Below, one piece after another: positions 1 through 64,000 of a stretch of 64,000 nt of DNA. Location of the stretch: positions 9,259-73,258 of the forward strand of contig VMFR01000001.1 of the NCBI GenBank assembly GCA_007376135.1, given 5' to 3'. The translations under genes were made by a program, and so were the position numbers. Position 1 is the first letter of the stretch. Every line of letters starts with the position of its first letter. The notes below the pieces were generated by a model. It worked only from the letters and a program-made list of their open reading frames with translations, made no database searches and was not told where the DNA came from. This DNA comes from Parcubacteria group bacterium Gr01-1014_31. GTDB lineage: Bacteria > Patescibacteriota > Patescibacteriia > Buchananbacterales > GWA2-38-13.

Positions 1-26
1 GTGAGCTGCGGGTAAATTACGATGAT

Positions 27-482
27 GTGCAGAACTCCATGAATATCATGGGGCAGTACGACCCTGACTACGGCACGATCAAGCTCCCGCTCACGCCCGA
101 GCTGCAGCAGCGGTACATCGCGATCGGCAGCCGGATCGCGTGCGAATACTGCTGCGGCGCGAAGATGATCGTCTTTCCCAACGGCAAGGCGGCCTGCGGC
201 TGCGCCCACTCGCAGGCAATGCGCGGTCTGATCGTCTACCTGTTGACCAAGCATCCCGCTGAATTCAGCGATGACCGTATCCTGCAGGAATTGGCGCGGT
301 GGAAAGCGCGTTTCTTCCCCAAGCAGATGATCGCCAAGGTCGCAGATCAGCGCGCGTCGGGCCAGTACACGCCTGATGTGGCGGCCCTTCTCTTGAACCA
401 GCCGACCGGGGGGTCGCGCAGCACTGCCGCACCGCTGCCATCCAGCCTGCAAAATCTGCCGAACATGGTCGGCGGTTGCTAA
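27..482 (+). CDS. Cys-rich protein (CxxCC...CGC) with C-terminal tail APLPSSLQNLPNMVGGC; possibly 5'-partial (frame open to window edge)
   Basis: ORF track; GTG at 27 or ATG at 39/48; frame has no stop back to nt 3; shares its last ~18 codons with the next ORF. Confidence 0.45.
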   Translation: MQNSMNIMGQYDPDYGTIKLPLTPELQQRYIAIGSRIACEYCCGAKMIVFPNGKAACGCAHSQAMRGLIVYLLTKHPAEFSDDRILQELARWKARFFPKQMIAKVADQRASGQYTPDVAALLLNQPTGGSRSTAAPLPSSLQNLPNMVGGC

Positions 483-533
483 TACCGTGCCGCGCCCAGC
501 AGATTCATCCTTCATTCTTCAATCCCTACTCGT

Positions 534-812
534 ATGGAAAATTGCACGCACCACGACCATAGCCATACTGTTCCGCACGCGGCGAGTGCTCCCGCCGCGC
601 CCGCATCAGAAACGCGCCGGCTTACCATCGCGCTGGTCGCCGTCACGGCGTTCCTCGGCATCCAAACCGTGCAGCTGGTTTCGCTGCGCCGCAGCCTGGC
701 GGCCGCACCGTCCGCTGCTGCTCCGGTCGCGGCGGCCGCGGCTGCCCCACAGGGTGCCGCTCCGCTGCCGTCCAGCCTGCAAAATCTGCCGAACATGGTC
801 GGCGGCTGCTAG
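534..812 (+). CDS. small membrane protein: His-rich N-terminus (CTHHDHSH), one TM helix, Ala/Pro linker, same C-terminal tail PLPSSLQNLPNMVGGC
   Basis: ORF track; ATG at 534; C-terminus encoded by a near-identical ~55-nt repeat of 422-482. Confidence 0.4.
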   Translation: MENCTHHDHSHTVPHAASAPAAPASETRRLTIALVAVTAFLGIQTVQLVSLRRSLAAAPSAAAPVAAAAAAPQGAAPLPSSLQNLPNMVGGC

Positions 813-815
813 GGT

Positions 816-1637
816 ATGCCGCGTTTCATGCGACCGACGTTCGCCGTTGCGATAGTGGCGGTGGCTGTTGCGGCGCTCAACGTCGCGGGCACCGCGCAGC
901 TATTCGGGCAGGTCAAATCCTCGCCAACTCCCGTGCCGCCTCCGCGTTTACAGGTGACCGTGGTCACCGATGCCGCCTGCGCCGAGTGCGCCTCGCTTGA
1001 ACCAGTGGTTGCCCAACTGGCGAAGTTCAATATTGTCCTGGAGCGGGCAACGTTTGAACGCAACAGCACGGAGGGGGCAGCCTTGCTGACGCGGTACGGC
1101 ATCGTTACCGTACCGACGTTGGTGGTGAGCGGCGATGTGGACGCCCTACCGGAACTGGCATCGTTTTGGCAGAAGCTGGGGCGGCGCGCGGCGGACGCCG
1201 TCATTCTTGATCCGCCCATTCCGCCCTACCGCGACGTGCAGAGCGGACAGATCCGCGGCCGGGTGGCCGTGACCCTGGTGGGCGATGCCGCTTGCACCAC
1301 CTGCTACGACGCGAATGAGCACCTGACCATTCTGGCACGCTTCGGCATCAAGGATGAAAACCCGCGCCGGGTGGACATCCGTTCCACGGACGGCCAAACA
1401 TTGCGCCGTGATTACGGCATTACCATGGTCCCGACGTTCGTGCTCACCGGCGAGGTTGGCGTTTACGAAGGGCTGTCGAACATTTGGGTACAAGTGGGTA
1501 CCACCGAAAAGGATGGCGCCTACGTTTTCCGGCAGGGGGTAGCGAGCATGGGCACGTACCGTGATCTGGCGACGGGCAAAATTATTTTGCCCACCCCGAC
1601 TCCCACACCCTCGCCGGTCCAAGGAGTCCAGCCATGA
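816..1637 (+). CDS. membrane-anchored protein-disulfide oxidoreductase-like protein with two thioredoxin-fold units (CAEC...VPT; CTTC...VPT)
   Basis: N-terminal hydrophobic anchor; two CxxC motifs each followed ~40 aa later by a cis-Pro-like VPT(L/F)V motif; starts 3 nt after previous stop. Confidence 0.6.
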   Translation: MPRFMRPTFAVAIVAVAVAALNVAGTAQLFGQVKSSPTPVPPPRLQVTVVTDAACAECASLEPVVAQLAKFNIVLERATFERNSTEGAALLTRYGIVTVPTLVVSGDVDALPELASFWQKLGRRAADAVILDPPIPPYRDVQSGQIRGRVAVTLVGDAACTTCYDANEHLTILARFGIKDENPRRVDIRSTDGQTLRRDYGITMVPTFVLTGEVGVYEGLSNIWVQVGTTEKDGAYVFRQGVASMGTYRDLATGKIILPTPTPTPSPVQGVQP

Positions 1638-2566
1638 ACGCCAATTCCGTCCGGGGACTGGCGAGGTCGCCCTGGTCGGCCGGGGTGGCAGGGATGCTTG
1701 GCATGGCCGGGCTGTACGCAACGATCGTTACCCTCCTGAGCCGGTCCGCGGGGCATACATGGGAGCAGTTCCTGCTCTACCGCTGGTGGATGCTGGCGAT
1801 GTTCCTCGCGTTTGGCATCCAGGTTGGTATCGTTCGGCTGCTGGCCCTGCGTCGTCACAACGCGATTCGCCAGGCGGCGGTGGCCGGCGGTACCGGTTCG
1901 GTGGCCATGGCGGCATGCTGCGCGCACCACGCCCTCGACTTTCTGCCGTTCATCGGGGGAACCTTGGTGGCGGGATTTGTCGTGCGCGCCCAGGCGCCGC
2001 TGCTGGCGGTGGGCGTGGCGTCGAACCTCGCCGGGATAGCGGTACTGTTGGGTCGGCTGTGGGGGGTTCCGTGGCGGCGATGGTTGGCGGTCCGCCGTTC
2101 TCGCACCGGTGGTCTTCGATCGCTGGCGTCCTTGGCGTACGCCGGCGGCGGTGCGTTGGCGGTCGTTATTGCCGCCGCGAGTTTCGGATTGTTGGGAATC
2201 AGCGCGGGGCCAGTGGAAAGCCCGACAGCACGACTCGCGGACATCCAGCGGCCGACGCGAAACGATGCGCAAGCCTCCATCGAGGTGACCGTCAGCCCGC
2301 TGCAGCTGGACCAACTCGGCGTCAGGTTTGCCGTCGGTCTCGAAACCCACACGGTCGAGCTGGACTACGATTTCGCGGCCCTCAGCAGTCTGACCGTCGA
2401 CCGTCGCACCTATGCCGCGCAGCGCTGGGAAGGCGGGCGCGGCGGGCATCACTTGTCCGGCATCTTGGTGTTCCCGCCGTTGCCCCCGCAGGCGCGCACC
2501 GTGGTACTGACCATGAACGGCGTCGGCGGCGTGGTCCGAAAATTCGACTGGTCGGTCACGCCGTAA
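1634..2566 (+). CDS. polytopic membrane protein with vicinal CC-HH motif (AMAACCAHH) in a TM helix plus ~120-aa C-terminal soluble domain
   Basis: ATGA start/stop overlap with upstream gene (translational coupling); 4-5 predicted TM segments; no family recognised. Confidence 0.5.
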   Translation: MNANSVRGLARSPWSAGVAGMLGMAGLYATIVTLLSRSAGHTWEQFLLYRWWMLAMFLAFGIQVGIVRLLALRRHNAIRQAAVAGGTGSVAMAACCAHHALDFLPFIGGTLVAGFVVRAQAPLLAVGVASNLAGIAVLLGRLWGVPWRRWLAVRRSRTGGLRSLASLAYAGGGALAVVIAAASFGLLGISAGPVESPTARLADIQRPTRNDAQASIEVTVSPLQLDQLGVRFAVGLETHTVELDYDFAALSSLTVDRRTYAAQRWEGGRGGHHLSGILVFPPLPPQARTVVLTMNGVGGVVRKFDWSVTP

Positions 2567-2639
2567 CGTGAGTTCACAAGCGGCGGGCAGGTGCTATACT
2601 GAAGCAACCTTCCCGCCGCTTTGCGGTTTTCTCTTAGTT

Positions 2640-4049
2640 ATGCGCCGTATTCTCATCGTCAATCCGAATCTCTACTCATCGCGCGCCACCGTGATGCGCG
2701 GGCGGCACCGGCCGCCGCTGGACTTGGCCTACATTGCCGCTCTCCTGCGCAACGATTTTGAAGTGCGGCTCGTGGACGCGCGCGTCGACAATCTTGATGT
2801 GTGCCAGATGTACGCGGAGGTGGCGGCCTATTCTCCCGAGGTGCTCATTACGACGACCACGCCCGTGGACCGCTGGGAGTGCCCGCAGTCCTATTTGGAG
2901 TCATTCTTCAGCTGGCTTGGCGATGTTGCCAACCTGCCCACCAAGCCCGTGATCATCGTCACGGGCACGCACGGCACCACGCAGCCCGACTGGCTGCTGC
3001 GCCGTTGCCCGTCCATCGATTTCTTGGTGCGCGGCGAACCTGAACGGACGTGTGAGGCGTTGGTGCGCGCAATTGCGGCCGGCGGCCATCCGTCCGTCAT
3101 CGCCGGAGTGTCGTACCGCCAGGAGGAAAAGATCCTGCACAATCAGGCAGCACCGCGCATTCTGGACCTGGACGCCCTGCCCTTGCCGGCCTACGACCTG
3201 CTGCCGATGGGCAAGTACCGCTACACGTTCGGCGACATCCCGCAACCGTTCTCCATCGTGCTGGCCACCCGCGGGTGCCCGTACCGCTGCACCTTCTGCT
3301 GCCGGGTCATGATGGAGAACGCCTACGTTACGCGCAAACCCCAGCAGGTGTACGATGAATTGAAGTACCTGCGCGAGCGGTTCGGCGTGCGCGGGATTTT
3401 TTTCCAGGACTGGGAGTTCACCATCAACAAGTTTTTCGTCAATGCGCTGATGGACCTGCTGCTCGCCAAGCCGTTGGGCATCACCTGGGGTTGTAACGCG
3501 CGCGCCAATGATTTCCAACAACCCCAACTGTTCGAGAAGATGCAGCGGGCCGGCTTGGTGCGGGTGAACATCGGCTTTGAGTCCGGTTCTCCCGAGGTCC
3601 TGGAGGCGGTCAACAAGAAGATCACGGTCGACGACCTGGCGCGGGCCATAGAAGTGACCCGGCGGCTGAAGCTGCACTTGGGAATGTACGCGCTGCTCAA
3701 CGCGCCCGGGGAAACGGCAAAAACCATCCGCGAAACCATGGCGTTCCTCAAGCGCCAGGGGATCAGTTCGATGAATTTCAACCTGGTCGTGCCGTACTTC
3801 GGCACCGCGGTGCACGAGCAGCTGCGCGAGCAGCTCGGCCCCGAAGCGGCCGAGCACCTGACCTGGGATACCATCGAAGAGTACGCCGGCCGCACCCGCA
3901 CGCAGTTGCCGCCTTGGCTGGCGCGCCTCTACCAGCGTCACACGAAATACCGCCTCTCCAGCGGGCCGATCTACTGGCTGCGCCCTGCGGTCTGGGCCGA
4001 GGTCGGGAGAAAGGTCGTGGGCCGCATGCATCCGCATGAGGGAAAGTAG
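2640..4049 (+). CDS. B12-binding-domain radical SAM protein
   Basis: N-terminal Rossmann-like B12-binding region (RILIVNPN...LDLAYIAALLR); CxxxCxxC cluster motif GCPYRCTFC; start moved to internal ATG 2640. Confidence 0.8.
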   Translation: MRRILIVNPNLYSSRATVMRGRHRPPLDLAYIAALLRNDFEVRLVDARVDNLDVCQMYAEVAAYSPEVLITTTTPVDRWECPQSYLESFFSWLGDVANLPTKPVIIVTGTHGTTQPDWLLRRCPSIDFLVRGEPERTCEALVRAIAAGGHPSVIAGVSYRQEEKILHNQAAPRILDLDALPLPAYDLLPMGKYRYTFGDIPQPFSIVLATRGCPYRCTFCCRVMMENAYVTRKPQQVYDELKYLRERFGVRGIFFQDWEFTINKFFVNALMDLLLAKPLGITWGCNARANDFQQPQLFEKMQRAGLVRVNIGFESGSPEVLEAVNKKITVDDLARAIEVTRRLKLHLGMYALLNAPGETAKTIRETMAFLKRQGISSMNFNLVVPYFGTAVHEQLREQLGPEAAEHLTWDTIEEYAGRTRTQLPPWLARLYQRHTKYRLSSGPIYWLRPAVWAEVGRKVVGRMHPHEGK

Positions 4050-4058
4050 CGTAGCGTT

Positions 4059-4086
4059 CAGCCGCCCTTTGCCGGGCGGTTTTTGT
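4059..4086 (+). terminator. rho-independent terminator after radical SAM gene
   Basis: stem CCGCCC / GGGCGG with 6-nt loop followed by TTTTT. Confidence 0.6.
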
Positions 4087-4106
4087 TTGGGCGTTCCGTC
4101 GGTTTG

Positions 4107-4115
4107 TGGTATAAT
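4107..4115 (+). promoter_or_regulatory. extended -10 element TGgTATAAT upstream of receiver gene
   Basis: TGnTATAAT match ~37 nt upstream of ATG 4152; upstream TTGTTT hexamer is spaced 21 nt (non-canonical). Confidence 0.4.
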
Positions 4116-4151
4116 TATGCCCTAGTATCAACGCGCGCGGGCGCGATTCTT

Positions 4152-4562
4152 ATGGCAACCAAGAGCACGAAGAAGCCGACAACCACGGCGGCGGGCGGCA
4201 AGGCCGTTCTCATCATCGAGGATGATGAATTTTTGGCAAAAATGATGGCCCGGATGCTGGAAGAGGCCGGGCTGCGGTGTACGCTGGCGGGGAACGGCAA
4301 AGAAGGCTTGCGGAAAGCGCAGGCGGATGTCCCGCAGCTCATCATCCTGGACATCATCCTGCCTGATTTGGACGGGTTTGCGATTTTGAGCAAATTGAAA
4401 GCCGCCGCCGCTACCAAAGCGGTTCCGGTCATCATCATTTCCAACCTTGGCCAGGAGGAAGACGTGCAGCAGGGTCTGCGGTTGGGCGCCAAGGACTACA
4501 TCGTAAAGAGCGACCTCAGCCTGGATGCGGTGGTGGCTAAGGTGATGAAGCAACTGAAATAA
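4152..4562 (+). CDS. stand-alone response-regulator receiver domain (CheY-like), likely pilus-associated
   Basis: phospho-acceptor Asp in IILDIILPDLDG, DYIVKSD motif; no output domain; immediately upstream of pilB/pilC. Confidence 0.8.
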   Translation: MATKSTKKPTTTAAGGKAVLIIEDDEFLAKMMARMLEEAGLRCTLAGNGKEGLRKAQADVPQLIILDIILPDLDGFAILSKLKAAAATKAVPVIIISNLGQEEDVQQGLRLGAKDYIVKSDLSLDAVVAKVMKQLK

Positions 4563-4565
4563 CAT

Positions 4566-4654
4566 TTGACTGTTGACCTTTGACCATTGACCGCGTTGAT
4601 GTTGGTCAAATTTCGCCGCTTGTCAAATGTTGCCGGTCAATGGTTAATGGTCAG
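4566..4654. promoter_or_regulatory. array of TTGAC(C) heptads (four tandem 7-bp units) followed by inverted GGTCAA copies, upstream of pilB
   Basis: TTGACTG TTGACCT TTGACCA TTGACCG at 4566-4593, then GGTCAA/GTCAA at 4604, 4622, 4635, 4642(GGTTAA), 4649(GGTCAG). Confidence 0.45.
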
Positions 4655-4655
4655 T

Positions 4656-6350
4656 ATGCACGTATCGGATGAACAACTGAAAGAGGCGCTGGTTTCGCGG
4701 CAGCTGTTGCCCGCGAGCCAGGTGAACGCTGCGTTCGCGAAGGCGGAGGCGCAGCATCTGTCTTTGCGCGAGGTGCTGTTGAACGATGATCTGATCGCCG
4801 ACGAGCACGTGGGCCGACTGATCGCCGACCTGCTGGGGGTCCCGTTCATTAACCTCCGCAAAGTGCAAATACCGGAGGCGGTGCTGCGGTTGATTCCGGA
4901 AGTGGTGGCCAAGAGCCGCCAGGTGATCGCGGTCAAACGCGATCGCGAGGGGTTGACGGTCGCGATGGCGGATCCCGACGACATGGAGGCGGTGGCGCTG
5001 GTGCAGAAGGCGACCGGCGAGCTGGTCACGCCGGCCTTGGCCACCCCGCGCGACCTCGGCGGCGCGTTGTCGCGGTACCGGAAGGGCTTGCAAGAGGATT
5101 TTTCCGCGCTGCTGACGGCGGCCGCGTCGGAAGCGGAAGCTGCCACCAAAGAGCAGGCAGTGGAACAGGCGGAAGCGACGGTAGTGCGCATTGTCGAACA
5201 GCTGCTCGCGTACGCCTATGAGAATAAAGCCTCCGACCTGCATCTGGAGCCGCAGCGCGACGCTCTGGTGGTGCGTTTCCGCATCGATGGCGTCCTGCAC
5301 GAGGTGGTCGCTCTGCCGAAAGCCATCGAACCGCAGATCGTCTCCCGCATCAAGGTATTGTCCAAATTGCGCACCGACGAGCATGCGGCGGCCCAAGACG
5401 GTAAATTTCGGTTCAGCGTTCCGGAAGAGCAGGTGGATGTCCGCGTTTCCATCCTGCCGGTGACCGCCGGTGAAAAAGTGGTCTTGCGGCTGTTATCGTC
5501 CAAGCAGCGGGAATTTTCCCTCGAGGATCTTGGCTTTGGGGCGGGCGATCTGAAAAAAGTGAAACTGGCGTTCAACAAACCGTACGGCATGATCCTGTCC
5601 ACCGGCCCGACGGGTTGTGGCAAGACCACGACGCTCTACGCCATCCTGCAGATCCTCAACAGCCGCGAGATCAATATTTCCACGATCGAAGACCCGGTCG
5701 AGTATGAGATCGCGGGCGTGAATCAGATCCAGGTCAACGCCAAGACGAATCTGACGTTCGCGGCCGGCCTGCGCTCCATCCTGCGCCAGGACCCCGACGT
5801 CATCATGGTCGGGGAGATCCGCGACGAGGAGGCGGCCGGCATCGCGGTTAACGCCGCCATGACCGGCCATCTGGTGCTCTCGACGCTCCACACCAATGAT
5901 GCCGCGACTTCGCTGCCGCGGCTGTTGGACATGCAGGTGGAACCGTTCCTCATCTCCAGCACTGTGAATGTCATTGTGGCGCAGCGTCTGGTGCGGCGCA
6001 TCTGTAGCCAGTGTTTGGTGAGCTACCAGGCCAAGCGCAAGGAGCTTGGGGCGACGCTTTCGCCGGCGCTGGTCACCCGCCATTTCGGAAACCGCGCGTC
6101 GGTGCGGCTGTACAAGGGCAAGGGGTGCCAGGTGTGCGGCGGTACCGGGTACCACGGCCGGGTCGGCATTTTCGAAGTTCTGGAGGTGACGGAGGCGGTA
6201 CGGCGGCTGATCATGGAGCGCGCCAACGCGGATATCATCAAGGCGGAAGCGGTCAAGGAGGGGATGACGACGATGTTGGATGATGGCCTGGCGAAAGCGG
6301 TGCAGGGGGCGACGACCATTGAGGAAGTCCTGCGGGCGACCCGCGAGTGA
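4656..6350 (+). CDS. pilB: type IV pilus assembly ATPase PilB (GspE family)
   Basis: GspII_E N-domain, Walker A GPTGCGKTTT, His/Asp boxes, tetracysteine CSQC...CQVC; start chosen at ATG 4656 (track start 4587 lies in the repeat array). Confidence 0.9.
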   Translation: MHVSDEQLKEALVSRQLLPASQVNAAFAKAEAQHLSLREVLLNDDLIADEHVGRLIADLLGVPFINLRKVQIPEAVLRLIPEVVAKSRQVIAVKRDREGLTVAMADPDDMEAVALVQKATGELVTPALATPRDLGGALSRYRKGLQEDFSALLTAAASEAEAATKEQAVEQAEATVVRIVEQLLAYAYENKASDLHLEPQRDALVVRFRIDGVLHEVVALPKAIEPQIVSRIKVLSKLRTDEHAAAQDGKFRFSVPEEQVDVRVSILPVTAGEKVVLRLLSSKQREFSLEDLGFGAGDLKKVKLAFNKPYGMILSTGPTGCGKTTTLYAILQILNSREINISTIEDPVEYEIAGVNQIQVNAKTNLTFAAGLRSILRQDPDVIMVGEIRDEEAAGIAVNAAMTGHLVLSTLHTNDAATSLPRLLDMQVEPFLISSTVNVIVAQRLVRRICSQCLVSYQAKRKELGATLSPALVTRHFGNRASVRLYKGKGCQVCGGTGYHGRVGIFEVLEVTEAVRRLIMERANADIIKAEAVKEGMTTMLDDGLAKAVQGATTIEEVLRATRE

Positions 6351-6385
6351 TCTTCCGGAGAAAATCAAGGTTAAAAACACAAGGC

Positions 6386-7594
6386 ATGCAATTCGCGTAT
6401 TCGGCAGCCACGGCGGACGGGAAGATGACCCGCGGCGTTGTGGCCGCAGCCAACCAGCGGGCCGCGATCGCGCTGCTTGAACGGCAGCAGCTGGTTGTCG
6501 TGAAGCTGGAGCGCCGTCGTGACGGCAAGGCTCAGGCGCTCTACCGCGTGCCGCTGTTGCAGCGGATGCTTTTGGCGCAGCACCTGTCGACGCTCCTAAG
6601 AGCCGGCGTCAGCTTGCTGGAAGGCCTGCGAGTGGTGCAGGAAGAGGCCCGCTCACGGCGATTACGCAAGCTGTTGGAACGCGTGCGGGTCAAAGTATCG
6701 TCCGGCACCACCTTTGCCGCCGCCCTCGAATCCCAGGGCGGGGCCTTTGACTCCCTATTTACCAGTTTGGTGCGCGTCGGCGAGTCCTCCGGCACGCTGG
6801 AGGAGAATCTTTCCTACCTCGCGGATGAATTGGAGAAACGGATGGCGCTCCACACCAAAGTGCGCTCGGCGTTGACGTATCCGGCGGTGGTCGTCGGCGT
6901 GACGGGCGTGCTGGGCGCGGTCCTCGCGTTCTTCGTATTGCCCAAGATTGTTCCGCTGTTCACCTCGCTCAAGGTGAAACTCCCGCTCTCGACGGAGATC
7001 CTGTTGAGGGTCGCCGGGTTCTCCCGCGACCACGGTATGCTCTCCCTGGCGCTCATCGCCGGCGCCATCATTGCTTTCCGTTTGCTGACCTTGCGGGGAC
7101 CGTTGCGGCGGCAATGGCATTGGTTCTTGCTGCGTTTGCCGGTGGTCGGCCGCATTACGCGAAGTTTGAACCTGGCCAACGCCTGCCGGACCCTGGGGAC
7201 GCTGTTGAAGAGCGGCGTGCCGTTGCTGGAGGCGCTTGATATCACCGCCGGCACACTGGGGAATACGGCGTACCGCGAGGAATTTTCCGCTCTGCGGGAT
7301 GCGGCCGGCACCGGCACCAGCCTCGCTGCAAGCATGGCGCAGCCCTCGCGGCGGAAGCTGTTCCCGCCCTTGACGCTGTCGCTGGTCCGGGTGGGCGAAT
7401 CCAGCGGGAAACTGGACGAGAGTTTGCTCTACCTGAACCGTTTCTACGAACGCGAGGTGGATAATTTAATGAAAGATCTGACGGTCATCCTGGAGCCGAT
7501 GCTGTTGGTGTTCATCGGACTGGTGGTGGCGTTCGTCGCCGGGGCCATCATTACGCCTATCTACCAGATCTCCGGCAGTCTGCGAGTGAGATGA
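6386..7594 (+). CDS. pilC: type IV pilus inner-membrane platform protein PilC (GspF family)
   Basis: two GspF repeats, 3 TM regions; start at ATG 6386 preceded by AAGG. Confidence 0.85.
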   Translation: MQFAYSAATADGKMTRGVVAAANQRAAIALLERQQLVVVKLERRRDGKAQALYRVPLLQRMLLAQHLSTLLRAGVSLLEGLRVVQEEARSRRLRKLLERVRVKVSSGTTFAAALESQGGAFDSLFTSLVRVGESSGTLEENLSYLADELEKRMALHTKVRSALTYPAVVVGVTGVLGAVLAFFVLPKIVPLFTSLKVKLPLSTEILLRVAGFSRDHGMLSLALIAGAIIAFRLLTLRGPLRRQWHWFLLRLPVVGRITRSLNLANACRTLGTLLKSGVPLLEALDITAGTLGNTAYREEFSALRDAAGTGTSLAASMAQPSRRKLFPPLTLSLVRVGESSGKLDESLLYLNRFYEREVDNLMKDLTVILEPMLLVFIGLVVAFVAGAIITPIYQISGSLRVR

Positions 7595-7597
7595 TCT

Positions 7598-9646
7598 ATG
7601 AGGTTTCACTGGCCGCGGCGCAGCGTGGTGGGCATCGACCTTTCTGACCGGTCGATCGAGGCGTTGCAGCTGAAGCGGTCGCTGGGGAAGCCCGCACTGG
7701 CTGCCTACAGCCGGGTGCAGTTGCCGCCGGGTGTCGTTGAGGACGGGCGGATCCTACAGCCGGCCGCGCTGGTGGAACGGGTGCGCCAGCTGCTGCAGAA
7801 AGCGCGTCCGGAGCCCATTAAGGAGCATCTGTGTGTTATCGCCCTGCCGGAATCCCAGGTCTATTCGCATGTGTTTTCGTTGCCCGCGGCGTTCCAGGCC
7901 GAACAGGTGCGGCGGGCAATCCTCCTGGAGGCGGAGCACTTCATGCCCATCCCACTCAGGGAAAGTTATTTGGATTTTCGTCCTATCGGCGTCCGCGGCG
8001 AGTATCAGGAGGTGGCGTTTGCGGCGACCCGGCGCGGCCTGGTGCATACGTACCTTGAGGTTTTCAAGTCCGCCGGGCTCCAGCCTATCGCCTTCGAGCC
8101 GGAATCCGTCAGTCTGGGCCGGTCGCTGGTGCGCCGGACCTTAGGCGACGGGTCGGCGGCTACTCTTATTGCGGATGTGGGTATGCGTACGACCAATGTC
8201 CACCTCGTGCGCCAGGGTGCGGTCATCGGCAGTTTGACGATTCCGCGGGCCGGCGGTCACTTCACTGAGGCGGTCGCCGCGGCCATGAAGATTTCCCCGG
8301 AGGAGGCCGAGACCCGCAAACTGCAGGTCGGGTTCGACGAGCGGCGGGGCGATGCCGTCCTGGTGTCCGCGCTCTCGTCGGCAGCGGTGCCGATCATCGC
8401 CGAGGTCAAGCGGTTCGTGGCGTACGCGGTCGAACATCGCGGCGTAACCGTACGCCAGGTGGTGTTGGCCGGCGGGTCCGCCTTGCTGCCGGGGTTCCCG
8501 GAATTTTTGTCGGCCCAGTTGAGTTTACCCGTCAGCGTCGGGGAGCCGTTGGCGCGCCTTTGGCAGGGCCGCGTGAAGCTGCCCGAACGCCAGGGCGTGC
8601 TGTATGGCAATGTCATCGGGCTGGCGCTGCGCGGGCTGCACCGCGACCCGGTTGCGGCGGGACCAAATCTGCTGATTCAGGCGCAGGACCGCATCCGCAG
8701 CGAACAACTGCAGCATTTTTTGACCGTACCGAAATTCGATCGGCGGCTGTGGGGAATGGTCGCCGCACTGGTATGCTCCCTGCTGGTGCTGGGGGGGCTG
8801 TTGTGGTACCGATCGGCAACGCCGGCGCCAAACCCGCGCTACGTGGTGGAATTTTCTCCGTTGGACTGGGCCAAGAGTAAGGCGCCGCAGACGACGGAGC
8901 TGGCTATTTCCTTTGCGTCCGCGGAGGCTGTTCCCGCCAATGCGCTTCCCGCGCGATTCCTGGAAGGAGTATTCACCGCCACGGACGTTTTCGCGGCTAC
9001 GGCGTCCGCCACCGTTGCCACCACGGACACGCTGGTGCGATTGGTGAACACGACCGATCGGGACCAGCCACTGGTGTCCAATACCCGGCTGGAGGCAAAT
9101 GACGGAACCACCCTGCGTCTTACCTCCGGGGTCATCGTGCCCGCGGACGGTACTTTGACCATTGCCGTTCCCCTCCCGCCGGACGGTGGAGTGAGCGGGC
9201 GTTTGCGACTGCCGGGGTTGTCGGTTGATGCCCAGCGGTCCATCTACGCCGAAGTCATCCTCCCCGCCGCCGTCATCGGGGCAGGCGATGTCGCCGCGGC
9301 CCGCGAGCGGCTGTTTGCCTCAGCGCGGCAGTTGGCAACCGATGCCTTCGTTGTTCAACAGGAAGCTGAGGAGTACCTGCTGCCGATATTCCCCCCGCTT
9401 GAGGGGGAGGCGCTGACGACGTCGTTGCCAGTCGGAGCATTCGCCGTCGAATTTTCGGCCACGCTGCGCCAACCCTTCGGAGGCATCGTGGTGTTCAAGA
9501 ATGACCTGGTATCGGCGATCACCGCCGCGTTTGGCCCCCTGGAGCAGCCGCTCCAGTCCGTCAGTTTCACGCTTGGCAAGCTGGATTTGGCGGAGCGCCG
9601 GATTTCTGTTATAATAACCACAGCCAGCCCGCCTGTGGAAAAGTAA
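7598..9646 (+). CDS. PilM-like actin-fold ATPase fused to PilN-like TM segment and a ~280-aa C-terminal extracytoplasmic domain
   Basis: N-terminal VVGIDLSDRSIEAL... PilM/FtsA-like fold; single TM (LWGMVAALVCSLLVLGGLLWY) near residue 390. Confidence 0.7.
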   Translation: MRFHWPRRSVVGIDLSDRSIEALQLKRSLGKPALAAYSRVQLPPGVVEDGRILQPAALVERVRQLLQKARPEPIKEHLCVIALPESQVYSHVFSLPAAFQAEQVRRAILLEAEHFMPIPLRESYLDFRPIGVRGEYQEVAFAATRRGLVHTYLEVFKSAGLQPIAFEPESVSLGRSLVRRTLGDGSAATLIADVGMRTTNVHLVRQGAVIGSLTIPRAGGHFTEAVAAAMKISPEEAETRKLQVGFDERRGDAVLVSALSSAAVPIIAEVKRFVAYAVEHRGVTVRQVVLAGGSALLPGFPEFLSAQLSLPVSVGEPLARLWQGRVKLPERQGVLYGNVIGLALRGLHRDPVAAGPNLLIQAQDRIRSEQLQHFLTVPKFDRRLWGMVAALVCSLLVLGGLLWYRSATPAPNPRYVVEFSPLDWAKSKAPQTTELAISFASAEAVPANALPARFLEGVFTATDVFAATASATVATTDTLVRLVNTTDRDQPLVSNTRLEANDGTTLRLTSGVIVPADGTLTIAVPLPPDGGVSGRLRLPGLSVDAQRSIYAEVILPAAVIGAGDVAAARERLFASARQLATDAFVVQQEAEEYLLPIFPPLEGEALTTSLPVGAFAVEFSATLRQPFGGIVVFKNDLVSAITAAFGPLEQPLQSVSFTLGKLDLAERRISVIITTASPPVEK

Positions 9647-9718
9647 GATCACTGGCGGGAGGACGAGAATTATAATTTCAGCGGCAGCAGTTGCCGCCGC
9701 AACCTAACGTATTTATTT

Positions 9719-10234
9719 ATGGCGAGTGCGCGCGCGGTGCTCCGCAGGCAGAACGCGGGGTTTACCCTCATTGAGCTGCTCATTGTCATTGGCATCATTT
9801 CGGTGCTGGCAGCTATTATCTTCGTTGCCGTTGACCCGGCGCGGCGCTTTGCGGAAGCTCGGAACGCTCAACGTTGGAGCGAAGCGAACGCCGTTTTGAA
9901 TGCGATCTTGAAGTGTACCGTCGACAATAACGGCACCCTCCCATCTAATCTGAATACGGCGGCGAGCGGCACGTACTTCATGATCGGGACCGGTGCTGAC
10001 GCGACCAGCTGCACCTCCCAGGCGACGTCGGCCGTTTTGGACCTCGGCGCCTCCACCTGCGAGGGGGCAACGACCCTGGCACCCGATTACATGGCCTCGA
10101 TGCCGGTGGACCCGACGGGGAGCGGGTGGACGGCGGCCAAGTCCGGCTACTACATCATCAAATCCACTTCCGGACGCATCACGGTGGGTGCATGCGCGGC
10201 AGAGCGCGGCGAAGCCATCAGCGTCACGCGATAA
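9719..10234 (+). CDS. type IV pilin / pseudopilin (prepilin-type N-terminal cleavage/methylation domain)
   Basis: leader MASARAVLRRQNAG then FTLIELLIVIGII with Glu at +5. Confidence 0.85.
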   Translation: MASARAVLRRQNAGFTLIELLIVIGIISVLAAIIFVAVDPARRFAEARNAQRWSEANAVLNAILKCTVDNNGTLPSNLNTAASGTYFMIGTGADATSCTSQATSAVLDLGASTCEGATTLAPDYMASMPVDPTGSGWTAAKSGYYIIKSTSGRITVGACAAERGEAISVTR

Positions 10235-10250
10235 AACCAGTATTGCCCTC

Positions 10251-10283
10251 AAGACGGCCCGCAGTGGGCCGTCTTTTGGTTTT
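10251..10283 (+). terminator. rho-independent terminator after pilin gene
   Basis: stem GACGGCCC / GGGCCGTC, 5-nt loop, TTTTGGTTTT. Confidence 0.7.
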
Positions 10284-10378
10284 GCCTGCGTACCTGCGCT
10301 ATACTGCAGAGGTAGGTATGCCCGGCAGGACATGGGCCAATGAACCGGAACAGGATAATCGACTGCGATTAAATATTC

Positions 10379-10402
10379 CCAGGTGGTGACGTGATCACCT
10401 GG
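10379..10402. promoter_or_regulatory. palindromic operator-like site CCAGGTG-GTGACGTGATCAC-CACCTGG (imperfect) immediately upstream of DJ-1 gene
   Basis: 7-bp perfect inverted repeat flanking GTGATCAC core; 23 nt upstream of ATG 10425. Confidence 0.4.
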
Positions 10403-10424
10403 TTTGACCGTTGTACTACCGGGT

Positions 10425-10937
10425 ATGTCTGCCAAAGTCGTGTTCATCGTTGCCCAGCGTGATTTTCGTGATGAGGAGTTGTTGCAGACGCGCGAGGTAC
10501 TGGAGCGTTTCGGCGTGCAAACGTATGTCGCCGCGGATTCCCAAGAGCCGGCGCACGGAAAATTCGGTTCGCTGGTCTTGCCCAGTCTGACCATCCAGGG
10601 GGTCTCGGCGCGGCACTTCGACGGGATCATTTTCGTCGGCGGTCCGGGCGCGCGCGGCCTGTTCGAGAAGCGGACCGTGTTGCGGCGCGCCCAGGAGTTT
10701 GCTCAGGCCAACAAGGTGGTCGCGGCTATCTGCAGCGCACCGACCATCCTGGCTAACGCCGGCCTGCTGATGGGGAAGCGGGCAACCGCGTTCCCCACCG
10801 AGGAGACGGTGCTACGCGATCACGGCGCGGAGTATACCGGCCTGCCGGTCGAAGCGGACGGGAACCTCATCACGGCCAAGGATTCCACCTACGCGCGCGA
10901 TTTTGCCGAGCGCATTGCCTGGGAGCTAGGACGGTAG
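10425..10937 (+). CDS. DJ-1/PfpI family protein (class I glutamine amidotransferase-like)
   Basis: IIFVGGPGA and nucleophile-elbow AAICSAP motifs; start at internal ATG 10425 (MSAKVVFIV). Confidence 0.75.
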   Translation: MSAKVVFIVAQRDFRDEELLQTREVLERFGVQTYVAADSQEPAHGKFGSLVLPSLTIQGVSARHFDGIIFVGGPGARGLFEKRTVLRRAQEFAQANKVVAAICSAPTILANAGLLMGKRATAFPTEETVLRDHGAEYTGLPVEADGNLITAKDSTYARDFAERIAWELGR

Positions 10938-10965
10938 CCCCTGCTCCAGGCGGTCACGAGCACCC

Positions 10966-10995
10966 TTGTTGCATTGGTACCCGTCAATATATAAT
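10966..10995 (+). promoter_or_regulatory. sigma70-type promoter TTGTTG-N18-TATAAT for sodA
   Basis: hexamers at 10966-10971 and 10990-10995, ~30 nt upstream of ATG 11025. Confidence 0.5.
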
Positions 10996-11024
10996 TCAAA
11001 CGCACGTAATTCATCTGCAAACCT

Positions 11025-11636
11025 ATGCCATACACACTGCCCAAATTGGCCTACGCTCTTGATGCGCTGGAGCCGCATCTTGACGCGCGGACGATGGAGA
11101 TCCACCACGGCAAACACCACCAGGCGTACGTCGACAATCTCAATAAGGCCCTGGAGTCCTATCCCGAACTCCAGCGGTTGACCCCGGAAGAGCTGGTGGC
11201 GCAGCTTTCTACGGTGCCGGAAGCCGCGCGCACCGCCGTCCGCAACAATGCCGGGGGACACCTCAACCACAGTTGGTACTGGGAGTGGATGGCGCCGAAA
11301 GCCGCAGGAAAGCCTGACGGAAAATTGGCGAAAGCGTTCGAACAAGAGTTTGGCGGGTTCTCCGGGTTCCAGGAGCAGTTTACCAAGGCCGGCATGACCC
11401 GTTTCGGCAGCGGTTGGGCGTGGCTCGTCATCAAAGAGGGAAAACTTTCGGTTCTCTCGACGGCCAACCAGGACAATCCGTTGACCGACGGCTTTACCCC
11501 GCTGCTGGGCTGCGACGTGTGGGAGCACGCCTACTATTTGAAGTATCAGAACCGCCGGGTTGATTATTTAAAGGCGTGGTGGAGCGTGGTGAACTGGGGA
11601 AACGTCGAAACGCGCTTCGCGAAAACGCAGCGGTAA
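11025..11636 (+). CDS. sodA: superoxide dismutase, Mn-type signature
   Basis: [20 protein letters not shown] (GG = Mn-type), [19 protein letters not shown]; close to E. coli SodA. Confidence 0.9.
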
Positions 11637-11660
11637 CCGGCGAGGTTGGATTTTTTTGCT

Positions 11661-11900
11661 ATGCCCGCCGTCACCATCTATTCCACCCCGACCTGTCCGT
11701 ACTGCAAGATGGCAAAAGCCTACCTGCAGAAAAAGAACGTCCCGTTCACCGACGTGGATGTGTCCGTCGATGCGGCGAAGGCCGAAGAAATGATCGAAAA
11801 ATCAGGGCAACTGGGCGTGCCGGTGTTGGATATCGGCGGCCGTATCGTTATCGGGTTCGATCAGCCGCAGATCGAAGCGGCCCTGGTTGAAATGAAATAA
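11661..11900 (+). CDS. glutaredoxin-family protein (CPYC)
   Basis: VTIYSTPTCPYCKMAK... GVPVLDIGG; start at ATG 11661. Confidence 0.8.
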   Translation: MPAVTIYSTPTCPYCKMAKAYLQKKNVPFTDVDVSVDAAKAEEMIEKSGQLGVPVLDIGGRIVIGFDQPQIEAALVEMK

Positions 11901-11916
11901 ACGTTGCGTTCGCGGT

Positions 11917-12480
11917 ATGCGCCGGAATTATTCCCTTCTTTTTTTCGCCGCGGCATTCGTTACCTTGGCGAGTGTTGGATGCACGCGCACGGCATTGACG
12001 CCGAACGTTGCGCCGCCTGATGCATCCGCACCCGCGGTGCCGTCCAACGGGGAACGCGTTCCCGAAGCGGCGGGCAGCCCGCTCGAGCAGCCCCAGCGGG
12101 CCACCGCGGATACGCCCGTGCCTCCCGCGGTATCCAGCTATCGGCCGTTCACGAAAGATGCCTACGAACAGGCCAAGGCCGACGGACGGCCGATCCTGCT
12201 GTATTTTTACGCCAACTGGTGCCCGTTGTGCGCCGACCAGGAACCGCAGGTGGCCGAACTTTTCCGCAGTCCGGCGATGGCCGATTGGGGGGTGGCGGCG
12301 TTCCGCGTCAACTACAACGACAGCGACAGTGACAGTGATGAGCGGGACTTGGCGGCGGAACTCGGCGTGAACTACCAGCATACCTTTTTTACATTCGACC
12401 GGAGCGGCAAGCAGGTGTGGCGGGCGACCGGCACGCAAACGCCCGCGCAGCTGCGTTCTCGTCTGGAAGCGATCCGGTAA
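11917..12480 (+). CDS. secreted/lipoprotein thioredoxin-like protein (TlpA-like, WCPLC)
   Basis: N-terminal signal ...LASVGC; thioredoxin fold ILLYFYANWCPLC. Confidence 0.7.
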   Translation: MRRNYSLLFFAAAFVTLASVGCTRTALTPNVAPPDASAPAVPSNGERVPEAAGSPLEQPQRATADTPVPPAVSSYRPFTKDAYEQAKADGRPILLYFYANWCPLCADQEPQVAELFRSPAMADWGVAAFRVNYNDSDSDSDERDLAAELGVNYQHTFFTFDRSGKQVWRATGTQTPAQLRSRLEAIR

Positions 12481-12494
12481 CGGCTTGGTTTGGT

Positions 12495-13331
12495 ATGGAG
12501 ACGCTCACTCTGCCATCGTTGCTCGCGCTTTCCGCATTTTCCGGTGCGTTGACCATCGCCGCGCCCTGTATCCTATCGCTGTTGCCCGTGATGCTGGGTT
12601 CAGCCTTGGGGCAGCACCGTCTGCGGCCGCTCTTCATCGTGCTGGGGCTGGTGTCCAGCTTCACCGCCTTCGGCCTGGCGTTCGCGACCTTCACGCGATT
12701 TTTCGGCTTGAACCGAGTGCAATTCCGCCAGATCGCCGTCTGGCTGATCTTTTTTTTCGGGTTGGCGCTGCTGTTCCCGCGCCAGTATGAGCGGATCTCC
12801 GCCGGACTGAAATCCTTGCGTTCCCGCCTTATGCTCCGAATGCGCGGCGGCAATCTTCCCGTGCCGACTTTGCACCGGCCAAGGGCCGGTTTCCGCGGCG
12901 CGTTCCTGCTCGGCGCCTCCATGGGTTTGGCCTGGGTGCCGTGTGCCGGACCGGTGCTGGGTGTGATCTTCACGATCGCTGCTTCGCAGGAAGCCTACGG
13001 AACTGCGGCGCTGCTGTTTGCAGCATACGCAGTCGGTGCCGGCGTGCCGTTGTTGGTGATCGGGTACGGCGGCAATTGGATCGCGGCCAAGACCAGATTT
13101 CTGGCCGGGAAGACCGAACTGGTGCGCCGCATCGCCGGGGCGCTGCTGGCAACCATGGGCCTGCTGATGATCACCGAATTGGACCGCCGGCTGGAAATAT
13201 CCGCTTTCGGCCTGTTCCCGAATACGGTAGGTATCGAAGAGCGCCTGCTGGAAGAGCAGATGGATGAGTTGCCCATGGGGGAACTCGTGGACCCGGGCCA
13301 GAAAATGCCGGTGCTGCCGCGTCAGCCATGA
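12495..13331 (+). CDS. ccdA: cytochrome c-type biogenesis / thiol-disulfide transporter CcdA (DsbD family)
   Basis: two conserved TM Cys motifs APCILSLLP and VPCAGPVL; 6 TM; start at ATG 12495. Confidence 0.75.
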   Translation: METLTLPSLLALSAFSGALTIAAPCILSLLPVMLGSALGQHRLRPLFIVLGLVSSFTAFGLAFATFTRFFGLNRVQFRQIAVWLIFFFGLALLFPRQYERISAGLKSLRSRLMLRMRGGNLPVPTLHRPRAGFRGAFLLGASMGLAWVPCAGPVLGVIFTIAASQEAYGTAALLFAAYAVGAGVPLLVIGYGGNWIAAKTRFLAGKTELVRRIAGALLATMGLLMITELDRRLEISAFGLFPNTVGIEERLLEEQMDELPMGELVDPGQKMPVLPRQP

Positions 13332-14470
13332 AGTCTATGCATCTTCGCGGGTGGTTGAACATCCTGATTAGTATCGCGGTCATCGTCGCGGTCGTGACGG
13401 TCGGCTACCGGCTGATCTATGCGTCCAATCCGCTCAAGCAAGCGGGAGCATTGTTCTCCAGCCTTTTTGACCGTTCGTCCATGCTCCATTCCAGCTTGCG
13501 GCGCGAAGCCGTGCCCGCCCCCGAGTTGGCCGGTATTCAGCAGTGGTTCAACACCGCCGGCAATACGCCCTTGCGCATCTCCGACCTGCGCGGAAAGGTC
13601 GTCATCGTTGATTTTTGGACCTATAGCTGCATCAACTGCATCCGGACCATGCCGTATATCACGGCCTGGGACAAAAAATACCGCGATCGCGGTTTGGTGA
13701 TTATTGGCGTGCATACTCCGGAATTCGAATTCGAAAAGGTCCCCGCGAACGTCGCGGGGAAGATCAAGGAGTACGGCATTGAATACCCGGTGGCGCTGGA
13801 TAGCCGCTACGATACCTGGAACGCCTACGGTAACCAATTCTGGCCGGCCAAGTACTTCATCGACCATGAGGGTAACATCGTCTGGCGCCATTTCGGGGAA
13901 GGCGCGTACGAGGAATCGGAAGCAAAGATCCAGGAGCTGTTGCGCAATGCCGGTTTGCTCGATGATGTCCCGCCGACGGCAGCCGTCAGCCCGAATGTCG
14001 ATTTTTCCCTGATCAAGACGCCGGAACTGTATTTCGGCTATCGCCGGCTGCTGTCGCCGTCCCAGCGGCGGCATTTCGCGCCTGACCAGCTTCGCCCGGG
14101 CGAGGTCAACCGGTACGCCGCGCCGCCAACGTTACAGGAGAACGAATTTACCCTGGTCGGTGATTGGCTGATGGAGGATGAGTACGCCGAGCTGAGATCG
14201 GCGCAGGGGGCGATCCTTATCCGTTACTTCGCCACCAAGGCGAATCTGGTGCTGGAGGCGACCCCTGCTGCCAGGGCGAGCGTGCTCGTGGATGGCGAGC
14301 CGCTCCGGGGCGCGGGTCGCGGGAGCGATGTGCGCACAGACGGAACCGTGGCCATCGGCGAACCAAGACTGTATAATCTGACCGTTGCCGGGGACGACCT
14401 GGGCTGGCATACTCTGGAGGTGCGGTTCGACCGGCCCGGCATCCGTGCGTTCTCGTTCACCTTCGGCTGA
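13328..14470 (+). CDS. membrane-anchored TlpA/ResA-like thiol-disulfide oxidoreductase (redoxin, DipZ C-terminal-like) with ~140-aa C-terminal extension
   Basis: ATGA overlap with ccdA stop; TM anchor; VVIVDFWTYSCINC...YFIDHEGNIV. Confidence 0.75.
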   Translation: MKSMHLRGWLNILISIAVIVAVVTVGYRLIYASNPLKQAGALFSSLFDRSSMLHSSLRREAVPAPELAGIQQWFNTAGNTPLRISDLRGKVVIVDFWTYSCINCIRTMPYITAWDKKYRDRGLVIIGVHTPEFEFEKVPANVAGKIKEYGIEYPVALDSRYDTWNAYGNQFWPAKYFIDHEGNIVWRHFGEGAYEESEAKIQELLRNAGLLDDVPPTAAVSPNVDFSLIKTPELYFGYRRLLSPSQRRHFAPDQLRPGEVNRYAAPPTLQENEFTLVGDWLMEDEYAELRSAQGAILIRYFATKANLVLEATPAARASVLVDGEPLRGAGRGSDVRTDGTVAIGEPRLYNLTVAGDDLGWHTLEVRFDRPGIRAFSFTFG

Positions 14471-14571
14471 ACTGGGTGGCGACCGTTGGCAGACCAACCC
14501 GTTGTGTTATATTATTCACCAGCAGCTTATGCTGCCGGGGAAAATCTCCCCGCGATAATTATGTGTGTGGT

Positions 14572-15390
14572 ATGCGAAAATATTTCGCGTTCATGGCGCT
14601 TGGCGCCGCATTGATCGCGGCCGCTTGCACTCGTCAAGTGCCGCCGCCCCAGGCCGGGGGTAACGACAATGACCAGGCCGCCGTCAGCCCGACGCCCGAT
14701 GTTAGGGCGGCAAAGACGGTCGTCCAGATCCTGAACTTGCGCAGCAAAGCGTTGGCCGGCCAACCGTTGGAGGTGACCTGGCAGGTCAAACCGGAGGATG
14801 GCGCGACCGGTACCATCAGCCATACCGCGTTCCACTACGATGTTATCTCCCATCCGGGCGTGTTGGGCCAGGACGTAACTCCCGCCGCCGCCGGCTACAA
14901 GGAGTTGACGCCGGATTTTGCCCAGGGCGAGTTCCAGGTACCGCGGTCGTTCTCGGCGAAATTGACGCCGCAAGCCGGGAAATTGTACGTTCGGGCGCAC
15001 ACGATCATCGAGGGAAAGCAGTACTGGACCGACGAGGCCGTGGTGGAGGTGGTATCCGACCCGGCAATGATGGGCGAGGGCGGAGACCAGGACGATGAAA
15101 CGGTGAGCGGCGAGGTGAAAACCCTGACCATGACCGCAGAGACTTGGGAATTCGAGCCGTCGACCATCCGGGTGAAGAAAGGCGACCGCGTCAAATTGGT
15201 GGTTACCAGCAAGGACGTTACGCATGGATTGATACTGCCGCAGTACAAGATCGACGAGAAGCTCGAGCCGGGCAAGACGGTGACCGTCGAATTCACCGCC
15301 GATACCGCGGGTGAATTCCCGTTCTGGTGCAATGTACCGTGCGGGGAAGGCCACCGCGAGATGCGCGGTACGCTGATTGTGGAAGAGTAA
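14572..15390 (+). CDS. lipoprotein with C-terminal cupredoxin domain carrying a complete CuA-type site (H-x34-C-x3-C-x3-H-x2-M)
   Basis: signal ...LIAAAC; VTHG...FWCNVPCGEGHREM matches the CuA ligand spacing of COX2/NosZ; no oxidase subunit I nearby. Confidence 0.65.
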   Translation: MRKYFAFMALGAALIAAACTRQVPPPQAGGNDNDQAAVSPTPDVRAAKTVVQILNLRSKALAGQPLEVTWQVKPEDGATGTISHTAFHYDVISHPGVLGQDVTPAAAGYKELTPDFAQGEFQVPRSFSAKLTPQAGKLYVRAHTIIEGKQYWTDEAVVEVVSDPAMMGEGGDQDDETVSGEVKTLTMTAETWEFEPSTIRVKKGDRVKLVVTSKDVTHGLILPQYKIDEKLEPGKTVTVEFTADTAGEFPFWCNVPCGEGHREMRGTLIVEE

Positions 15391-15421
15391 TAAAATTTTT
15401 CGCGCCGACGCGCGTTCCTTT

Positions 15422-15553
15422 ATGGGGTACCTGTGCACTGAGTGCGGCTACTCCACGGAGCATCCAGGGCATTGTCCCGAGTGCGAGTTACTACTGCAGG
15501 AGATTTGCGAGACCTGCGGGCAGTTGCTGGCCGAGTGCGAGTGCGACGATTAG
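15422..15553 (+). CDS. 43-aa Cys-rich peptide (3x CxxC + CxC), zinc-ribbon-like
   Basis: MGYLCTECGYSTEHPGHCPECELLLQEICETCGQLLAECECDD; below track size cut-off; weak RBS. Confidence 0.3.
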   Translation: MGYLCTECGYSTEHPGHCPECELLLQEICETCGQLLAECECDD

Positions 15554-15571
15554 TCGGCGGTGCTGCCGACC

Positions 15572-15603
15572 CACAAGCTCCGGGTAACCCCCGGGGCTTG
15601 TGT
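15572..15603 (+). promoter_or_regulatory. GC-rich hairpin CACAAGC-TCCGGG..CCCGG-GCTTGTG without U-tract
   Basis: 7-bp outer plus 5-bp inner stem; between small ORF and uvrB. Confidence 0.3.
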
Positions 15604-15685
15604 TGCGCCGGTTCCTTCGGTTTGGTAGGATGGAGCAACAATTGAGCCGATTTCAGGGGAACCGCGCGGGTTCCCCGGCTATGCT

Positions 15686-17713
15686 ATGGGAAAATCCCCG
15701 TCTTACGCCCGACCTGCCCCTCGGCGACCACTCTCTGCCGGGCCCGGTTTTGCGTTACGCGCACCGTTCGCGCCGGCGGGGGACCAGCCCGCGGCGATCG
15801 CGGCGTTGACCGAAGGGGCCAAGCCCGGCAGCCAGCAGACGCTGCTCGGGGTCACGGGTTCCGGCAAGACCTTCACCGTCGCCAGCGTCATCAATAATCT
15901 GCAGCTGCCGACCCTGGTACTGTCGCACAACAAGACCTTGGCGGCGCAGCTTTACCAGGAATTGCAGGATTTTTTTCCTGACAACCGGGTGTGCTACTTT
16001 GTTTCCTACTACGATTACTACCAGCCGGAAAGCTACCTGCCGGCCTCGGATACCTACATTGAAAAAGACGTCCTCATCAATGAGAAGATCGAGCAGCTGC
16101 GGCTGGAGGCGGCCACCAGCCTCCTGACACGCCGCGACGTCATCGTCGTGTCGTCGGTGTCCTGTATTTACGGTTTCGGCCGTCCGGAGGACTATGCCGC
16201 CGGCAGCCTGACGGTTACCGTCGGGCAAGAGCTGGACCGCGATGCGCTGCTGCGCCGTCTCGTCGGAATGCTGTATGAACGAAACGACGTGGATCTGCGT
16301 CCGGGGCGGTTCCGGGCTCGCGGTGGCACGGTCGATGTGTTGCCGGGTTCGGCGTTCGCGCACCTGGTGCGATTGACGTTCGAAGGCGACCGCATCGCCA
16401 GCATTACGGAACATCACCGGTTGACGGGTCGCCTCGTGACCGCGCTCGCGGAGGTGACCGTATTTCCCGCTAAGTCGTTCGTCGTTCCCGACGAGCGCCG
16501 CGGGTCGGCAATTTCCGCCATCCGGGCGGAACTGGAAGAGCGCGTGCCCCAGCTGGGGCCGCTCGAGGCCTACCGCCTGCGTCAGCGTACGGAGTACGAC
16601 CTGGAGATGATTGAGCAGCTCGGGTACTGCAAGGGCATCGAGAACTATTCGCGCCACTTTGATCACCGTACGCCCGGTAGTCATCCGTACACGCTGCTGG
16701 ACTTTTTTGAGTACGCCGCGCGCGACTGGCTCATGGTCATGGACGAGTCGCATGCCACACTGCCGCAGGTCGGCGGGATGTACCACGGTGATCGGGCACG
16801 CAAAAAGAACCTGGTGGATTACGGTTTCCGGCTGCCTTCGGCCTATGATAATCGTCCGCTCACGGCCGCCGAGTTCGATGGCTACCTGCGGCGGGTAATC
16901 TACACGTCGGCGACGCCCGCGGCGGAAGAGATCTCCCGTTCCTCGCGCGTGGTGGAGCAGATCATCCGGCCCACCGGGCTGGTCGACCCGCCCGTCGAGG
17001 TCCGGCCCGTGGCCACCCAGGTGCCAGACCTGATCAGCGAGCTTAAATCCACGGTGGCGAAGAATCACCGCGCGCTGGTGACCACGCTGACGAAAAAATT
17101 AGCCGAGGATCTGAGCCAGTATCTGGTCGGCGCCGGTTTGAAGTGCGAGTACTTGCATGCGGAGATCGAGACCCTCGAGCGCACTGAGCTGTTACGGCGG
17201 CTACGCAGTGGCGTTATCGACGTCGTGGTGGGCATCAACTTGCTGCGCGAAGGGCTGGATCTGCCCGAGGTCGCGCTGGTCGCCATCCTCGACGCCGACC
17301 GCGAGGGATTTTTGCGCAATGCCACCAGTCTGATCCAGACCATCGGCCGCGCCGCCCGGAATATCGACGCCAAGGTCATCATGTACGCCGACCGCGTGAC
17401 GGGAGCGATGCGCGAGGCGATACACGAAACCGAGCGTCGTCGCGAGCGTCAGTTGAACTACAATCGCGCTCACCACATTACCCCCCAGGGCATCCACAAA
17501 GCCATCCGCGACATGGCGCCGACGGTGCCCGTCGGCGCGCCGGAAAGGTCCGAGCACCGGGCGGCGCTGGTGGAAGACCTTGATACGCAGATGCGTGAGG
17601 CCGCGGAGGCGTTGGATTTTGAGCGCGCCATCGAGTTGCGGGAAAGGATCAGAACGCTGCAGGCCGGCGTTGCCGAAACGCGTCCCCGTTCGCGGCGGCG
17701 TACGACGGCGTAA
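15686..17713 (+). CDS. uvrB: excinuclease ABC subunit B
   Basis: [32 protein letters not shown], helicase motifs, C-terminal UvrC-interaction region; ~14-aa N-terminal extension relative to E. coli. Confidence 0.95.
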
Positions 17714-17726
17714 CTTTTTTTCTATT

Positions 17727-20594
17727 ATGTCGGAGGAATTCATCAAAATTCGCGGCGCGCGCGAGCATAATCTGAAGAATATCTCGGTCGATATTCCCAT
17801 CGACCAGTTGACGGTCATTACCGGGCTGTCGGGTTCTGGCAAGTCGTCGTTGGCGTTCGATACCCTCTACGCTGAAGGGCAGCGCCGCTACGTGGAGTCG
17901 CTCTCCGCGTACGCGCGGCAGTTTTTGGGCGTCATGGGCAAACCCGACGTCGATAAGATCACCGGGCTTTCTCCCGCCATTTCCATCGAGCAGAAATCGG
18001 TATCCAAGAACCCGCGCTCGACGGTCGGCACCGTCACCGAGATCTATGATTACCTGCGGTTGCTGTTCGCGCGCATCGGCGAGCCGCACTGCCCGCGCTG
18101 CGGGAACAGTATCGCCCCGCAGTCGGCCGAACAGATCGTCGCGACGCTGCTGCAACAGCCTGCCGGTACCATGTTCACGATCTTTGCACCGGTAGTGCGC
18201 GGACGCAAGGGAACCTACGGGGCGCTGTTTGCCGATCTGGCCGCTCGCGGGTTTGCTCGTGCGCGCGTGGACGGCAAACTGCGGGATCTGGCCGACTGGG
18301 AGCAGTACCGGCTGGATAAACAGGTCAAACACACCGTCGACGTGTTGGTCGACCGCATCAGCGCCAGCGACAAGGCAAAAAGCCGGTTGACCGAGGCCGT
18401 GGAAACGGCGCTGGGGGCGACCGACGGTCTGGTAATTTCCTCATTCGGGGAGGGGAAGTCGGCCCGCGAGCAATTATTCTCGCGCAACTACGCCTGTGCG
18501 GCGTGCGGCATCTCGGTAGACGATCTGCAGCCGCGGCTGTTTTCCTTTAATTCGCCGTTCGGGGCCTGTCCGGAGTGCCATGGGTTGGGTATCTCACAGA
18601 AGTTCGACCCCGAACTGGTGGTGCCCGACGACCATAAGGCGCTTTCCGAGGGCGCGGTGCGGCCCTGGCAGACCCATCTGGATGGCTGGCGCAACCGGTT
18701 GGTGGAGAGTGTGGCGCGCCACTACCATGTCGACCCCTGGACCCCCTGGCGCAAGCTGCCCGCAACGTTCAAGAGCGTCATCCTGTACGGCAGCGAGGAG
18801 GAGATCGATTTCAAGCTTGAGTCCTACGGCGGCGATTCATCCTGGCAGTTCACCAAGACCTTCGAGGGGGTGATCCCGCAGCTGGAACGGCTCTACCATC
18901 AGACCACTTCCGCTTACCGCCGCGAGGAAATGGAAAAATATATGCGCGTGGCCACCTGCCCTGCCTGCGGAGGCAAGCGGTTGAAGCCCGAGGCGCTGGC
19001 GGTAACCGTCAACGGGCGCAATATCTGGGAGGCCTGTGAGCTGGCGGTCGAGGATCTGCTGAAGACCTTCGGCGGCATGCCGATGACCCCGACTCAGCAG
19101 GCGGTTTCCGGCGTCATTGTCAAGGAGGTCATTGCGCGCCTGACGTTCCTGGTCGACGTGGGCCTGGGCTACCTGACGCTGGCGCGACAGGCCGGTACCC
19201 TGGCGGGCGGCGAAGCGCAGCGCATCCGGCTGGCAACCCAGATCGGTTCCGAGCTGCGCGGCGTGCTCTATATTCTGGATGAACCGAGTATCGGGTTGCA
19301 CCAGCGCGACAATGCCAAGCTGATCAGCACCCTGCGGCGTTTACGCGACCTCGGCAATACCGTGGTCGTGGTCGAACACGACGAGGAGACCATCCGTACC
19401 GCCGACTTCGTGCTGGACCTCGGACCGGGTGCGGGCATCCACGGCGGGGAGGTTGTGGCGGCCGGCACGCCCCAAGAGATCGAGCAAAACCCGGCGTCGC
19501 TCACCGGGCGTTACCTGTCGCGCCGGCTGCAGATCCCGGTACCGGACAAGCGGCGCAAGGTTTTTGATGTTCTTGAGGTCGTCGGCGCGGCCGAGCACAA
19601 CTTGAAAGGTATTGACGTCAAATTCCCGCTCCATGTGTTGACCTGCGTCTCCGGGGTTTCCGGTTCAGGGAAATCCACGCTGGTGAACGACATCCTTGCT
19701 CAGGCGCTGCAAAAGATCTTCAACGCCTCAAGCGACCGGCCCGGCAAACACCGCCTGCTTCGCGGGTACGGCCAGCTCGACAAGGTCGTGCTGGTGGACC
19801 AGTCGCCCATCGGGCGCACCCCGCGGTCCAACCCGGTGACCTACATCGGTGCGTTCACCGCGATCCGCGAGCTCTTTGCCCAGACCACGGAGGCCAAGGC
19901 GCGCGGCTACCAGCCGGGGCGATTCTCCTTCAACGTGGCAGGAGGCCGGTGCGAAGAGTGCGACGGCGACGGGGTCAAAAAGATCGAGATGCATTTTTTG
20001 CCGGACGTGTACGTGACCTGTGAACGCTGCAAGGGATTGCGTTACAATGCCGAAACGCTCGCCGTGCGGTATAAGGGAAAAACCATCGCTGAGGTGCTGG
20101 CGATGTCCGTGGAGGAGGCGCTCGCTTTTTTTGCGCCGCTGCCGGGGCTGGCGCACAAACTTCAGACCCTTCACGACGTCGGCCTGGGGTACATTCATCT
20201 CGGGCAGTCGGCCACCACGCTATCGGGCGGGGAGGCGCAACGCATCAAACTGACCTCGGAACTGTCGCGCAAAGGCGGCCGGACGCTCTATATCCTGGAT
20301 GAACCGACCACCGGATTGCATTTTGCGGATGTGCAGAAGCTATTAGATGTGCTCAACCGGCTGGTCTCGAAGGGTAATTCGGTGCTGGTCATCGAGCACA
20401 ATCTGGACGTGCTGAAGTCAGCCGACTGGATCGTCGACTTGGGACCTGAAGGCGGGGAGCGGGGCGGCCGCGTCATTGCCGAAGGCACGCCGGAAAAGAT
20501 CGCCAAATGCTGGCGCTGGTCGCACACCGGTCGTTACTTGCGGCCTCTACTGGGCGGCGCGCGCCCAGTGGTGAGAAAAAAAAGACGGCCGTAG
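17727..20594 (+). CDS. uvrA: excinuclease ABC subunit A
   Basis: two ABC ATPase modules ([14 protein letters not shown]; [11 protein letters not shown]), zinc fingers CxxC; start at ATG 17727 ([19 protein letters not shown]). Confidence 0.95.
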
Positions 20595-20631
20595 CAGAGC
20601 TGAAGCCGCTTTGATGCCCGTTTTCTCGCGC

Positions 20632-20665
20632 AAAAAAAGAGAGGGTCGACCGCTGGGGTCGACCC
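20632..20665 (-). terminator. intrinsic terminator for small gene A (minus strand)
   Basis: GGGTCGACC / GGTCGACCC stem followed on minus strand by T7. Confidence 0.55.
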
Positions 20666-20686
20666 GGTGGAAAAAGGGCGTCGTCG

Positions 20687-20890
20687 TTACGACTCCTCGT
20701 CGCTGACGGTCCGGGAAAGAACCGGTATCGGTTGAAGGGGGTCGTGGCCGAGGCGTCTGAGCTCAGGGCCGGTTACGTAGTCGATGTTGCCACCGCACTG
20801 GGGGCAGCTGCCCTCCTCGTCGGGCACCACCGGCACCCGGCACTTGACCCCGCGGCAAAACGGAAAGGAACCAAGCTCCTCATGGTCCAT
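20687..20890 (-). CDS. 67-aa zinc-ribbon-like protein (C-x4-C ... C-x2-C)
   Basis: ATG 20890 with AGGAGGAG SD 5 nt upstream; MDHEELGSFPFCRGVKCRVPVVPDEEGSCPQCGG... Confidence 0.6.
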   Translation of the reverse strand: MDHEELGSFPFCRGVKCRVPVVPDEEGSCPQCGGNIDYVTGPELRRLGHDPLQPIPVLSRTVSDEES

Positions 20891-20923
20891 CACTCTCCTC
20901 CTGTCATTTGGAGTTTCAGGTAT

Positions 20924-20945
20924 AAAAAAAACCCGCTTCGGGCGG
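20924..20945 (-). terminator. terminator-like hairpin + U8 inside the 5' leader of gene A (possible attenuator)
   Basis: minus-strand GCCCGAAGCGGG followed by TTTTTTTT, ~30 nt upstream of the SD of gene A and ~60 nt downstream of its promoter. Confidence 0.4.
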
Positions 20946-21009
20946 ATAGCGGCGCGGGTGCTCCCGCCTGATCGGATAGTCGTCGTTTTCAAGGACGCAA
21001 ATTATCAGA

Positions 21010-21038
21010 ATGGTAACGCGCGTCGCATGCGCTGTCAA
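21010..21038 (-). promoter_or_regulatory. sigma70-like promoter TTGACA-N17-TACCAT (minus strand) for gene A
   Basis: plus-strand TGTCAA 21033-21038 and ATGGTA 21010-21015. Confidence 0.45.
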
Positions 21039-21068
21039 GGGTTTGGTGTGGATAAGCGCGAAAAGCCT

Positions 21069-21091
21069 AAAAAAAGACCGCTGGTGCGGTC
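21069..21091 (-). terminator. intrinsic terminator of gene B (minus strand)
   Basis: GACCGC-TGGT-GCGGTC hairpin followed on minus strand by T7. Confidence 0.6.
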
Positions 21092-21125
21092 TCGGCTGGG
21101 CGGCGCGGAAAGGGCGGCAAAGGAA

Positions 21126-21302
21126 TTATTGCCGGGGCTGGCGGGGTGGTCGGGTGACCACCCGATCTTTTTTGTCTAGCACCATGTCCGAAGCGACGAA
21201 AATACTTTGGCAATTGCGGCAGCGGTGTTCTTTGCCCTTGACGGGCGGAGGTGCGGGTTTGCCGCAGTAGGAGCATCTCCCCTTCACGATGTAGGCGATC
21301 AT
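21126..21302 (-). CDS. 58-aa zinc-ribbon protein (CxxC ... CxxC)
   Basis: ATG 21302 with AAGGAGGG SD; MIAYIVKGRCSYCGKPAPPPVKGKEHRCRNCQ... Confidence 0.6.
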   Translation of the reverse strand: MIAYIVKGRCSYCGKPAPPPVKGKEHRCRNCQSIFVASDMVLDKKDRVVTRPPRQPRQ

Positions 21303-21359
21303 GCGCCCTCCTTTTGGTGCACGTCGGCCGTTGTGAAAACAGCGGCATTCCCCCTTGGC

Positions 21360-21388
21360 GTTATACCTGGAGCGCCAACCACCGTCAA
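21360..21388 (-). promoter_or_regulatory. sigma70-like promoter TTGACG-N17-TATAAC (minus strand) for gene B
   Basis: plus CGTCAA 21383-21388, GTTATA 21360-21365. Confidence 0.5.
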
Positions 21389-21390
21389 GC

Positions 21391-21427
21391 AAAAAAAGAC
21401 GGGCCGGATGCGATGCAGCCGACCCGT
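21391..21427 (-). terminator. intrinsic terminator of gene C (minus strand)
   Basis: 9-bp stem ACGGGUCGG/CCGGCCCGU (one G-U) with 11-nt loop followed by U7. Confidence 0.7.
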
Positions 21428-21454
21428 TCCATGTCTGTTCTCCCCCGGAGAACT

Positions 21455-21646
21455 TCAGTCGAAGAACGCCCCCAGGCAGAAGTCATATCTGCACAAATTG
21501 CAGATGCTGCCTTCGTCGATAATGCCGCCGCAGCTGCAGTGGCATCCGTGCCTGACCGGCGGCCGCCGTTCGTTTGGAGCCTCAACGCGAGGTGGGAGCC
21601 CCTTGGGCGGACTGGATTCGGCGGAAGGCCGTTTCGAAGTTTCCAT
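21455..21646 (-). CDS. 63-aa Cys-rich protein (6 Cys: CHCSC...C..C.....C)
   Basis: ATG 21646 with GGAGG SD 6 nt upstream; consensus promoter upstream. Confidence 0.6.
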   Translation of the reverse strand: METSKRPSAESSPPKGLPPRVEAPNERRPPVRHGCHCSCGGIIDEGSICNLCRYDFCLGAFFD

Positions 21647-21713
21647 GAAATACCTCCATGGTTTTGGTGGTTTCTAGGTACAGGAGGAAACGAAGGTGCA
21701 TAAGATAACATCC

Positions 21714-21742
21714 ATTATATAACAAATAGTATGTTTTGTCAA
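21714..21742 (-). promoter_or_regulatory. perfect-consensus sigma70 promoter TTGACA-N17-TATAAT (minus strand) for gene C
   Basis: plus TGTCAA 21737-21742 and ATTATA 21714-21719; AT-rich context. Confidence 0.7.
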
Positions 21743-21940
21743 GGGTATTGAAAATAAAAAAGACGCCCCGGCAGATAGTTTGGGATTATTGCCGGAGCGT
21801 TGGGGATATTCTATGTCAAGAGGTCCTAGTCCGCCGTCGGCGTTCCTGCTATTATGCAGGTACGTCATTCTCCGAGGTCGCGTCGCTTCGGGCGGACCAC
21901 GGGCCGGGGGCTTCGCCGTCCGGTAACCATTCACTTCCGT

Positions 21941-22828
21941 ATGCGCCGAATCTTTGCGCGCTGGGCTGGAACGGGAGCGGTCGGGCGTCGTAGCCCCGTC
22001 ATCCGCAGCACGCTGCTGACCGTGCTGGCGGCCACCTTGGTCGCCGCCACCGTGCTGGCCGCGACCACCATCAGCACCAACGTCGTCACCGAGGGGACGC
22101 TGGCGGTGACGGGACGGGCGACCACGTCTGCCTCGTTAGTGATCGGCACCAGCCAGTCTGGGCCGTTCGACCTCGGCGCGGGCGATCTGTTCGTTGGCGG
22201 GGAAGCGACCACGACGGGCAACCTCGGCGTGGGCAACAGCTCCAATGCCGATGACGACTCCCTCTTCTTTGACCAACATGGCGCGGAAGCCTTGTGGTGG
22301 GACGACAGCCCCGGCCAGTTCCAGGTCACCGACGACCTCATCGTAAACGGGGCCGCGACCACCACCGGAACCCTCGCCATTGGCACGAGTGCCGCCTCTG
22401 ACGACGACTACCTCTTCTTCGACGACGGCTGGACCGAGGCGCTGTGGTGGGACAATGACCCCGGCCAGTTCCAGCTGACTGACGATCTCCTGGTGAGCGG
22501 CAACGCCACCACGACCGGCTACCTGGTGGTCGGCGGTACGAACCCCACCAGCAACCTCGCCGCCGGGTCCCTCTGGGTCAGCGGCACGGCCTCGTCCACC
22601 AACGTGGTGGTTTCCGGCCAGGCCACGACCACTGGCAACCTTTCCGTTGGCCACAGCAACCAGACGGCCAACAGCACCACCACCGTCACCTTCGGCAGCT
22701 ACGAGGCGACCAGCGTCAACCAGGGTGTCTGTCTCAAGATTCGCCAGGGCACTGCCTTCGTGTGGTGTTACATTGGCGGGGCCAACGGCACGACCCTCAC
22801 GTGCAGCAAGACGATCAGCTGCGAATAA
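21941..22828 (+). CDS. secreted repetitive surface protein (Thr/Gly-rich, ATTTGxLxVG repeats, C-terminal 4-Cys module)
   Basis: signal/TM at N-terminus from ATG 21941; ~50-aa tandem repeat DDD(S/Y)LFFD...ALWWD..PGQFQ(V/L)TDDL. Confidence 0.6.
   Translation: MRRIFARWAGTGAVGRRSPVIRSTLLTVLAATLVAATVLAATTISTNVVTEGTLAVTGRATTSASLVIGTSQSGPFDLGAGDLFVGGEATTTGNLGVGNSSNADDDSLFFDQHGAEALWWDDSPGQFQVTDDLIVNGAATTTGTLAIGTSAASDDDYLFFDDGWTEALWWDNDPGQFQLTDDLLVSGNATTTGYLVVGGTNPTSNLAAGSLWVSGTASSTNVVVSGQATTTGNLSVGHSNQTANSTTTVTFGSYEATSVNQGVCLKIRQGTAFVWCYIGGANGTTLTCSKTISCE
22246..22545 (+). repeat. two tandem ~150-nt coding repeats inside the surface-protein gene (coordinates approximate)
   Basis: ~75% nt identity between consecutive units; protein-level repeat obvious. 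Confidence 0.55.
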
Positions 22829-22837
22829 CCGGCGTGA

Positions 22838-24022
22838 ATGACGCTTCGTCCTATGTTCCGGCTCCTTCGATCAGTTTGGGTATTTGCTCTCGCGGCAGCA
22901 CTCGTACCCTTGGCCGGGCAGGCGGCGTACAACGACGTGCAATTCACTGCCGACACGAATCTTGAGTTGGCGAATGGCGACGTGGTGGTGGCGGAGAGTG
23001 GTGGGGCCGTTGAATCGTTGACCGTGAACGCCGCGTCGATCGAGATTACGATCTCCTCCGGTTCCTCTATCACGCTGCGCAGCGACGCCCGCCGGCAGAT
23101 GACCCTTTCGCCCGGTGTCGCGACGCTGACCTGCGGGAGTACGTCGTCGAGTTTTGCGCTGACCGGCGGCGCAAGTTTGCAGACGATAACGCTAACGGTC
23201 GAAGCGGGGTCCACCTGCACCGCGGCCGCGGCGGCAACCCCCACGCCCGCCAGCACGACCGGCAGAGGCGGCGGGCTGCCCCCACGGCCATCGCCGCCGA
23301 CGGCCGTCGCCGCCTCGATCAACGACGGCGCGGCGCAGACGGCCAGCCGCACGGTGACCCTGACCCTGCAGGCGACCAACGCCGTCCTGATGCTGGTGTC
23401 CAACTTCGCCGACTTCCATGATGCACCGTCCTGGGTGCCATACCGGACCAGCCTGCCGTGGACCTTGCGGGAAGGCACGGGCGAACAGTCCGTGTTCGTC
23501 AAGTTTCGCAGCCCGCAGGGCGGCGAGAGCGCGGTGGTGAGCGACGCGATTCAGCTGACGGGCGGTGGTGCCGGACCCGTTGCGCCACCGCCGGGCGTTG
23601 CGTTGACGGAAGGGTCGCTCGTCAAGGAGGCCGGCGCGCTACCGATCTACCGCATGGAAAACGGCGTTCTGCGCTGGTTGCCCAGCCCTACCATCTTCCT
23701 GGCGCACGGTCACCGCTGGCAGGACGTTCGCACCGTGGCGAGCCTCGCCGGGATTCCGCGGGGCGAACCATACTCGCTGTCTACCAGCCCGCAGCCGCGT
23801 TTCACGCTGCCGCTGCGCCGCGGCGTCAGCGGCCCGCAGGTGTACGCGCTCCAGCTGTTGCTGCAGACGCGCGGGTACTTCCCGACGACCGTGCCGCCCA
23901 CCGGGTACTTCGGGCCGGTCACCACGGCCGCCGTCGAACAGTTCCAGAGTGCACACGGGCTCCCAGTCGTCGGCAGCGTTGGCCCGCAGACCCGTGCGGT
24001 GTTGAACCAGCTCTCTCAGTAG
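22838..24022 (+). CDS. secreted protein with C-terminal peptidoglycan-binding domain (PG_binding_1-like)
   Basis: signal peptide (alt. start ATG 22853); C-terminal LPLRRGVSGPQVYALQLLLQTRGYF...GYFGPVTTAAVEQFQ. Confidence 0.65.
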   Translation: MTLRPMFRLLRSVWVFALAAALVPLAGQAAYNDVQFTADTNLELANGDVVVAESGGAVESLTVNAASIEITISSGSSITLRSDARRQMTLSPGVATLTCGSTSSSFALTGGASLQTITLTVEAGSTCTAAAAATPTPASTTGRGGGLPPRPSPPTAVAASINDGAAQTASRTVTLTLQATNAVLMLVSNFADFHDAPSWVPYRTSLPWTLREGTGEQSVFVKFRSPQGGESAVVSDAIQLTGGGAGPVAPPPGVALTEGSLVKEAGALPIYRMENGVLRWLPSPTIFLAHGHRWQDVRTVASLAGIPRGEPYSLSTSPQPRFTLPLRRGVSGPQVYALQLLLQTRGYFPTTVPPTGYFGPVTTAAVEQFQSAHGLPVVGSVGPQTRAVLNQLSQ

Positions 24023-24039
24023 TCGCGCCGCTTCGCTGC

Positions 24040-25400
24040 ACCAGTCGTACGGTCGCGGGAACTAGGACGCTCGCCAGAGAAGGTCCGAATCTACGGTCAC
24101 GCTGTGGGGTGTTCACCCTGTGGCGTGTTGCTGTTTACGCCATGGGCTACCGTCGGCGTATACCGGTACGGCTGCCGGTGCTTGAGCATGGCGTAGATGA
24201 TGTCCACGAGCCGCCGCTTGAGGCAGCAAAGCGCGTGGACCTTGGTCTTGCCCTCGGCGAGCTTCTTCTGGAAGTACTGGCGCGCGGCCGGATTCCCCGT
24301 GGGACTGATCTGGCTCAACGCGATGCGGTGCAGTGCCAGGTTGAGCCGACGGTTGCCGGCGCGGGTCTTGCGGTGCCGCACGGTCTTGCCCGAGGAACGT
24401 TCGCGCGGGCTCAACCCCGCGTACTTGGCGAGCGCTGACGGCGACCGGAAGCGTACGATGTCGCCCACCTCAGCGAGCACCAGCACCGCGAGCACCGGGC
24501 CGCAGCCGCTCATCGTGTCCAGGTACTGGCCCGAAGCGCGTAGGCACTCACGAAGGTCATCCTCGAGATCTTGGATCTGCTCGCGGCAGTAGGCCAGCCG
24601 TTCGATCTTGCGTCGGATTTGCCGCGCCAGCAGCACCGGGTCGCCCGGGACGTCGGTGGCCTTGCGGGGCACGGGGCAGCGGCGCCAGTAGCGCAGGGCC
24701 TTCTGTGAGAAAGGGTCGGTGAACTTGTCCCGGTAGGCGGAGTTGTACGCGGCATGGAGCAGCCGGTGGAGCTGGTTCTTCATTCGGGTCTGCTCCTTGA
24801 CGAGGAAGCTGCGGTCCAGCGTCAGCTCCTTGAGCGCCTTGGCGGTTTCCTCGGCCGGCGTTACGCTGTAGCTGGGCAAGCTGTCCATCCGCTGGATCAA
24901 GACTCGCGCGACGCCCAACGCATCCAGAGAATCCGTCTTCTCTGGATGCGTTTCGTGCCGGCGCAGCCGGTCCACCAGGATCGGCGCGACGGTCTTGACC
25001 GGCAGCCCGGCATCAGCCAGGTACCGGGCGAGCCGGAACCCGTAGCCGGTGCTGTCCTCGAGCGCGACCTGCGGGGTCAGCCCGCGCTCGGTCGCTTCAC
25101 GTTCAATAGCCGCAACGAAAGTTTGAAAATCTTCGGCCGTGTTGCCGACGGTCAGCTCCAGCAGGCGGTGGCCGAAGCAGTTGGTGAGAACGGCGGTGTG
25201 GCGGTCCTTGTGGACGTCGATGCCGACGTACAGGCAGCGGTCGGGCGCGGGTGCGTCGCGCAATTCCAAGGCACCACCCAGGCGGGTGCGCATAGGCTCA
25301 CTCGGGTGAGGGAATTAGCGACTCACCAGCGAAACTCCAGTATCCAGGCCTTCGCCCCGCGCGGGCAGGGCTGGCGATACTCTATTTGTTCATGCTGGTG
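24040..25400 (-). mobile_element. IS110-family insertion sequence (boundaries approximate; no terminal inverted repeats expected)
   Basis: single transposase ORF with IS110 N-terminal DEDD domain and C-terminal helix-hairpin-helix region, flanked by ~60 and ~100+ nt non-coding sequence, inserted between a surface-protein gene and uvrC. Confidence 0.6.
24097..25293 (-). CDS. IS110-family transposase
   Basis: LYVGIDVHKDRHTAVL... N-terminal motif; GCGPVLAVLVLAEVGDIVRF... C-terminal motif. Confidence 0.85.
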   Translation of the reverse strand: MRTRLGGALELRDAPAPDRCLYVGIDVHKDRHTAVLTNCFGHRLLELTVGNTAEDFQTFVAAIEREATERGLTPQVALEDSTGYGFRLARYLADAGLPVKTVAPILVDRLRRHETHPEKTDSLDALGVARVLIQRMDSLPSYSVTPAEETAKALKELTLDRSFLVKEQTRMKNQLHRLLHAAYNSAYRDKFTDPFSQKALRYWRRCPVPRKATDVPGDPVLLARQIRRKIERLAYCREQIQDLEDDLRECLRASGQYLDTMSGCGPVLAVLVLAEVGDIVRFRSPSALAKYAGLSPRERSSGKTVRHRKTRAGNRRLNLALHRIALSQISPTGNPAARQYFQKKLAEGKTKVHALCCLKRRLVDIIYAMLKHRQPYRYTPTVAHGVNSNTPQGEHPTA

Positions 25401-25621
25401 AAGGACGAAGGCAAGCTGCAATCCCCGGATAGCCTTGCGGTCGGCAGCAGTTGTGCGGGCAATACCTGCCTCCGCCTCCACCGTACCACACGGGGGTAGC
25501 TTCCTGCACCCTGCCCAAATCTTTGCATACTGGCAGTTGTGGGCTGCGGTTATTCTAGTGGCCGATTGATTGCCCACCTGCTTTGCGGGGACTTGGTCCC
25601 CAAGAACAAGGAGGAGTCGAA

Positions 25622-25708
25622 ATGCCGGATGATATTGGTAGCCACCAATATATTGCGGTAGTAAATGTTTGTCAAGGCGTTCCCATCTGTAAGCTGCCGT
25701 GGTAGGAT
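25622..25708 (+). CDS. 28-codon upstream ORF with strong SD, ending 4 nt before uvrC start
   Basis: AAGGAGGAG-5nt-ATG; MPDDIGSHQYIAVVNVCQGVPICKLPW; speculative. Confidence 0.2.
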
Positions 25709-25712
25709 TTTT

Positions 25713-27308
25713 ATGCTTATGTTCAGCGATGCGCTCGCGAAGGTCACGTTGCCGGAAGCCCCGGGGAGCTACCAGTTCTTCGACGCGAAGGGCGAGGTTA
25801 TCTATGTCGGCAAGGCCAAGAGTATCGCCAAGCGCGTTGCCAGCTACCGCCGCGCAAGCGACTACAAAACCACCCGGCTGCTGACGGAGGTCGCCGACAT
25901 CCAGTGCACCGTCACGGGGAGCGAAGTGGAGGCGCTGCTGCTGGAAGCCAAGCTCATTCGTCAGCATCAGCCCAAATACAACATCACCCTCAAGGGCGGC
26001 GAACGCTACGCGTACATTCAGGTGACCAATGAACCGTTCCCGCGCCTGGTGACCACGCGCCAGCCCAAGCCCGGCGACCGGGTTTTTGGTCCCTACACGT
26101 CGGGGGAGGCGCGCGTGCAAGCCATCCATTTGGCGAATACGCTGTTCAAACTCCGCGTGTGCAAGCGGTTGCCGAAGCGTCCCTGCCTGCTCTACCACAT
26201 GAAATTGTGCTCGGCGCCGTGTATCGGCAACATCACCAAGGATGCCTATGCGCGGAATGTGAAGCAAGCCGAACGGCTGCTGCGCGGCGATGTACCACCG
26301 CTGGTCGATGATTTAACGCGGGAGATGAGGGAGTACGCCGCGCAACAGGAGTATGAACAGGCGAAGCTTCGGCGCGACCAGGTCCGCGCACTGCAGCGAA
26401 TAGGGAACGAACCGGGGGCGAAGCTGCGCCAGGCCTATGATCAGGATGTGGTCAATTTTTCTGCGGCCGGAGCCAAGGTTGTCGTGCAGGTGTTCCACGT
26501 CAATCGCGGCATCATCTCGCGTCGGCGCGAGTTCACCCTGCGCCGTACGTTGCCGCAATCCGACGCCGCGATGCTGGCAGATTTTTTGACCCAGTACTAC
26601 TACGCCGAGGACATTCCGGGCGAGGTCATTGTGCCCATCGCCGCGGAGCGGCAGCCGGTGGTGGCCAATTACCTGTCGCAGGCCGCCGGCCGCAAGGTGC
26701 GCATCACCGTGCCCAAGCAGGGAGAAAAATTACGGCTCCTCGAGCTGCTGGCCGAAAATATCGCCGTCAGTTTGAAGGCGGGCGACAGCGCGCTTTTGGA
26801 ACTGCAGGAAAAATTGCGTTTGCCGCGGTTGCCGCGCGTGATTGAATGCGTGGATATTTCCAATCTTGGCCCGACCAACGCGGTCGGGTCATTGGTTTTT
26901 TTCCGTGACGGCAAGCCGGACAAGAACGAGTACCGGCGGTTCAAGGTCCGCACCGTGGCGGGGCAGTCGGACTACGACGCAATGAAGGAGGTCATTGGCC
27001 GACGCTTCCGCCGGTTGCTGGCGGATCGCGCTGCGCTGCCCGACCTGCTGCTGGTGGACGGGGGCAAGCCGCAGCTGTCCGCCGCGGTGTCGGTCTTCCG
27101 GGAGCTTGGGCTGCAGCAGCCCGTCGCGGCCCTGGCCAAGCGCCGGGAGGAACTGTACACGACGGATAGTCAGTACCCGTTGCGCATTGCCCGGACGTCG
27201 CCGGCGTTGAAACTGGTCCAGCGCGTCCGCAATGAAGCCCACCGATTTGCCATTGGCTACCAGCGCCTCCTGCGGGGTAAAGATCTGCGGGCGCAGTTAA
27301 AATTTTAA
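25713..27308 (+). CDS. uvrC: excinuclease ABC subunit C
   Basis: GIY-YIG N-terminal (PGSYQFFDAKGEVIYVGKAK), UvrBC domain, RNaseH-like endonuclease domain, C-terminal HhH; start ATG 25713. Confidence 0.9.
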   Translation: MLMFSDALAKVTLPEAPGSYQFFDAKGEVIYVGKAKSIAKRVASYRRASDYKTTRLLTEVADIQCTVTGSEVEALLLEAKLIRQHQPKYNITLKGGERYAYIQVTNEPFPRLVTTRQPKPGDRVFGPYTSGEARVQAIHLANTLFKLRVCKRLPKRPCLLYHMKLCSAPCIGNITKDAYARNVKQAERLLRGDVPPLVDDLTREMREYAAQQEYEQAKLRRDQVRALQRIGNEPGAKLRQAYDQDVVNFSAAGAKVVVQVFHVNRGIISRRREFTLRRTLPQSDAAMLADFLTQYYYAEDIPGEVIVPIAAERQPVVANYLSQAAGRKVRITVPKQGEKLRLLELLAENIAVSLKAGDSALLELQEKLRLPRLPRVIECVDISNLGPTNAVGSLVFFRDGKPDKNEYRRFKVRTVAGQSDYDAMKEVIGRRFRRLLADRAALPDLLLVDGGKPQLSAAVSVFRELGLQQPVAALAKRREELYTTDSQYPLRIARTSPALKLVQRVRNEAHRFAIGYQRLLRGKDLRAQLKF

Positions 27309-27312
27309 ATCT

Positions 27313-28326
27313 ATGCAAAAAAAATTACCCCTCGTCGTTGCGTTCAGCGTGCTGCTGTGGGCAGCCGCTGCCTGTACCCCGGCCCAGCGCTTGTCGTGGG
27401 TACCGGCCAACGGGCCGGCCGCTTCGCCGACCCCGCACCCGGTGTCGCTCCCTTCCTTGCGGGCCAAGCCGCTGGATGGCGGGGATTTCAAGCTCGGCAA
27501 AGTGCTTTCCGCCAATGAGGCCTACACGCGGTACTCTATTACCTATCGCAGCGGGGAATTGAAAATCTCCGGCATCATGAACGTGCCCAACGGGAAGGGG
27601 CCGTATCCGCTGCTGCTGCTTAATCATGGCTACATCGACCCGGCCGTCTATACCAACGGGCGCGGTCTGAAGCGCGAGCAGGACTATCTGGTGAGGGAGG
27701 GCTACGTCGTGCTGCACTCCGATTACCGCAACCACGCGGGTTCCGACCGGGAACCCGACCCCGAACAGCGTTTCCGGATGGGCTATGCAGAGGACGTAAT
27801 GAACGCCATCGCCGCTGTCCGCGCCGCGAATCTTTCGTTCGTGGACGCGACGCGGGTGGGGATGCTCGGCCATTCGATGGGCGGCGGCGTGACGTTGCAG
27901 TTGATGGCGGCCAAGCCCGACCTCATTGCGGCGGCGGTGCTGTTCGCGCCGGTGTCGGGCGACGTGCGGGACAATTTCGAGCGCTGGACCAAGCAGCGGC
28001 CCAGCACCACGGAAAAGATCATCGCTGCGTACGGCCGTCCGGAAGATAACCCCGCGTTCTGGGACCATATGTCGCCGTTGACCTACGTGAATGAATTTCT
28101 CACTCCGGTGCAGATCCACCATGGCACCGATGATGACGACGTGCCGCTCGAGTGGTCCGACCGGCTCTACACCCGGCTTCAGGCGGCGGGAAAAGAAAGC
28201 CAATTCTTCGTCTACCGCGGCGAACCGCACGAATTCATCAACGCCTGGCCGGCGGTGATGCGCCGGACGACGCAGTTTTTCGATACCCACCTGCAGTTGC
28301 CTACCATTCCATCAGCAGCACGCTGA
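27313..28326 (+). CDS. lipoprotein alpha/beta-hydrolase (S9 peptidase/dienelactone hydrolase-like)
   Basis: signal ...LLWAAAAC; nucleophile elbow GHSMGG; C-terminal His region. Confidence 0.65.
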   Translation: MQKKLPLVVAFSVLLWAAAACTPAQRLSWVPANGPAASPTPHPVSLPSLRAKPLDGGDFKLGKVLSANEAYTRYSITYRSGELKISGIMNVPNGKGPYPLLLLNHGYIDPAVYTNGRGLKREQDYLVREGYVVLHSDYRNHAGSDREPDPEQRFRMGYAEDVMNAIAAVRAANLSFVDATRVGMLGHSMGGGVTLQLMAAKPDLIAAAVLFAPVSGDVRDNFERWTKQRPSTTEKIIAAYGRPEDNPAFWDHMSPLTYVNEFLTPVQIHHGTDDDDVPLEWSDRLYTRLQAAGKESQFFVYRGEPHEFINAWPAVMRRTTQFFDTHLQLPTIPSAAR

Positions 28327-28624
28327 GGAACGCGAGGGCTAGGCCGATGCGGTTAGCGAGCGTCAATTCTTCGCGGAAGAGGTAGGCGCCGACCAGCACG
28401 GCGGCGGCGAGGTTGGCGACCGTGAAGACGGTAATGGCCCGAGCCAGTCCTTCCTGGCGGAGCGAGAACGCCCAGAAGACCGATCCGGCGAAGTACACGC
28501 CCAGCCCAAGGACCAGCAAGGTGGTGCGCTCGGTGCGCGACCACTGCTTGAACAGCACGTCGCCGGCGACCTCCAGGATGACTGCCGCCGCGATCAAGGC
28601 GATGAACATCAGCCGGGTTTGCAT
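28301..28624 (-). CDS. SMR-family small multidrug-resistance-type transporter (4 TM)
   Basis: 107 aa, conserved Glu in TM1 (ILEVAGD), four hydrophobic segments; -10 TATAAT 8 nt upstream of ATG (near-leaderless). Confidence 0.6.
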   Translation of the reverse strand: MQTRLMFIALIAAAVILEVAGDVLFKQWSRTERTTLLVLGLGVYFAGSVFWAFSLRQEGLARAITVFTVANLAAAVLVGAYLFREELTLANRIGLALAFLSVLLMEW

Positions 28625-28651
28625 ACGCTTGGATTATAGCATGCGGGCCGG

Positions 28652-28680
28652 TTGAAAAATCGCGCGTTTTGTGCTATTAT
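28652..28680 (+). promoter_or_regulatory. sigma70-like promoter TTGAAA-N17-TATTAT for rsmI
   Basis: hexamers at 28652-28657 and 28675-28680. Confidence 0.55.
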
Positions 28681-28698
28681 TGCAGCACATTATTTGTT

Positions 28699-29364
28699 AT
28701 GGGAACTCTGTACGTGGTGGCCACACCCATCGGGAATCTGGCCGACATTACGCAGCGCGCGATCGACACCCTGCGCGCAGCCGACCTGATCGCCTGCGAG
28801 GATACGCGCCACACCTCGATCCTGCTGCGCCACCTTGGCATTGCCGCGCCGCTCACCAGCTACCATCAGCATAGCGGTCCGGTAAAAATCGAGCAGGTCG
28901 TGCGCGCCCTGGGAGAAGGGAAGAAGGTCGCGGTCGTGACGGACGCCGGCACGCCGGGTGTGAATGACCCTGGCGGCAAGCTGGTAGCTGCCGCGGCCGC
29001 TGCCGGGAATCAGATCGTCCCCATCCCCGGCCCGTCGGCAATCGTTGCCGCGCTTTCCGTGTCGGGGCTCCCGGCCGATGATTTCCGTTTTCTTGGTTTT
29101 TTGCCGCACAAGAAGGGGCGGCAGACGGCCATCGCCGGCATCGCGGCGGCCGAGACGACCGTAGTGTTCTACGAGTCCACTCATCGCATTCTGAAAACAC
29201 TGCAGCAGTTGGCCGACGCGCTCACTGCGGATCGCCCCGTCGTGGTGTGCAGGGAATTGACCAAGCAGTTTGAAACCGTCTACCGCGGCAGTTGCCAAGA
29301 GGTACTGCAGCAGTTGCAGGCCGGCGTTACCAAAGGGGAGTTTGTCGTTGTAGTTGGATTCTGA
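28699..29364 (+). CDS. rsmI: 16S rRNA (cytidine1402-2'-O)-methyltransferase
   Basis: GTLYVVATPIGNLADIT...LIACEDTRHT tetrapyrrole-methylase fold; start ATG 28699. Confidence 0.85.
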   Translation: MGTLYVVATPIGNLADITQRAIDTLRAADLIACEDTRHTSILLRHLGIAAPLTSYHQHSGPVKIEQVVRALGEGKKVAVVTDAGTPGVNDPGGKLVAAAAAAGNQIVPIPGPSAIVAALSVSGLPADDFRFLGFLPHKKGRQTAIAGIAAAETTVVFYESTHRILKTLQQLADALTADRPVVVCRELTKQFETVYRGSCQEVLQQLQAGVTKGEFVVVVGF

Positions 29365-29379
29365 TCTGTTCTCGGCTCG

Positions 29380-29790
29380 TTATTGGGCAATCAATTCACA
29401 ATCGATGGTGCATTGGCACCATTTGTTACCAAATTCCATGGTTTTCGAAGATGCGTTACACCACCAGGCACTACCAGGGTTGTGACCTTCACATAGGCTG
29501 CCCACAGGGCAATTGTTGGAAACCTTTCCCCGAATAGTTTGGAGATTTGATTCCACTAAATTGTTTTGCTCGATTAACTCTACTTTCTGTGTAATCAAAG
29601 CTTCCCCATCCTTTTTTGCTTGGTTGAGTGCAGTATTCGTTTCCATGTACCGCTTTGTCGCTAGTTTAGACTCTCTATGAAGTGTCCCCACCCATCGGGC
29701 GAGTTGTCTATTAGTGTTCCATAATGTTACTAGTTGAGCGGAAAGAATAGCCGATCCGATGATTAGCCCTACCAAGATGATTTTTTTCAT
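29380..29790 (-). CDS. low-GC island gene 1: N-terminal TM anchor, coiled-coil region, C-terminal 6-Cys module (C-x5-C-x10-C-x13-C-x-C-x3-C)
   Basis: ORF track; local GC ~42% versus ~65% genome; paralogue of next gene. Confidence 0.55.
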   Translation of the reverse strand: MKKIILVGLIIGSAILSAQLVTLWNTNRQLARWVGTLHRESKLATKRYMETNTALNQAKKDGEALITQKVELIEQNNLVESNLQTIRGKVSNNCPVGSLCEGHNPGSAWWCNASSKTMEFGNKWCQCTIDCELIAQ

Positions 29791-29816
29791 AACTTTGTTC
29801 TGATTTATTGCTACCT

Positions 29817-30260
29817 TTAGCGTTCGGATGGCCGGGAAGCCACCTCACATTCTTCGGTGCATGTGCAGAAATTTGGCGCAAGCCCACGATCTACATAGTT
29901 CCCATTCTGGTCACACCTGAAACCAGAACCTCGGGTTTTACCTCTACAGCTATTTTCTTTGAGACAAATTATGGGCGTGGGGCTAGTTAAATTTTCATAG
30001 AATTTTACCCCAGCTGAGTTGCCCTCTAGAGATTGGCGAAGCGAAGTTATTTCACTCGACAACAGTGCATTTGAGGTTTGTGTAGCCTTGAGGTTCTGTT
30101 CAATCACCTGAGTTTCTAGGCCTAATGTTTCACGGTAACGGAGCAATGAATCAACGGTTGAAAGGAATATGTTATTATTAAGTGCGAACACTAACGTAAA
30201 AGCTGCCAAGAAAACAATGAGTGTACCGAACATCCCGATCCAGGCGTCGATTATTTTCAT
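29817..30260 (-). CDS. low-GC island gene 2: paralogous TM anchor + coiled coil + 6-Cys module (C-x5-C-x10-C-x15-C-x-C-x3-C)
   Basis: start at ATG 30260 (MKIIDAWIGMFG...); same Cys framework as gene 1. Confidence 0.55.
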   Translation of the reverse strand: MKIIDAWIGMFGTLIVFLAAFTLVFALNNNIFLSTVDSLLRYRETLGLETQVIEQNLKATQTSNALLSSEITSLRQSLEGNSAGVKFYENLTSPTPIICLKENSCRGKTRGSGFRCDQNGNYVDRGLAPNFCTCTEECEVASRPSER

Positions 30261-30315
30261 AGAAATACTTGTGAGGAGTAACAATTCACCTTCATCCTAG
30301 CATATTTTTTCTGAC

Positions 30316-31779
30316 ATGCCCAAGAAGTTCTACGTCACCACGTCCATTCCCTACGTCAATGCCGCGCCCCACATCGGGTTCGCGCTGGAGCTGGCGCAGA
30401 CGGATGCCATTGCGCGCTGGCAACGGCAGCACAAACGTGACGTTTTTTTTCTGACGGGCGCCGACGAGAACAGCCTCAAGAACGTCCGTGCGGCCGAAGC
30501 CGAAAAGATGTCCACGCCGGAGCTGGTCATCCGCAATACGCAGCGTTTTTCCGACCTCGGCAAGGCGTTGAACATCTCGAACAGCGCGTTCATTCGGACG
30601 TCATTGCCCGAGCATCACGCCGGTGCTCAGGCGCTGTGGCGCGCCTGCAAGTCGGAGGATATCTATCGTAAGAGCTATCAGGGGTTGTACTGTGTGGGGT
30701 GCGAGACGTTCTACTTGGAAAAGGACCTGGTCGGCGGCACCTGCCCCGAGCACCGCACCGTCCCCGAGCTCGTCAATGAGGAGAACTACTTTTTCCGCCT
30801 CTCCGCCTACCAGCAGCGCCTGCTGCAGCTGATCAACGACGGCACCCTGGAGATCATTCCGGAGGGTCGGCGTAACGAGATCACCAGCTTCATCAGCATG
30901 GGATTGGAGGATTTCAGCATTTCGCGCTCGCGCACTCGGGCTAAGGACTGGGGCGTGGATGTGCCGGGCGATCCGGGCCAGGTGATGTACGTCTGGTTCG
31001 ATGCGTTGTCCAATTACTTGACGGCGCTGGGCTACGGGCAGAAACCCGCTCCGCGCTACAAGCGCTATTGGCCAGCCGACCTGCATGTCATCGGCAAGGG
31101 GATCACCCGTTTTCACGCGGTGTACTGGCCGGCGATGCTGTTGTCCGCGGGTGTCCCGTTGCCCAGGCGTATCTTTGTCCACGGCTACATTACCGTCGGC
31201 GGGGGAAAGATCTCCAAGTCGTTGGGGAACACCGTCGATCCGTTCGCGCTGATCGATGAGTTCGGCGCCGACCCGGTGCGCTACTACTTGCTGCGCTACG
31301 TCCACCCCACCCAGGACAGCGATTTTTCTGCCGAGAAGGTCGCCGAAGCGTACCAGGCCGACCTGGCCAATGGGCTGGGCAATCTGACCTCGCGGGTGAC
31401 CGGTCTGATCGAACAGAGCAAGATGGAGATCACCCCGCGGAAGCTTCCGTCGCCGTCCAAAGAGTTGGCGGCGGCGATGGCCTCCTTCGATTTCAATGAA
31501 GCGTTGCGACTGGTCTGGGAAGAGGTGCGTCGGACCGACGCGCTCATCGCGGCGGCGGAACCCTGGAAGCTGGCCAAGGCCGGCAAGACCACACAGCTCA
31601 AGACGGTCCTGGCCAAGGCCCTGACGGGATTGGCCACCGCCGCGTTCTGGCTGGAGCCGTTCCTGCCGGCGACGGCGGAAAAGATCCAAAACTCACTGGC
31701 GGTGCGTCCCATGGTCAAAGTGGCGCCGCTGTTCCCGCGCCTTGAAATCAAAGAGCCTGCGGCTCCAGCCCAGGTCTAA
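30316..31779 (+). CDS. metG: methionyl-tRNA synthetase (short form without C-terminal tRNA-binding extension)
   Basis: HIGH-like PYVNAAPHIGF, zinc knuckle CxxC...CxxC, KISKS. Confidence 0.9.
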   Translation: MPKKFYVTTSIPYVNAAPHIGFALELAQTDAIARWQRQHKRDVFFLTGADENSLKNVRAAEAEKMSTPELVIRNTQRFSDLGKALNISNSAFIRTSLPEHHAGAQALWRACKSEDIYRKSYQGLYCVGCETFYLEKDLVGGTCPEHRTVPELVNEENYFFRLSAYQQRLLQLINDGTLEIIPEGRRNEITSFISMGLEDFSISRSRTRAKDWGVDVPGDPGQVMYVWFDALSNYLTALGYGQKPAPRYKRYWPADLHVIGKGITRFHAVYWPAMLLSAGVPLPRRIFVHGYITVGGGKISKSLGNTVDPFALIDEFGADPVRYYLLRYVHPTQDSDFSAEKVAEAYQADLANGLGNLTSRVTGLIEQSKMEITPRKLPSPSKELAAAMASFDFNEALRLVWEEVRRTDALIAAAEPWKLAKAGKTTQLKTVLAKALTGLATAAFWLEPFLPATAEKIQNSLAVRPMVKVAPLFPRLEIKEPAAPAQV

Positions 31780-31802
31780 ATCGATCATCTATTGGTCGCT
31801 GT

Positions 31803-32354
31803 ATGATCACGCTGAGTCTGCCGGACTTTGTGATGGTGCTGGTGATCGTGTGCTTTGGGGCGTTCGGTTTCGCGCTCGGATTGATCCAGGTGGTCGGCAG
31901 CCTCGTGGGGATGGTGGTTGGCGCGTGGCTCGCCAGCCTCTCCTATTCGCCGCTGAGCAGGCAGATGAGCCAATACTTTTTGGGTCGGACCGGGGCGGCT
32001 GATGCGACCGCCTTTCTTATCGTCTTTTTGCTGGTCAACCGGCTGTCGGCGGCCGTGTTCTTCGTTCTCAACCGCGTATTTCGCCTCTTGTCCTTCATTC
32101 CGTTCCTGAAGACGTTCAATCGGATCCTGGGCGCCGCCTTTGGTTTTTTGGAAGGCGCACTGCTGCTGGGTATTATTCTGCGCGCCGCGCAGCACTTTAG
32201 CGCGTTTCCGTGGGTGACCCAGCTGATCGGCGAATCGAAGATCGCCGGTTTCCTCCTGGCGTTGGTACAGCTCGCGTCTCCGCTCTTACCCGCGCTCTTG
32301 TCGGTCGTTCGGCCCGCTTCCCCCATACCCAATGAGCAGCTTCCGGTTATTTGA
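31803..32354 (+). CDS. CvpA-family membrane protein
   Basis: 4 TM, N-terminal LPDFVMVLVIVCFGAFGF pattern typical of CvpA; weak. Confidence 0.45.
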   Translation: MITLSLPDFVMVLVIVCFGAFGFALGLIQVVGSLVGMVVGAWLASLSYSPLSRQMSQYFLGRTGAADATAFLIVFLLVNRLSAAVFFVLNRVFRLLSFIPFLKTFNRILGAAFGFLEGALLLGIILRAAQHFSAFPWVTQLIGESKIAGFLLALVQLASPLLPALLSVVRPASPIPNEQLPVI

Positions 32355-33162
32355 TTCTCACGCCCACGTCAATTTCGTCGCGTTCGAAGACGATTGGCGC
32401 GCGGTGTTGGATGACTGCCAGCGGCACGGCGTGGCCGTTACCTTGGTAGGGTCACAGTTGCCGACCAGCCGTCGTGCCATCGAGCTGGCCGAACTCTATC
32501 CGGAGGGTGTGTACGCTGCCGTCGGTCTGCATCCGGTGCATGTTGCCGACCAGCCGCAGCCGTTCCGCGTCGAGGACTACGCCGCCATGATTTCCGCGTC
32601 GTCCAGGGTGGTCGCCATCGGGGAAACCGGCATCGATCATTTTCGTCTGCCGGCGGGACGCGAGGCCCAAGATCTGGAACGTCAGCGCGAGGTGTTCATT
32701 GCTCAACTGCGTTTGGCGCGCGACCATGAACTGGCATTGGTGATTCATACGCGCGAACATCCCACGAAGCCGCCCGCCGCGTATGCCGAGGTTTTGGGGA
32801 TCCTGCGGCGCGAGCAGGCCGCAGGCTTGCCGCAGGGCGTCATCCATTGTTTTTTGGGCACCGTTGAGGAGGCCGAGGCGTTCACTGCGTTGGGGCTGTA
32901 CGTCGGCATCACCGGCATCATCACGTTCGAAAAAAGGTCCGAGCAGTTGCGCCGCGTGGCCGCTGCCGTGCCGCTCGAGCGGCTGGTGGTGGAAACCGAT
33001 AGCCCGTATCTGGCGCCGCAATCCTACCGCGGCAAGCGCAATCAGCCGCAGTACGTCGCGCACGTCGTGGAGGAGATCGCCCGCTGCAAGGGGGTAAGTG
33101 CGGCGGTCGCCGCTGAGCAAACGAGTGAGAATGCGCGGCGGCTTTTCGGCATAAAAAATTGA
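32332..33162 (+). CDS. TatD-family metal-dependent hydrolase/DNase
   Basis: FDSHAHVNF ... IGETGIDH ... ETDSPYLAP. Confidence 0.85.
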   Translation: MSSFRLFDSHAHVNFVAFEDDWRAVLDDCQRHGVAVTLVGSQLPTSRRAIELAELYPEGVYAAVGLHPVHVADQPQPFRVEDYAAMISASSRVVAIGETGIDHFRLPAGREAQDLERQREVFIAQLRLARDHELALVIHTREHPTKPPAAYAEVLGILRREQAAGLPQGVIHCFLGTVEEAEAFTALGLYVGITGIITFEKRSEQLRRVAAAVPLERLVVETDSPYLAPQSYRGKRNQPQYVAHVVEEIARCKGVSAAVAAEQTSENARRLFGIKN

Positions 33163-33181
33163 ATAATTTTAGGCGCGGGGG

Positions 33182-33210
33182 TTGACACGCCCATCGCTTT
33201 GTGGTATTCT
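33182..33210 (+). promoter_or_regulatory. sigma70 promoter TTGACA-N17-TATTCT with TGn extended -10
   Basis: hexamers 33182-33187 and 33205-33210; TG at 33202-33203. Confidence 0.55.
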
Positions 33211-33267
33211 CGTTTCGCTTCATTCAGCGATTGTTTCGTTGAACAAGCGTTTGACGTTTGGTCTGTC

Positions 33268-33298
33268 TGCCAACGGTGGCAGATTGCCACCGTTGGCA
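33268..33298 (+). repeat. 31-bp perfect palindrome TGCCAACGGTGGCA-GAT-TGCCACCGTTGGCA in the leader of the NYN gene
   Basis: 14-bp perfect inverted repeat, 3-nt spacer; sits just 5' of a strong SD/9-codon uORF. Confidence 0.7.
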
Positions 33299-33322
33299 CC
33301 CTCGGGAAAGGAGGTAGTTGCA

Positions 33323-33352
33323 ATGCAGAACCGTCGTACGTTCACAATTTGA
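33323..33352 (+). CDS. 9-codon upstream ORF MQNRRTFTI with strong SD (GAAAGGAGG)
   Basis: followed by GC-rich hairpin plus TGTTTTT (33371-33399) then the SD of the main gene; leader-peptide-like layout. Confidence 0.25.
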   Translation: MQNRRTFTI

Positions 33353-33440
33353 CAGTTCGTCAACGTTTAGGGGCGCGCGCGTAGCGATGCCCTGTTTTTC
33401 CACCCTTGATTCCACGCCGTCGTGCGCAGAAGGAGCACCC

Positions 33441-34523
33441 ATGTCCTATGAGTGGAAAAGAGGTGGAGAGAGTGTAAAGGTGTCGTTCCGCGTGAACGAC
33501 CGACCCCCGCCCGAAACTTCGGGACTCTCGGTGGTTGGAACCGATATGGTGGAGCGATTTCGCAGCCGCTATATCGGGATTGTCGCCGCGCCCGGCGAGC
33601 CGCAAACCGAAGCCATGCGCAAGGCGGTATTCCCCGCCAACCGGATGGTCGAGGATGCCCTCGACGCGCTCGCGCGGCACTGTCGTCCTCCCTGGCGGCT
33701 CTCGTGCTATCTGATGACGCGGGAGACGGTTTTCTCGGCCTACGAGGTCGATTATTTCAGGGCCAAGAACCTGAAACTCGACCCGGAAGAGCTCTTCCAA
33801 TCCCTGCTGTTGCGCTGTCACCATCTGGAGCAGCGTTTGAGCGCGGAAGTCCGCGCACGGGAAGGGTTGGAGCAGCAGCTCGCCGATATTGGCGAGCAGG
33901 TGCAGTGGATCGCCGCGCGGCGGCGGCGATGCGCGGTGGTCGTTGACTACCCGAATTTCCGCCAGTCGGTGCAAGCCGAAGCGGCCCGTCTGCCGTTGGA
34001 GCAAACCACCCTCACCGGTGCGGTCGAAGCCATCCGTTGGTATGCGGCAACCTGGCCGCGTGAAGTGGTCGCGGTCCAAGTCGTGGACCACTTCCGTCCG
34101 ACCGAACTGGACTTCCATCGAGCCCTCGAGGTTCATGGCTACAATTTTGTGGCCGCGCCCCCGGACGAACGGGTCAACACCACCGACCAGGTGGTGCGCG
34201 ACGAAGCGCTGCGACTGGCGCAACGCCAGGATCTTCGGCTGCAGGAGCTTTTCCTGTTCACCGGCGACGGTGATTTCGCGCCGCTGGTCCGCACGCTCCG
34301 GGACGAGTATGGGCTCAAAGTGTTCGTGGCCGGATTCCTCGGTCACGTCTCTCAGGCCCTGACCAACCTCGTACCGGTCATCTATCTGGACCACATCGTT
34401 CCGTTACCGCCACCCAGGTACTGGGTGGAACTCAAGGCCGTCGAGCTGGCCTCGGAGAGCGGCCCAAGTCCGTCGCCATCGGCGTCCGACTCGCCGTCTT
34501 CTGCACCCCCCGCGAATCCGTAA
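33441..34523 (+). CDS. protein with C-terminal NYN (LabA-like, PIN-related RNase) domain and ~190-aa unknown N-terminal domain
   Basis: SD GAAGGAG 5 nt before ATG 33441; C-terminal AVVVDYPNF...DHFRPTELD...LFLFTGDGDFAPLV...GLKVFVAGF. Confidence 0.6.
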   Translation: MSYEWKRGGESVKVSFRVNDRPPPETSGLSVVGTDMVERFRSRYIGIVAAPGEPQTEAMRKAVFPANRMVEDALDALARHCRPPWRLSCYLMTRETVFSAYEVDYFRAKNLKLDPEELFQSLLLRCHHLEQRLSAEVRAREGLEQQLADIGEQVQWIAARRRRCAVVVDYPNFRQSVQAEAARLPLEQTTLTGAVEAIRWYAATWPREVVAVQVVDHFRPTELDFHRALEVHGYNFVAAPPDERVNTTDQVVRDEALRLAQRQDLRLQELFLFTGDGDFAPLVRTLRDEYGLKVFVAGFLGHVSQALTNLVPVIYLDHIVPLPPPRYWVELKAVELASESGPSPSPSASDSPSSAPPANP

Positions 34524-34543
34524 CTTCGTGGGCCCACTCCGTT

Positions 34544-34577
34544 CCGCCGCTTCATTCTCGGAGCGGCGGTTTTTTTC
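34544..34577 (+). terminator. rho-independent terminator after NYN gene
   Basis: CCGCCGCT / AGCGGCGG stem, 10-nt loop, T8. Confidence 0.75.
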
Positions 34578-34580
34578 GGC

Positions 34581-34610
34581 TTGTGCGCGGCGGCAAACGG
34601 CGGCTACAAT
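34581..34610 (+). promoter_or_regulatory. sigma70-like promoter TTGTGC-N18-TACAAT for helicase-nuclease gene
   Basis: hexamers 34581-34586 and 34605-34610, 12 nt upstream of ATG 34623. Confidence 0.5.
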
Positions 34611-34622
34611 AGGGTGGTTCCT

Positions 34623-37600
34623 ATGTCCTCGGACCTGCTCGCCAATTTGAACGATGCGCAGCGCGCGGCCGTCACCCACGGCGATGGGCCGCTGTTGATC
34701 GTGGCCGGCGCGGGAACGGGCAAAACGACGGTGGTGACCTCGCGAGTGGCGTGGCTCATCACGCAGGGCAAAGCGAACGCGGACGGCGTACTGGCGCTGA
34801 CGTTCACCGACAAGGCCGCCGGGGAAATGGAGGAGCGCATCGACCGGCTGGTGCCGTACGGCACCGTCGACCTGTGGGTCTCGACGTTCCACGGATTTTG
34901 CCAGCGGGTCTTGGCCGCGCATGCCGTGGACATCGGGCTGCCGGGCAATTTCCGTCTGCTGAACGCGACCCAGCAGTGGCTGCTGGTGCGTGAGCATTTG
35001 GATGAGTTTAAACTTAAGTATTACCGGCCGTTGGGCAATCCGGCGAAATTCATCCACGCGCTGCTCTCCCATTTTGGCCGCGCCAAGGACGAGGCTGTCA
35101 GTCCGGAGGAATACCTGCGGTTCGGCAAGGAGCTGGCCCTCAACACGGACACCGACCGATTCGTGTCGCAGATCCTGACCGAGGACGAGCGCGCGCAGCT
35201 GACGGCCGGGGAGGTGCGCGAATTGGCGGCCATGGAGATCAGCAAGATCAACGAGGTGGCCGAGGCATACTTTACGTACCAGCGGCTGTTGCTAGACCAA
35301 GGCGCACTGGATTTCGGCGATCTCATCACCTCCATGCTGCGGCTGCTGCGCGAGCGTCCCAAGCTGTTGGCCCAGTATCGAGCGCAGTTCAAGTACGTAC
35401 TGGTGGATGAATTTCAAGATACCAACTGGGCGCAGTACGAATTGGTCAAGCTGCTGGCGGAACCGAAGCGCAACATTACCGTGGTGGGCGACGACGACCA
35501 GTCTATCTATAAATTCCGCGGCGCGTCGGTCGCCAACATTTTACAGTTCAAGGACGATTACCCCCAGGCGCGCGAGATCTTTTTGACCACCAACTACCGT
35601 TCGCGGCAGGGCATCCTGGACGCCAGTTACCAGGCCATCCAGCGCAACAATCCTGAGCGTTTGGAGGTCATTTTGGCGGCGCGCAACGCGGGGAAGGGCT
35701 TGTCCAAGCGATTGACTGCCGTACGAAGGGGCGATGCGGCGTTGCAGGTGATCGTCGCTCCGACGGCCGAAGACGAGGTGCGGCAAGTGGTCGGTATGAT
35801 CCGCGAACGCAAGGAAAAAGATCCGGCTTTGAATTGGTCGGATTTCGCGGTGCTGGCGCGCGCCAACGACCACCTCAACGGGTTCGATTACGGCCTGCAG
35901 CAGGCTAGTATCCCGTACCTGCTGTATTCTTCGCGCGGCCTGTACACGAAACCCGTCGTGCTGGACGTCGTCGCGCTCCTGCGGCTGCTGGACAATTACC
36001 ACGAGAGTCCGGCGATGTACCGGGTGCTGACTTGGGCGGTTTGGGACCTGCCGCAGGCGGCGTTGGTTGCCCTCAACTACTGGGCGCACCGCAAGGCGCG
36101 CTCGCTCTACCACGTGGCGCGCGATGCGTCCGGCGTGCCGGAGCTCGACGACGAGGTACGCGCCAAGCTCTCCGCCGTCGTCGCCTTGGTGGACGAACTG
36201 GCAAAATTGACGCGTGAGAAAACCGCCCGTGAGGTCGTGTTGGAGCTGCTGCAGCGGTCCGGGTACCTGGCATGGCTGACGGGCAGTGAAGACGCGCGTC
36301 GGCTGGAGCAGGTCGGCTACCTCAACCAGTTCTTCCGCGTTTTGACCAATTTTGAAACGACGGCGGCGGATCGCAGCGTGCGCGCATTCTTGCGTCAGTT
36401 CACGCTCGAGCTGGAGGCGGGGGAGGCCGGTGCGCTGGCGCCGGAGCTGGAGCAGGGTCCGGACGCCGTGCGGCTGATGACCGTGCATGCGGCCAAGGGG
36501 CTGGAATTCTCCCATGTCTTCGTGGTCAATATGGCCGAGCGGCGGTTCCCGACGACCGAACGCGCCGAGACCATCCCGTTGCCCGCCGGCCTCATCAAGG
36601 AGCGATTGCCGGGCGGGGATGTGCACCTGCAGGAGGAGCGCCGGCTCTTATACGTGGCCGTCACGCGAGCCAAGGATTCCATTACCTTCAGCTATGCTCA
36701 GCGGTACGGCGGCACGAGAGCAAAAAAGCCCAGTCCGTTTTTGGCCGAGCTCAATCTCGTGCCGCCCGAGGAAGCGGCGCGTCCTGTCGGGGTTGTACCG
36801 CAACTGGATCTGGAGGCTGGTGAGAGCCATGCGTTGCCCAAGGGGCGGCATGAGTTTTACCGCATGCCCGTAAAGTTCTCGTACTCGCAATTGAAGGCGT
36901 ATGAGACCTGCCCGTGGAAATACCGTTTCGCTTTCCTGCTGCGTGTTCCGGTGCGCGGCCGCGCCGTCTTCAGTTTCGGCCAAACCATTCACGCCGTGCT
37001 GCAGCGGACCTACGAGCTGGTGGTAAATCGTCAGGGAGCGGCACAAACCACGCTGTTCGACTCTCCGCGCGGCGGCGGGGCCCGGCCCGTGGGCGAGCTG
37101 GTGCGGCTGGAGGAATTGCGGCAGCTGTATCGCGACTGCTGGGTGGATGATTGGTATGAAAATCCACAGCGGAGAGAGGAGAATTTTGCTCACGGCTTGG
37201 AGCTTATCGCCGATTACTATGCGTTCATCAAAGACCAGGTGGTCAATCCCAAATACTTGGAGCAGGGGTTTAATTTGAAATTGGAAGATCAGGCGACCGG
37301 CCGTTCCCATATCCTGTTCGGCAAGATCGACCGCGTGGATGAGCGCGACGGCAAATTGTCACTCATCGATTACAAGACAGGAAAGCCCAAGGACAAGCTG
37401 GCCACCGAAGATAAGGAGCAGTTGCTCATCTACCAGTTGGCCGCGGCCGAGATCTTCGGCCAGCCCGTCACCAGCCTGACGCTCTACTACCTTGAGGGTA
37501 ACCGGCAGCAATCATTCCTCGGCACCGACAAGGATCTAGCACGGCTGAAAACCAAAGTGTTGACGGCGATCGCCGAGATCGAGCGCGGTCGGTTCGTACC

Positions 37601-37664
37601 CACGCCGGGCAAGGTGTGCGCCAGCTGCGAGTTTCGCGACATTTGCGAGTACCGGGCAATGTAA
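34623..37664 (+). CDS. UvrD/PcrA-family SF1 helicase fused to C-terminal PD-(D/E)XK nuclease with Cas4/AddB-type Cys cluster
   Basis: AGAGTGKTTV Walker A, DEFQDTN, helicase motifs; C-terminal ...DYKTGK... and CASCEFRDIC (CxxCxxxxC) at the extreme C-terminus. Confidence 0.8.
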   Translation: MSSDLLANLNDAQRAAVTHGDGPLLIVAGAGTGKTTVVTSRVAWLITQGKANADGVLALTFTDKAAGEMEERIDRLVPYGTVDLWVSTFHGFCQRVLAAHAVDIGLPGNFRLLNATQQWLLVREHLDEFKLKYYRPLGNPAKFIHALLSHFGRAKDEAVSPEEYLRFGKELALNTDTDRFVSQILTEDERAQLTAGEVRELAAMEISKINEVAEAYFTYQRLLLDQGALDFGDLITSMLRLLRERPKLLAQYRAQFKYVLVDEFQDTNWAQYELVKLLAEPKRNITVVGDDDQSIYKFRGASVANILQFKDDYPQAREIFLTTNYRSRQGILDASYQAIQRNNPERLEVILAARNAGKGLSKRLTAVRRGDAALQVIVAPTAEDEVRQVVGMIRERKEKDPALNWSDFAVLARANDHLNGFDYGLQQASIPYLLYSSRGLYTKPVVLDVVALLRLLDNYHESPAMYRVLTWAVWDLPQAALVALNYWAHRKARSLYHVARDASGVPELDDEVRAKLSAVVALVDELAKLTREKTAREVVLELLQRSGYLAWLTGSEDARRLEQVGYLNQFFRVLTNFETTAADRSVRAFLRQFTLELEAGEAGALAPELEQGPDAVRLMTVHAAKGLEFSHVFVVNMAERRFPTTERAETIPLPAGLIKERLPGGDVHLQEERRLLYVAVTRAKDSITFSYAQRYGGTRAKKPSPFLAELNLVPPEEAARPVGVVPQLDLEAGESHALPKGRHEFYRMPVKFSYSQLKAYETCPWKYRFAFLLRVPVRGRAVFSFGQTIHAVLQRTYELVVNRQGAAQTTLFDSPRGGGARPVGELVRLEELRQLYRDCWVDDWYENPQRREENFAHGLELIADYYAFIKDQVVNPKYLEQGFNLKLEDQATGRSHILFGKIDRVDERDGKLSLIDYKTGKPKDKLATEDKEQLLIYQLAAAEIFGQPVTSLTLYYLEGNRQQSFLGTDKDLARLKTKVLTAIAEIERGRFVPTPGKVCASCEFRDICEYRAM

Positions 37665-37739
37665 CTTGTAGGAAGTAGCTGGTAGCTGGTAGGGTTACGT
37701 AAGCTATCCTACAAGCTACCAGCTATAAGCTACTTCCTC
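37665..37739. repeat. ~70-bp compound imperfect palindrome with internal AGCTGGT direct repeat and central TTACGTAA
   Basis: AGGAAGTAGCT (37670-80) pairs with AGCTACTTCCT (37728-38); AGCTGGTAGCTGGTAGG pairs with CCTACAAGCTACCAGCT; 14-nt loop contains TTACGTAA. Confidence 0.6.
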
Positions 37740-37742
37740 GCT

Positions 37743-38066
37743 ATGCCGTTCCTGCCTTTGAAAGATCTGCTGCCGCGGGCGTTGCGGACCGCCAAGATCA
37801 CCGATCAGGTGCAGGCGGCGCAGGTGCTTGACGCGGCGCAGCGGGTGCTGGCGCAGTTGCTGCCACCGCAGGCGATGACGGGCGTGCAGGTGCTCCAGCT
37901 GCGGCAGGGGACGCTGACCATCCGCGTGCCGTCGTCAGCCGTAGCCAACGAACTGCGGTTGCGGCAGGGTGACGTGCTGCGCCAGCTCAATGCTCAGGTT
38001 GGCTTGCAGGTTTTGCACCTCCACTGCCGGCCGACGGGCGAGCGCGAGGATTACCCAGAAGCATGA
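37743..38066 (+). CDS. DUF721/DciA-like small protein
   Basis: 107 aa; Leu/Gln-rich pattern resembling DUF721; weak assignment. Confidence 0.35.
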   Translation: MPFLPLKDLLPRALRTAKITDQVQAAQVLDAAQRVLAQLLPPQAMTGVQVLQLRQGTLTIRVPSSAVANELRLRQGDVLRQLNAQVGLQVLHLHCRPTGEREDYPEA

Positions 38067-38219
38067 AGAATTATTCGCGAAAAATGAGCCGGCGCGTGAC
38101 GCGCTACCGCAGCCCGAGTACCTACATCGTGCGGCGGGCCGAGAACGCCAAGCGCCTGCCACCAATGACGCCGCCGGCGCACGGACAGCCGAAACGCCGT
38201 TCCAAGGGGCGCGGCTGAA
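38064..38219 (+). CDS. 51-aa highly basic small protein, start overlapping upstream stop (ATGA)
   Basis: MKNYSRKMSRRVTRYRSPSTYIVRRAENAKRLPPMTPPAHGQPKRRSKGRG; below track cut-off; speculative. Confidence 0.25.
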
Positions 38220-38300
38220 TCTTCCGTTCCGCGGCGATTTGCCGTATACTGACCCCTAGGGCAGACACGGAGTTCTTCGTCTGCACTCGGTATATTTTAC

Positions 38301-38708
38301 ATGCGGCCAGCGTGGTACAACCTTTTGATACTCATCGGCACCGTTGGGGCATGGGCTTCCTGGTGGTCGGTGGTCGCCAATATTGAACCCGCCGGCGGTA
38401 GTCCGACGGCCTTGGCGTATTTTTTTAGTACGCTTTTTTTCGCTCTGATGGGGACGATCTACCTCGTCGCATATTTTTTACAGATGCGTCTGATCGGCCG
38501 GCAGGCGCCCACGCAATGCGTGCGCGCGAGCACCCGCCAGGCGGTGCTGTTCACGACATTGCTATGCGCATCGCTGGCGCTCCAGGGTTGGCGGCTTCTG
38601 ACGTGGTTCAACGCCTTGCTGCTCATCGCGCTCTTGACATTCATTGAGCTGATGTTTATCAGCCGCCAGCGGCATCCGGTCGCGGCGGGCGAGTGGCGCC
38701 GGACGTAG
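38301..38708 (+). CDS. hypothetical membrane protein (3-4 TM)
   Basis: ORF track; hydrophobic segments; TATATT 4 nt upstream of ATG. Confidence 0.45.
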   Translation: MRPAWYNLLILIGTVGAWASWWSVVANIEPAGGSPTALAYFFSTLFFALMGTIYLVAYFLQMRLIGRQAPTQCVRASTRQAVLFTTLLCASLALQGWRLLTWFNALLLIALLTFIELMFISRQRHPVAAGEWRRT

Positions 38709-38709
38709 T

Positions 38710-39753
38710 ATGGAACAGGCTTTGCAACAATTGCGCCAAGATGCGGAAGCGCGGGTGGCGGCGGCCCGCGACGCGGCGGCGTTGCGCCAGGTGGAGATCG
38801 AGTACCTCGGCCGCGGCGACGGGAAACTCACCGTGCTGCTTGCCGGCCTGCCGGGTTTGCCGCTCGAACAGCGCAAGTCCGCCGGCCAGCTGGCGAACGA
38901 GGTGAAAGCTGCAATCATTACCCGCCTCAACGAGCGGCGGGCGACGTTCGGGCAGGCGGAAAGCGACCTGGATGTCACGCAGCCGGGCATTGCGCCCCAG
39001 GTCGGCCACCGCCACCTCGTGACGCAAGCCATCGACGAGATCACCGCGATTTTTGAGCGCATCGGGTTCCAGCGTTCGCGGCATTCCGAGGTGGACTGGG
39101 AGCACTATGCGTTCGCGGCGCTCAATATGCCCGCTGACCACCCGGCGCGCGACGAATGGGAAACTTTTTTCGTGGATGCCGAGCCGCATTCGAAATTGGG
39201 ACGGCGCGTGCTCACTCCGCACACGTCCAACGGGCAGGTGCGCGAGATGGAACAGCGCCGTTTGCCCATCCGGATGGTGAACATCGGCAAATGCTACCGT
39301 CGGCAGATCGACGTGTCGCACGTGCCGATGTTCTACCAGTTCGAGGGGTTGGTGGTGGACGAGGGCATCACGATGGCCCATTTGGTGGGAACGCTGGATT
39401 ATTTTGCCAAGGCGTTTTTCGGTCCGGACCGGAAAATACGCATCCGGCCCTACCATTTCCAGTTCACGGAGCCCAGCATTGAAATTGACATCAACTGCGC
39501 AGTTTGTGGCGGCCGCGGCCAGCTTGCCGACGGAAAAATCTGCCGCTTGTGCAAGCAGGGCTGGCTGGAGTTGGGCGGCGCCGGAATGGTGCACCCCAAC
39601 GTTTTAAAGGCCGGCAAAGTTGACCCGAAAAAGTATTCCGGGTTTGCGTTCGGCTGGGGCGTGGAGCGCTGCTTCCTGATGAAATCCGGGCTGCAGATCC
39701 CCGACATCCGTATGCTGTACGAGAACGATCTGCGGTTTTTGCAGCAGTTTTAG
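38710..39753 (+). CDS. pheS: phenylalanyl-tRNA synthetase alpha subunit
   Basis: class II motifs, FQFEGLVVDEGITMAHL, C-terminal NDLRFLQQF. Confidence 0.9.
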   Translation: MEQALQQLRQDAEARVAAARDAAALRQVEIEYLGRGDGKLTVLLAGLPGLPLEQRKSAGQLANEVKAAIITRLNERRATFGQAESDLDVTQPGIAPQVGHRHLVTQAIDEITAIFERIGFQRSRHSEVDWEHYAFAALNMPADHPARDEWETFFVDAEPHSKLGRRVLTPHTSNGQVREMEQRRLPIRMVNIGKCYRRQIDVSHVPMFYQFEGLVVDEGITMAHLVGTLDYFAKAFFGPDRKIRIRPYHFQFTEPSIEIDINCAVCGGRGQLADGKICRLCKQGWLELGGAGMVHPNVLKAGKVDPKKYSGFAFGWGVERCFLMKSGLQIPDIRMLYENDLRFLQQF

Positions 39754-39768
39754 CTGCGGCTCGCGCGC

Positions 39769-41931
39769 GTGACGGACGGAAAAATCGAGCACGAAGTGGT
39801 TTGTGGCGCTCCCAATATCGAGGTCGGACAGATTGTTCCGTTCGCGCCGCTCGGCGCTACGCTGCGCGACATGAAAACCGGGGGCAGCTGGACGCTGACG
39901 GCGGCGAAAATTCGCGGGGTGGAAAGCCGCGGAATGCTGTGCGCCACGGACGAACTCGGGGTGGGCGACGACCATAGCGGCATTTGGGTGCTCCCCTCGG
40001 GCACGCCGCTGGGGGCAGCGCTGGAAAAAGTCTACCCAGCCGACGATGTTATTTTCCATGTTGAAGTAACGGGCAACCGGCCCGACTGTATGTCGGTTTT
40101 TGGCACGGCGCGTGAGGCAGCCGCCGTCGTGCCCAAGGCCAAGTTGCAGCAGCAAAAAGTTGTTCCGCCGAAAATGCAGGGTACGGAGGTGCCGCTGACC
40201 GTTAAAGTGGCAGAATCCCGCCTCTGCCCGCGTTACCAGGCCGTGGTTATTGATGGTGTTCGCGTTGGTCCATCGCCATTATGGCTGCAGCAGCGCCTGA
40301 TTTCCGCGGGCAATCGCCCCATCAACAACGTCGTAGACATCACCAACTACATTCGGCTGGAGTACGGCAATCCCTTACATGTCTTTGACTACCGCGCGCT
40401 GGCGGGAAACGCCATTGTCGTGCGGCGCGCCAAAGCCGGAGAGAAGCTTACGGCGCTTGATGAAAAGACCTATCCGTTGGCCGTTACCGACCTGGTCATC
40501 GCCGATGCGAAAAAACCCGTTGCTATCGCTGGGGTGATGGGCGGGCAGGATTCGGCGGCCACTGCGGCGACCACGACCATCGTGTATGAGGTCGCCAATT
40601 TCGACCCGGTTGCGGTGCGCAAAACCAGTCGTCGGTTGGCGCTGCTGTCAGAGAGTTCGCTGCTGTTCGAAAAGGGTCTGCCGCCCCAGGCGACGGACGC
40701 GGCATTGCGTCGGGCACTTGAGTTGACGCTGCAGATCTGCGGCGGGCATATTGTCAGCCCGGTGTACGACGTTAAGCGTCCGCTGCCCAGACCGAAAACT
40801 GTTCCCTTTGACCCGGTGCAAATCACGCGGACCTTGGGCGTTACGGTTGCTCGGGCCGCGGCGAAAACCATGCTCCAGCGGTTGGGGTTTGTCGTGGCAG
40901 GGGCAAAGACCTGGCGGGTAACCCCGCCGTGGTGGCGCAGCGACGTTCTCGCGGCCCATGACGTGGTAGAGGAAGTGTCGCGGCTGTATGGTTACCATCG
41001 GCTGCCGGCACAACTGCCGGCTGGCCGCATTCCGGTCAGGCAGCCCGATATTCTCCTGGGGTTGCAGACCCGGATTCGGGACTGGCTGATAGGACAGGGA
41101 TTCACGGAGATCCAATCGTATTCCCTCGTTTCCGGTAAGCTTCTGGAGTTGATCGGGCTGCCGACAGCGGTGGCACTGCGCGTCGCCAACCCTTTGAGCG
41201 CCGAATTCGAATACCTGCGGCCGACGTTGAGCGCAAGTCTGCTGTCCGTAGCGGGCCAGAATATCAAGCGGTTCGCCCGCCAGCGGCTGTTCGAGCTGGC
41301 CAACATTTACCATCCCAAATCCGGCGGACTGCCTGATGAGTTGCCGATGCTGGCGTTGGCCATGACCGACCGGACGGACGATTTTTTCGCCGCCAAAGGC
41401 GTGGTGGAGATGATGCTCTTGCAGCTTGGCGTGCGGGGGTTGCGTTTCGTTCCGGACGCCGCCGGGATCAATGAATTCTGGCAGCCGAGGGCGCAGATTT
41501 CCGTCGGCTCGACCACCATCGGCCGTCTCGGGCCGGTAACCCCGCAAGTATTGGAACGATTCGGCATCCGCCAGCCATTGATCCTGTGCGGATTGGATCT
41601 GACCGCCTTGGTGCCGCTCGCGCATCCTGTGCTTGAGTACCGGCAAATCCCGTCGTTCCCCGTCAGCGAGCAAGACCTGGCCGCTGTGCTGGATGCGAAG
41701 ATCTCCTGGCAGCAGTTTCGGTCGGCGATCGTGGGCATTCATCCGCTGGTCCGCCAGGTAACGTTTTTGAGCGCGTACCGCGACGCCAAACTTCCGCCGG
41801 GCAAAAAGAGCATCGCCTGCCGCATTGAATTCCGTGCCGACGATCGGACATTGTCTTCGGGGGAAGTGGACGGTATACTGGGGAAAGTAAAGGAGAAGCT
41901 GCAGCAACAATTTGCCGCGACCATCCGCTAA
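39769..41931 (+). CDS. pheT: phenylalanyl-tRNA synthetase beta subunit (N-terminally short, ~70 aa shorter than E. coli PheT)
   Basis: VCGAPNIEVGQ... B3/B4, B5, FDX-ACB domains; GTG start; frame opens immediately after pheS TAG. Confidence 0.85.
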   Translation: MTDGKIEHEVVCGAPNIEVGQIVPFAPLGATLRDMKTGGSWTLTAAKIRGVESRGMLCATDELGVGDDHSGIWVLPSGTPLGAALEKVYPADDVIFHVEVTGNRPDCMSVFGTAREAAAVVPKAKLQQQKVVPPKMQGTEVPLTVKVAESRLCPRYQAVVIDGVRVGPSPLWLQQRLISAGNRPINNVVDITNYIRLEYGNPLHVFDYRALAGNAIVVRRAKAGEKLTALDEKTYPLAVTDLVIADAKKPVAIAGVMGGQDSAATAATTTIVYEVANFDPVAVRKTSRRLALLSESSLLFEKGLPPQATDAALRRALELTLQICGGHIVSPVYDVKRPLPRPKTVPFDPVQITRTLGVTVARAAAKTMLQRLGFVVAGAKTWRVTPPWWRSDVLAAHDVVEEVSRLYGYHRLPAQLPAGRIPVRQPDILLGLQTRIRDWLIGQGFTEIQSYSLVSGKLLELIGLPTAVALRVANPLSAEFEYLRPTLSASLLSVAGQNIKRFARQRLFELANIYHPKSGGLPDELPMLALAMTDRTDDFFAAKGVVEMMLLQLGVRGLRFVPDAAGINEFWQPRAQISVGSTTIGRLGPVTPQVLERFGIRQPLILCGLDLTALVPLAHPVLEYRQIPSFPVSEQDLAAVLDAKISWQQFRSAIVGIHPLVRQVTFLSAYRDAKLPPGKKSIACRIEFRADDRTLSSGEVDGILGKVKEKLQQQFAATIR

Positions 41932-41952
41932 ATCACAAATAAAAATTATCTT

Positions 41953-42258
41953 ATGTTCGATACCTCGGGCGACATCCTCAACATGGTGCTGGCGGTTTGC
42001 GCCGTGACGCTGACCATCTTCATCGTCTGGACCCTGTATCACCTGCTCAATGTCCTGCGCAACGCCAACCGCATCTCCACCTCCGTGCGGCTGAAACTGG
42101 AGGTCGTGGACCGCATCCTTGAGTTGGTAAAAGATAAATTGGAAAAGGGGGCCAGCAACTTGAATCTGATAGCCGATTCCGCCATCAAACTGGTCGGGTT
42201 TCTTATCGAGCGACAGGCGGAAAAGCCGGGGAAAGGGCGCCGAAAAAAAGACGAGTAG
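41953..42258 (+). CDS. small membrane protein, hypothetical
   Basis: 101 aa, one TM then charged helix. Confidence 0.4.
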   Translation: MFDTSGDILNMVLAVCAVTLTIFIVWTLYHLLNVLRNANRISTSVRLKLEVVDRILELVKDKLEKGASNLNLIADSAIKLVGFLIERQAEKPGKGRRKKDE

Positions 42259-42276
42259 CACGCAACTAAAAACAAT

Positions 42277-42313
42277 AAAAAAAGGAGTTCGTCGGTTGAC
42301 GAACTCCTTTTTG
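42277..42313. terminator. bidirectional intrinsic terminator between convergent genes
   Basis: perfect 10-bp stem GGAGTTCGTC / GACGAACTCC, 4-nt loop, flanked by A7 and T5. Confidence 0.8.
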
Positions 42314-42342
42314 ATTGAAGGTGCATGGCGCCGGTGCGTGGC

Positions 42343-43209
42343 TCACTCCGTTGTTTGGCGGCGGGTGATGACCACTGTGAGGAAATCAAAGCGGTTCGGT
42401 GAAACGTTGACAACGTCCAGTCCATGATCCCTGACGCTGCGATGGAGATCAGACATCGCCTTGCCGTCGCAAGAAATCGTCCATGGTCCCGTCGGGAGGA
42501 AGCCGAAACCTGGCGGCCATGGGGCATGGATGATTAGCACCGCGTCTTGGGTGAAGCGCAGCGCATGATGCGCAAAGTCCAGCAACGCGGTGACCTCGCT
42601 GAAGGTCGAGAATGGCAGCTCGAACCGGCTTAGCAGACCGTCAACGGATTTGTCGGCGGGTCTGATGACCTGCACAAGGCCAGAGTCGACAAGGGTGATG
42701 CGTTCGAGTTGGTGACGTTCCCGCAAGAGGACGGCCAGGCGTTCGTGCAGCCATGCGATGCTGGCCGCGTCGGTGATGACCGTCAGGCGGTAGGCGTGCC
42801 GTGCCGCGTCCGCCAGGTCCTTCACGGCGTCCCGGTAACTGCCGACCAAAAAAATCCGCGGCGCCTCGAGGGGATCGAATCGTGACACCAGCTGCGGAAT
42901 GAGGTGGGCAGCGGGCAGAAAATTCCAGTCGGTGTCTCTCAACAGAGAACGATCCGTTAAGAAACCTTGCCGATAGCCACGACGGCGTTGACGGGTATGG
43001 CGTTTGGGATCAGGTTTGCCTGCATCGCGCGATACCCAATAGGGTACTTTTGGCCGTTTACTCACGGCGACCTCCTTTCTTTTGTCAGAGAACATCGTCG
43101 GGAACAAACGATGATCCACTCTAGGATAAACATTGTCCTCTGTCAAGGAAAAACGGAAAAACTGATTTGAAAATATCGCGGACTCCTCCCTTGGGGTACC
43201 TTCCGCCAT
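42343..43209 (-). CDS. hypothetical protein (288 aa)
   Basis: ORF track, ATG 43209; no confident family assignment. Confidence 0.4.
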   Translation of the reverse strand: MAEGTPREESAIFSNQFFRFSLTEDNVYPRVDHRLFPTMFSDKRKEVAVSKRPKVPYWVSRDAGKPDPKRHTRQRRRGYRQGFLTDRSLLRDTDWNFLPAAHLIPQLVSRFDPLEAPRIFLVGSYRDAVKDLADAARHAYRLTVITDAASIAWLHERLAVLLRERHQLERITLVDSGLVQVIRPADKSVDGLLSRFELPFSTFSEVTALLDFAHHALRFTQDAVLIIHAPWPPGFGFLPTGPWTISCDGKAMSDLHRSVRDHGLDVVNVSPNRFDFLTVVITRRQTTE

Positions 43210-43240
43210 GGGCCGACGCTCAAGGCCTTCCTCGCCACGG

Positions 43241-43273
43241 GAATAAAAGAAGCCGCCTCGTGAAGGAGGCGGC
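43241..43273 (-). terminator. intrinsic terminator after purH (minus strand)
   Basis: GCCGCCTC / GAGGCGGC stem, followed on minus strand by TTCTTTTATT. Confidence 0.65.
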
Positions 43274-43293
43274 TGTGCGGTTGCAGAAGGCGC

Positions 43294-44904
43294 TTAGTGC
43301 CCGTAGAATCCCCGGCCAAGCTTGTCCGGAAACATCCCGAGCACGACGCCGGCATCCTGGAAGGTCTTGATGACCGCTGCATCGTTAACGGAACCACTCG
43401 ACGTGAGTACCGCGCGAATGCCGGCATCCACCAGGACCTGGGCGCCGTCCGGGAACGGGAAGAAGCTGTCACTGTAGGCGACCGCACCTTTCGAGTCGTG
43501 TCCCGCCTCGCGTACCCGCTGAATGGCAAGTTTGGCCGCAGTCACCCGGTCTTGTTGACCCACACCATTGCCAATCAGGTAACTCGGTCCCTTGCCGCTG
43601 ACCACCGTGACGGTGTTGCTGTTGCTGAACGCACCAACTGCCCAGGCCAGTATGAGCCCATTACGGTCATCATCCGTCGGCGTGCCGTACCACCGGAGCT
43701 CGGGGTGCCGTAAATCCAGCACGAAGGTGTAGTTGTCCTGCGACAGAAAGCCACCCCGGACCGGGCGAGCCAGCGGAGCAGTGTCGATGGTGCCCGGTCC
43801 TCCCAAGTGCTCAAGCGCCGGGTTACCCAGCATCCGGCACTTGCCGTGTTTCCGCCGGAGAATTTCTCTCGCACCATCGGTAAACGTTGGAGCGGCGATG
43901 ACGTCGATCAAGCGCCGCTCGCCAGCGGGGCGTCCCACCCATACCAGGTGGTGCGCGGAGCGGTCGTTGACCGGCCGGTTCGTCAGCACGGTGCCGCCCA
44001 TAATCGCTTGGCGGCTGCCTTGAACCATCAAATCGACCGCCAGCACTTCGCTTTGACTGGCGGTAGCGCCACACGGGTTGCCGTGTTTGACGCCGATGAC
44101 GAACGGTTGCACCGTCGTGAGGTTGAGCTGCTGTGCTGCTGCCAGGTGGGCACCGACGGCCAGCACACGGTGGAGATCAACCCAGTTGTTGTAGCTGGGC
44201 TTTTCTCCTTCTACGAGCTCGAAACGTTCCAGCGCCAGCGGATCGTTGGTGTCCAGACTGTAGAGTGCGGCGTTACCCTGGTACGGATTTTCGCCGTAGA
44301 GACACGAGTGGACACGTCGGCCAATGAGACCGGCGAATTCGCCCTCGCCGAGGTAGCTGGCGGAAAGCAGCGCGTAGCGGGCAACAATGAATTCCGCTTT
44401 GGCTGCCAACCAACGCAGCTTGGCCGGGTCGTTTGCGGTACCATCCCGCAACCACTGCAGGACCATCGCCCGATCGGCCGGGTCGCCAATGACGAGACGC
44501 CGACCCTTGGCCGCCGACCGGAGCAGGGTTGGCCCGCCGATGTCGGTCTGCTCGGTGACGGACTCCAGCGTGCTGCCTGGCCGGGTCATCTCCATCCCCA
44601 GGGGGTAGAAGTCAATGCAGGCCAGATCGATGTGGGGAATGCCGAGCGCTTCCAGCTCGGCGATGTCAATGTCCCGAGAAAGCAGTCCGGCGTGCACTTC
44701 CCGCGACAGGGTTACCACGCGGTGGCCGAGGATCGGGCCCCCGCCGACCAGTTCGGCCACATCGCGCACGGGTAGACCGGCCCCGGCGATGGCCTTCGTG
44801 GTTCCACTTGAAGCCAGTAGCTGCCAGCCTCTGCTGACCAGCTCGCGAGCGAACTCCACGATTCCTTCTTTGGAGTACACCGACAGTAACGCTACTTTTT
44901 CCAT
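43294..44904 (-). CDS. purH: bifunctional AICAR transformylase / IMP cyclohydrolase
   Basis: MGS-like N-domain (ALLSVYSKEGIVEFA...ASSGTTKAI...ILGHRVVTL) and AICARFT C-domain. Confidence 0.9.
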   Translation of the reverse strand: MEKVALLSVYSKEGIVEFARELVSRGWQLLASSGTTKAIAGAGLPVRDVAELVGGGPILGHRVVTLSREVHAGLLSRDIDIAELEALGIPHIDLACIDFYPLGMEMTRPGSTLESVTEQTDIGGPTLLRSAAKGRRLVIGDPADRAMVLQWLRDGTANDPAKLRWLAAKAEFIVARYALLSASYLGEGEFAGLIGRRVHSCLYGENPYQGNAALYSLDTNDPLALERFELVEGEKPSYNNWVDLHRVLAVGAHLAAAQQLNLTTVQPFVIGVKHGNPCGATASQSEVLAVDLMVQGSRQAIMGGTVLTNRPVNDRSAHHLVWVGRPAGERRLIDVIAAPTFTDGAREILRRKHGKCRMLGNPALEHLGGPGTIDTAPLARPVRGGFLSQDNYTFVLDLRHPELRWYGTPTDDDRNGLILAWAVGAFSNSNTVTVVSGKGPSYLIGNGVGQQDRVTAAKLAIQRVREAGHDSKGAVAYSDSFFPFPDGAQVLVDAGIRAVLTSSGSVNDAAVIKTFQDAGVVLGMFPDKLGRGFYGH

Positions 44905-45074
44905 GCGTATCCTTTCTCACCGGTGGGTGGTGGATTTGCAGTTTGTTGCCAAAGATCAGCCATTCAAACGCGTAGGGATGGTATGCTATGGACTGGGGTG
45001 TTGTCAATGTGACCTGATGGCCAAAAATGTACTATACTAGAGCCGAGGGGAACCCTCATTTTTTCGCGCTTCCC

Positions 45075-48000
45075 ATGTCGTTCGTCCACCTCCACACGCA
45101 CTCGCACTACAGCTTACTTGACGGCTTGTCCAAGATCGACGAACTGGTCGGGCTGGCCAAGAAATTCGGCATGCCTGCCGCTGCGCTGACGGACCACGGG
45201 GTGATGTATGGGCTCGTGGAATTCTACCAGAAATGCAGCAAGGCCGGCATCAAGCCTATCCTCGGGGTGGAGGCATACCTGGCCAGGAACCTGCATACGG
45301 ATAAACGGCCCAAGCTCGACGACAGTCCCTATCACCTGCTGCTGCTCGCCAAAACCGACCAGGGGTACCGCAATCTCATTAAACTCACGACCATCGCGCA
45401 CCTGGAAGGGTTTTACTACAAGCCGCGCGTGGATTGGGCGCTCATCGAGCGGTACCACGAGGGAATCATCGCGACCTCCGGCTGCCTGCAGGGGGAGCTG
45501 GCGCGCCAGCTGGTCAGCGGCGACTACGAGGGCGCCAAAAAAGTGGCCCGCCGCTACCTGGAAACGTTCGGCCGCGGGAATTATTTCCTTGAGGTGCAGC
45601 ACCACCCCAACCTTCCCGAGCAGGGCGTGGTGAACGCCGGCGTGTTCAAATTGGGCGCAGCACTGGACATCCCGGTCGTGTCGACGGCGGATTCGCACTA
45701 CCCGACGACGGACGACGCGTACGCGCAGGATGTCATGATCTGCATCCAGACCAAGAAGGTCCTGTCGGATACCGACCGCATGACGATGGTCGGTGGCGAC
45801 TACTCGTTCCAGTCGCCCGACGTGATGCGGTCGCATTTCCCCGACCATCCCGAGGTCGCCGACAACACGTTGAAGGTCGCCGAGTCCTGCCAGGTGACAC
45901 TGCAGTTCGGTAAGTCGCTGTTGCCGCACTTCGTGGTGCCGTCCGGCATGGGGACGGATGACTACCTGGCGGAACTGTGCCGTCAGGGGTTGGGTGACCG
46001 TTACGGGGCCCAGGCCGAAAGCCGCGAAGTGCAGGAGCGGTTGACCTACGAGCTCGAGGTCATCAAAAAGACCGGCTACGCCTCCTACTTTCTTATCGTG
46101 CAGGATTTCATCAACTGGGCGAAGCGCAACAAGGTCGTCGTCGGCCCGGGCCGCGGGTCGGCGGCCGGCAGCATCGTCGCGTACTTGACGCGCATCACCG
46201 ATATTGACCCCTTGCGCTACCAGCTCATCTTCGAGCGGTTCCTCAACCCTGAGCGCATCTCCATGCCCGATATCGATTCCGATTTCGCCGATCATCGCCG
46301 CGATGAGGTGCTACAGTACGTTGCCGACAAATACGGCCGCGACCGGGTGGCGCAGATCATCACCTTCGGCACGATGGCGGCGCGCGCGTCGGTGCGCGAC
46401 GTGGGCCGGGCGATGAGCCTGCCGTACAGCTACTGCGACAAGGTCGCCAAGCTCATTCCTCCGACGCTCGACCTGGCCGAAGCTATCAAGTCGGTGCCAG
46501 AGCTGCAGGAGGTGTTGGCCGATCCGGCGGGTAAGAAACTCCTGTCCACCGCCCAGCGCCTCGAGGGCTGCGCGCGCCATGCCAGCACCCATGCGTGCGG
46601 CGTGGTCATTACCAAGGATCCGCTCGATCACTACGTGCCCCAGCAGCCGTCCACCGAGGGTACGATGACCATGACGCAGTACGAGATGCATGCCATCGAG
46701 GACCTTGGCTTGCTGAAGATGGACTTCCTTGGCCTGCGTAACTTGACGGTTATCGAGAATACGCTGGAGATCCTGCGTAAGGCGCGCGGTATCGAGATGG
46801 ACCTGAGCGCCCTGCCGCTGGACGACCGGCAGACCTTCGCGCTCCTGCAGCGGGCGGAGACCACCGGCGTGTTCCAGCTGGAATCGTCGGGAATGAAGCG
46901 CTACCTCAAACAGCTCAAGCCGTCCGAATTCGAAGATATCATTGCCATGGTTTCGCTCTACCGGCCCGGACCGATGGAGTTCATCCCCGAGTATATCGCG
47001 GGCAAACATGGTATCCGGCAGATCACCTACCTGGATCATCGTTTGGAACCGATCCTGGGGAAGACCTACGGCATCGCCGTCTACCAGGAGCAGATCATGG
47101 TTATTGCCCGGCAGCTGGCCGGGTTCTCCTACGGCGAGGCCGATGTGCTGCGCAAGGCGGTGGGCAAGAAGATCGCTCACCTGCTGGCCGAGCAGGAGGA
47201 AAAAATGGTCGCCGGGATGGTGAAGAACGGCATCAAACAGTCGGTTGCCAAAAAGATCTGGGATTTCATTTTGCCGTTCGCTCGCTATGGGTTCAACCGG
47301 TCGCACGCCGCCTGCTACGCAACGGTCGCGTACCAGACCGCGTACTTGAAATCGCGCTACCCGGCCGAATTCATGGCGGCGCTGCTGACCGGCGACCAGG
47401 GAGATATCGACCGGGTCGCCATCGAAGTGGAGGAGTGCCGCCAGATGGGCCTGACGATCTTGCCTCCGGATCTCAATGAAAGCTTTTCATCGTTCACGGT
47501 GGTCTACGATACGCCGGAGGTTCTTCGGGACAAGGCCAGCACCACCATCCGTTTCGGGTTGACAGCCATCAAGAACTTGGGTGAGAACGTGGTGAAGGCC
47601 ATCATCCGTGAGCGCAAGGAACACGGGCCATACGCGAACCTGGAGGATTTTTTGAGCCGCGTAAAAACCAAGGACCTGAACAAAAAATCCCTCGAAGCGC
47701 TGGCAAAATCCGGCGCGTTGGACCGTTTCGGCGAGCGTAACCTCCTGCTGTCCAACCTCGACAATCTGCTGTCGTTCCTGAAGTCCGTCAACGACGAACT
47801 CTCCAGCCAACAGGGGAGCCTGTTTTCCAATCTCGCCCAGTCCAGCACCCTGCCGAAGCTGCGCCTGGAGCCGGTGGAACCCGCGACCGATCGGCAGAAG
47901 GTCTCTTGGGAGCGCGAACTGCTCGGATTGTTCCTCTCTTCTCATCCTTTGAAAGCATTCACCGCCGTGCTGCGCAACCAGGCCATACCGCTGACCGAAC

Positions 48001-48620
48001 TTGCCAATACTCCCGACCTGGTCGGCCGGCCGGTGACGGTTGCCGGGGTGATCGGGACCATCAAGCGGGTCATCACGCGCCGGGGCGAGCAGATGATGTT
48101 CGCCAAGATCGAAGACCCAACCGGCGCGCTTGAGGTACTGGTGTTCCCAAGTATTCTCCAGCAGGACCCGTCCGTCTGGCAGGAGGACGCGGTGGTCGCG
48201 ATGCGCTGTCGGCTATCGGATAAGGATGGGGAGACTAAGCTCATCTGCCAGCGCGCGCTGGCCTTAACCGAAGAGACGGCCGTGGACGTGCTACAGACCC
48301 TCGCCCAAGAGGTGGATGACCGTCCGCTGGGCAACGGGTTTGGACGCCGGACCGTGGCGGCGGCACCGGCAACCACGGTGGTGGAACGCGGTACGGCCTA
48401 TCTGACCGTGCCCGCCACGATGGACCGGCAGGCCATTGCCACACTCAAGGAGCAACTCAGCCATTATCCGGGAGCCTACCGCGTCTGCCTGATGGTGGAA
48501 AGCGAGCGTGGTTTTAAAAAGATCGTGACCAGCTATCTGGTTTCCGACCGCCCGGCGTTGCGGGATGAATTGTCCGCGATCCTCGGACCGCAGGCGGTGC
48601 GGTTCGAGGACGCGGCGTAG
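45075..48620 (+). CDS. dnaE: DNA polymerase III alpha subunit
   Basis: PHP domain HLHTHSHYSLLDG, polymerase core, OB-fold; start ATG 45075. Confidence 0.95.
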   Translation: MSFVHLHTHSHYSLLDGLSKIDELVGLAKKFGMPAAALTDHGVMYGLVEFYQKCSKAGIKPILGVEAYLARNLHTDKRPKLDDSPYHLLLLAKTDQGYRNLIKLTTIAHLEGFYYKPRVDWALIERYHEGIIATSGCLQGELARQLVSGDYEGAKKVARRYLETFGRGNYFLEVQHHPNLPEQGVVNAGVFKLGAALDIPVVSTADSHYPTTDDAYAQDVMICIQTKKVLSDTDRMTMVGGDYSFQSPDVMRSHFPDHPEVADNTLKVAESCQVTLQFGKSLLPHFVVPSGMGTDDYLAELCRQGLGDRYGAQAESREVQERLTYELEVIKKTGYASYFLIVQDFINWAKRNKVVVGPGRGSAAGSIVAYLTRITDIDPLRYQLIFERFLNPERISMPDIDSDFADHRRDEVLQYVADKYGRDRVAQIITFGTMAARASVRDVGRAMSLPYSYCDKVAKLIPPTLDLAEAIKSVPELQEVLADPAGKKLLSTAQRLEGCARHASTHACGVVITKDPLDHYVPQQPSTEGTMTMTQYEMHAIEDLGLLKMDFLGLRNLTVIENTLEILRKARGIEMDLSALPLDDRQTFALLQRAETTGVFQLESSGMKRYLKQLKPSEFEDIIAMVSLYRPGPMEFIPEYIAGKHGIRQITYLDHRLEPILGKTYGIAVYQEQIMVIARQLAGFSYGEADVLRKAVGKKIAHLLAEQEEKMVAGMVKNGIKQSVAKKIWDFILPFARYGFNRSHAACYATVAYQTAYLKSRYPAEFMAALLTGDQGDIDRVAIEVEECRQMGLTILPPDLNESFSSFTVVYDTPEVLRDKASTTIRFGLTAIKNLGENVVKAIIRERKEHGPYANLEDFLSRVKTKDLNKKSLEALAKSGALDRFGERNLLLSNLDNLLSFLKSVNDELSSQQGSLFSNLAQSSTLPKLRLEPVEPATDRQKVSWERELLGLFLSSHPLKAFTAVLRNQAIPLTELANTPDLVGRPVTVAGVIGTIKRVITRRGEQMMFAKIEDPTGALEVLVFPSILQQDPSVWQEDAVVAMRCRLSDKDGETKLICQRALALTEETAVDVLQTLAQEVDDRPLGNGFGRRTVAAAPATTVVERGTAYLTVPATMDRQAIATLKEQLSHYPGAYRVCLMVESERGFKKIVTSYLVSDRPALRDELSAILGPQAVRFEDAA

Positions 48621-48665
48621 TTTTCCCCTTGCGCCGAACGCCGTTGGGCGGCACACTACTAGAGT

Positions 48666-49811
48666 ATGGCAACTTCTGACGCGCCGCGGGTCACTCGCGG
48701 GTATCTCATTTTCGGACTCCTGTTCGCCGCCGCCGGCGTGGGTTTGTGGGTGCTTTTATCCAGCTCATTGTACGGTCGCGCCGAGATCATCGTGACGGCG
48801 GCGCAGACCCGGGCGAGCGGCGAGTATTTGGTGGTCATTCAGGACGGTGTTGGCGCGTCGGATGTGCCTGACCCGCAGGTGGTGCCGGGACGCATCCACG
48901 AGCAGACCTTCGACGGCAGCCAAACTTTTACGGCGAGCGGCAGAGTGCCCCGCACCTTGGATACCATTGGCGACGTGACCCTGCGCAACACGAGTTCCCG
49001 CAGCCAGACGCTGGTGGCAACCACTCGTGTACTGGCGCCCGACGGTACGCTTTTGCGCTTGAAGGACCGGGTGGTGGTACCGGCGAACGGCACGGTGAAG
49101 GCCGCCGTCTACCCCGACAAACCCGAAGCCTTCCGGCAGTTGGCGCCCACTCGGCTGATCATTCCCGGGCTGCCGGTCAGCCAGCAGGCCCTGATCTACG
49201 GTGAGACCTCCGAGTCCCTGCCGTCCGGCGGCGGCGAGGTTCCCGCAGTGACCGTGGAAGACCTAAAGAACGCGGAAGCGGCCCTGGTGAAGTCGTTGAG
49301 CCGGGAAGCGCTGGAACGGTTCGATGGCCTGCTAGCCGAGCGGGAAAAGTTATACAGCAAGATGGTCCACAAGGAGGTCGTCGCCAGCACCGCCGACGCG
49401 AAGGCCGGCGACCAGCTGACCGAATTCACCGCGACTTTGACGCTGAAGGTCGTTGCGTTGGCGTTCGACGAGGTCCGTTTGAGCGGGCAGGTGCGCCAGC
49501 ATTTGAGCGAGCAGCTGCCGTTCACTCATGAGCTGGTCGCGCTGGACCCGTCCAGTTTGAAGTATGAAACCCAGCGGTATGATCCGGTGCGCAAAGAGGT
49601 GACGCTGAAGGTCTACGCCGAGGGGCAATCGGCCCTGAAGCCTGGCAGCGCGCTTCTTAATCCGTCCGCCATGGCCGGACTGACAAAAGCGCAGATTCAG
49701 ACATTCTTCCAACGTTACCCCGAAGTGAAAAGTGTTGAGGTGCGTTTCAGTCCCGAGGGTTTGCCCCGCGCTCCGCGGTCCGCCAGCCGCATCACCTTTA
49801 CCGTGCGATGA
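48666..49811 (+). CDS. membrane-anchored hypothetical protein (381 aa)
   Basis: N-terminal TM YLIFGLLFAAAGVGLWVLL; ATGA overlap with next gene. Confidence 0.45.
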   Translation: MATSDAPRVTRGYLIFGLLFAAAGVGLWVLLSSSLYGRAEIIVTAAQTRASGEYLVVIQDGVGASDVPDPQVVPGRIHEQTFDGSQTFTASGRVPRTLDTIGDVTLRNTSSRSQTLVATTRVLAPDGTLLRLKDRVVVPANGTVKAAVYPDKPEAFRQLAPTRLIIPGLPVSQQALIYGETSESLPSGGGEVPAVTVEDLKNAEAALVKSLSREALERFDGLLAEREKLYSKMVHKEVVASTADAKAGDQLTEFTATLTLKVVALAFDEVRLSGQVRQHLSEQLPFTHELVALDPSSLKYETQRYDPVRKEVTLKVYAEGQSALKPGSALLNPSAMAGLTKAQIQTFFQRYPEVKSVEVRFSPEGLPRAPRSASRITFTVR

Positions 49812-50569
49812 AGCGCCGCGCCGCGTGGACCAAGGCTCAACTGGCGGCTCACCTGGCCGCCGCGCGCCTGTTGGAGCAGGTGCGCGACGAGGTCTGGTGG
49901 TATTTGCGTTCGCAGCGGCGGGCCAGCGAGCGCGCAACGCAGGAGTTCGTGCTCGGCCGTTTCCGCCGTTACGGGTTGCGGAACGAATTGTCGCGGCCGA
50001 TCGTCGCATTTGGCGCTCATACGGGCGAGGTGCACTATTTCCCGCCCGCTCGCGGTTCGGCCCGTTTTCGCCGCGGGACCTGGGTGCTTTTGGATCTGTG
50101 GGCCAGATTGCAGCAGCCGGGAGCACCGTACGCGGACGCCACCTGGATGGCTTGGTACGGCTCACGCGTGCCGACGAGATTGGCGCGGGCATTTGCCGCG
50201 GTGCGGGCGGCGCGCGATGCGAGCCTGCGCTATTTGCTGACACAGACCGCGTCGGGGGCGGTTCCCAGTGGAGCGGCCCTGGATGGGGTCGCCCGTCGGT
50301 CGCTGCACCGGGCCGGCTTCCGCGGAAAATTCACTCACAGTCTTGGACATAGTCTGGGGCTCCACGGACCGCACGGGAGTCAGGGGCCGCTTTCGCCAAA
50401 AAATCCGAAATCCTTGGTCCCGGGTGTCGGGTATACGATCGAACCGGGCATCTACCTGCCGGGCCGCTACGGTGTGCGGCTGGAAATGGACCTGATGTTG
50501 ACCTCCGAGCGGCAGGTCATCGTGACCACCGCGCTGCAGCAGAATATCATCCGGCTTTCGGCCGGATAA
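49808..50569 (+). CDS. M24-family metallopeptidase catalytic domain (Xaa-Pro aminopeptidase/creatinase-like)
   Basis: HSLGHSLGLHGPHG and GYTIEPGIYLPGRYGVRLEMD pita-bread motifs. Confidence 0.65.
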   Translation: MKRRAAWTKAQLAAHLAAARLLEQVRDEVWWYLRSQRRASERATQEFVLGRFRRYGLRNELSRPIVAFGAHTGEVHYFPPARGSARFRRGTWVLLDLWARLQQPGAPYADATWMAWYGSRVPTRLARAFAAVRAARDASLRYLLTQTASGAVPSGAALDGVARRSLHRAGFRGKFTHSLGHSLGLHGPHGSQGPLSPKNPKSLVPGVGYTIEPGIYLPGRYGVRLEMDLMLTSERQVIVTTALQQNIIRLSAG

Positions 50570-50608
50570 AAAAAGACCGGCGTGAGCTCGTGTGAGCTCC
50601 CACCGGTC
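50568..50608 (-). terminator. intrinsic terminator (minus strand) for small gene D
   Basis: GACCGG...CCGGTC stem with internal GTGAGCTC repeats, followed on minus strand by T7. Confidence 0.55.
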
Positions 50609-50618
50609 AAGGCGAACA

Positions 50619-50828
50619 TCAGAGGATGTGGGAGAACCCCACGATCTTCTCGGCACGCTGGCCGCAGGCGAGGCATACCCACCGTACGCAGCGGGCGAAC
50701 ACTCGGACCCCACGCAGGGTCACTTCTCGCGGCCCCCAATGCTGGAGGCGAACCTTGCCTGTCGGATGCTCGCAACTACAGGGCGGCTCCTCCTCGTTCG
50801 CTTTCGGCGACGACTCCTTGTGGAGCAT
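50619..50828 (-). CDS. 69-aa Cys-rich protein (CSC ... C-x4-C-x2-C)
   Basis: ATG 50828 with AGAGGG SD; consensus promoter upstream; MLHKESSPKANEEEPPCSCEHP...CVRWVCLACG. Confidence 0.45.
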   Translation of the reverse strand: MLHKESSPKANEEEPPCSCEHPTGKVRLQHWGPREVTLRGVRVFARCVRWVCLACGQRAEKIVGFSHIL

Positions 50829-50875
50829 GGCACCCTCTGGTGAAAAGAACCCAGTCAGACCCAATGTGCTCCGGT

Positions 50876-50904
50876 ATACTACATAGTTTTTGAACCATTG
50901 TCAA
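50876..50904 (-). promoter_or_regulatory. sigma70 promoter TTGACA-N17-TAGTAT (minus strand) for gene D
   Basis: plus TGTCAA 50899-50904 and ATACTA 50876-50881. Confidence 0.55.
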
Positions 50905-51162
50905 GGGGGGAGGGCAGCATCGCCGTCTCGGTTTGACAGTCGTTTCACTCCTGCGCTATCGTTCAGCTACCGGTGATTGGGGCGGTTACCAACCCCCACC
51001 TCGTCGACATGGCGGGGCTTCCTAATAAGGGACTAAGCCGGGCATAAAGAGCGGTCCCGTTTTGGCGGGACAACTTGGGTGGAACCGCGGGAGATTTGCC
51101 TCTCGTCCCAATATCGCCAGAAGCGTGGCGGTTTTGGAACGGGAGGTTTTTTGCAACGACGT

Positions 51163-51699
51163 ATGCGCGTGCCGACCCTAAAAAAAACGGACGTGACGTT
51201 GCGGCCCCTGCGGGTTTCCGACGCGCCGGCGTTTTGCCGCTGGCTGCAGGACCCCGAAGTCACCCGTTTTCTTAATCGGCACGAAGACCCGCCGACGTTG
51301 CGCGAGGAACGCGAGTACCTGCGAGATGAGCAGCGCCGCGCCGATCATGCGCAGTGGGGGATCGTCGTTGAACGCGAATTGGTCGGCACCGTGGCGCTTG
51401 ATAAGATCGATCGCGAACACCGTCGCGCGGTCTACGGGATCTTCATCGGCAACCCAAGATACTGGGGACAGGGATATGGAACGGCGGCTGGCCGTTTAGT
51501 GGTTCGCTTTGGTTTCCGGCAGCTTAAGCTCCAACGGATCTCTCTGCTCGTTTACGTTTATAATACCCGCGGTTATCGTTCCTACCGGCGACTCGGCTTC
51601 CGCCGCGAAGGAAGACTGCGCAACCATTTCTATCGAAACGGCACCCATCATGATGCCTTCGTGATGGGAATGCTCCGGCGGGAATATTTATCTTTATGA
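51163..51699 (+). CDS. GNAT-family N-acetyltransferase (RimJ/RimL-like)
   Basis: acetyl-CoA binding RGYGTAAGRLVV...; alternative TTG start 51151 4 nt after GGGAGG. Confidence 0.7.
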   Translation: MRVPTLKKTDVTLRPLRVSDAPAFCRWLQDPEVTRFLNRHEDPPTLREEREYLRDEQRRADHAQWGIVVERELVGTVALDKIDREHRRAVYGIFIGNPRYWGQGYGTAAGRLVVRFGFRQLKLQRISLLVYVYNTRGYRSYRRLGFRREGRLRNHFYRNGTHHDAFVMGMLRREYLSL

Positions 51700-52094
51700 A
51701 TTTGTCAAGCAATATAAATAGTATTTTATTACTTAGGGGCAGCGTAATTGCCGCTACCGATAAATTATTATTTTGGAGGCGATGGGGTGAGCTAGAGTTA
51801 TATCAGGAGGGGATTTTATTAAAGTTAGCATCGCTTTGGTTTATGAGTTTCTTTTTCCATAAACATGACATAGTTTTTGAAATAAATAAAAAGGATATTA
51901 TTCAAGTCGGCCGAATTAGCAATATTTTCATTCTCTTTTGGCTTCAGGGTATATCTGCGTTTTATATTAAATATATGGATAAAGAGCATCGGGTTAAAAA
52001 ATTTACCGTGGTCTGTGGATGGTTATTCAGTGGCGTTAAAGCCGATGAGGAATGGATAAGTAATTTTAAAAAGATAGGAGTTAATGTTAAATAG
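51696..52094 (+). CDS. extremely AT-rich (~33% GC) 132-aa hydrophobic protein, start overlapping GNAT stop (ATGA)
   Basis: ORF track; sharp compositional break 51700-52100 versus ~65% GC flanks. Confidence 0.4.
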   Translation: MNLSSNINSILLLRGSVIAATDKLLFWRRWGELELYQEGILLKLASLWFMSFFFHKHDIVFEINKKDIIQVGRISNIFILFWLQGISAFYIKYMDKEHRVKKFTVVCGWLFSGVKADEEWISNFKKIGVNVK

Positions 52095-53913
52095 TATTTC
52101 TATGCCAAAAGAAAAAAACGTTAACCCACCGGTAGCATTGGAGGCCATGCGGCATTCGTTCGCCCACGTGCTGGCGCAGGCGGTGCTGCAGTTGTACCCG
52201 GACGCCAAACTGGCGATCGGGCCGGTCATTGACGACGGTTTTTACTATGATTTCGACCTGGGCCAAGGCAAAACGTTCACTCCCCAGGACCTGCCGAAAC
52301 TGGAGAAAGTGATGAAAAAGATAATCGCCCAGAGCCAGAAATTCGAGCGCTACGAGGGTGGGGTGGATGAATCAATCGAGTATCTACAAAGTAAGCAGCA
52401 GCCCTACAAGGTGGAATTGGCGCAAGAGCTGAAAGCGGCGGGAACGGCCACCGTGAGCTTTTACCGCAACACCGACCCGGCCGGCAAAAAACGTTTCTTC
52501 AATGACCTGTGCAAGGGGCCGCATGTGGCGTCGACCAAGGAACTGGGGGCGTTCAAACTGATGTCCATCGCCGGCGCCTACTGGCGGGGGAGTGAGAAGA
52601 ACGCGATGCTCCAGCGCATCTACGGCGCGGCTTTCGCGACGCAGGAGGAACTGGATGCGTACCTGGAGCGGCGTAAGCTGGCGGAGGAACGCGACCACCG
52701 GAAGATCGGTTTGCAGCAGCAACTGTTCTTCATCGACGAGCGGGTGGGCAAGGGGCTTCCGCTGTGGCTGCCCAACGGCACCATCATCCGCGACGAATTG
52801 GAACGCCTGGCGAAGGAGACCGAGGCGCGGTACGGCTACCTGCGCGTCAGCACGCCGCACCTGGCCAAGGAAGAGCTCTACCTGACCTCCGGGCACCTGC
52901 CCTACTATCAGGGGAGCATGTACCCGCCGATGGTGATGGACGACGGGACCTACTACTTGAAGGCGATGAACTGCCCGCACCACCACCTTATTTTTCAGCA
53001 GCAGCTGCGCAGTTACCGCGAGCTGCCCCTGCGGCTGGCCGAGTATGGCGTGTGCTACCGCAACGAGCTGTCCGGGACGCTCGCCGGCCTGCTGCGCGTG
53101 CGCATGCTGACCATGAACGACGCGCACATCTACTGCCGCAAGGAACAGATCAAGAAGGAATTTGCCAAGGTGCTGGAAATGGTGCTGTATTACTTCAAGT
53201 TGTTCGGGTTCAAGGAATACTCATTCCGGCTCTCCCAGTGGGACCCGACGCATGCGGATAAGTACGTCAACCAGCCCCAGAACTGGGAGTACAGCCAGCG
53301 GGTGTTGCGGGAGGTCCTGGAGGAAATGCAGGTGTCCTACGCGGCGGTGGATAATGAGGCGGCGTTCTACGGACCGAAGATCGACGTGCAGTTCAAGTCG
53401 GTCATCGGCCGGGAGGAAACGCTTTCCACCATCCAGCTTGATTTTCTTGCCCGTGAACGGTTCGGGTTGTCCTATGTCGATGAACACGGCACGCGCAACA
53501 GCGAGGTGTTCGTCATCCATCGCGCGCCGTTGTCCGTGCACGAGCGGATGGTTGCGTTCTTGACCGAACACTACGGAGGGGCGTGGCCGGTGTGGCTCGC
53601 GCCGGTCCAGGTCCAGGTCATCATGGTGTCGGAAAAGTTTGCCGATGCCGCCCGCAGCGTCGCGGCAACGCTGTCCGCTGCCGGGCTTCGCGCGAAACTG
53701 GACGACGCGGATGAAACGGTGAGCAACAAGATTCGCCAGGCCGAGCAGGCCAAAGTGCCGTTCATGGTGGTGATCGGCGAGAAGGAAGCGGCGGCGGGAA
53801 CGCTGGCGGTGCGGACGCGGGGTGGCCGCCAGCTGCAGACCTTGAAGGCCGATGAGTTCACGGCGATGGTAACGAAGCTCGTTCAGTCCCGCGCGGAACA
53901 GTGGTCGGCATAA
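52084..53913 (+). CDS. thrS: threonyl-tRNA synthetase lacking N-terminal TGS domain
   Basis: N2 domain MRHSFAHVLAQAV..., class II core, anticodon-binding domain; alternative starts at 52102/52147. Confidence 0.9.
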   Translation: MLNSISMPKEKNVNPPVALEAMRHSFAHVLAQAVLQLYPDAKLAIGPVIDDGFYYDFDLGQGKTFTPQDLPKLEKVMKKIIAQSQKFERYEGGVDESIEYLQSKQQPYKVELAQELKAAGTATVSFYRNTDPAGKKRFFNDLCKGPHVASTKELGAFKLMSIAGAYWRGSEKNAMLQRIYGAAFATQEELDAYLERRKLAEERDHRKIGLQQQLFFIDERVGKGLPLWLPNGTIIRDELERLAKETEARYGYLRVSTPHLAKEELYLTSGHLPYYQGSMYPPMVMDDGTYYLKAMNCPHHHLIFQQQLRSYRELPLRLAEYGVCYRNELSGTLAGLLRVRMLTMNDAHIYCRKEQIKKEFAKVLEMVLYYFKLFGFKEYSFRLSQWDPTHADKYVNQPQNWEYSQRVLREVLEEMQVSYAAVDNEAAFYGPKIDVQFKSVIGREETLSTIQLDFLARERFGLSYVDEHGTRNSEVFVIHRAPLSVHERMVAFLTEHYGGAWPVWLAPVQVQVIMVSEKFADAARSVAATLSAAGLRAKLDDADETVSNKIRQAEQAKVPFMVVIGEKEAAAGTLAVRTRGGRQLQTLKADEFTAMVTKLVQSRAEQWSA

Positions 53914-53944
53914 AAAAAGCAGCCACCCTACCCAGCGTGGCTGC
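53912..53944 (-). terminator. intrinsic terminator (minus strand) overlapping the 3' end of the basic-protein gene
   Basis: GCAGCCAC / GTGGCTGC stem, followed on minus strand by T7. Confidence 0.5.
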
Positions 53945-54449
53945 CACAGGGGTCCTGGAGGCGGTGCTCTTTGACATAGAGCAGCGCGTGCAGGAACGTG
54001 CAGCGGAGGGCGCGGGAGACTCGCGTAAGGAAGTAGTGCGTGGTCATCATCTGCCGCCAGATCCCTTCGATGGCAGGGGAGGCGATGCGGTGGCTGGGTA
54101 CGTGCGGGGAGCGCTTGAGCTCCCGTTCCAGCCGGGCCAGCAGCCGGCGCTGGGTGATGACGCGCTCTTTGCGGTAGCGCAATCCGGAAAACAGCTTGAG
54201 CTGCGCCCTACCGACGATGAGCCGCCGTTCGGTATCGTAATCCCAGCAATCCTCCGCCGGACAGCGCCGTTTGAGACGCCGCACCGCGTGATGGCGGTCG
54301 TCGCTGTTCGCGAAAGTGAGCGCGTACAGGTCGGTACGCTCTTGGAATTCGGCCCGGAATGTCTTCCTGGCCTCGGCGCGCGCCAACCGGCGCCGTCGTT
54401 TGCACTTCTTCGACCCTCCGGAAAAAAGGTGCGAGCGTCGTGGTGCCAT
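53928..54449 (-). CDS. 173-aa Arg/Lys-rich hypothetical protein
   Basis: ATG 54449 with AAAGGAGGA SD 5 nt upstream and TTGACA-N17-TATGTT promoter; no family recognised. Confidence 0.55.
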   Translation of the reverse strand: MAPRRSHLFSGGSKKCKRRRRLARAEARKTFRAEFQERTDLYALTFANSDDRHHAVRRLKRRCPAEDCWDYDTERRLIVGRAQLKLFSGLRYRKERVITQRRLLARLERELKRSPHVPSHRIASPAIEGIWRQMMTTHYFLTRVSRALRCTFLHALLYVKEHRLQDPCGSHAG

Positions 54450-54491
54450 CGGAGTCCTCCTTTCTGGCAGTAGGACGCGGTTGCCGCCCCA

Positions 54492-54520
54492 AACATAATG
54501 CGCGTGCCAGGTTTTGTCAA
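54492..54520 (-). promoter_or_regulatory. sigma70 promoter TTGACA-N17-TATGTT (minus strand)
   Basis: plus TGTCAA 54515-54520 and AACATA 54492-54497; divergent from miaA. Confidence 0.55.
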
Positions 54521-54532
54521 CTCCATGGTGCT

Positions 54533-55501
54533 ATGGCAGGACTGCCAAGGGTGATCGTCGTGGCGGGCCCGACCGGGTCGGGGAAGACCAGGCTGGCCGT
54601 TGCTTTGGCGCGCCGTTTTGGTGGGGAGATCATCTCCGCCGATTCCCGCCAGGTGTACCGCGGAATGGATATCGGCACCGGAAAGGATTTGCGGGAGTAC
54701 GGGGCAAGAATTCAAAGGGCAAGGGGCAAAAGGGAAAAGTTGGGAGCTGATTTCAAAAATTCATTCGTGCCGTACCACCTGATCGACGTGGTCGGCCCGC
54801 GGACCCATTTTACCGTGGCTGATTTTCAACGACGGGCGTATCGCGCCATCGGGGATATTGTGCGGCGCGGGAAATTGCCGATCATTTGCGGTGGGACCGG
54901 GTTGTATGTGGATGCAGTGGTGAAGGGGTACCGTTTCGGAGCAGCAAGAATCAAGAAACAAGAATCAAGGAAGTTGCGGCAGCGGGTCGAACGGTTATCA
55001 ACGCGGCAGCTCTTGGAACTTCTAAAAAAGATCGACCCGGTGACCTATCGGGTCATCGACCGGCGCAACCGGCGGCGGGTGCAACGGGGAGTGGAAATTT
55101 ATTACGCCACCGGCCGCCCCAAGTCGCTGGCGCTGGCGGCCCAGGCGCCGCAGTATGATTTTTTACAGCTGGGTATTCGCGTACCATCGGCGCAGCTGTA
55201 CCGGCGGTTGCATCGCCGTCTCGAACAGCGGCTGCGCGCGGGAATGATCGGCGAAGTACAGCGGCTTCATCGTTCGGGAGTCTCCTGGTCGAGGCTGGAA
55301 ACGTTCGGGTTGGAATACCGCTGGGTCAGCCGCTATCTGCGCGGGCAAGCCAGCCGTTTTGAACTTGAGCGCGGGCTTTTTTCCGATATCAAACAATTTT
55401 CACGGCGGCAGATGACGTGGTTTCGGCGGAATACGGAGCTGCGATGGGTGGCAAGCCTTCGCGGCGCCACGGCCTCCGTACGACGCTTCTTGCGTCAATA
55501 A
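54533..55501 (+). CDS. miaA: tRNA dimethylallyltransferase
   Basis: P-loop VIVVAGPTGSGKT, ISADSRQVYRGMDIGT; start ATG 54533. Confidence 0.9.
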   Translation: MAGLPRVIVVAGPTGSGKTRLAVALARRFGGEIISADSRQVYRGMDIGTGKDLREYGARIQRARGKREKLGADFKNSFVPYHLIDVVGPRTHFTVADFQRRAYRAIGDIVRRGKLPIICGGTGLYVDAVVKGYRFGAARIKKQESRKLRQRVERLSTRQLLELLKKIDPVTYRVIDRRNRRRVQRGVEIYYATGRPKSLALAAQAPQYDFLQLGIRVPSAQLYRRLHRRLEQRLRAGMIGEVQRLHRSGVSWSRLETFGLEYRWVSRYLRGQASRFELERGLFSDIKQFSRRQMTWFRRNTELRWVASLRGATASVRRFLRQ

Positions 55502-55533
55502 AAAGAGGCCCCGCCAGCGGATCACCGGCGGGG
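55499..55533. terminator. hairpin CCCCGCC / GGCGGGG shared by miaA end and the minus-strand small gene (T-tract on minus strand)
   Basis: 7-bp GC stem, 11-nt loop, flanked by A/T runs. Confidence 0.45.
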
Positions 55534-55554
55534 AAAGGTCGGGAGGTGACACAA

Positions 55555-55716
55555 TCATTCGATTGTGTCGTCTTCGTCATCATCGGGGTCATCACCGATA
55601 TCGATATCGGGCGGCGGGTTGTCGCCCGGGGATCTGGGTGGCGGGCCCTGAGGACGCAGCGGCTTGGGTTGGGGAAAGAGCGGTGAGGAAAGCTGAGGGT
55701 CTTTACCGGGCTTCAT
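55555..55716 (-). CDS. 53-aa Pro-rich / acidic small protein
   Basis: ATG 55716 with GGAGGA SD; MKPGKDPQLSSPLFPQPKPLRPQGPPPRSPGDNPPPDIDIGDDPDDDEDDTIE; low complexity. Confidence 0.3.
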   Translation of the reverse strand: MKPGKDPQLSSPLFPQPKPLRPQGPPPRSPGDNPPPDIDIGDDPDDDEDDTIE

Positions 55717-55885
55717 GGGGTCCTCCTTCGGTGAATGTGATATGGATCACCGACACCCTACGCCGTCGTTGACCCGTCGTCAAGTGCGCGCAGTCCGTAT
55801 TTACATCCGTGCGAGTATTTGTTACCATCTATTTTTGTACCCGTTCGTATTTTGGAGTATTCAATCCCGTGGTTAAGGAGGTTGC

Positions 55886-56167
55886 GTGGCACATTACCAT
55901 CTGACGGCGGCCGATTTCCGCCGTCTTCACGATAGTAAACGGCACCAGCCATGCCTGCTGCCGTTTGGGTTCTTTTCCCGCGAGCGGTTGGAGGAGATCG
56001 CTGCCTACAGCCGGTGCGCTTGGCAAGTCGAGGAGTTTTATTTCTGGTTCCCGGATTGTCCGGATGCCGACACGGTGCTCAGCCACCTGTCCCGCCCGCC
56101 GTTCAGCGCCGTCATTCCCGATGGCCGCACAAGTGATCAGCGGCTTACCAGCCTGCTCGATCCGTGA
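55886..56167 (+). CDS. 93-aa hypothetical protein
   Basis: GTG start 4 nt after AAGGAGG; followed by strong terminator. Confidence 0.5.
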   Translation: MAHYHLTAADFRRLHDSKRHQPCLLPFGFFSRERLEEIAAYSRCAWQVEEFYFWFPDCPDADTVLSHLSRPPFSAVIPDGRTSDQRLTSLLDP

Positions 56168-56182
56168 CCTTTTTCATACGAT

Positions 56183-56216
56183 ACGGCGCCACCTAGGTGG
56201 CGCCGTTCATTTTTGT
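56183..56216 (+). terminator. rho-independent terminator
   Basis: perfect 11-bp stem ACGGCGCCACC / GGTGGCGCCGT, 3-nt loop, TCATTTTTG. Confidence 0.75.
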
Positions 56217-56230
56217 CCAGACTTGGCGGG

Positions 56231-56659
56231 CTATTTTTCTTTGAAAAAGGTATCCACCGCCGGACGGTGCCAGGGCAGGAAGCGGAAGCGGCGGTAGTTG
56301 CGCCGGTTCAGCCAGGCATAGGATTCTTGGTGTTTGCCCAGCCGGACGCTGCCCTGACGCAGGTCGCAATGATACCCGACCAGCAGGACCCCGGCCTTTC
56401 CGGGGGCGCGGTGTTTGTAGACGACGAATGGTTGACGGATGCTGACCTTGGCGCGACTGCCGATCTCTTCATGGAGTTCGCGCCGTAGCGCGGTGGTGAG
56501 CGGTCGGGGAAACTCCCGGTGCTCCACGCGTCCGCCCGGCAGGTCCCACCCGTTTTTTCCTTTGCCGCGGATGACCAACAGCCGCCCCCGGGGGTCGGTG
56601 ATGAAGCATTTCAGCGCAACTTGGCACAGCTGGTGCCGTCGCGGTGTACGTTTTTTCAT
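56231..56659 (-). CDS. NUDIX hydrolase
   Basis: Nudix box GGRVEHREFPRPLTTALRRELHEEIG; start ATG 56659. Confidence 0.8.
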   Translation of the reverse strand: MKKRTPRRHQLCQVALKCFITDPRGRLLVIRGKGKNGWDLPGGRVEHREFPRPLTTALRRELHEEIGSRAKVSIRQPFVVYKHRAPGKAGVLLVGYHCDLRQGSVRLGKHQESYAWLNRRNYRRFRFLPWHRPAVDTFFKEK

Positions 56660-56748
56660 ATCAGCAGTATACCACGCAACCACTCGGCCGAAAAAAGAAC
56701 CCGCCGTAGATGACTTGGCGGGGTGTGTCGCATCGGCTTGATGATGCG

Positions 56749-56889
56749 TTAGGGTAACCGCCGAAGAATCCGGCGGCAGAAGGATTTTACGGCCCAGATG
56801 AAGAGCAGAACGGCGGCGCAGACGGCCAAGCCAATGAACGCCGACCACGGGTTGTTGGCCAGGGCCTCTTCGGTAACGGCAAGGAACAC
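56749..56889 (-). CDS. 46-aa hydrophobic peptide translationally coupled downstream of gatB
   Basis: AGGAGG overlapping gatB stop, 6 nt, GTG; one TM helix then RRILRRLP. Confidence 0.3.
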   Translation of the reverse strand: MFLAVTEEALANNPWSAFIGLAVCAAVLLFIWAVKSFCRRILRRLP

Positions 56890-56899
56890 GTTGTACCTC

Positions 56900-58441
56900 C
56901 TAGGGTTTGAGTTGCTTGACCAGGTGTTCTTTTACGATCGCGGGGTCAGCCTTGCCTTTTGCTTGTTTCATGACCTGCCCGACGAGAAACATGATCGCGG
57001 CTTCCTTGCCATTGCGGTAGTTGGCAACCGCCTCCGGGTTTGCCGCAACGACCGCGTTGATGATGTGCTCAAGGTCGGCGCCGCTCGCGGACTGGTCCAA
57101 GCCGCCGGCCTCAATGATCTGCGACGGGTCCTGGCCGGTGCGGTACATGATTTCCAGCACTTGCTGGGCGATGGTCGAGTTGATCTTGCCGTGGCCCAGG
57201 ATGGTGATGAATTCGGCGAAATTCTCCGGGGTCACGCGGCAGGCGGAAATCTCGGTCTTGTCGGCATTGAGCAGCGCGCCCAGCCGGTTGACCAGCCAGT
57301 TGACGACGACTTTGGTAAGTTTCCTGGTTTCGCTCGCTTCCTGCGCGTCGGAGTGCTGAGGCAGCGCATCCACCCACCCGCCGAGTTCCGACATCACGCG
57401 TTCGAAGTAGTCGGCCAGCTGCGGATCGTCGGTGAGCAGCCGAGCTTCCGCGGCGGTGAGCCCGTACTCTTTCGCATAGCGCGCGCGGCGAGCGATCGGC
57501 AGTTCCGGCAGCTGGGCCCGCAAGGTTTCTAGGTCGAATCCGCCGACCGCGCCGGGGGAGAAATCCAGCGGCGGAAGGTCGGGTTCGGGGAAGTAGCGGT
57601 AGTCATGCGCCTCTTCTTTCGTGCGTTGCTCCTCGGTCACGCCGGTCGCATCGTTCCAGCCGCGGGTGGTTTTGCCAGCCTCTTTGCCGGTACGGCCATC
57701 TTCGCGGTATTCGGTAGTCTGCCGCTTGATCTCGTACTGCAATGCCCGTTCCAGCGCTTTGAACGAGTTCATGTTCTTGACCTCGACGATGGGAGTGGCG
57801 GCTATTTTTTCTCCCCGCGCGTCCAATTCCCAAAGGTTGACGTTGGCGTCGCAGCGCAGGTGGCCTTTCTCCATGTCGGCGTCCGATATTTTCAGCGCGC
57901 GCATGATCAAACGAAGCTCCTGGAGGAAGATCTTGGCTTCCAGCGGAGAGCGAAGGTCGGGTTCGCTGACGATCTCCATCAGCGGCGTGCCTGCGCGGTT
58001 GTAGTCCACCAGCGTATGGCGGCCGTCGGGCGCGTGGATGTTCTTCGCGGCATCCTCCTCCAGGTGGATGCGGCGGATGTTGATGCGCCGAAGAACTCCG
58101 GCCTCATCGGTCACCTCGAGAAACCCGTTGACGGCGATCGGCTGGTCGTACTGCGAGATCTGGTAGCCCTTCGGCAGATCGGGGTAGAAATAGTTTTTGC
58201 GGTCGAATTTGGATTGCGGCGGTATCTGACATTCCAGCGCCATGCCCGCCAGAGCTGTCCAAACGATGGCTTGGCGGTTGGCGACCGGCAGCGTTCCGGG
58301 ATGACCCATGCACACCGGGCACACCGTGGTGTTGGCCGGCAGTTCTTCTCCCCGGTTGTCGCAGCCGCAGAACATCTTGGATTTGGTCTTCAGCTGAACG
58401 TGGATCTCCAGGCCGATGATGGGCTGCAAAGTGGTTTTCAT
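56900..58441 (-). CDS. gatB: aspartyl/glutamyl-tRNA amidotransferase subunit B
   Basis: N-terminal IIGLEIHVQLKTKSKMFC, GatB catalytic and YqeY-like C-terminal domain; start ATG 58441. Confidence 0.9.
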   Translation of the reverse strand: MKTTLQPIIGLEIHVQLKTKSKMFCGCDNRGEELPANTTVCPVCMGHPGTLPVANRQAIVWTALAGMALECQIPPQSKFDRKNYFYPDLPKGYQISQYDQPIAVNGFLEVTDEAGVLRRINIRRIHLEEDAAKNIHAPDGRHTLVDYNRAGTPLMEIVSEPDLRSPLEAKIFLQELRLIMRALKISDADMEKGHLRCDANVNLWELDARGEKIAATPIVEVKNMNSFKALERALQYEIKRQTTEYREDGRTGKEAGKTTRGWNDATGVTEEQRTKEEAHDYRYFPEPDLPPLDFSPGAVGGFDLETLRAQLPELPIARRARYAKEYGLTAAEARLLTDDPQLADYFERVMSELGGWVDALPQHSDAQEASETRKLTKVVVNWLVNRLGALLNADKTEISACRVTPENFAEFITILGHGKINSTIAQQVLEIMYRTGQDPSQIIEAGGLDQSASGADLEHIINAVVAANPEAVANYRNGKEAAIMFLVGQVMKQAKGKADPAIVKEHLVKQLKP

Positions 58442-58467
58442 ACGACAGTCAGGCGAAATCAAGGGTT

Positions 58468-58496
58468 ACCCTAGCACGGAAATTCGTAAAATGCAA
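58468..58496 (-). promoter_or_regulatory. sigma70-like promoter TTGCAT-N17-TAGGGT (minus strand) for gatB
   Basis: plus ATGCAA 58491-58496, ACCCTA 58468-58473. Confidence 0.45.
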
Positions 58497-58498
58497 AA

Positions 58499-58530
58499 TG
58501 AAAAAGACGGGCGAGTATCTCGTCCGTCGC
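58499..58530 (-). terminator. intrinsic terminator after tmk (minus strand)
   Basis: GACGGGCGAG / CTCGTCCGTC stem (1 mismatch), followed on minus strand by CTTTTTC. Confidence 0.6.
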
Positions 58531-58535
58531 GCTTT

Positions 58536-59198
58536 TTAGTGCACGTCCGGCGGGAGGTTGAAACGTTCCCGTACCGCGTTCCAGATCTCGGCATGGATCT
58601 CGATCGGCGGCAGCAGCACGCCGTCGCGGGTGCACTCGATGGTTTGCCAGCCGAAGGTTTTGGCCAGCGTCGAGCATTGGCGTTCGGCCGCCTCCAGGTG
58701 CGTTTGCTCGCGCTCCAGGCCGTCGGGGACCCGGCTGCGCTGTTGGATGAGCTGGAATGCCACCTGCACGGGCAGGTGTAAAAAAATGGTCAGGTCGGGT
58801 TTCGGTAAACCAAGAATTTCGAATTCCATCGCGATGTCCCAACGCCTGAAATCAGCCTGCTGCGAAGAGGGAAGGTTGGCCGTCTGGTGGATGAGGTTGG
58901 AGTAGACATACCGGTCCAGCACGATCGCGTGTCCGGTATCCATCCATTCCTGGATCTGCTTGCTCGATTCCCAGCGGTCCAGCGCGTAGAGCACCGAGGC
59001 CAGATACGGATTGACCGACGTGGGCGGGCCGAATTCCCCGTCCAGGTAGCGGCGCACCATTTTGCCAAAAAAATTCCGTTGGTAGCCGGGAAAGTCGAGC
59101 GTGCCGACGCTGTACTTGGCTTGCTGGAGGTGCTCCACCAACAGCCGGGTCTGCGTGGCCTTGCCGGAGCCGTCGATGCCTTCAATGATGATGAGCAT
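58536..59198 (-). CDS. tmk: thymidylate kinase
   Basis: P-loop IIIEGIDGSGKAT, DRY-like motif LDRYVYS. Confidence 0.9.
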   Translation of the reverse strand: MLIIIEGIDGSGKATQTRLLVEHLQQAKYSVGTLDFPGYQRNFFGKMVRRYLDGEFGPPTSVNPYLASVLYALDRWESSKQIQEWMDTGHAIVLDRYVYSNLIHQTANLPSSQQADFRRWDIAMEFEILGLPKPDLTIFLHLPVQVAFQLIQQRSRVPDGLEREQTHLEAAERQCSTLAKTFGWQTIECTRDGVLLPPIEIHAEIWNAVRERFNLPPDVH

Positions 59199-59207
59199 GG
59201 GTGGAGG

Positions 59208-59759
59208 TCAAGACGTACTGGGAGCAGGTGTGAGCGGAAATAGTTCGAGGTGAAGGAACGGAGCGAGCGCCGCGATGACCGCGTCGCGATAACCGACGGT
59301 GCGGGTGAGCCGGCCGTTTGTGATCAAGCCGAAATACCCTTGCTGTTGTTTGGAGTTTGTCATACCGAAGAGCTCGTCATCCACCGCGCCCAGCTCATCG
59401 CCGCGTTGCAGCCGGGCGACGATCGCTGGCGGCAGTGGCACTTGGAATGATGACCCTACGCCCAGCCGGCCGTTGCGGTCGACCACGACCGCCCACCCCA
59501 TGCTGAACCAGCGCGTACCGATGGATTGAACGCCGCCTTCAAGGCCGACGCCGAAATCAGCGTCGTGCTGGCGGAGCGCGAAATTCGCCCGGGCCAGCGC
59601 CCCGCGGATCGATTCGTCGCTACTCATTGGCTGGTCCGCAACGCCCGACGGCGCGGCCGCACATTCTACGCGTACGACCTCGTCCGGCCAGACCTTATTG
59701 AACGCATCCTGTACCGCCGCCTGTTTGACCGGATTGTTCGATCCGACGATCACGCGCAT
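59208..59759 (-). CDS. YjjX/Ham1-like non-canonical purine NTP phosphatase (DUF84-type)
   Basis: MRVIVGSNNPVKQAAV...; alignment to E. coli YjjX pattern; start ATG 59759. Confidence 0.6.
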   Translation of the reverse strand: MRVIVGSNNPVKQAAVQDAFNKVWPDEVVRVECAAAPSGVADQPMSSDESIRGALARANFALRQHDADFGVGLEGGVQSIGTRWFSMGWAVVVDRNGRLGVGSSFQVPLPPAIVARLQRGDELGAVDDELFGMTNSKQQQGYFGLITNGRLTRTVGYRDAVIAALAPFLHLELFPLTPAPSTS

Positions 59760-59763
59760 ATTG

Positions 59764-60189
59764 CTAGCGCCCCGCTTGCTGTAAAAAACCTTCCACGATC
59801 GGGCGCCAGCCATCGCCGACGTAGCCAACCGCCTGGAAATACGCCGCGCTGTTGCCGGCGATCAACGGTGACAGCCGGATGACAATATCGCGCCGGTACA
59901 TGCAGAGCACGGGAATTTTTTGCTGCAGCGCAACCGCGATTTCGTAGCCCGTGCCGAGGCTGGGGGTCGTTGTTTCCGCGACGAGGGCGTCAGCTTGGGC
60001 GAGTAACCGCATATCGCGGTCAAAGATCTGACGGTCGGTGCGCTCTTCCTCGTGGGCCAGCACATCTTTGGCGGTGACGTGCATGGTCAGCACCTCGTGG
60101 CCCAGCCTTGCCAGGTGCGCAACGATCTGCTGGTTGGTTGTCAGGTTGTCGCGGCCGCCCCGCATGGCGGCGGCAAAATAGATCTTCAT
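59764..60189 (-). CDS. nucleoside 2-deoxyribosyltransferase-like (DNPH1/Rcl family)
   Basis: MKIYFAAAMRGGRDN... N-terminal motif; start ATG 60189 overlapping thyX stop. Confidence 0.55.
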   Translation of the reverse strand: MKIYFAAAMRGGRDNLTTNQQIVAHLARLGHEVLTMHVTAKDVLAHEEERTDRQIFDRDMRLLAQADALVAETTTPSLGTGYEIAVALQQKIPVLCMYRRDIVIRLSPLIAGNSAAYFQAVGYVGDGWRPIVEGFLQQAGR

Positions 60190-61823
60190 GAGGCTCGTCG
60201 ATATTTTTTGTCCAGCTCGCGCTCCTTGACCCGCTGGCGCGCTTCGGAATCCGCGCGCGACCAGTAGTAGTCGGCGTAGTCCACGAACCGCATCATGTCC
60301 GCGCGCCACGGCGAGCGTTTTTTGATCTCGGCGTGCATCCGTTGCGACACCATGCGGTACTCCGGATGCCCTTGCGGCGTGGAGCGCAGTTCCAGCATGT
60401 GCATCAGGGCGCGGTCATTGGCGCCAAAGACCCAGCGTGTTTTATGGCCGTGAAGCACTGCGTACTGGGCCTCGGCGCGCAATCCGGCGGCGACCAGTTT
60501 ATCGTAGAGTGCGCGCACCGCATCGTCGCAGGAAATCAGCTTTGATTCCAGCTTGAGCTCCCGCAGTTCGTCCGGGACAAAGTAGCCGAGGTGCGGGGTG
60601 AACGGCTGCCACAGCTGGGTGCCCATGCGGTGCCGCTGCAGGTCCTTGAACACCTGGTAGGTGACTAGTAGGTCGAACGTGTAGGGGTAGCCGTCTTCCA
60701 GGGCGCGGCCGGGCCGATCGCGCCGTGTTTGGCGCTCACCCACGTAGGTCCGCCAGATGCGTTCACGGCCGGCCGGGGGGAGTTTGGTGATCAGCGTTTC
60801 CAATTGGGAAATCGGCAGGTGGCAGTGCGCGTAGAGCATGGCCGAAATCGTCCGGATGTCGCGCTTGGATTCCGACGTTACCAGCGGCAATAGAGAAACC
60901 ATGTCAGCCGGCTGCGGAACCATCCCTGTCGTCAGCTCGTCGGTCAGTTTCTGCATCGCGGTTTCAACGCCCGCCGCGTAGTCGCTGCGTTTGGCGCGCT
61001 TGACGTACTTCGGGATGATCTGGGTCAGGGCGGCGTGCGCTTGCCCGCCCATATCCTGCATCTCGCGCAGGGGACTGGTCAGAAAATTGGACACCATACT
61101 CTGGTAGAAGCGTCCGTTCCCAAAGACTCCAACGTTGTGGTGGGTGGACAGCGGCAGCAACACCCGCAGCGTGTCGCAGATCTTGGCCCGCAGGTCGAAC
61201 GTGTAGGTGCGCTTGAATGCCTTCACGTCGGCTTCGTTGACGCAGTCGGAAAATTTTTCTTTTTTACCGTCGCCGTTGATGTCGTACTCGGCCTCACCCA
61301 TGGGCTTGCGCGTTTCCAGGTACGCTTTCAGTACCGGCACCAGCTCGGCGTAGGTGGCAAAGCACCGGTCGGTGACGGTCGTAAACTCTTTTGCCAGCGG
61401 AGAAGAGAGAATGGTCGGGTCGCGGTAGTAGCGGAAGCGGCCCTGGTCGTCGGGCTGGTCGTAGTAGACGTAGCGCGTGGATTGCACGATGAACGCGCCA
61501 CCGATGCGGTGGTCGCAGACTGCCTTCTCACCGATGGCCGATACTTTCTCAAACGACACGTGCGCGCCTTCCAGCTCGCCCACTGAATCGTCGCCGTAGG
61601 CGACCAGTACCCGGTCGATGAGCTCCTGGGCGTGGACCGCGTCCACCGCGCCGGCCTGGATGAATTCTTTGAGCAGGGTCTCCTTAAAGCCGCCCGGAGC
61701 TCTGCTGTAGCGGGCGTAGACCGCGCCGACCAGGCCGTCCATGCCTTTGATGGCGAACACATCCGCCGTCGGGTCGGTCACGTATTTGGAGAGCAGCTCG
61801 AGTTGTTCCGGGGTAAAGGCCAT
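60186..61823 (-). CDS. thyX: flavin-dependent thymidylate synthase ThyX, unusually long (545 aa) two-lobed form
   Basis: ThyX signature FKDLQRHRM in C-terminal half; N-terminal half ThyX-like but degenerate; start ATG 61823. Confidence 0.8.
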   Translation of the reverse strand: MAFTPEQLELLSKYVTDPTADVFAIKGMDGLVGAVYARYSRAPGGFKETLLKEFIQAGAVDAVHAQELIDRVLVAYGDDSVGELEGAHVSFEKVSAIGEKAVCDHRIGGAFIVQSTRYVYYDQPDDQGRFRYYRDPTILSSPLAKEFTTVTDRCFATYAELVPVLKAYLETRKPMGEAEYDINGDGKKEKFSDCVNEADVKAFKRTYTFDLRAKICDTLRVLLPLSTHHNVGVFGNGRFYQSMVSNFLTSPLREMQDMGGQAHAALTQIIPKYVKRAKRSDYAAGVETAMQKLTDELTTGMVPQPADMVSLLPLVTSESKRDIRTISAMLYAHCHLPISQLETLITKLPPAGRERIWRTYVGERQTRRDRPGRALEDGYPYTFDLLVTYQVFKDLQRHRMGTQLWQPFTPHLGYFVPDELRELKLESKLISCDDAVRALYDKLVAAGLRAEAQYAVLHGHKTRWVFGANDRALMHMLELRSTPQGHPEYRMVSQRMHAEIKKRSPWRADMMRFVDYADYYWSRADSEARQRVKERELDKKYRRAS

Positions 61824-61827
61824 AGGG

Positions 61828-62259
61828 TTAGTGGCCGGTCGAGCCGAAACCTCCGCGTGATTTTGGCGCGACCGTGCTGACTTCCTCCCAACTTGCGCGG
61901 TCGATTTTGACGAACGTCCCTTGGGCGAACCGCACCCCGCGTTCCAGCGAGACATCAGTTTCTCCGTAATTGTAGACTGCCACGTGGATTTCGTCGTCGG
62001 GTCCGAAGTAGTCCTGGTCGATCAAACCTGGGGCATTGGGCCCCAGCAGGTTGAATTTTTTCGGCGTGCCAGAGCGCAGGCTAATGAATAAGGCGTACCC
62101 TTTGGGAACCTTGATAATGAAGTTGGTCGGCACGCGCCGGTAGCCGTTCGCCGGCACGACGGTGGTTTCTCGCGCGTAGAGGTCAAACGCGCACGCGCCG
62201 GACGTGTGGTAGTCCGGCAGCGGCAGCGTGGGGTCGAGGCGTTTGATCTTGACGCGCAT
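61828..62259 (-). CDS. dut: dUTP diphosphatase
   Basis: motifs GACAFDL, SRSGTP, GLIDQDY, RGGFGSTG. Confidence 0.85.
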   Translation of the reverse strand: MRVKIKRLDPTLPLPDYHTSGACAFDLYARETTVVPANGYRRVPTNFIIKVPKGYALFISLRSGTPKKFNLLGPNAPGLIDQDYFGPDDEIHVAVYNYGETDVSLERGVRFAQGTFVKIDRASWEEVSTVAPKSRGGFGSTGH

Positions 62260-62270
62260 GAAAAAAACCG

Positions 62271-62831
62271 TTAGCCGCGGCTGCGAATTTTCGTGAGGAT
62301 GGCGTCCAACTGCGCGTAGAGGGCAGGAAAATCGCCGTTATTATCGACGGTGAAATCGGCCGAGGACATGACCTCCGCGATCTGGCGTTCGGCTTCCTGC
62401 TGGCCTTCGCGGGCAAAGTCGGCGAACGTTTTGTGCTCGTCGTCGGGATTTTCGTTGCGTTGGGTGATGCGCTCGAACCGCACCCGCTCCTCGGCGCTGA
62501 TGCCGACCAGGAAAAAGCCCTCAATATTGCGCAGGAATTTGATATCCGGCAGCCGCCGCACGCCGTCCACCGTCACCAGCGCGCCCGTATCGGCCCCGAC
62601 GTCCTGGGCGATGGCGCGCGCCAGCAGATCGTCGCCGAAGGCCCCCCGGAGGGTGGACGAAACCTGCTGCAGGTTGTCGCGGGTGTGCGGCAGGTACACT
62701 CGGTTCAGGATGTCGCGCAGGATGGTGGAGAAACGATGGGAACGTGCGCCGTAGCGGTCAGCTAGATATTGGCAGCAGGTCCCTTTGCCTGACGCCATCG
62801 GTCCGACGAATCCCAGAATGATCTTGGACAT
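62271..62831 (-). CDS. P-loop nucleotide kinase (dNMP-kinase / adenylate-kinase-like)
   Basis: Walker A GPMASGKGT; located in a dNTP-metabolism operon. Confidence 0.5.
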   Translation of the reverse strand: MSKIILGFVGPMASGKGTCCQYLADRYGARSHRFSTILRDILNRVYLPHTRDNLQQVSSTLRGAFGDDLLARAIAQDVGADTGALVTVDGVRRLPDIKFLRNIEGFFLVGISAEERVRFERITQRNENPDDEHKTFADFAREGQQEAERQIAEVMSSADFTVDNNGDFPALYAQLDAILTKIRSRG

Positions 62832-62834
62832 AAT

Positions 62835-63380
62835 TCAGCGTCCGCCCGAGGGAGTAACGGTAAATTCGACGGGCGGTGCGGACTTGGTGGGAATTTCTTC
62901 GGTGAACAGGCGCGCCAGTTCCTGCTTCCAGGCGGGATTTTCCCGGTAGAGGTCCACCTGCAGGCCGGCGGATTTCAGGTAGTCGACCGCCTGAGTATTG
63001 CGGTAGATCCGGCCGATGACGACGCGGACGATGCCCGCCGCGACGAGGTATTTGCAGCAGTGGATGCAGGGACTGTATTTGGCGTACATCGTGGAGCCGC
63101 GCGTAGACGTGCCGCCCTGGGCGGCGGCTTGCAGAATGGCGTTGTGCTCGCCGTGCACCGTGCGCACGCAGTGCCCCTCTTCCAACAGGTGGCCTTCGTC
63201 GTCGCAGTGGGGGAGGCCCGGGGGCGAGCCGTTGTAGCCGGTCGAAATGATGCGTTTGTCTTTGACCAGGACCGAGCCGGCATGCAAACGGTCGCAGGTA
63301 GAACGCGTCGCGACCAGCATCGCGATCGCCATAAAATAATCGTCCCAGGACGGTCGGTGCGGGGCGCTGATCATACCCAA
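62835..63380 (-). CDS. dCMP deaminase (CMP/dCMP deaminase zinc-binding)
   Basis: RPSWDDYFMAIAMLVATRSTC, HGEHNAIL, SPCIHCCK. Confidence 0.85.
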   Translation of the reverse strand: MGMISAPHRPSWDDYFMAIAMLVATRSTCDRLHAGSVLVKDKRIISTGYNGSPPGLPHCDDEGHLLEEGHCVRTVHGEHNAILQAAAQGGTSTRGSTMYAKYSPCIHCCKYLVAAGIVRVVIGRIYRNTQAVDYLKSAGLQVDLYRENPAWKQELARLFTEEIPTKSAPPVEFTVTPSGGR

Positions 63381-63589
63381 TGGGAGTAGTCGGGAATCAA
63401 TTGGATATCAAGATACTACCCCAGAAATTGAGTCTTTTCAAATAAGTGAAAGCGCCTGACCAAGATGGACCAGGCGCCCGTAAAAACCAAATAGTACCGT
63501 CGTTACGGAGTTCTCAACACGCGCGCGGTGCGCATGCAAATTAATGAGCAAATAATTCCGGAAAATATTTTCGATTCCGTTGGTTCAGA

Positions 63590-64000
63590 TTATGTTTTTA
63601 CGGGCTGGTTGCCCTCGTTATCTCGGTCTTCCGTGGGCGGCGTTCCGCCATTCTGTGCCTCATGGCCGTTCGTGCTTCCGTTGTTACGGTAGCAGAAGCG
63701 CGGGTCGTCCAGCAGGACCACCTCGTCGGCTGCGTCACGGAGCGCGGCGGATAAATTCGAGCGGAAGCTCATCACGACCACATAGTGGCCGCTGCGTTGA
63801 AGGTCGACCATGAGATCGATGAAATCACCATCACCGGTAATGAGCACGGCCACATCGAGTTGCGGCGCAAAATTTTTGGCGTCAACCGCGAGGCCGACGT
63901 CCCAGTTCCCCTTGCGCATCCCGTCGGGGAAAATTTGGAGGTCTTTCGCCCGCACCCGGTAGCCGGAACATTTCAGGCTATAGATATACGCTTGCTTGCT
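63590..64000 (-). CDS. NYN-domain (LabA-like) protein, 5'-partial (continues beyond window end)
   Basis: GNWDVGLAVDA...VLITGDGDFIDL...HYVVVMSF; frame open through nt 64000. Confidence 0.6.
   Translation of the reverse strand, partial: SKQAYIYSLKCSGYRVRAKDLQIFPDGMRKGNWDVGLAVDAKNFAPQLDVAVLITGDGDFIDLMVDLQRSGHYVVVMSFRSNLSAALRDAADEVVLLDDPRFCYRNNGSTNGHEAQNGGTPPTEDRDNEGNQPVKT

Follow-up and report, generated by a model that had tools for sequence, protein, structure and literature searches.

Paired membrane proteins with a shared terminal-cysteine tail in a conserved gene cluster of CPR bacteria and DPANN archaea: a possible envelope thiol relay with soft-metal handling

In the ScsABCD system of Salmonella and the TlpA–ScoI/CoxB system of Bradyrhizobium, a DsbD/CcdA-type conduit and anchored thioredoxin-fold proteins keep copper-binding cysteines reduced, and thereby serve copper tolerance or delivery. 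A flexible C-terminal arm with a cysteine at or next to its last residue is used by DsrC in dissimilatory sulfite reduction and by mercuric reductase MerA, which has a C-terminal cysteine pair, to pass a sulfur species or soft metal on to a catalytic partner. Here, we describe an uncharacterised cluster of four genes, O1 to O4, that is common to CPR bacteria and DPANN archaea. Its logic is that of the Scs and TlpA–ScoI systems, but those systems have no counterpart of the terminal-cysteine arm proteins O1 and O2, and the searches run found Scs, Sco, and PCuAC proteins not to be homologous to O1, O2, or either half of O4 (O4N and O4C). The likeness to DsrC and MerA, a flexible C-terminal extension with a cysteine at its end, is one of analogy and no homology is claimed; their arms are cytoplasmic and sit on unrelated folds, whereas O1 and O2 are two different membrane proteins with the same arm outside the cell. 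Positions 1–2566 of the window (the whole stretch of DNA analysed, 64,000 nt) may represent the right-hand portion of a conserved module of the cell envelope, one that combines an extracytoplasmic thiol relay with soft-metal (copper) handling via terminal-cysteine arms. We hold this reading tentatively and put it at a little under an even chance.

The first-pass annotation had reported five tightly linked, co-directional ORFs, and this holds. All five, in window 1–4049, lie on the + strand, separated by gaps of 51 nt (482 to 534), 3 nt (812 to 816), and 73 nt (2566 to the ATG at 2640), with an ATGA overlap at the O3/O4 junction (1634–1637). The features are as follows.

1–482, + strand: 3' part of O1, last ~160 codons, in the frame of position 3
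426–479, + strand: C-terminal tail of O1, AAPLPSSLQNLPNMVGGC; the final cysteine is the last residue
534–812, + strand: O2, 92 aa, bitopic; shared 18-aa tail at 756–809
816–1637, + strand: O3, N-terminally anchored, with two thioredoxin folds (CAEC, CTTC)
1634–2566, + strand: O4, a fusion of two modules (O4N ~1634–2062, O4C ~2126–2566)
2573–2600, + strand: promoter-like site (TTCACA, 16 nt, TG-TATACT) inside the 73-nt gap before the radical SAM gene
2640–4049, + strand: class B (B12-binding) radical SAM enzyme, 469 aa, CPYRCTFC
4060–4089, + strand: intrinsic-terminator-like stem-loop (AGCCGCCC/GGGCGGTT) followed by a T-run

The terminator that had been placed after gene 5 was recovered, and two gene starts were revised. 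ORF1 had been started at position 27; its frame is open up to the window edge, which truncates the gene, and full-length homologues have 235–252 aa and an N-terminal TM helix. Alignment with locus L086, in which window position 1 corresponds to L086 7362 and the start lies at L086 7085–7136, places the start of O1 >225 nt upstream of the window. For the radical SAM gene, the start is ATG 2640 rather than GTG 2568, and the resulting 469-aa product is 100% identical to an NCBI protein (P0129). Nor do the five genes form a closed unit, as had been proposed: further cluster genes lie upstream of the window (DUF1573, a CcdA-like membrane protein, a CC-tailed protein, a lipoprotein thioredoxin), and the radical SAM gene can be separated from the rest. 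Purifying selection acts on every gene (dN/dS 0.06–0.28), the small ORF2 included (0.23–0.28).

The central observation is the pairing of O1 with O2. The O1 family comprises 486 loci in species-representative genomes, from Patescibacteria through DPANN, and 80 O1 loci from other species were used for comparison, 71 of them with enough flank to test for O2. A small TM protein ending in [M/Q]VGGC-COOH directly follows O1 in 68 of these 71 (41/43 bacterial and 27/28 archaeal loci). The O1–O2 gene pair is thus real and ancient, and is found in both CPR bacteria and DPANN archaea. The identical C-terminal tail noted earlier on genes 1 and 2 is 18 residues long (AAPLPSSLQNLPNMVGGC); the last 61 nt of the two ORFs match at 54 positions, with three synonymous differences within the tail codons, and O1 and O2 of loci L006 and L092 carry the same tail. 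Across the family, the last five residues of O1 and O2 are identical in 71 of 74 pairs. The methionine at position −5 has changed to glutamine in several bacterial and archaeal lineages, and in all nine cases the change is joint in O1 and O2; an alignment check found no column of the O1 domain that co-varies with this switch.

O2 consists of a His-rich N-terminus (MENCTHHDHSH), one TM helix with a conserved Gln at its end, an Ala/Pro linker, and the tail. In a subset of O2 proteins the cytoplasmic N-terminus is rich in His and Cys, and in CPR, O2 has a conserved cytoplasmic helix, ELExIKxEI. The tails of both O1 and O2 are predicted to be extracytoplasmic (N-in/C-out). Sorting signals of the LPXTG, PEP-CTERM, PGF-CTERM, and GlyGly-CTERM types were ruled out, as the proteins end in ...VGGC-COOH with no hydrophobic segment behind the motif.

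O1 is predicted to be a membrane-anchored, extracytoplasmic, Cys-rich protein, with the invariant motifs CE[YF]CCG and ACGCAHSQAMR. Structure prediction gave a helical core that appears to resemble in fold CcmH, the thiol-oxidoreductase of System I cytochrome c maturation (PDB 2HL7), with a disordered tail behind it. The pLDDT of the AF2 model falls from 80–93 in the core to <40 at residues 227–252, and P..VGGC is invariant across 20 aligned homologues; the low pLDDT together with the invariant Pro and Gly suggests that the tail is a flexible arm. At the sequence level, O1 stands apart from CcmH. None of 20 family members hit Pfam CcmH, even at E up to 10, no PDB sequence was hit, and Foldseek found no match for O1. 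CcmH has its redox motif, LRCxxC, in the loop between helices 1 and 2; the invariant CE[YF]C of O1 follows helix 125–135, its flanking residues differ from LRC, and hhalign pairs the two motifs only at a probability of 0.6%. Compared to CcmH, O1 shows an additional N-terminal subdomain, a hairpin insertion that carries the invariant CGCAHSQAMR, a fifth cysteine, and the ...MVGGC arm, and its loci have no evident cytochrome c machinery or CXXCH substrate. The four cysteines of the O1 CxxC...CxC set could also be merely a structural zinc site.

O3 had been described as a membrane-anchored protein with two thioredoxin folds, and this is correct. It belongs to the thioredoxin superfamily, with the CxxC-bearing fold present twice: domain 1 scores 29.0 against the Pfam Thioredoxin_3 cut-off of 24.8, and the halves, with CAEC and CTTC, are an internal duplication (36% identical, E 6e-16). 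Of 55 homologues, 93% retain both CxxC motifs, a conserved Pro accompanies them, and O3 lies immediately 3' of O1–O2 in 35 of 39 bacterial loci.

O4 is the membrane protein in which a vicinal CC-HH motif had been seen, and the motif is present. O4N is a membrane module of several helices that carries M..CC.H......P..G....YQ, and O4C is a TM helix plus a beta-sandwich with the motifs TH.V.LD.D and W.G...GGHH..G.L.F. The two are frequent partners of O1 and are separate adjacent genes elsewhere; their adjacency there and fusion in the window support a joint function. In structure, O4C comes closest to the copper-resistance protein CrdA. Compared to CopC–CopD, YcnJ, and H. pylori CrdA, however, the sandwich fold is generic and has no sequence similarity, O4C is unlike CopC and CrdA in its candidate ligands (TH.V, GGHH), and a Pfam search found O4N (CC.H) to be unrelated to CopD. 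The likeness of O4N to the Mer-type transporters MerT/MerF, whose family signature includes a CC pair in the first TM helix, we take to be a CC-in-membrane analogy only; O4N has no Pfam or NCBIfam family match and was not assigned to MerT/MerF. O1, O2, and O4 as a whole matched no Pfam or NCBIfam family and had no significant sequence match to any characterised family, in line with the earlier remark that these families were unrecognised.

Clustering of neighbouring gene families across 85 O1 loci places the cluster among redox and metal genes, which fits the metal-handling or redox role that had been proposed. The CcdA-like protein just upstream of the window has NPC and CEFPC motifs, and the lipoprotein thioredoxin has WCSHC; AhpC/TSA and DsbA-like genes recur across the loci, and a CxC motif recurs in O1, in the sensor loop of M56, and in DUF1573 neighbours. 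These features, together with the CxxC pairs of O3, point to a thiol-redox context. P1B ATPases with HMA domains occur at 29 of the 85 loci, and 11 of 21 full-length P1B ATPases near O1 have the Cu(I)-type signature CPC/NX6YNX4P/MX2SS. CsoR-family repressors were found at 11 loci, five with C-x25-H-x3-C spacing and two directly upstream of O1, and locus L080 has a co-directional array that runs from csoR to the ATPase. Cupredoxin and HMA-membrane proteins are recurrent as well. The Cu-type ATPases, CsoR, the cupredoxin and HMA proteins, the structural match of O4C to CrdA, and the His/Cys-rich O2 N-termini point to a soft-metal context. Copper genes lie near only about a third of the O1 loci, and CopA, CsoR, M56, and BlaI are all absent within the 64-kb window. 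The window also holds a second oxidative-stress cluster at 10.4–14.5 kb.

The strongest alternative is a general thiol-redox system of the envelope that carries no metal, and we consider it rather unlikely. In such a system, O1 and O3 would reduce, oxidise, or isomerise the disulfides of exported proteins (pilins, surface proteins) or feed envelope peroxiredoxins, and the C-terminal cysteine arms would be electron-shuttling or resolving thiols. The recurrent CcdA-like, thioredoxin, AhpC/TSA, and DsbA-like genes would suit it, as would the CcmH-like fold of O1, the oxidative-stress cluster in the window, and the lack of copper genes there. The recurring CxC motifs also count in its favour, CxC motifs being redox-active mimics of disulfide isomerases. 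It leaves unexplained why Cu-type ATPases, CsoR, cupredoxin, and HMA proteins are enriched around O1, why O1 and O4C have conserved ligand-like His and Met residues, and why the cytoplasmic N-termini of some O2 proteins are rich in His and Cys.

The commonest neighbours after O2 are M56 (58/85 loci) and BlaI-like genes (48/85), mostly immediately upstream in both bacteria and archaea. O1 and O2 might therefore be tethered ligands or co-sensors of a BlaR1-like M56 protease and BlaI-like repressor, with the M56 CxC loop reading the state of the tail thiol (free, metal-bound, or oxidised) to control repressor cleavage. The conserved CxC in the first loop of M56 resembles the CGCAH of O1, and the cytoplasmic helix on CPR O2 would fit such a role. 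Nevertheless, the window organism and its relatives keep O1–O4 without an M56/BlaI pair within 64 kb; regulators are expected beside their own regulon in any case, and adjacency alone does not amount to physical partnership. We regard a signalling role as improbable.

Gene 5 is a class B (cobalamin-binding) radical SAM enzyme with CxxxCxxC as CPYRCTFC. The original assignment is secure, with both domains above the Pfam cut-offs (B12-binding PF02310, 36.2 against 32.1; Radical_SAM PF04055, 92.3 against 29.5). RiPP cassettes with class B radical SAM methyltransferases resemble the window clade in that small ORFs sharing a peptide segment adjoin a B12-radical SAM gene, and a RiPP-like cassette was one of the two readings that had been offered; the enzyme would modify, for example methylate, the O1/O2 tail, and the thioredoxin and membrane proteins would act in maturation or export. 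O4 and the radical SAM gene are indeed adjacent and co-directional in one narrow clade (the window, L001, and L092), exactly the clade with fully identical 18-aa O1/O2 tails, and gene 5 has weak NCBIfam hits to RiPP radical SAM methylases. Comparison across genomes largely refutes this reading, which is very improbable. Co-localisation in other genomes holds for genes 1–4 and fails for gene 5, which is found in 0 of the 80 other O1 loci, and L088 keeps a ~70% identical radical SAM gene in the same synteny without O1–O4. Homologues at 43–50% identity adjoin Glyco_transf_9, Polysacc_synt, epimerases, sugar-nucleotide enzymes, and other radical SAM genes. In the TG-extended promoter-like site ahead of gene 5, 10 of 12 positions match, and L092, with proteins 66–86% identical to those of the window, has the same two hexamers. 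The RiPP reading is unsupported for these four reasons.

Further points run the same way. The RiPP-type NCBIfam scores are far under cut-off (ApyD, 106.7 against 750; TIGR03975, 85.3 against 281.85), as are those of all NCBIfam equivalogs (BchE, 174.3 against 481.35; HpnJ, 163.4 against 577.6). Radical SAM enzymes are cytoplasmic, whereas the predicted location of the tails is outside the cell. What O1 and O2 have in common is the far C-terminal end of two membrane proteins, and there is no short soluble precursor: O1 is a folded, TM-anchored protein of ~250 aa, and O2 is a bitopic membrane protein. The radical SAM gene most likely has no functional tie to the O1–O4 module beside it; it is probably expressed from its own promoter, and its product probably acts on a sugar or lipid.

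CPR and DPANN as a rule have neither haem synthesis nor c-type cytochromes; this, the absence of CXXCH from O1 and O2 and of CcmC/E/F or CcsBA from the 25 largest families of the 85-locus clustering, and the position of O1 outside the CcmH family in sequence make it the least probable of all that O1, the thioredoxin, and CcdA prepare cysteines in a haem or cytochrome c maturation-like pathway with the terminal cysteine as cofactor acceptor, for which the CcmH-like fold and the CcdA–thioredoxin–CcmH logic of Systems I and II (PMC3884852) would speak.

If the cluster is a thiol relay with soft-metal handling, its core would be O1 and O2, both as N-in/C-out membrane proteins. O1 would contribute a Cys/His/Met-rich helical ectodomain of CcmH-like fold, and O2 would be essentially a TM helix plus linker. 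Each would end in a flexible, Pro-rich arm with the same [M/Q]VGGC-COOH within a genome. The CcdA-like membrane protein and the WCSHC lipoprotein thioredoxin, encoded just upstream of the window, would supply the reducing power. The gene pair, the co-variation of the tails, the domain folds, the gene co-occurrence, and the setting among regulators and transporters are observed; the ligand (copper as against electrons only), the direction of transfer, and the docking partners of the tails are inferred. The terminal thiol, with Met at −5, would form a swinging arm loaded either with a soft metal ion, for which Cu(I) is the likeliest candidate, or with a mixed disulfide, and in the envelope of these CPR bacteria and DPANN archaea it may shuttle between the O1 cysteine cluster, both CxxC sites of O3, and the O4 pair, in which a vicinal-Cys/His membrane module would be joined to a His-rich beta-sandwich.

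Five co-directional open reading frames (O1 to O5) occupy the start of the window, as the ORF analysis confirmed. They and the features that follow them are:

1-482: O1 (3' part only), a membrane-anchored Cys-rich protein with a putative CcmH-like fold
534-812: O2, a 92-aa bitopic protein with a His-rich N-terminus, a single TM helix (600-680), an Ala/Pro linker and a C-terminal tail
816-1637: O3, a membrane-anchored protein with two thioredoxin folds
1634-2566: O4, a fusion of a membrane module (O4N, motif M..CC.H......P..G....YQ) and a TM helix with a His-rich beta-sandwich (O4C)
2640-4049: O5, a class B radical SAM enzyme
4060-4089: terminator, a stem-loop rich in G+C and followed by a T-run
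4083-9646 and about 9.7-10.2 kb: type IV pilus operon directly after the terminator (CheY-like response regulator, PilB/GspE ATPase, PilC, PilM-like 682-aa protein, N_methyl pilin)
10404-14470: second redox cluster (DJ-1/PfpI, Fe/Mn superoxide dismutase, glutaredoxin, thioredoxin-like protein, canonical CcdA with DsbD_TM, AhpC/Redoxin fusion)
15109-15387: cupredoxin-like segment

The layout described in the first-pass annotation, including the terminator, holds: the gaps measure 51 nt and 3 nt, O3 and O4 share an ATGA overlap at 1634-1637, and 73 nt separate O4 from the ATG of O5 at 2640. The O1 start that it placed at 27 has to be given up, as the reading frame is open up to the window edge and homologues have 235-252 aa with an N-terminal TM helix. 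On a 134-kb contig (L086), which is identical to the window except for 1 mismatch in 14,049 nt and extends further upstream, the O1 gene begins approximately 226-277 nt before window position 1. Read from ATG 2640, the O5 product matches an NCBI protein of Parcubacteria group bacterium Gr01-1014_31 at 100% identity, which places the window in a CPR (Patescibacteria) genome. Compared with two relatives (L006 and L092), dN/dS was 0.06-0.07 for O1, 0.23-0.28 for O2, 0.12-0.18 for O3, and 0.28 for O4; judged by sequence, O1-O4 are real genes.

Scans of Pfam and NCBIfam gave no family match for O1, O2, O4, and several neighbor families; O1, O2, O4N, and O4C each represent a family without annotation. 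The O1 family profile retrieved from PDB sequences only a spurious match to L9 (E 0.54), and Foldseek returned no PDB match with E < 2 for the O1 model. Alignment of the O1 profile by hhalign to an approximate segment of E. coli CcmH was not significant and serves as a hint for motif register only. When longer O1-containing proteins were screened for fusions, one FKBP fusion was found, and the remaining ones carried no domains. O3 has the two thioredoxin folds that the earlier reading had proposed: Thioredoxin_3 exceeds the cut-off, one half matches the other at 36% identity (E 6e-16), and 93% of 55 homologues retain both CxxC motifs. The O4 modules are encoded by separate adjacent genes in 9 loci elsewhere and are fused in one scanned locus. 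Pfam domains of O5 exceed the cut-off, and all its scores against NCBIfam equivalogs are far below theirs.

O1 and O2 are conserved together as two membrane proteins, each ending in the same flexible arm with a terminal cysteine. In the window both end with the same 18 residues, AAPLPSSLQNLPNMVGGC, as had been noticed at first reading, and the full tail is identical in O1 and O2 in three genomes of this clade. The two tail copies differ by 2-4 synonymous substitutions in each of three related genomes (three sites in the window) while the peptide is unchanged, which rules out recent duplication or an assembly artefact; selection therefore acts on the tail peptide, and gene conversion alone does not explain it. 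The last five residues agree in 71 of 74 non-redundant pairs. Where the residue at -5 changes from M to Q, both proteins change together (9 of 9 cases, across several bacterial and archaeal lineages; Fisher p 9e-11, uncorrected for phylogeny). Likeness of the tail residues further upstream is 0.34 within and 0.24 between genomes, a difference reached in none of 2000 permutations. Most simply, the two tails would serve one and the same partner. A search for the docking site found no O1-domain column co-varying with the M/Q switch. A sorting signal is ruled out, since no TM segment follows the tail. In four Micrarchaeota loci (L061, L063, L064, and L071), two tandem small tail-bearing proteins follow O1, and both end in the O1 pentapeptide.

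An N-in/C-out orientation is likely for both proteins, because K and R are more common before the TM helix than after it. Polar residues are conserved at the outer end of the helices (NQ in 62 of 76 O1 proteins, Q..[QE] in 55 of 74 O2 proteins) and hint at O1-O2 helix-helix pairing in the membrane.

A scan with one genome per species found O1 relatives at 486 loci, of which the best 80 were used for comparison. These belong to Magasanik-, Buchanan-, Uhr-, Parcu-, Veblen- and Saccharibacteria and to Micr-, Woese-, Iain-, Aenigm- and Nanoarchaeota. An exhaustive profile search of 1.84 billion proteins gave only 272 clusters at 50% identity; the O1 family as retrieved is compact and lineage-restricted. 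Many of the contigs (L009, L010, L012, L016, and others) have the public title 'uncultured Gammaproteobacteria bacterium' though their cluster is clearly of CPR type, probably because they were mislabelled in the source MAG collection. Among those of the best 80 loci with sufficient flanking sequence, a small ORF ending in [M/Q][VAQ]GGC directly follows O1 in 41/43 bacterial and 27/28 archaeal cases. The pair is frequently linked to the double thioredoxin and to the vicinal-Cys membrane module plus the His-rich sandwich: O3 lies directly downstream in 35/39 bacterial loci and is present at another position in 9/24 archaeal loci, O4N occurs in 23/32 bacterial and 13/20 archaeal loci, and O4C in 16/32 bacterial loci. 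The O4 counts are based on HMMs built from locus ORFs; a word-indexed homologue search gave only 8 proteins owing to low complexity.

The cluster is not the closed five-gene unit first assumed, as it extends upstream of the window. The genes upstream of O1 on L086 (cluster span L086:3973-7140) are listed here, together with the recurrent neighbors obtained by ORF clustering across 85 O1 loci.

Genes upstream of O1 on L086
142-aa membrane protein
DUF1573 protein with SCMCT
260-aa CcdA-like membrane protein (NPC and CEFPC)
168-aa protein ending in CCGE; family in 18 loci, without Pfam match
lipoprotein thioredoxin (WCSHC)

Recurrent neighbors of O1 (loci out of 85)
M56 (BlaR1-like) peptidase: 58
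CcdA-like/vicinal-Cys membrane family: 49
BlaI-like repressor: 48
DUF1573/O4: 45
HMA-bearing P1B ATPase: 29
membrane family with GC..CG: 24
CC.E-tailed family: 18
cupredoxin: 15
AhpC/TSA: 13
DsbA-like: 12
CsoR family: 11
DUF302: 9
HMA-membrane protein: 9

Genes for a thiol relay stand together with copper-type regulators and exporters. The Cu(I)-type P1B ATPase signature, which we take to be CPC, NX6YNX4P, and MX2SSX5[NS], is matched by 11 of 21 full-length neighbor ATPases. Five CsoR-family genes, two of them directly upstream of O1, have the C-x25-H-x3-C spacing of Cu-sensing CsoR. A Veblenbacteria locus (L080:9456-20157) contains a tight co-directional array of csoR, O1, DUF1573, CcdA-like, AhpC-like, O4N, O4C, CC.E protein, and ATPase genes; bounded by csoR and the P1B ATPase, it lacks O2 and is an exception to the O1-O2 rule. 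Three families of extracytoplasmic proteins have a CxC motif in common: O1 (CGC; ACGCAH), M56 in its first loop (33/39 members; e.g. LCGCGAH; genes such as L046:8680-9708), and DUF1573 (SC[GM]CT; 43/62 members, e.g. L038:12333-12818).

Our leading but tentative interpretation, held at somewhat less than even confidence, is that O1-O4 constitute an envelope thiol-relay module with a Cu(I)- or redox-shuttling arm. The arms, which have Met at -5 and a terminal Cys, would carry Cu(I) or redox equivalents back and forth between the O1 Cys cluster, O3, and O4, and the CcdA-like protein and lipoprotein thioredoxin would keep the cysteines of the module reduced. The more specific proposal is possible but doubtful: O1 and O2 may be an undescribed kind of extracytoplasmic carrier, in which two membrane proteins with a co-evolving arm ...P.[M/Q]VGGC-COOH ferry Cu(I) or a sulfur/electron equivalent between the CcmH-like Cys cluster, the double thioredoxin, and the vicinal-Cys module, specific to CPR and DPANN and exchanged between them. 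An envelope redox role without metal would suit the 64-kb window, in which no CopA or CsoR gene was found, but it is rather unlikely given the recurrent ATPases with Cu(I)-type signature and CsoR-spaced repressors beside O1. The frequency of M56 and BlaI-like neighbors and the CxC in the M56 loop would also fit O1/O2 as a sensor accessory of that pair; this is improbable, as the window contains neither gene.

The peptide-modification (RiPP) reading depends on O5, and we consider it very improbable. No radical SAM gene occurs at any of the 80 O1 loci, so the five genes are not a co-conserved unit. The gap before O5 contains a promoter-like site of its own (TTCACA, 16 nt, TG-TATACT; 10/12 matches); L092, with protein identities of 66-86%, retains both hexamers without change. 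O5 homologues in three other CPR genomes (43-50% identity) adjoin Glyco_transf_9, Polysacc_synt, epimerases, methyltransferases, and further radical SAM genes, a glycan-type context. A locus with the same wider synteny as the window (L088) has a radical SAM gene of about 70% identity, preceded by 142-aa, 265-aa, 169-aa, and 123-aa genes and followed by response regulator-PilB-PilC-PilM-pilin-DJ-1-SOD, the pilus genes being in the same order as in the window. As tblastn found no O1-O4 there, O1-O4 behave like a module that is inserted or deleted next to a resident radical SAM gene. On these comparisons of sequence, O5 is separable from O1-O4; the order O4 then radical SAM is retained in L092 and L001, and a lineage-specific link may exist, while a general one is supported by nothing. 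Adjacency of a radical SAM gene in one genome is a poor guide to RiPP function. A haem-type pathway can hardly be entertained.

In the set of papers searched, nothing relevant came up on the MVGGC motif or on copper-thioredoxin clusters of CPR and DPANN. The overall logic, an envelope thiol relay combined with soft-metal handling, is a known kind of system; the pair of terminal-Cys arms has a fair chance of being a new mechanism. A large part of microbial diversity belongs to CPR bacteria and DPANN archaea, and for most proteins conserved in them no function has been assigned. The module is worth pursuing as a compact family set common to two domains of life, and its invariant co-evolving C-terminal Cys motif can easily be tested by mutagenesis, mass spectrometry, and metal analysis. 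Should the arms prove to carry copper or electrons, they would represent a new mechanism for envelope metal and thiol homeostasis and a functional handle on the episymbiont cell surface. The carrier reading, if true, would point to an envelope chemistry common to ultra-small episymbionts.

Follow-up and report, generated by a model that had tools for sequence, protein, structure and literature searches.

The window, i.e., the whole stretch of 64,000 nucleotides that was analysed, opens inside a gene, here called A, which is followed by a small gene, B, and by two genes for membrane proteins. The features on which the following account is based are:

3..482, + strand: gene A, 3' part, residues 94-252 of 252 aa (5' end left of the window)
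141..209, + strand: cysteine centre of A, C-E-Y-C-C-G (141-158) and C-G-C-A-H (195-209), from alignment A1 and the codons
315..332, + strand: motif F-P-K-Q-M-I of A at the N-terminus of helix 199-212, putative docking surface, from co-variation with the tail
425..481, + strand: repeat copy 1, 57 nt, from repeat search and shuffles
429..479, + strand: tail of A, last 17 codons, APLPSSLQNLPNMVGGC (stop codon 480-482)
534..812, + strand: gene B, 92 aa, with a His/Cys-rich N-terminus, one transmembrane helix with QxxQ, an Ala-rich linker and the tail, from the ORF and homologues
621..686, + strand: transmembrane helix of B (about residues 30-51) with invariant Q44 and conserved Q47, from alignments A2 and A3, AF2 and hydropathy
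755..811, + strand: repeat copy 2, 57 nt, from repeat search and shuffles
759..809, + strand: tail of B, last 17 codons, APLPSSLQNLPNMVGGC (stop codon 810-812)
816..1637, + strand: membrane-anchored protein with two thioredoxin folds (CAEC, CTTC), from Pfam Thioredoxin_3 and internal repeat D3
1634..2566, + strand: polytopic membrane protein with the motif A-C-C-A-H-H in a helix, an ORF with no Pfam family

Positions 425-481 and 755-811 form a direct repeat of 57 nt with 95% identity; in its core of 48 nt (432-479 versus 762-809) two positions differ. Each copy is in frame and comprises the last 17 codons up to the second base of the stop codon. Three codons differ between the copies, all synonymously (GCA/GCT, CCA/CCG and GGT/GGC), and the stop codons are unlike (TAA and TAG); both ORFs terminate in APLPSSLQNLPNMVGGC, 17 residues and then the stop. 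A sequence-only reading of this DNA had described a near-identical repeat with silent or stop differences, forming in frame the shared tail of two otherwise unrelated ORFs, and this description was confirmed. Two copies were present in the 64 kb, with none expected from 100 shuffles, and the motif was not found in other ORFs of the window in all six frames. A dispersed or non-coding repeat, which the same reading had named as the finding that would speak against it, is ruled out by the copy number of two, both copies being in frame. Other origins were also considered: no Rfam match was obtained in positions 1-3000 of the window at E ≤ 1, which led to rejection of an RNA element, and a mobile-element origin was discarded, since tblastn of A against plasmid and phage collections gave no match.

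Protein A was analysed with its full-length relative P0001 (252 aa). At its N-terminus, the full-length protein carries a membrane anchor; of the earlier description as a soluble Cys-rich domain, therefore, the Cys-rich domain stands and the solubility does not. The residues of the cysteine centre are C140, C143, C144, C158, C160 and H162 (numbering of P0001), and the CxxCC and CGCxH columns were invariant in the 36 sequences of alignment A1. Pfam and NCBIfam contained no known family for A or B, and both families are unannotated. Comparison of the A profile with PDB sequences yielded no known family and no match to CcmH, and Foldseek against PDB found nothing. The AF2 model of A is helical with a hairpin insert; its tail has a pLDDT of about 77, the preceding linker one of < 50. 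The sole structural match for the model was the thiol oxidoreductase CcmH. A would display a Cys-rich, CcmH-like helical domain on the extracytoplasmic side, a location which is suggested by a weak positive-inside bias (2.2–2.5 versus 1.7–1.8 K+R).

Protein B possesses one transmembrane helix and the His-rich N-terminus MENCTHHDHSH, in agreement with its initial description as a His-rich single-TM protein. Its AF2 model is a single helix (residues 24-57), and the tail of B modelled alone had a pLDDT of 55–60. The family comprises 531 clusters at 50% identity. At least four His or Cys residues precede the helix in 35 of 227 B proteins, and a motif YEQMMxRMHP is found on the putative outer side in eight archaeal B proteins. 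Neither A nor B was predicted to contain a beta-grasp fold, and the statement that the proteins are not ubiquitin-like was therefore upheld.

A scan of GTDB species genomes revealed at least 493 relatives of A, in CPR bacteria and DPANN archaea; in both groups a B with the same ending is encoded directly downstream. The sequence GGC forms the C-terminal end in 118 of the 120 best A homologues, where it follows PLPSxIxxLPxMV, and in 155 of the 156 B members listed, with the consensus (A)PLPSx(I/L)x(N/D)LPxMVGGC-COOH. Exactly two GGC-ended ORFs, A and then B directly downstream, were present in 70 of 85 loci; some Micrarchaeota have a second B. Only four other GGC-ended ORFs occurred in 86 loci, all of them spurious; no third tail-bearing family was detected in the window or among ORFs of ≥ 40 aa in these loci, and the top 150 profile matches were all B-like. 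The tails of A and B also correspond residue by residue: at position -5 the pairs were M/M (61), Q/Q (8), M/Q (1) and Q/M (0), and at position -4 V/V (67), A/A (1), Q/Q (1) and V/Q (1), the concordance being broken in L054, L051 and L086. Outside the lineage of the window, 19-42 of the 51 nt are identical in the tails of A and B, and in most genomes only 19-35. The conservation in protein with divergence in nucleotides, which had been proposed as a check, was thus borne out; judging from these comparisons, selection on the tail acts at the amino-acid level, since in most genomes the two tails are alike in protein and not in DNA. The evidence from sequences supports a conserved functional module common to two unrelated proteins, and not chance or a dispersed repeat. 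Literature searches for "MVGGC" returned only irrelevant matches, and those for CPR or DPANN together with copper and thioredoxin nothing pertinent.

Mutual information (APC-corrected) within A gave K200, Q201 and I203 as the best partners of the tail residues L245, P246 and M248, in a set of about 90 effective sequences in which kinship effects are only partly controlled. The MIp pair 248-201 ranked 28 of 13041 long-range pairs. Q201, in the motif FPKQM, was present in 151 of 166 sequences with M at tail position -5 and absent in 14 of 14 sequences with Q at this position, which belong to at least six separate lineages. When the neighbouring proteins (thioredoxin-fold, DsbD-like, BlaR1-like, BlaI and two membrane proteins) were screened for residues tracking the change from M to Q in the tail, one bacterial clade dominated the result. 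From the co-variation and the pLDDT values, the tail appears to dock on the Cys-rich domain of A. Co-variation with a surface motif of this domain is what would be expected of a docking peptide which presents a terminal thiol; the vaguer suggestion of a conserved modification site, made from the sequence alone, comes closest to such a peptide.

Gene neighbours were counted in the 43 loci flanked on either side by 5 kb or more of sequence. Genes for BlaI/BlaR1-like proteins were found in 33, for DsbD-like proteins in 32 and for CopA in 21 of the 43 loci; the thioredoxin-fold family of 816..1637 occurred in 31 and two Cys-pair membrane proteins in 29 and 27, respectively, the figure for 1634..2566, a conserved neighbour of no known family, being 27. 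Cupredoxin and CsoR genes were also recurrent in this island. The BlaI and BlaR1-like genes are located immediately upstream in bacteria and archaea, and roughly one in four complete loci is devoid of the pair. In bacteria, the BlaR1-like protein bears a C-terminal segment rich in Cys, which is missing from the short M56 proteins of archaea. Among the DsbD-like members, 5 of 18 matched Pfam DsbD_TM and 13 of 18 the related SfLAP; C214 and C331/C335 are conserved, and the N-terminal domain gave a weak DUF411/CopG-like match below the Pfam cut-off. The island thus contains, as DsbD/CcdA-thioredoxin systems do, a DsbD_TM-type membrane protein with two Cys and an anchored thioredoxin-fold partner with CxxC, and the product of 816..1637 is a likely redox partner of A and B. 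A link of A and B to copper may be surmised from the gene neighbourhood. In L004, a rhodanese is fused to the thioredoxin-fold neighbour, which is the only hint of sulfur. A gene for a B12-binding radical SAM protein (2568-4049) was seen only in the window and in L006, a relative with 99% identity; since it does not recur near A and B in other loci, it was rejected as a general, RiPP-like modifying partner of the tail.

The interpretation which we prefer, with about even confidence, is that the 17-residue ending is a docking peptide with a terminal thiol, a "thiol arm", presented to the cysteine centre of A in cis from A itself and in trans from B, cargo being exchanged there. A would be anchored in the membrane and hold its CcmH-like domain with CxxCC, CGC and His outside the cell. 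Following the flexible linker, its tail would fold back on the FPKQMI end of helix 199-212, and this would bring the terminal Cys, with its free carboxylate and behind two glycines, to the cysteine centre; physical docking is what the co-variation suggests, and nearness to the centre would be expected from the geometry of a three-helix bundle. B, consisting of membrane anchor, linker and tail and sometimes a cytoplasmic segment rich in His and Cys, would offer a second arm for the same site of A in trans. The arm could then exchange a mixed disulfide or Cu(I) with the centre of A, cargoes which are proposed on account of the surrounding genes; as to Cu(I) or electrons, the data favour no single one. 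In the case of a mixed disulfide, reducing equivalents could be supplied by the DsbD-like and thioredoxin-fold neighbours.

A more novel proposal, which we consider possible, if rather doubtful, is that A and B constitute an undescribed carrier system of wide distribution among CPR bacteria and DPANN archaea. Its mobile carrier, covalent or for a metal, would be a membrane-tethered GGC-COOH peptide, alone in B and behind a receptor domain in A. Between the CcmH-like Cys centre and the Cys-pair membrane proteins, this peptide would move Cu(I), persulfide or disulfide, as a stand-alone, membrane-anchored analogue of SoxY-type arms, encoded on an island passed between the domains of life.

Several other explanations of the common tail have to be weighed. 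The near-identical DNA of the two tails in the window could be taken for a recent duplication, a gene-conversion tract or a dispersed element without a function of its own, since 48-49 of 51 nt are common to both tails in the window and its close relatives, and the synonymous sites of the copies shift jointly among these relatives (GCA/GCT, GCT/GCT and GCC/GCC; CCA/CCG, CCG/CCG and CCA/CCA). However, the limitation to two copies in 64 kb, each in frame and reaching a stop codon, the failure to find Rfam, plasmid or phage matches, and the retention of the peptide across CPR and DPANN with divergent codons refute this as a full explanation and leave it next to no probability. Gene conversion accounts only for the nucleotide identity in this lineage, a separate, local and lineage-specific effect atop deep purifying selection. 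As a pervasive source of the likeness it was rejected, because the excess of identical codons between A and B tails within a genome (44.8% versus 36.4 ± 2.4% in a GC-matched control) is modest overall and strong only in the lineage of the window and a few others. The same excess would be in keeping with an autonomous metal-binding motif, in which terminal Cys thiolate and carboxylate, Gly-Gly amides and Met thioether capture Cu(I) or a soft metal near the membrane with no docking on A, the tails being alike because of the same ion and gene conversion. The copper-linked island (CopA, cupredoxin, CsoR, DUF411/CopG-like domain), the His/Cys-rich N-termini in B and the Met/His motifs in archaeal B also agree with this view, which nevertheless appears unlikely: metal chemistry alone explains neither the conserved PLPSxIxxLP upstream nor the coupling of residues 245-248 to 200-203 of A; the replacement of Met -5 by Gln in at least six lineages weakens the case for a Met-Cys copper site; and the nucleotide identity of the tails is low outside few lineages, so that gene conversion cannot maintain their likeness.

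The position of the motif at the extreme C-terminus, together with LPx...GG, which recalls LPXTG, and the lipobox-like (M)VGGC, suggests a signal for sorting, cleavage or attachment, read by a dedicated enzyme, be it sortase-like, lipid-transferase-like, a peptidase or a JAMM-type protease trimming the tail to expose GG. The sequence-only reading had suggested such signals, noting that the GGC ends recall JAMM-trimmed GG carriers, and had advised a search for a cognate peptidase or transferase nearby. A peptidase of M56/M48 type, the BlaR1-like protein, is indeed encoded upstream in 33 of 43 loci, but in the M56 family the catalytic site is not known to face outwards. In about 1.2 Mb of flanks there was no recurrent family of sortase, exosortase, Lgt, JAMM or E1-like type, nothing hydrophobic or charged follows the motif, which is common to bacteria and archaea despite their differing envelopes, no beta-grasp fold was predicted in A or B, and the co-variation points to A itself as the partner of the tail. 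These claims were therefore not sustained, and an enzyme-read signal is improbable. About equally improbable is a role as regulatory ligand, where the BlaR1-like membrane protease would respond to the redox or metal state of the exposed Cys in either protein by removing the BlaI-like repressor and inducing the island. The immediate upstream position of both regulatory genes in two domains of life and the Cys-rich segment of the bacterial BlaR1-like protein would fit; yet the short archaeal proteins without this segment, the loci (about a quarter) without the regulator pair, a screen in which no co-variation with BlaR1 stood out, and the coupling to residues 200-203 of A, which such a role does not explain, speak against it.

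Comparison with known systems places the thiol arm among several partial likenesses. In System I cytochrome c maturation, thiol reduction is the task of a branch made up of CcmH, CcmG and DsbD/CcdA. A resembles CcmH in the predicted three-helix-bundle periplasmic fold, a structural likeness only, with no significant similarity of sequence (Pfam, NCBIfam or PDB profile); hhalign of A with E. coli CcmH gave a probability of 0.3%, and this non-significant alignment placed the invariant I-[SA]-C-E-[YF]-C-C of A on LRCPKC, the redox motif (L)RCxxC of CcmH, A having a third adjacent Cys. A further differs from CcmH in its extra cysteines (CxxCC and CGCxH), an extra N-terminal subdomain and surroundings without ccm or cytochrome c genes (no ccm gene was among the recurrent neighbours in the 43 well-flanked loci), and CcmH has neither a C-terminal Cys arm nor a B-like partner. 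Flexible C-terminal tails ending in Cys or Sec, which move back and forth from a redox or metal centre inside the enzyme to a partner outside it, occur in thioredoxin reductase (GCUG), mercuric reductase (Cys pair), Erv2 (CGC) and HypE (terminal Cys). The tail of A and B is likewise a flexible C-terminal segment ending in Cys; however, the known tails belong to one enzyme each, whereas this one is also carried by a separate minimal membrane protein, where it is seemingly read in trans, and neither A nor B contains a flavin or nucleotide domain.

The Scs (suppressor of copper sensitivity) and CopG/DUF411 proteins are envelope thiol systems of copper stress. Here too, copper efflux genes are accompanied by genes for a DsbD-like membrane reductase and for proteins with a thioredoxin fold, but Scs has no counterparts of A and B. 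C-terminal sorting signals are known from the pairs LPXTG/sortase, PEP-CTERM/exosortase and PGF-CTERM/archaeosortase; as in these, a conserved C-terminal motif with an LPx element is found on unrelated surface proteins, but the tail stops at Cys, with no transmembrane segment or basic tail beyond and no enzyme in the neighbourhood. The bacterial lipobox, L-x-x-C, ends an N-terminal signal peptide, whereas (M)VGGC is C-terminal and preceded by a polar linker. ThiS, MoaD and CysO are ubiquitin-like sulfur carriers with GG ends trimmed by JAMM proteases; Gly-Gly followed by one extra C-terminal residue is a common trait, but A and B lack a beta-grasp fold and a nearby E1-like or JAMM gene, and their tail is predicted to be outside the cell, where there is no ATP. 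In the Sox sulfur oxidation system, the flexible Gly-Gly-Cys C-terminus of SoxY (GGCGG) binds extracytoplasmic pathway intermediates covalently through its Cys thiol and serves several partner proteins (PMC5336275). The likeness is the local motif hydrophobic-x-GGC; SoxY ends in GGCGG and the tail of A and B in GGC-COOH, and SoxY is a soluble beta-sandwich paired with SoxZ and encoded in sox operons, none of which applies here. Pfam matches to SoxY or SoxZ and sox neighbours were not found at the A/B loci.

Much of microbial diversity belongs to the CPR bacteria and DPANN archaea, in which no function has been assigned to the majority of conserved envelope proteins. One short motif joins two unannotated families, A (493 or more species-level genomes) and B (531 clusters at 50% identity), which are situated in a defined island and offer a concrete candidate contact, L-P-x-M of the tail with K200/Q201/I203 of A. 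The pair points to an undescribed thiol or copper relay. Should the thiol arm be real, thiols or copper would be relayed outside the cytoplasm by a new kind of construction, whose shuttle peptide also exists as a minimal membrane protein in its own right; the arm could also provide an entry point to the handling of copper or oxidative stress at the surface of CPR and DPANN cells. That bacteria and archaea both have the island clearly exemplifies inter-domain sharing among ultra-small organisms which occur together. Short forms of B look like signal peptides with a VQA motif; thus, B could be released instead of anchored.

The direct repeat at positions 425-481 and 755-811 of the window is 57 nt long, with 95% identity. 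Its copies close two neighbouring genes, that of A, a membrane-anchored Cys-rich protein, and that of B, a small single-helix protein:

Reading frames ending in the repeat
Left edge of window to stop 480-482, + strand: ORF A; repeat copy forms the last 17 codons, in frame
534-812, + strand: ORF B, 92 aa; repeat copy forms the last 17 codons, in frame

Both frames have the same ending, APLPSSLQNLPNMVGGC-stop (the tail). Where the copies differ, at three sites, the change is synonymous; the stops are TAA and TAG, and the copies cease to match past the two initial stop-codon bases. The 48-nt core of the repeat has two matching places only in the 64 kb window (0 matches in 100 shuffles, so that none would be expected by chance), and a scan of all six frames revealed the tail motif nowhere else in the window. 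The observation of the sequence-only reading, which had described a 55-nt repeat as the shared tail of two proteins, was borne out. Its proposed check, amino-acid conservation with synonymous divergence, came out likewise: in the genomes compared, the 17 tail codons of A match those of B at only 19-42 of 51 nt, and the peptide core is kept; selection therefore acts on the protein.

Identities of 48-49 of 51 nt are confined to the window and two close relatives, L006 and L007. Synonymous sites co-change between the copies in these three genomes (Ala: GCA/GCT, GCT/GCT and GCC/GCC; Pro: CCA/CCG, CCG/CCG and CCA/CCA), and copy identity begins and ends abruptly at the edges of the tail module. The co-changing sites and sharp borders are the signature of gene conversion in the window lineage. 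Over all loci, same-residue positions had identical codons in 44.8% of cases within genomes, compared to 36.4 ± 2.4% in GC-matched pairs taken from different genomes; since this excess is modest, gene conversion is occasional. It does not maintain the tail motif. As a complete account, a functionless repeat is refuted.

When GTDB was scanned with one genome for each species, 493 relatives of A emerged, and 80 loci from CPR/Patescibacteria and DPANN archaea were retained. The CPR sources are Magasanikbacteria, Buchananbacteria, Uhrbacteria, Parcubacteria, Saccharibacteria and Peribacteria, the DPANN sources Micrarchaeota, Woesearchaeota, Aenigmatarchaeota, Diapherotrites and Nanoarchaeota. In 70 of 85 loci, exactly two ORFs have the GGC ending, A and the gene of a small protein that immediately follows it; several Micrarchaeota have two such small proteins after A. 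The GGC ending occurs in 118 of the 120 best A homologues, preceded by PLPSx(I/L)xx(L/A)PxMV, and in 155 of 156 listed B members. The consensus common to both families is x-P-[LV]-P-S-x-[IL]-x-[ND]-L-P-x-M-V-G-G-C, its last three positions being fixed by sequence selection in the per-position comparison. No third tail-bearing family was detected in the window or about 1.2 Mb of flanks, and the searchable literature gave no match to the motif. The tail is a real, deeply conserved and unannotated feature, and almost certainly a selected functional module shared by A and B. Occurrence of the A-B island, the conserved neighbourhood of both genes, in CPR bacteria and DPANN archaea implies transfer of the whole island between two domains of life. 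Core neighbours (BlaI/BlaR1-like, DsbD-like, thioredoxin-fold and ACCxHH membrane proteins, CopA) are the same in both domains (L007-L086). Many contigs with CPR-type islands (L010, L011, L013, L017, L020, L025 and others) are labelled "uncultured Gammaproteobacteria bacterium", probably a placeholder or wrong taxonomy.

No Pfam or NCBIfam family was found for A or B, and their source names are "hypothetical protein" only. P0001, a full-length A of 252 aa with 99% identity to the truncated A of the window, runs from a short N-terminus through one hydrophobic helix and a low-complexity linker into a domain of about 150 residues, after which come a second linker and the tail. Invariant in an alignment of 36 sequences are, among others, C140, C143 and C144 (CEYCCG), C158, G159, C160, A161 and H162 (CGCAH), and V249, G250, G251 and C252 of the tail; the domain thus has an odd number of invariant cysteines, five, and the tail contributes a sixth. 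The AlphaFold2 model has a pLDDT of > 90 for residues ~80-225 and of < 50 for the linker 227-236, rising to ~77 over the tail. The closest fold to the modelled domain is that of CcmH, although A does not belong with CcmH by sequence or by genomic context.

B begins with a His/Cys-rich stretch (MENCTHHDHSH), followed by a single helix with QxxQ (invariant Gln), an Ala-rich linker and the tail. A profile search gave 531 clusters at 50% identity, every one of 52-137 aa. At least four His/Cys precede the helix in 35 of 227 B proteins. Some show a cytoplasmic C2H2-like zinc-finger motif ahead of the membrane helix (F-x-C-x2-C-x3-F-x5-L-x2-H-x3-5-H), which is unusual in bacteria, and others long His-rich tracts; examples of either kind are P0141, P0147, P0199, P0220, P0272, L042 6808-7143 and L049 10592-10960. 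Eight archaeal B proteins have YEQMMxRMHP outside the helix; the kept extracellular form in archaeal paralogues (B or B' of L055, L057, L062, L064, L065, L072, L073 and L084), Y-E-x-M-M-x-x-M-H-P upstream of the tail, resembles the Met/His motifs with which periplasmic copper proteins bind the metal.

Recurrent neighbours of A and B, counted in 43 loci flanked by 5 kb or more on each side
Just upstream, BlaI-like repressor and M56/BlaR1-like membrane peptidase: 33 loci
DsbD-like membrane protein: 32 loci
Thioredoxin-fold protein (two or three folds) anchored in the membrane: 31 loci
Membrane protein with GCPTCG motif: 29 loci
Membrane protein with ACCxHH motif: 27 loci
CopA-type P1B ATPase: 21 loci

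Cupredoxin, CsoR and DUF302 proteins also recur, as do DUF1573 proteins in bacteria. The gene order in the window is A, B, a protein with two thioredoxin folds (816-1637) and the ACCxHH protein (1634-2566). In the close relatives, the DsbD-like gene is located upstream of the part that corresponds to the window. Its product matched the Pfam families DsbD_TM in 5 and SfLAP in 13 of 18 members, keeps Cys in two helices, and has an N-terminal domain with a weak match to DUF411/CopG-like proteins. From its gene neighbourhood, the island looks like an envelope thiol-redox set tied to copper or soft-metal stress.

The thioredoxin-fold protein of the window is an internal duplication (954-983/1269-1298) with one CxxC per fold, CAEC and CTTC; archaeal counterparts have three folds (L072 8690-9829), and one bacterial counterpart carries a fused rhodanese domain (L004 9007-10143). 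The conserved A-C-C-x-H-H motif lies inside a helix of a polytopic membrane family (also L072 12798-13439 and L023 10252-10722) without a Pfam entry; the window's member has an additional C-terminal domain of ~150 aa. A ~165-aa family with W-C-I-x-K-H-L-L and a C-terminal C-C-x-E, another kept Cys-bearing C-terminus and likewise without a Pfam family, recurs in the island at 16 loci (e.g., L001 13082-13573, L006 410-916, L031 1392-1883). A small two-helix membrane protein ending in K-x-C-H, with Cys beside the C-terminus, recurs near the island, 12 of its 17 loci being archaeal (e.g., L072 13845-14111, L068 380-604).

What reads the tail was approached by co-variation. Within genomes, the tails of A and B vary jointly: counted from the end, position -5 of A/B is M/M in 61, Q/Q in 8, M/Q in 1 and Q/M in 0 cases, and position -4 is V/V in 67 and A/A, Q/Q and V/Q in one each. 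Within A, M248 at position -5 co-varies with Q201 in FPKQM, a near-invariant motif opening helix 199-212: Q201 is present in 151 of 166 sequences with M at -5 and in 0 of 14 with Q, where A, P, E or N is found instead. Nearest-neighbour identity resolves the 14 into at least six separate events, which fall in bacteria and in archaea. Mutual information (sequence weighting, APC correction) gave K200, Q201 and I203 as strongest partners of L245, P246 and M248, pair 248-201 ranking 28 of 13,041 long-range pairs. Both kinds of co-variation point to A's own domain as the reader, and docking of the tail on A is probable from the co-variation over ~90 effective sequences. The tail pLDDT, ~77 in A versus 55-60 in B modelled alone, is consistent with an intramolecular docking site. 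The first helix of the domain begins directly after C158-G-C160, and from the geometry of an up-down-up helical bundle the N-terminus of helix 3 (199-203) should lie at the same bundle end as that of helix 1; with the tail on 200-203, its terminal Cys could therefore reach the cysteine centre.

In the proposed mechanism the tail is a docking peptide that ends in a thiol, the cis copy on A folding back to the FPKQMI surface and offering Gly-Gly-Cys-COOH to the CxxCC/CGC centre, and B would be a second, membrane-tethered arm using the same site in trans. Such an arm may take or deliver disulfide/reducing equivalents, along a route from the DsbD-like protein via the thioredoxin-fold protein and A to the arm, mirroring DsbD, CcmG and CcmH, or it may carry Cu(I); each cargo is a tentative choice, at rather less than an even chance. 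An autonomous metal-binding motif, which the copper-related neighbours might suggest, is unlikely beside the coupling to A's domain. The tail as ligand of the BlaR1-like sensor encoded just upstream is improbable, and to the same degree so is a sorting, cleavage or modification signal as the sequence-only reading had it: the tail lacks the defining features of LPXTG and CTERM signals, and its resemblance to GG-ended ubiquitin-like carriers did not hold for theirs. A lipobox was also considered and rejected on its defining features.

A divergent subgroup of A without adjacent B retains MVGxC (MVGDC, MVGRC, MVGGC), and this suggests that the cis arm is older than the separate B protein. The subgroup occurs in Anaerolineae, Hydrothermarchaeota and Veblenbacteria (L077 9602-10483, L082 4336-5166, L081 9767-10477), with FPKQT in place of FPKQM.

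The closest functional analogues of the tail are carrier or shuttle arms ending in Cys, such as the GGCGG arm of SoxY, which binds pathway intermediates covalently (PMC5336275). Thioredoxin reductase, mercuric reductase, Erv2 and HypE have C-terminal tails of this type as well. In none of these five systems is the arm known to come on a minimal membrane protein of its own, as in B. As an arm with a C-terminal cysteine in an envelope thiol/metal relay, the tail would be of a kind with precedents; the novelty lies in the two-protein arrangement and its spread through CPR and DPANN.

The gene that follows the island directly, at 2568-4049, encodes a B12-binding radical SAM enzyme, with best NCBIfam matches to BchE and HpnJ far under cut-off. 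The gene was found at that place only in the window and the 99%-identical L006; the enzyme probably has nothing to do with the tail, although a modifier specific to this lineage is conceivable. At 12417-14470, another DsbD_TM protein, of the conventional type, precedes a Redoxin/Thioredoxin_10 protein; the two are a separate envelope reducing pair of the same genome, adjoined by a Fe/Mn superoxide dismutase (11025-11636). The region 4083-9646 encodes a response-regulator receiver protein and then type IV pilus genes (PilB-like ATPase, PilC-like platform, PilM-like), a set typical for CPR genomes; the G+C content of the window, 61%, is high for CPR.

Follow-up and report, generated by a model that had tools for sequence, protein, structure and literature searches.

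The window, by which we mean the whole stretch of 64,000 nucleotides from Parcubacteria group bacterium Gr01-1014_31 that was analysed, contains a pilus operon in which the gene of a receiver-only response regulator is followed by pilB, coding for the type IV pilus assembly ATPase, and then by the genes of PilC and of a PilM-containing protein (Table 1). In the Pfam search, no output or DNA-binding domain was found in the regulator. The translation of pilB is 100% identical to the NCBI PilB record. The original prediction had placed a heptad array in the gap between the regulator gene and pilB; Pfam confirms both flanking genes, and the gap, from the TAA stop codon to ATG 4656, is 93 nt long, with the element beginning 4 nt past the stop codon of the regulator. 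No tRNA or tmRNA gene was detected in the window.

Table 1. Positions of the genes and features discussed in the text (numbering of the window)
Feature	Positions	Strand	Basis
Radical-SAM/B12 enzyme	2568-4049		Pfam
Intrinsic terminator with T-run	4060-4081		Terminator scan
Candidate promoter of the regulator-pilB unit (TTGGGC, 17-nt spacer, TGgTATAAT, extended -10)	4087-4115	+	Read by eye
Receiver-only response regulator, 136 aa, stop TAA 4560-4562	4152-4562	+	Pfam PF00072, E = 7e-24
Left arm, four tandem heptads	4566-4593	+	Sequence, Tandem Repeats Finder, pattern search
Whole predicted stem-loop	4567-4660	+	RNA minimum free energy, pairing probabilities
Apical part of the hairpin	4594-4633	+	Sequence, minimum-free-energy structure
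Right arm, inverted heptads CGGTCAA TGGTTAA TGGTCAG	4634-4654	+	Inverted-repeat search, period 7
pilB, type IV pilus assembly ATPase	4656-6350	+	Pfam T2SSE + MshEN, N-terminal alignment
PilC	6347-7594		Pfam
PilM-containing protein	7598-9646		Pfam
Second hairpin, GTAGCTG/CTACCAG-type heptads	37665-37742	+	Tandem Repeats Finder, inverted repeats, folding

Alignment of the N-termini showed that all PilB homologues begin with M[H/R/Q][L/V]x[D/P][E/Q]QLK. In the window, this start falls on ATG 4656; no conservation of the protein upstream of this codon was found across the homologues. The N-terminal extension to TTG 4587, which would run through the array and had already been doubted, is therefore an artefact. 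The start given by NCBI, ATG 4647, adds three non-conserved residues; owing to this difference, a look-up of the exact protein beginning at ATG 4656 gave no public record. The alignment thus agrees with the earlier suggestion that ATG 4656 is probably the real start and supports it as the start of pilB, and we correct the annotation to this position.

The sequence of the gap reads exactly as originally described, with four tandem heptads followed by inverted GGTCAA/GTCAA copies. The heptads are TTGACTG (4566-4572), TTGACCT (4573-4579), TTGACCA (4580-4586) and TTGACCG (4587-4593), i.e. head-to-tail 7-nt units extending beyond the length expected by chance, and the variation among them is confined to unit positions 6-7. 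Exact inverted copies are present as GGTCAA at 4604-4609 and 4635-4640 and as GTCAA at 4622-4626, and degenerate ones as GGTTAA at 4642-4647 and GGTCAG at 4649-4654. The apical part contains scattered extra copies (TTGATG at 4596, TGGTCAA at 4603 and TTGTCAA at 4620), which pair with one another, and a small terminal stem. Tandem Repeats Finder detected a period of 7 on both arms, with 4.0 copies in the left arm and the unit GGTCAAT in the right arm. Since the right arm CGGTCAATGGTTAATGGTCA (4634-4653) is 90% the reverse complement of TGACCTTTGACCATTGACCG (4574-4593), the apparent symmetry of the copies is that of a single long hairpin.

The concern that the same heptads might occur at random frequency elsewhere was not borne out. 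A search of the 64-kb window for the three-unit pattern TTGACNNTTGACNNTTGAC with at most two mismatches yielded four matches, compared to 0.09 expected, all of them at the array locus, and no other cluster of the TTGACC motif was found within the window. The hexamer TTGACC itself occurs 64 times, about twice the expected 30. Outside the array locus, its copies are isolated, and 46 of the 54 coding occurrences fall into two codon phases. Because the copies are single and mostly restricted to these two phases, the twofold excess is explained by coding bias, and we ruled it out as evidence for TTGACC being a dispersed motif.

The predicted stem-loop at 4567-4660 has a minimum free energy of -37.6 kcal/mol (z = -3.8), and none of 200 shuffled sequences was equally stable; when the spacer gap was folded alone, z was -5.5. 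The main stem, which starts a few bases past the regulator stop, pairs 4571-4578 with 4649-4656. At its foot, T4571 is predicted to pair with A4656, which opens the pilB start codon, and the 20 nt preceding ATG 4656 are about 90% paired in the predicted ensemble. The hairpin is predicted to be 10 kcal/mol more stable in the sense strand than in the antisense strand, owing to seven G-U pairs. This excess of sense-strand stability was observed only in the window hairpin, and three of the four other hairpins exhibited no strand asymmetry; given this symmetry elsewhere, RNA-level selection is no more than a possibility. When a terminating ribosome was modelled, it opened the stem at its base only, so that a simple coupling of the regulator and pilB by ribosome unwinding is at most weakly suggested.

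We considered whether the stem-loop belongs to a known type of RNA element. An intrinsic (Rho-independent) terminator was rejected: the stem is followed by ATGCACG, with no T-run, and the terminator scan lists none at this position, whereas the clear terminators of this genome in the window do carry T-runs. The other strongly folding gaps (at 4060, 10255, 20640, 42280 and 58505) are ordinary terminators with T-runs and not heptad hairpins. Comparison with Rfam yielded no match in the window at the gathering threshold, and the sole match at a permissive threshold was to a plant miRNA-precursor model (22 bits, far from the cut-off of 80), a match that is due to hairpin shape in general.

The promoter scan found no promoter-like site on the + strand within the regulator-pilB gap, and inspection by eye revealed no acceptable -10 element 16-18 nt after any of the TTGAC units checked. 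No separate promoter can thus be recognised for pilB, which is probably co-transcribed with the regulator gene. The candidate promoter of this unit is located just downstream of the terminator that precedes the regulator gene; its -35 element matches the consensus at only three of six positions and the site falls below the scan threshold, so that we infer it from the sequence by eye.

To place the element in an evolutionary context, we compared the orthologous junctions of relatives found by a PilB protein search and by contig look-ups (a scan of genome contigs with PilB gave none above 52% identity). The order of the regulator gene and pilB is kept in every relative examined. The PilB clade comprises five genomes, namely the window and four others with 71-77% PilB identity, and a hairpin is present at the junction in four of the five, in spacers of 74-259 nt. 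The exception is L081, with a junction of 21 nt and no hairpin. In L083, the junction of about 74 nt can be aligned to that of the window and forms a hairpin of -11.4 kcal/mol. Both spacers start with TAACATTTGA, L083 having one heptad fewer (three vs four), and the right arm reads GTCAATTGTTAATTGTC in L083 and GTCAATGGTTAATGGTC in the window, with an identical G-to-T change in both units. The 216-nt junction of L082 forms one giant hairpin (-98.6 kcal/mol) with the left arm GGTCATGGTC... and the right arm ATTGACC ATGACCT AAGACCT. The 259-nt junction of L084 forms a nested hairpin (-77.4 kcal/mol), the outer arms of which (AAATTCC AAGCTCC AAGCACC vs GGAATTT GGGATTT GAGATTT GGAATTT) are unrelated in sequence to the others and share the same 7-nt build. 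Thus, both the number and the sequence of the units differ among related genomes.

The outgroups, with 57-61% PilB identity, have regulator-pilB gaps of 0, 0, 4 and 39 nt. In L205, L207 and L210, where the genes belong to an HK-RR-pilB operon, the stop and start codons overlap or are 4 nt apart; the gap of 39 nt is that of L209. In a neighbor-joining tree calculated without support values, the five close genomes form one clade, with the hairpin-less L081 nested inside it. Given this topology and the short outgroup gaps, the tight junction is likely to be ancestral. On that reading, the hairpin would have arisen by an expansion specific to this lineage, and would since have been remodelled, replaced and, probably on one occasion, lost. 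The feature that recurs at the junction is a paired, 7-nt-periodic spacer, and the TTGACC word is not conserved: it is absent from L081, replaced by unrelated units in L084, and the outgroup gaps measure 0-39 nt. A TGACC/GGTCA core is common to three of the five clade members (the window, L082 and L083), behind which there is possibly some sequence constraint, or plain common descent.

A second hairpin in the window is built in the same way. Its units (GTAGCTG GTAGCTG GTAGG / CCTACAA GCTACCA GCTATAA GCTAC) are unrelated to TTGACC, and it exactly fills the 78-nt gap from a gene for a UvrD/PD-(D/E)XK helicase-nuclease to a dciA-like gene of the same strand. The predicted energy is -44.9 kcal/mol (z = -5.1); for the gap, z is -10.4 and the lag-7 identity 0.49. 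In a relative with a 93% identical helicase, the hairpin is kept with seven substitutions, which are located in the loop and the right arm. It is absent from a relative with a 73% identical helicase, where the gap is 1 nt; the pilB hairpin is missing from this genome, too.

We also searched for 7-nt periodicity irrespective of the unit sequence, counting stretches in which 15 or more of 21 positions matched at a given lag (thresholds of 15-17 of 21 were tried). Eight stretches were found in the window at lag 7, compared to none at lags 4, 5, 8 and 10, and four of the eight are located in the intergenic 11% of the window; at the stricter threshold of 18 of 21, no lag-7 stretch was found in the window. 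In eight related loci, the lag-7 total was 14, compared to at most 5 for the other lags, and further heptad arrays are present there in the pilB-pilC, pilC-pilM and post-pilB gaps. An inverted repeat at 62166-62263 was dropped from the analysis, as it reads as coding and has no heptad periodicity, even though the heuristic gene map leaves 61956-62270 uncalled.

Tandem heptanucleotide (STRR) repeats occur in cyanobacteria. For Calothrix PCC 7601, three repeats of this kind are mentioned (PMC4692102). According to Mrazek 2007, as cited in PMC4679880 and PMC4692102, heptanucleotides are the commonest long simple-sequence repeats in most of the prokaryotic genomes examined, and polymerase slippage has been proposed as their cause. 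The closest counterparts of the present element are the GGGAATC-type arrays of Xanthomonas (Rehm et al. 2015, PMC4692102), which mostly contain four units, are about 90% intergenic, lie mainly between ORFs of the same strand at an average of 28 nt from the upstream ORF, and vary among species. Each Xanthomonas genome has 70-75 convergent GGGAATC pairs with the potential to form a stem-loop (PMC4692102). The element upstream of pilB resembles these pairs in its 7-nt unit, in arrays of about four units with conserved and variable unit positions, in its two opposed arms, which lie on opposite strands, close together and able to form a stem-loop, between two genes of one strand (here the + strand) and near the end of the upstream ORF, and in length and sequence differences among related genomes. 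In contrast to the Xanthomonas unit, TTGACC-N is not G-rich and has no G-tracts, and hence no G-quadruplex potential; moreover, the host belongs to the Parcubacteria (Patescibacteria/CPR), and the hairpin spans the whole stop-to-start gap of an operon junction. Its architecture is that of the Xanthomonas pairs, but it does not belong to their sequence family. All the structural features of the convergent-pair class are present in the element, which, judged by its sequence, is a hairpin-forming intergenic heptanucleotide repeat, a known class, here in a pilus operon of the Patescibacteria.

Two further systems are informative about what such repeats may do. Upstream of hmw1A in H. influenzae, there is a transcribed (ATCTTTC)n array that provides one side of a long hairpin in the 5'-UTR; cleavage of this hairpin by RNase III determines adhesin expression and the dynamics of the repeat (Rapun-Araiz et al. 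2025, PMC12721329). As in hmw1A, the heptamers described here are located upstream of the gene of a surface structure, and they are predicted to form one arm of a long and stable RNA hairpin. The right arm of the hmw1A hairpin is a G-rich region, whereas here it is an inverted heptad array. The hmw1A array has at least 11 units, is perfect and phase-variable, and is located in a 5'-UTR, whereas here four imperfect units are located in an intercistronic spacer. Transcription and RNase III cleavage of hmw1A were demonstrated experimentally, whereas the pilB element is known from its sequence. In Beggiatoaceae, Cyanobacteria and Bacteroidetes, TAACTGA direct repeats are found just upstream of start codons (MacGregor 2015, PMC4679880); these start codons, e.g. 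in Beggiatoaceae, are frequently without a canonical ribosome-binding site, and a post-transcriptional role was proposed (PMC4679880). The TAACTGA arrays (2-6 units) are similarly short, intergenic and directly ahead of start codons. However, a single TAACTGA unit recurs at some 170 sites in those genomes and is hardly ever found in inverted pairs, whereas here each site has its own unit, arranged in inverted pairs.

Taking these observations together, we consider the TTGACC array to be the 5' arm of an imperfect heptad inverted repeat, about 90 nt long, which makes up a fast-evolving spacer and would form an intercistronic RNA stem-loop in the regulator-pilB co-transcript, and we assign this explanation a probability of roughly 0.65. 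Within it, we infer the origin, the co-transcription, the folding of the mRNA and the effect on PilB output. Replication slippage on 7-nt units, together with inverted duplication or template switching, would have expanded a junction of 0-39 nt, which then would have evolved fast by gain and loss of units, concerted unit changes, full replacement of the sequence in one lineage and loss in another. Transcription of pilB would start with that of the regulator gene, from a promoter near 4087-4115, and the role as an intercistronic stem-loop of the co-transcript is the most likely one in our model. In the mRNA, the spacer would fold into a long stem-loop, the feet of which would bring the regulator stop and the pilB start together, and the stem would bury the 20 nt preceding the pilB start. 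The probable effect would be to set the output of PilB relative to that of the regulator. One possible route is that independent loading of ribosomes is limited, so that pilB becomes dependent on re-initiation; another is that the double-stranded stem could serve as a target of an RNase III-type enzyme, as in H. influenzae hmw1A. The conserved property would be the structure and not TTGACC, and no sequence-specific DNA-binding protein would be needed. It may also be that the heptad hairpin is without any function.

The operator, internal-promoter and selfish or neutral readings are each less likely than the heptad-hairpin explanation. The one that survives best takes the element as a selfish or neutral palindrome, REP/MITE-like or a mutational by-product, which is tolerated because the hairpin keeps the genes close and which has no role in expression. 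The element is lineage-specific and was lost in L081 and L212 without visible consequence, L082 and L084 resemble nested hairpins, the turnover of the sequence is complete, and three of the four other hairpins have no strand asymmetry, all of which fits this view. However, neither hairpin sequence has a second copy in the 64-kb window, inspection by eye showed neither terminal inverted repeats nor a target duplication, and a comparison with the plasmid collection gave no match. Moreover, strong pairing persists in four of five lineages over about 25% PilB divergence, and the sense-strand G-U pairs are present in the window hairpin, both of which hint at maintenance. We consider this reading rather improbable. 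A neutral by-product overlaps with the part of our preferred explanation that concerns origin and differs from it on function only.

The original prediction read the copies as an operator or iteron array, i.e. as TTGACC/GGTCAA units recognized by a DNA-binding regulator that controls transcription of pilB. Arrays of this kind exist: in plasmid pSM19035, the omega repressor binds 7-bp heptads that occur both as direct and as inverted copies. In V. cholerae, a regulator does act at the TTTTGAT heptads of the ctxAB promoter (bioRxiv 10.1101/2021.05.14.444153). These arrays also consist of contiguous 7-bp units upstream of a gene, and the copies described here are dense and symmetric, with left-arm variation concentrated at positions 6-7 and a TGACC core common to the window, L082 and L083. 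Nevertheless, the ctxAB and omega arrays show sequence conservation, overlap with a promoter and a known binding protein, and we found none of the three at the pilB junction. The gap is without a promoter-like site on the + strand, the adjoining regulator is receiver-only, with no DNA-binding domain, and TTGACC is not conserved at the junction, as the element is absent in L081 and the heptads of L084 are unrelated. The outgroup gaps of 0-39 nt are mostly too short for a separate operator or promoter, and the motif clusters nowhere else in the 64-kb window. Finally, because the second hairpin, at an unrelated junction, has different units, the operator model would need a separate binding protein for each element. 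The operator reading is thus not supported, and we regard it as very unlikely. More generally, dense short repeats ahead of a gene should not be read as regulator sites without comparative evidence.

The weakest alternative, an internal pilB promoter with the TTGACC units as stacked -35 hexamers (consensus TTGACA), is highly improbable: TTGACC does match five of the six consensus positions and the genome does use sigma-70-like promoters (e.g. TTGACA-17-TATTCT near 33180 and TGgTATAAT at 4107-4115), but the hexamers 17 nt after the units (ATTTCG, TGGTCA and CTTGTC) lack the key A2 and T6, the scan found no -10 element on the + strand of the gap, the best pairing (TTGTCA at 4620, 17 nt, GTTAAT) has a -10 that matches four of six positions and lacks A2, and the relatives with gaps of 0-4 nt indicate that pilB is normally co-transcribed.

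The present case shows that heptanucleotide hairpins, known in Xanthomonas, cyanobacteria and Haemophilus, are found in the small genomes of Patescibacteria (CPR) as well. There, they are located within operon junctions that are tight otherwise, and the sequence turns over fast while the pairing stays. One could go further and propose that heptad-built hairpins are a selected structural device at operon junctions of the Patescibacteria, replacing the direct overlap of stop and start codons, an extension that we put forward only tentatively and consider unlikely. If it were true, the cistrons would stay coupled, or the downstream cistron would need RNase III-type processing, the dosage of the pilus ATPase would be tuned against that of its regulator, and only the pairing would be selected, leaving the 7-nt unit sequence free to change. 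Alternatively, a mutational mechanism typical of the lineage could repeatedly generate palindromes with a 7-nt period that fit precisely into the space from a stop codon to the next start codon. Selected pairing would amount to a simple post-transcriptional control of pilus genes in regulator-poor organisms, and pairing that is not selected would make the element a clear case of spacer DNA being shaped by mutational processes.

Arrays or hairpins of yet other heptads were found in L002, L023, L046, L066 and L080, and the labels of the loci carrying such other units are Moraniibacteriota, Patescibacteria, deltaproteobacteria, Verrucomicrobiota and Pirellulales. When metagenome contigs were scanned for TTGACCNTTGACCNTTGACC, we detected at least 120 stretches, in DNA of 35-71% G+C, with TTGACC-N arrays of 3-9 units; 80 of these at least 120 stretches were taken as loci. 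Many of the metagenome TTGACC matches have the flank GTGACCTTGACCTTTGACCTTTGACCTTGAA in common and resemble a single family of dispersed repeats, which may come from eukaryotic host DNA and was not counted as bacterial. Several metagenome arrays with an inverted degenerate arm fold into long structures (L155, -50.4 kcal/mol; L127, -52.0; L137, -35.8; L112, -25.5), and the right arm of L155, AATGGTCAATGTTCAATGGTAAATGGTCAATGG, is much like that of the window. The metagenome arrays that we checked are located mostly between ORFs of the same strand.

A second hairpin of the same build as that upstream of pilB, made of GTAGCTG-unit heptads, was found in the window, where it exactly fills the gap between the gene for a UvrD/PD-(D/E)XK helicase-nuclease and a dciA-like gene. 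The hairpin is kept with 7 substitutions in one relative's locus (L211), which encodes a helicase protein 93% identical to that of the window; in the locus of another relative (L212, 6066-6068), with a 73% identical helicase protein, the helicase and dciA-like genes lie 1 nt apart.

Further period-7 arrays are present in the pilus operons of relatives, in other gaps (after pilB, between pilC and pilM, and between pilB and pilC). In L209 the array is made up of (AAAAACC)6 and, after it, an array of inverted GTTTTAA/GTTTTGG units, and it is located at the start of a gene called at 14348-14926, not in a gap.

Period-7 arrays and heptad hairpin in the window and in loci of relatives
Feature	Locus	Position	Location	Energy (kcal/mol)
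GTAGCTG-unit heptad hairpin	window	37665-37742	helicase-nuclease/dciA-like gap	-44.9
GTAGCTG-unit heptad hairpin	L211	7111-7188		
CAAAGGG CAAGGGG CAAAAGG	window	54711-54741	within miaA-like ORF	
CAAGAAT CAAGAAA CAAGAAT CAAGGAA	window	54937-54974	within miaA-like ORF	
TTCATCC TTCATTC TTCAATC	window	504-531	51-nt gap between ORFs 27-482 and 534-812	
Period-7 array	L084 (pilus locus, close relative)	3887-3914		
Period-7 array	L083 (pilus locus, close relative)	6986-7013		
Period-7 array	L210 (pilus locus, more distant relative)	5071-5105		
Period-7 array	L210	9552-9585		
Period-7 array	L209 (pilus locus, more distant relative)	14346-14436		

In the public annotation, PilB has 567 aa and starts from ATG 4647 (MVSMHVSDEQ…). 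The homologues point instead to ATG 4656 (MHVSDEQLK…) as the true start, in agreement with the original prediction. A protein of L083 (P0004) similarly carries a non-conserved 12-residue extension, which runs into the repeat array of that locus.

The miaA-like ORF (about 54530-55501) is intact and contains two period-7 stretches, which code for Lys/Arg/Gln-rich segments (…ARIQRARGKREKLG… and …ARIKKQESRKLRQ…) and look like heptad-type repeats taken up in frame by the coding sequence. The small ORFs on either side of the 51-nt gap are tandem paralogues whose products end in an identical peptide (…APLPSSLQNLPNMVGGC*), a conserved Cys-terminal tail.

Among the listed metagenome contigs matched in the scan for TTGACC-N arrays (L085-L164), dozens have in common a near-identical flank, …GTGACCTTGACCTTTGACCTTTGACCTTGAA/CTCAAAA… (for example L087, L098, L106, L149 and L164). 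This looks like a single dispersed repeat family rather than bacterial spacer repeats, and possibly derives from eukaryotic host DNA in host-associated metagenomes.

The PilM-domain protein of the window (7598-9646) has 682 aa, presumably some two times as many as a typical PilM, and its Pfam match covers residues 12-346. Among the relatives examined, four have the same long form (673-703 aa), and the protein of L209 is shorter (517 aa). From its length, the long form may be a PilM fused to another component of pilus alignment.

Two stretches of low G+C content were also observed. The island at 29380-30284 on the minus strand (about 45-50%, against 61% window-wide) codes for two small paralogous proteins of 136 and 155 aa, each combining a hydrophobic N-terminal helix with a coiled-coil-like central part and a C-terminus rich in Cys; the island may be of foreign origin or may be a pair of cell-surface genes. 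The other stretch (51700-52090), with a very low G+C content of 33%, lies between two plus-strand genes and includes one short ORF (MSFFFHKHDIVFEINKKD…); it has the appearance of a small insert gained by horizontal transfer.
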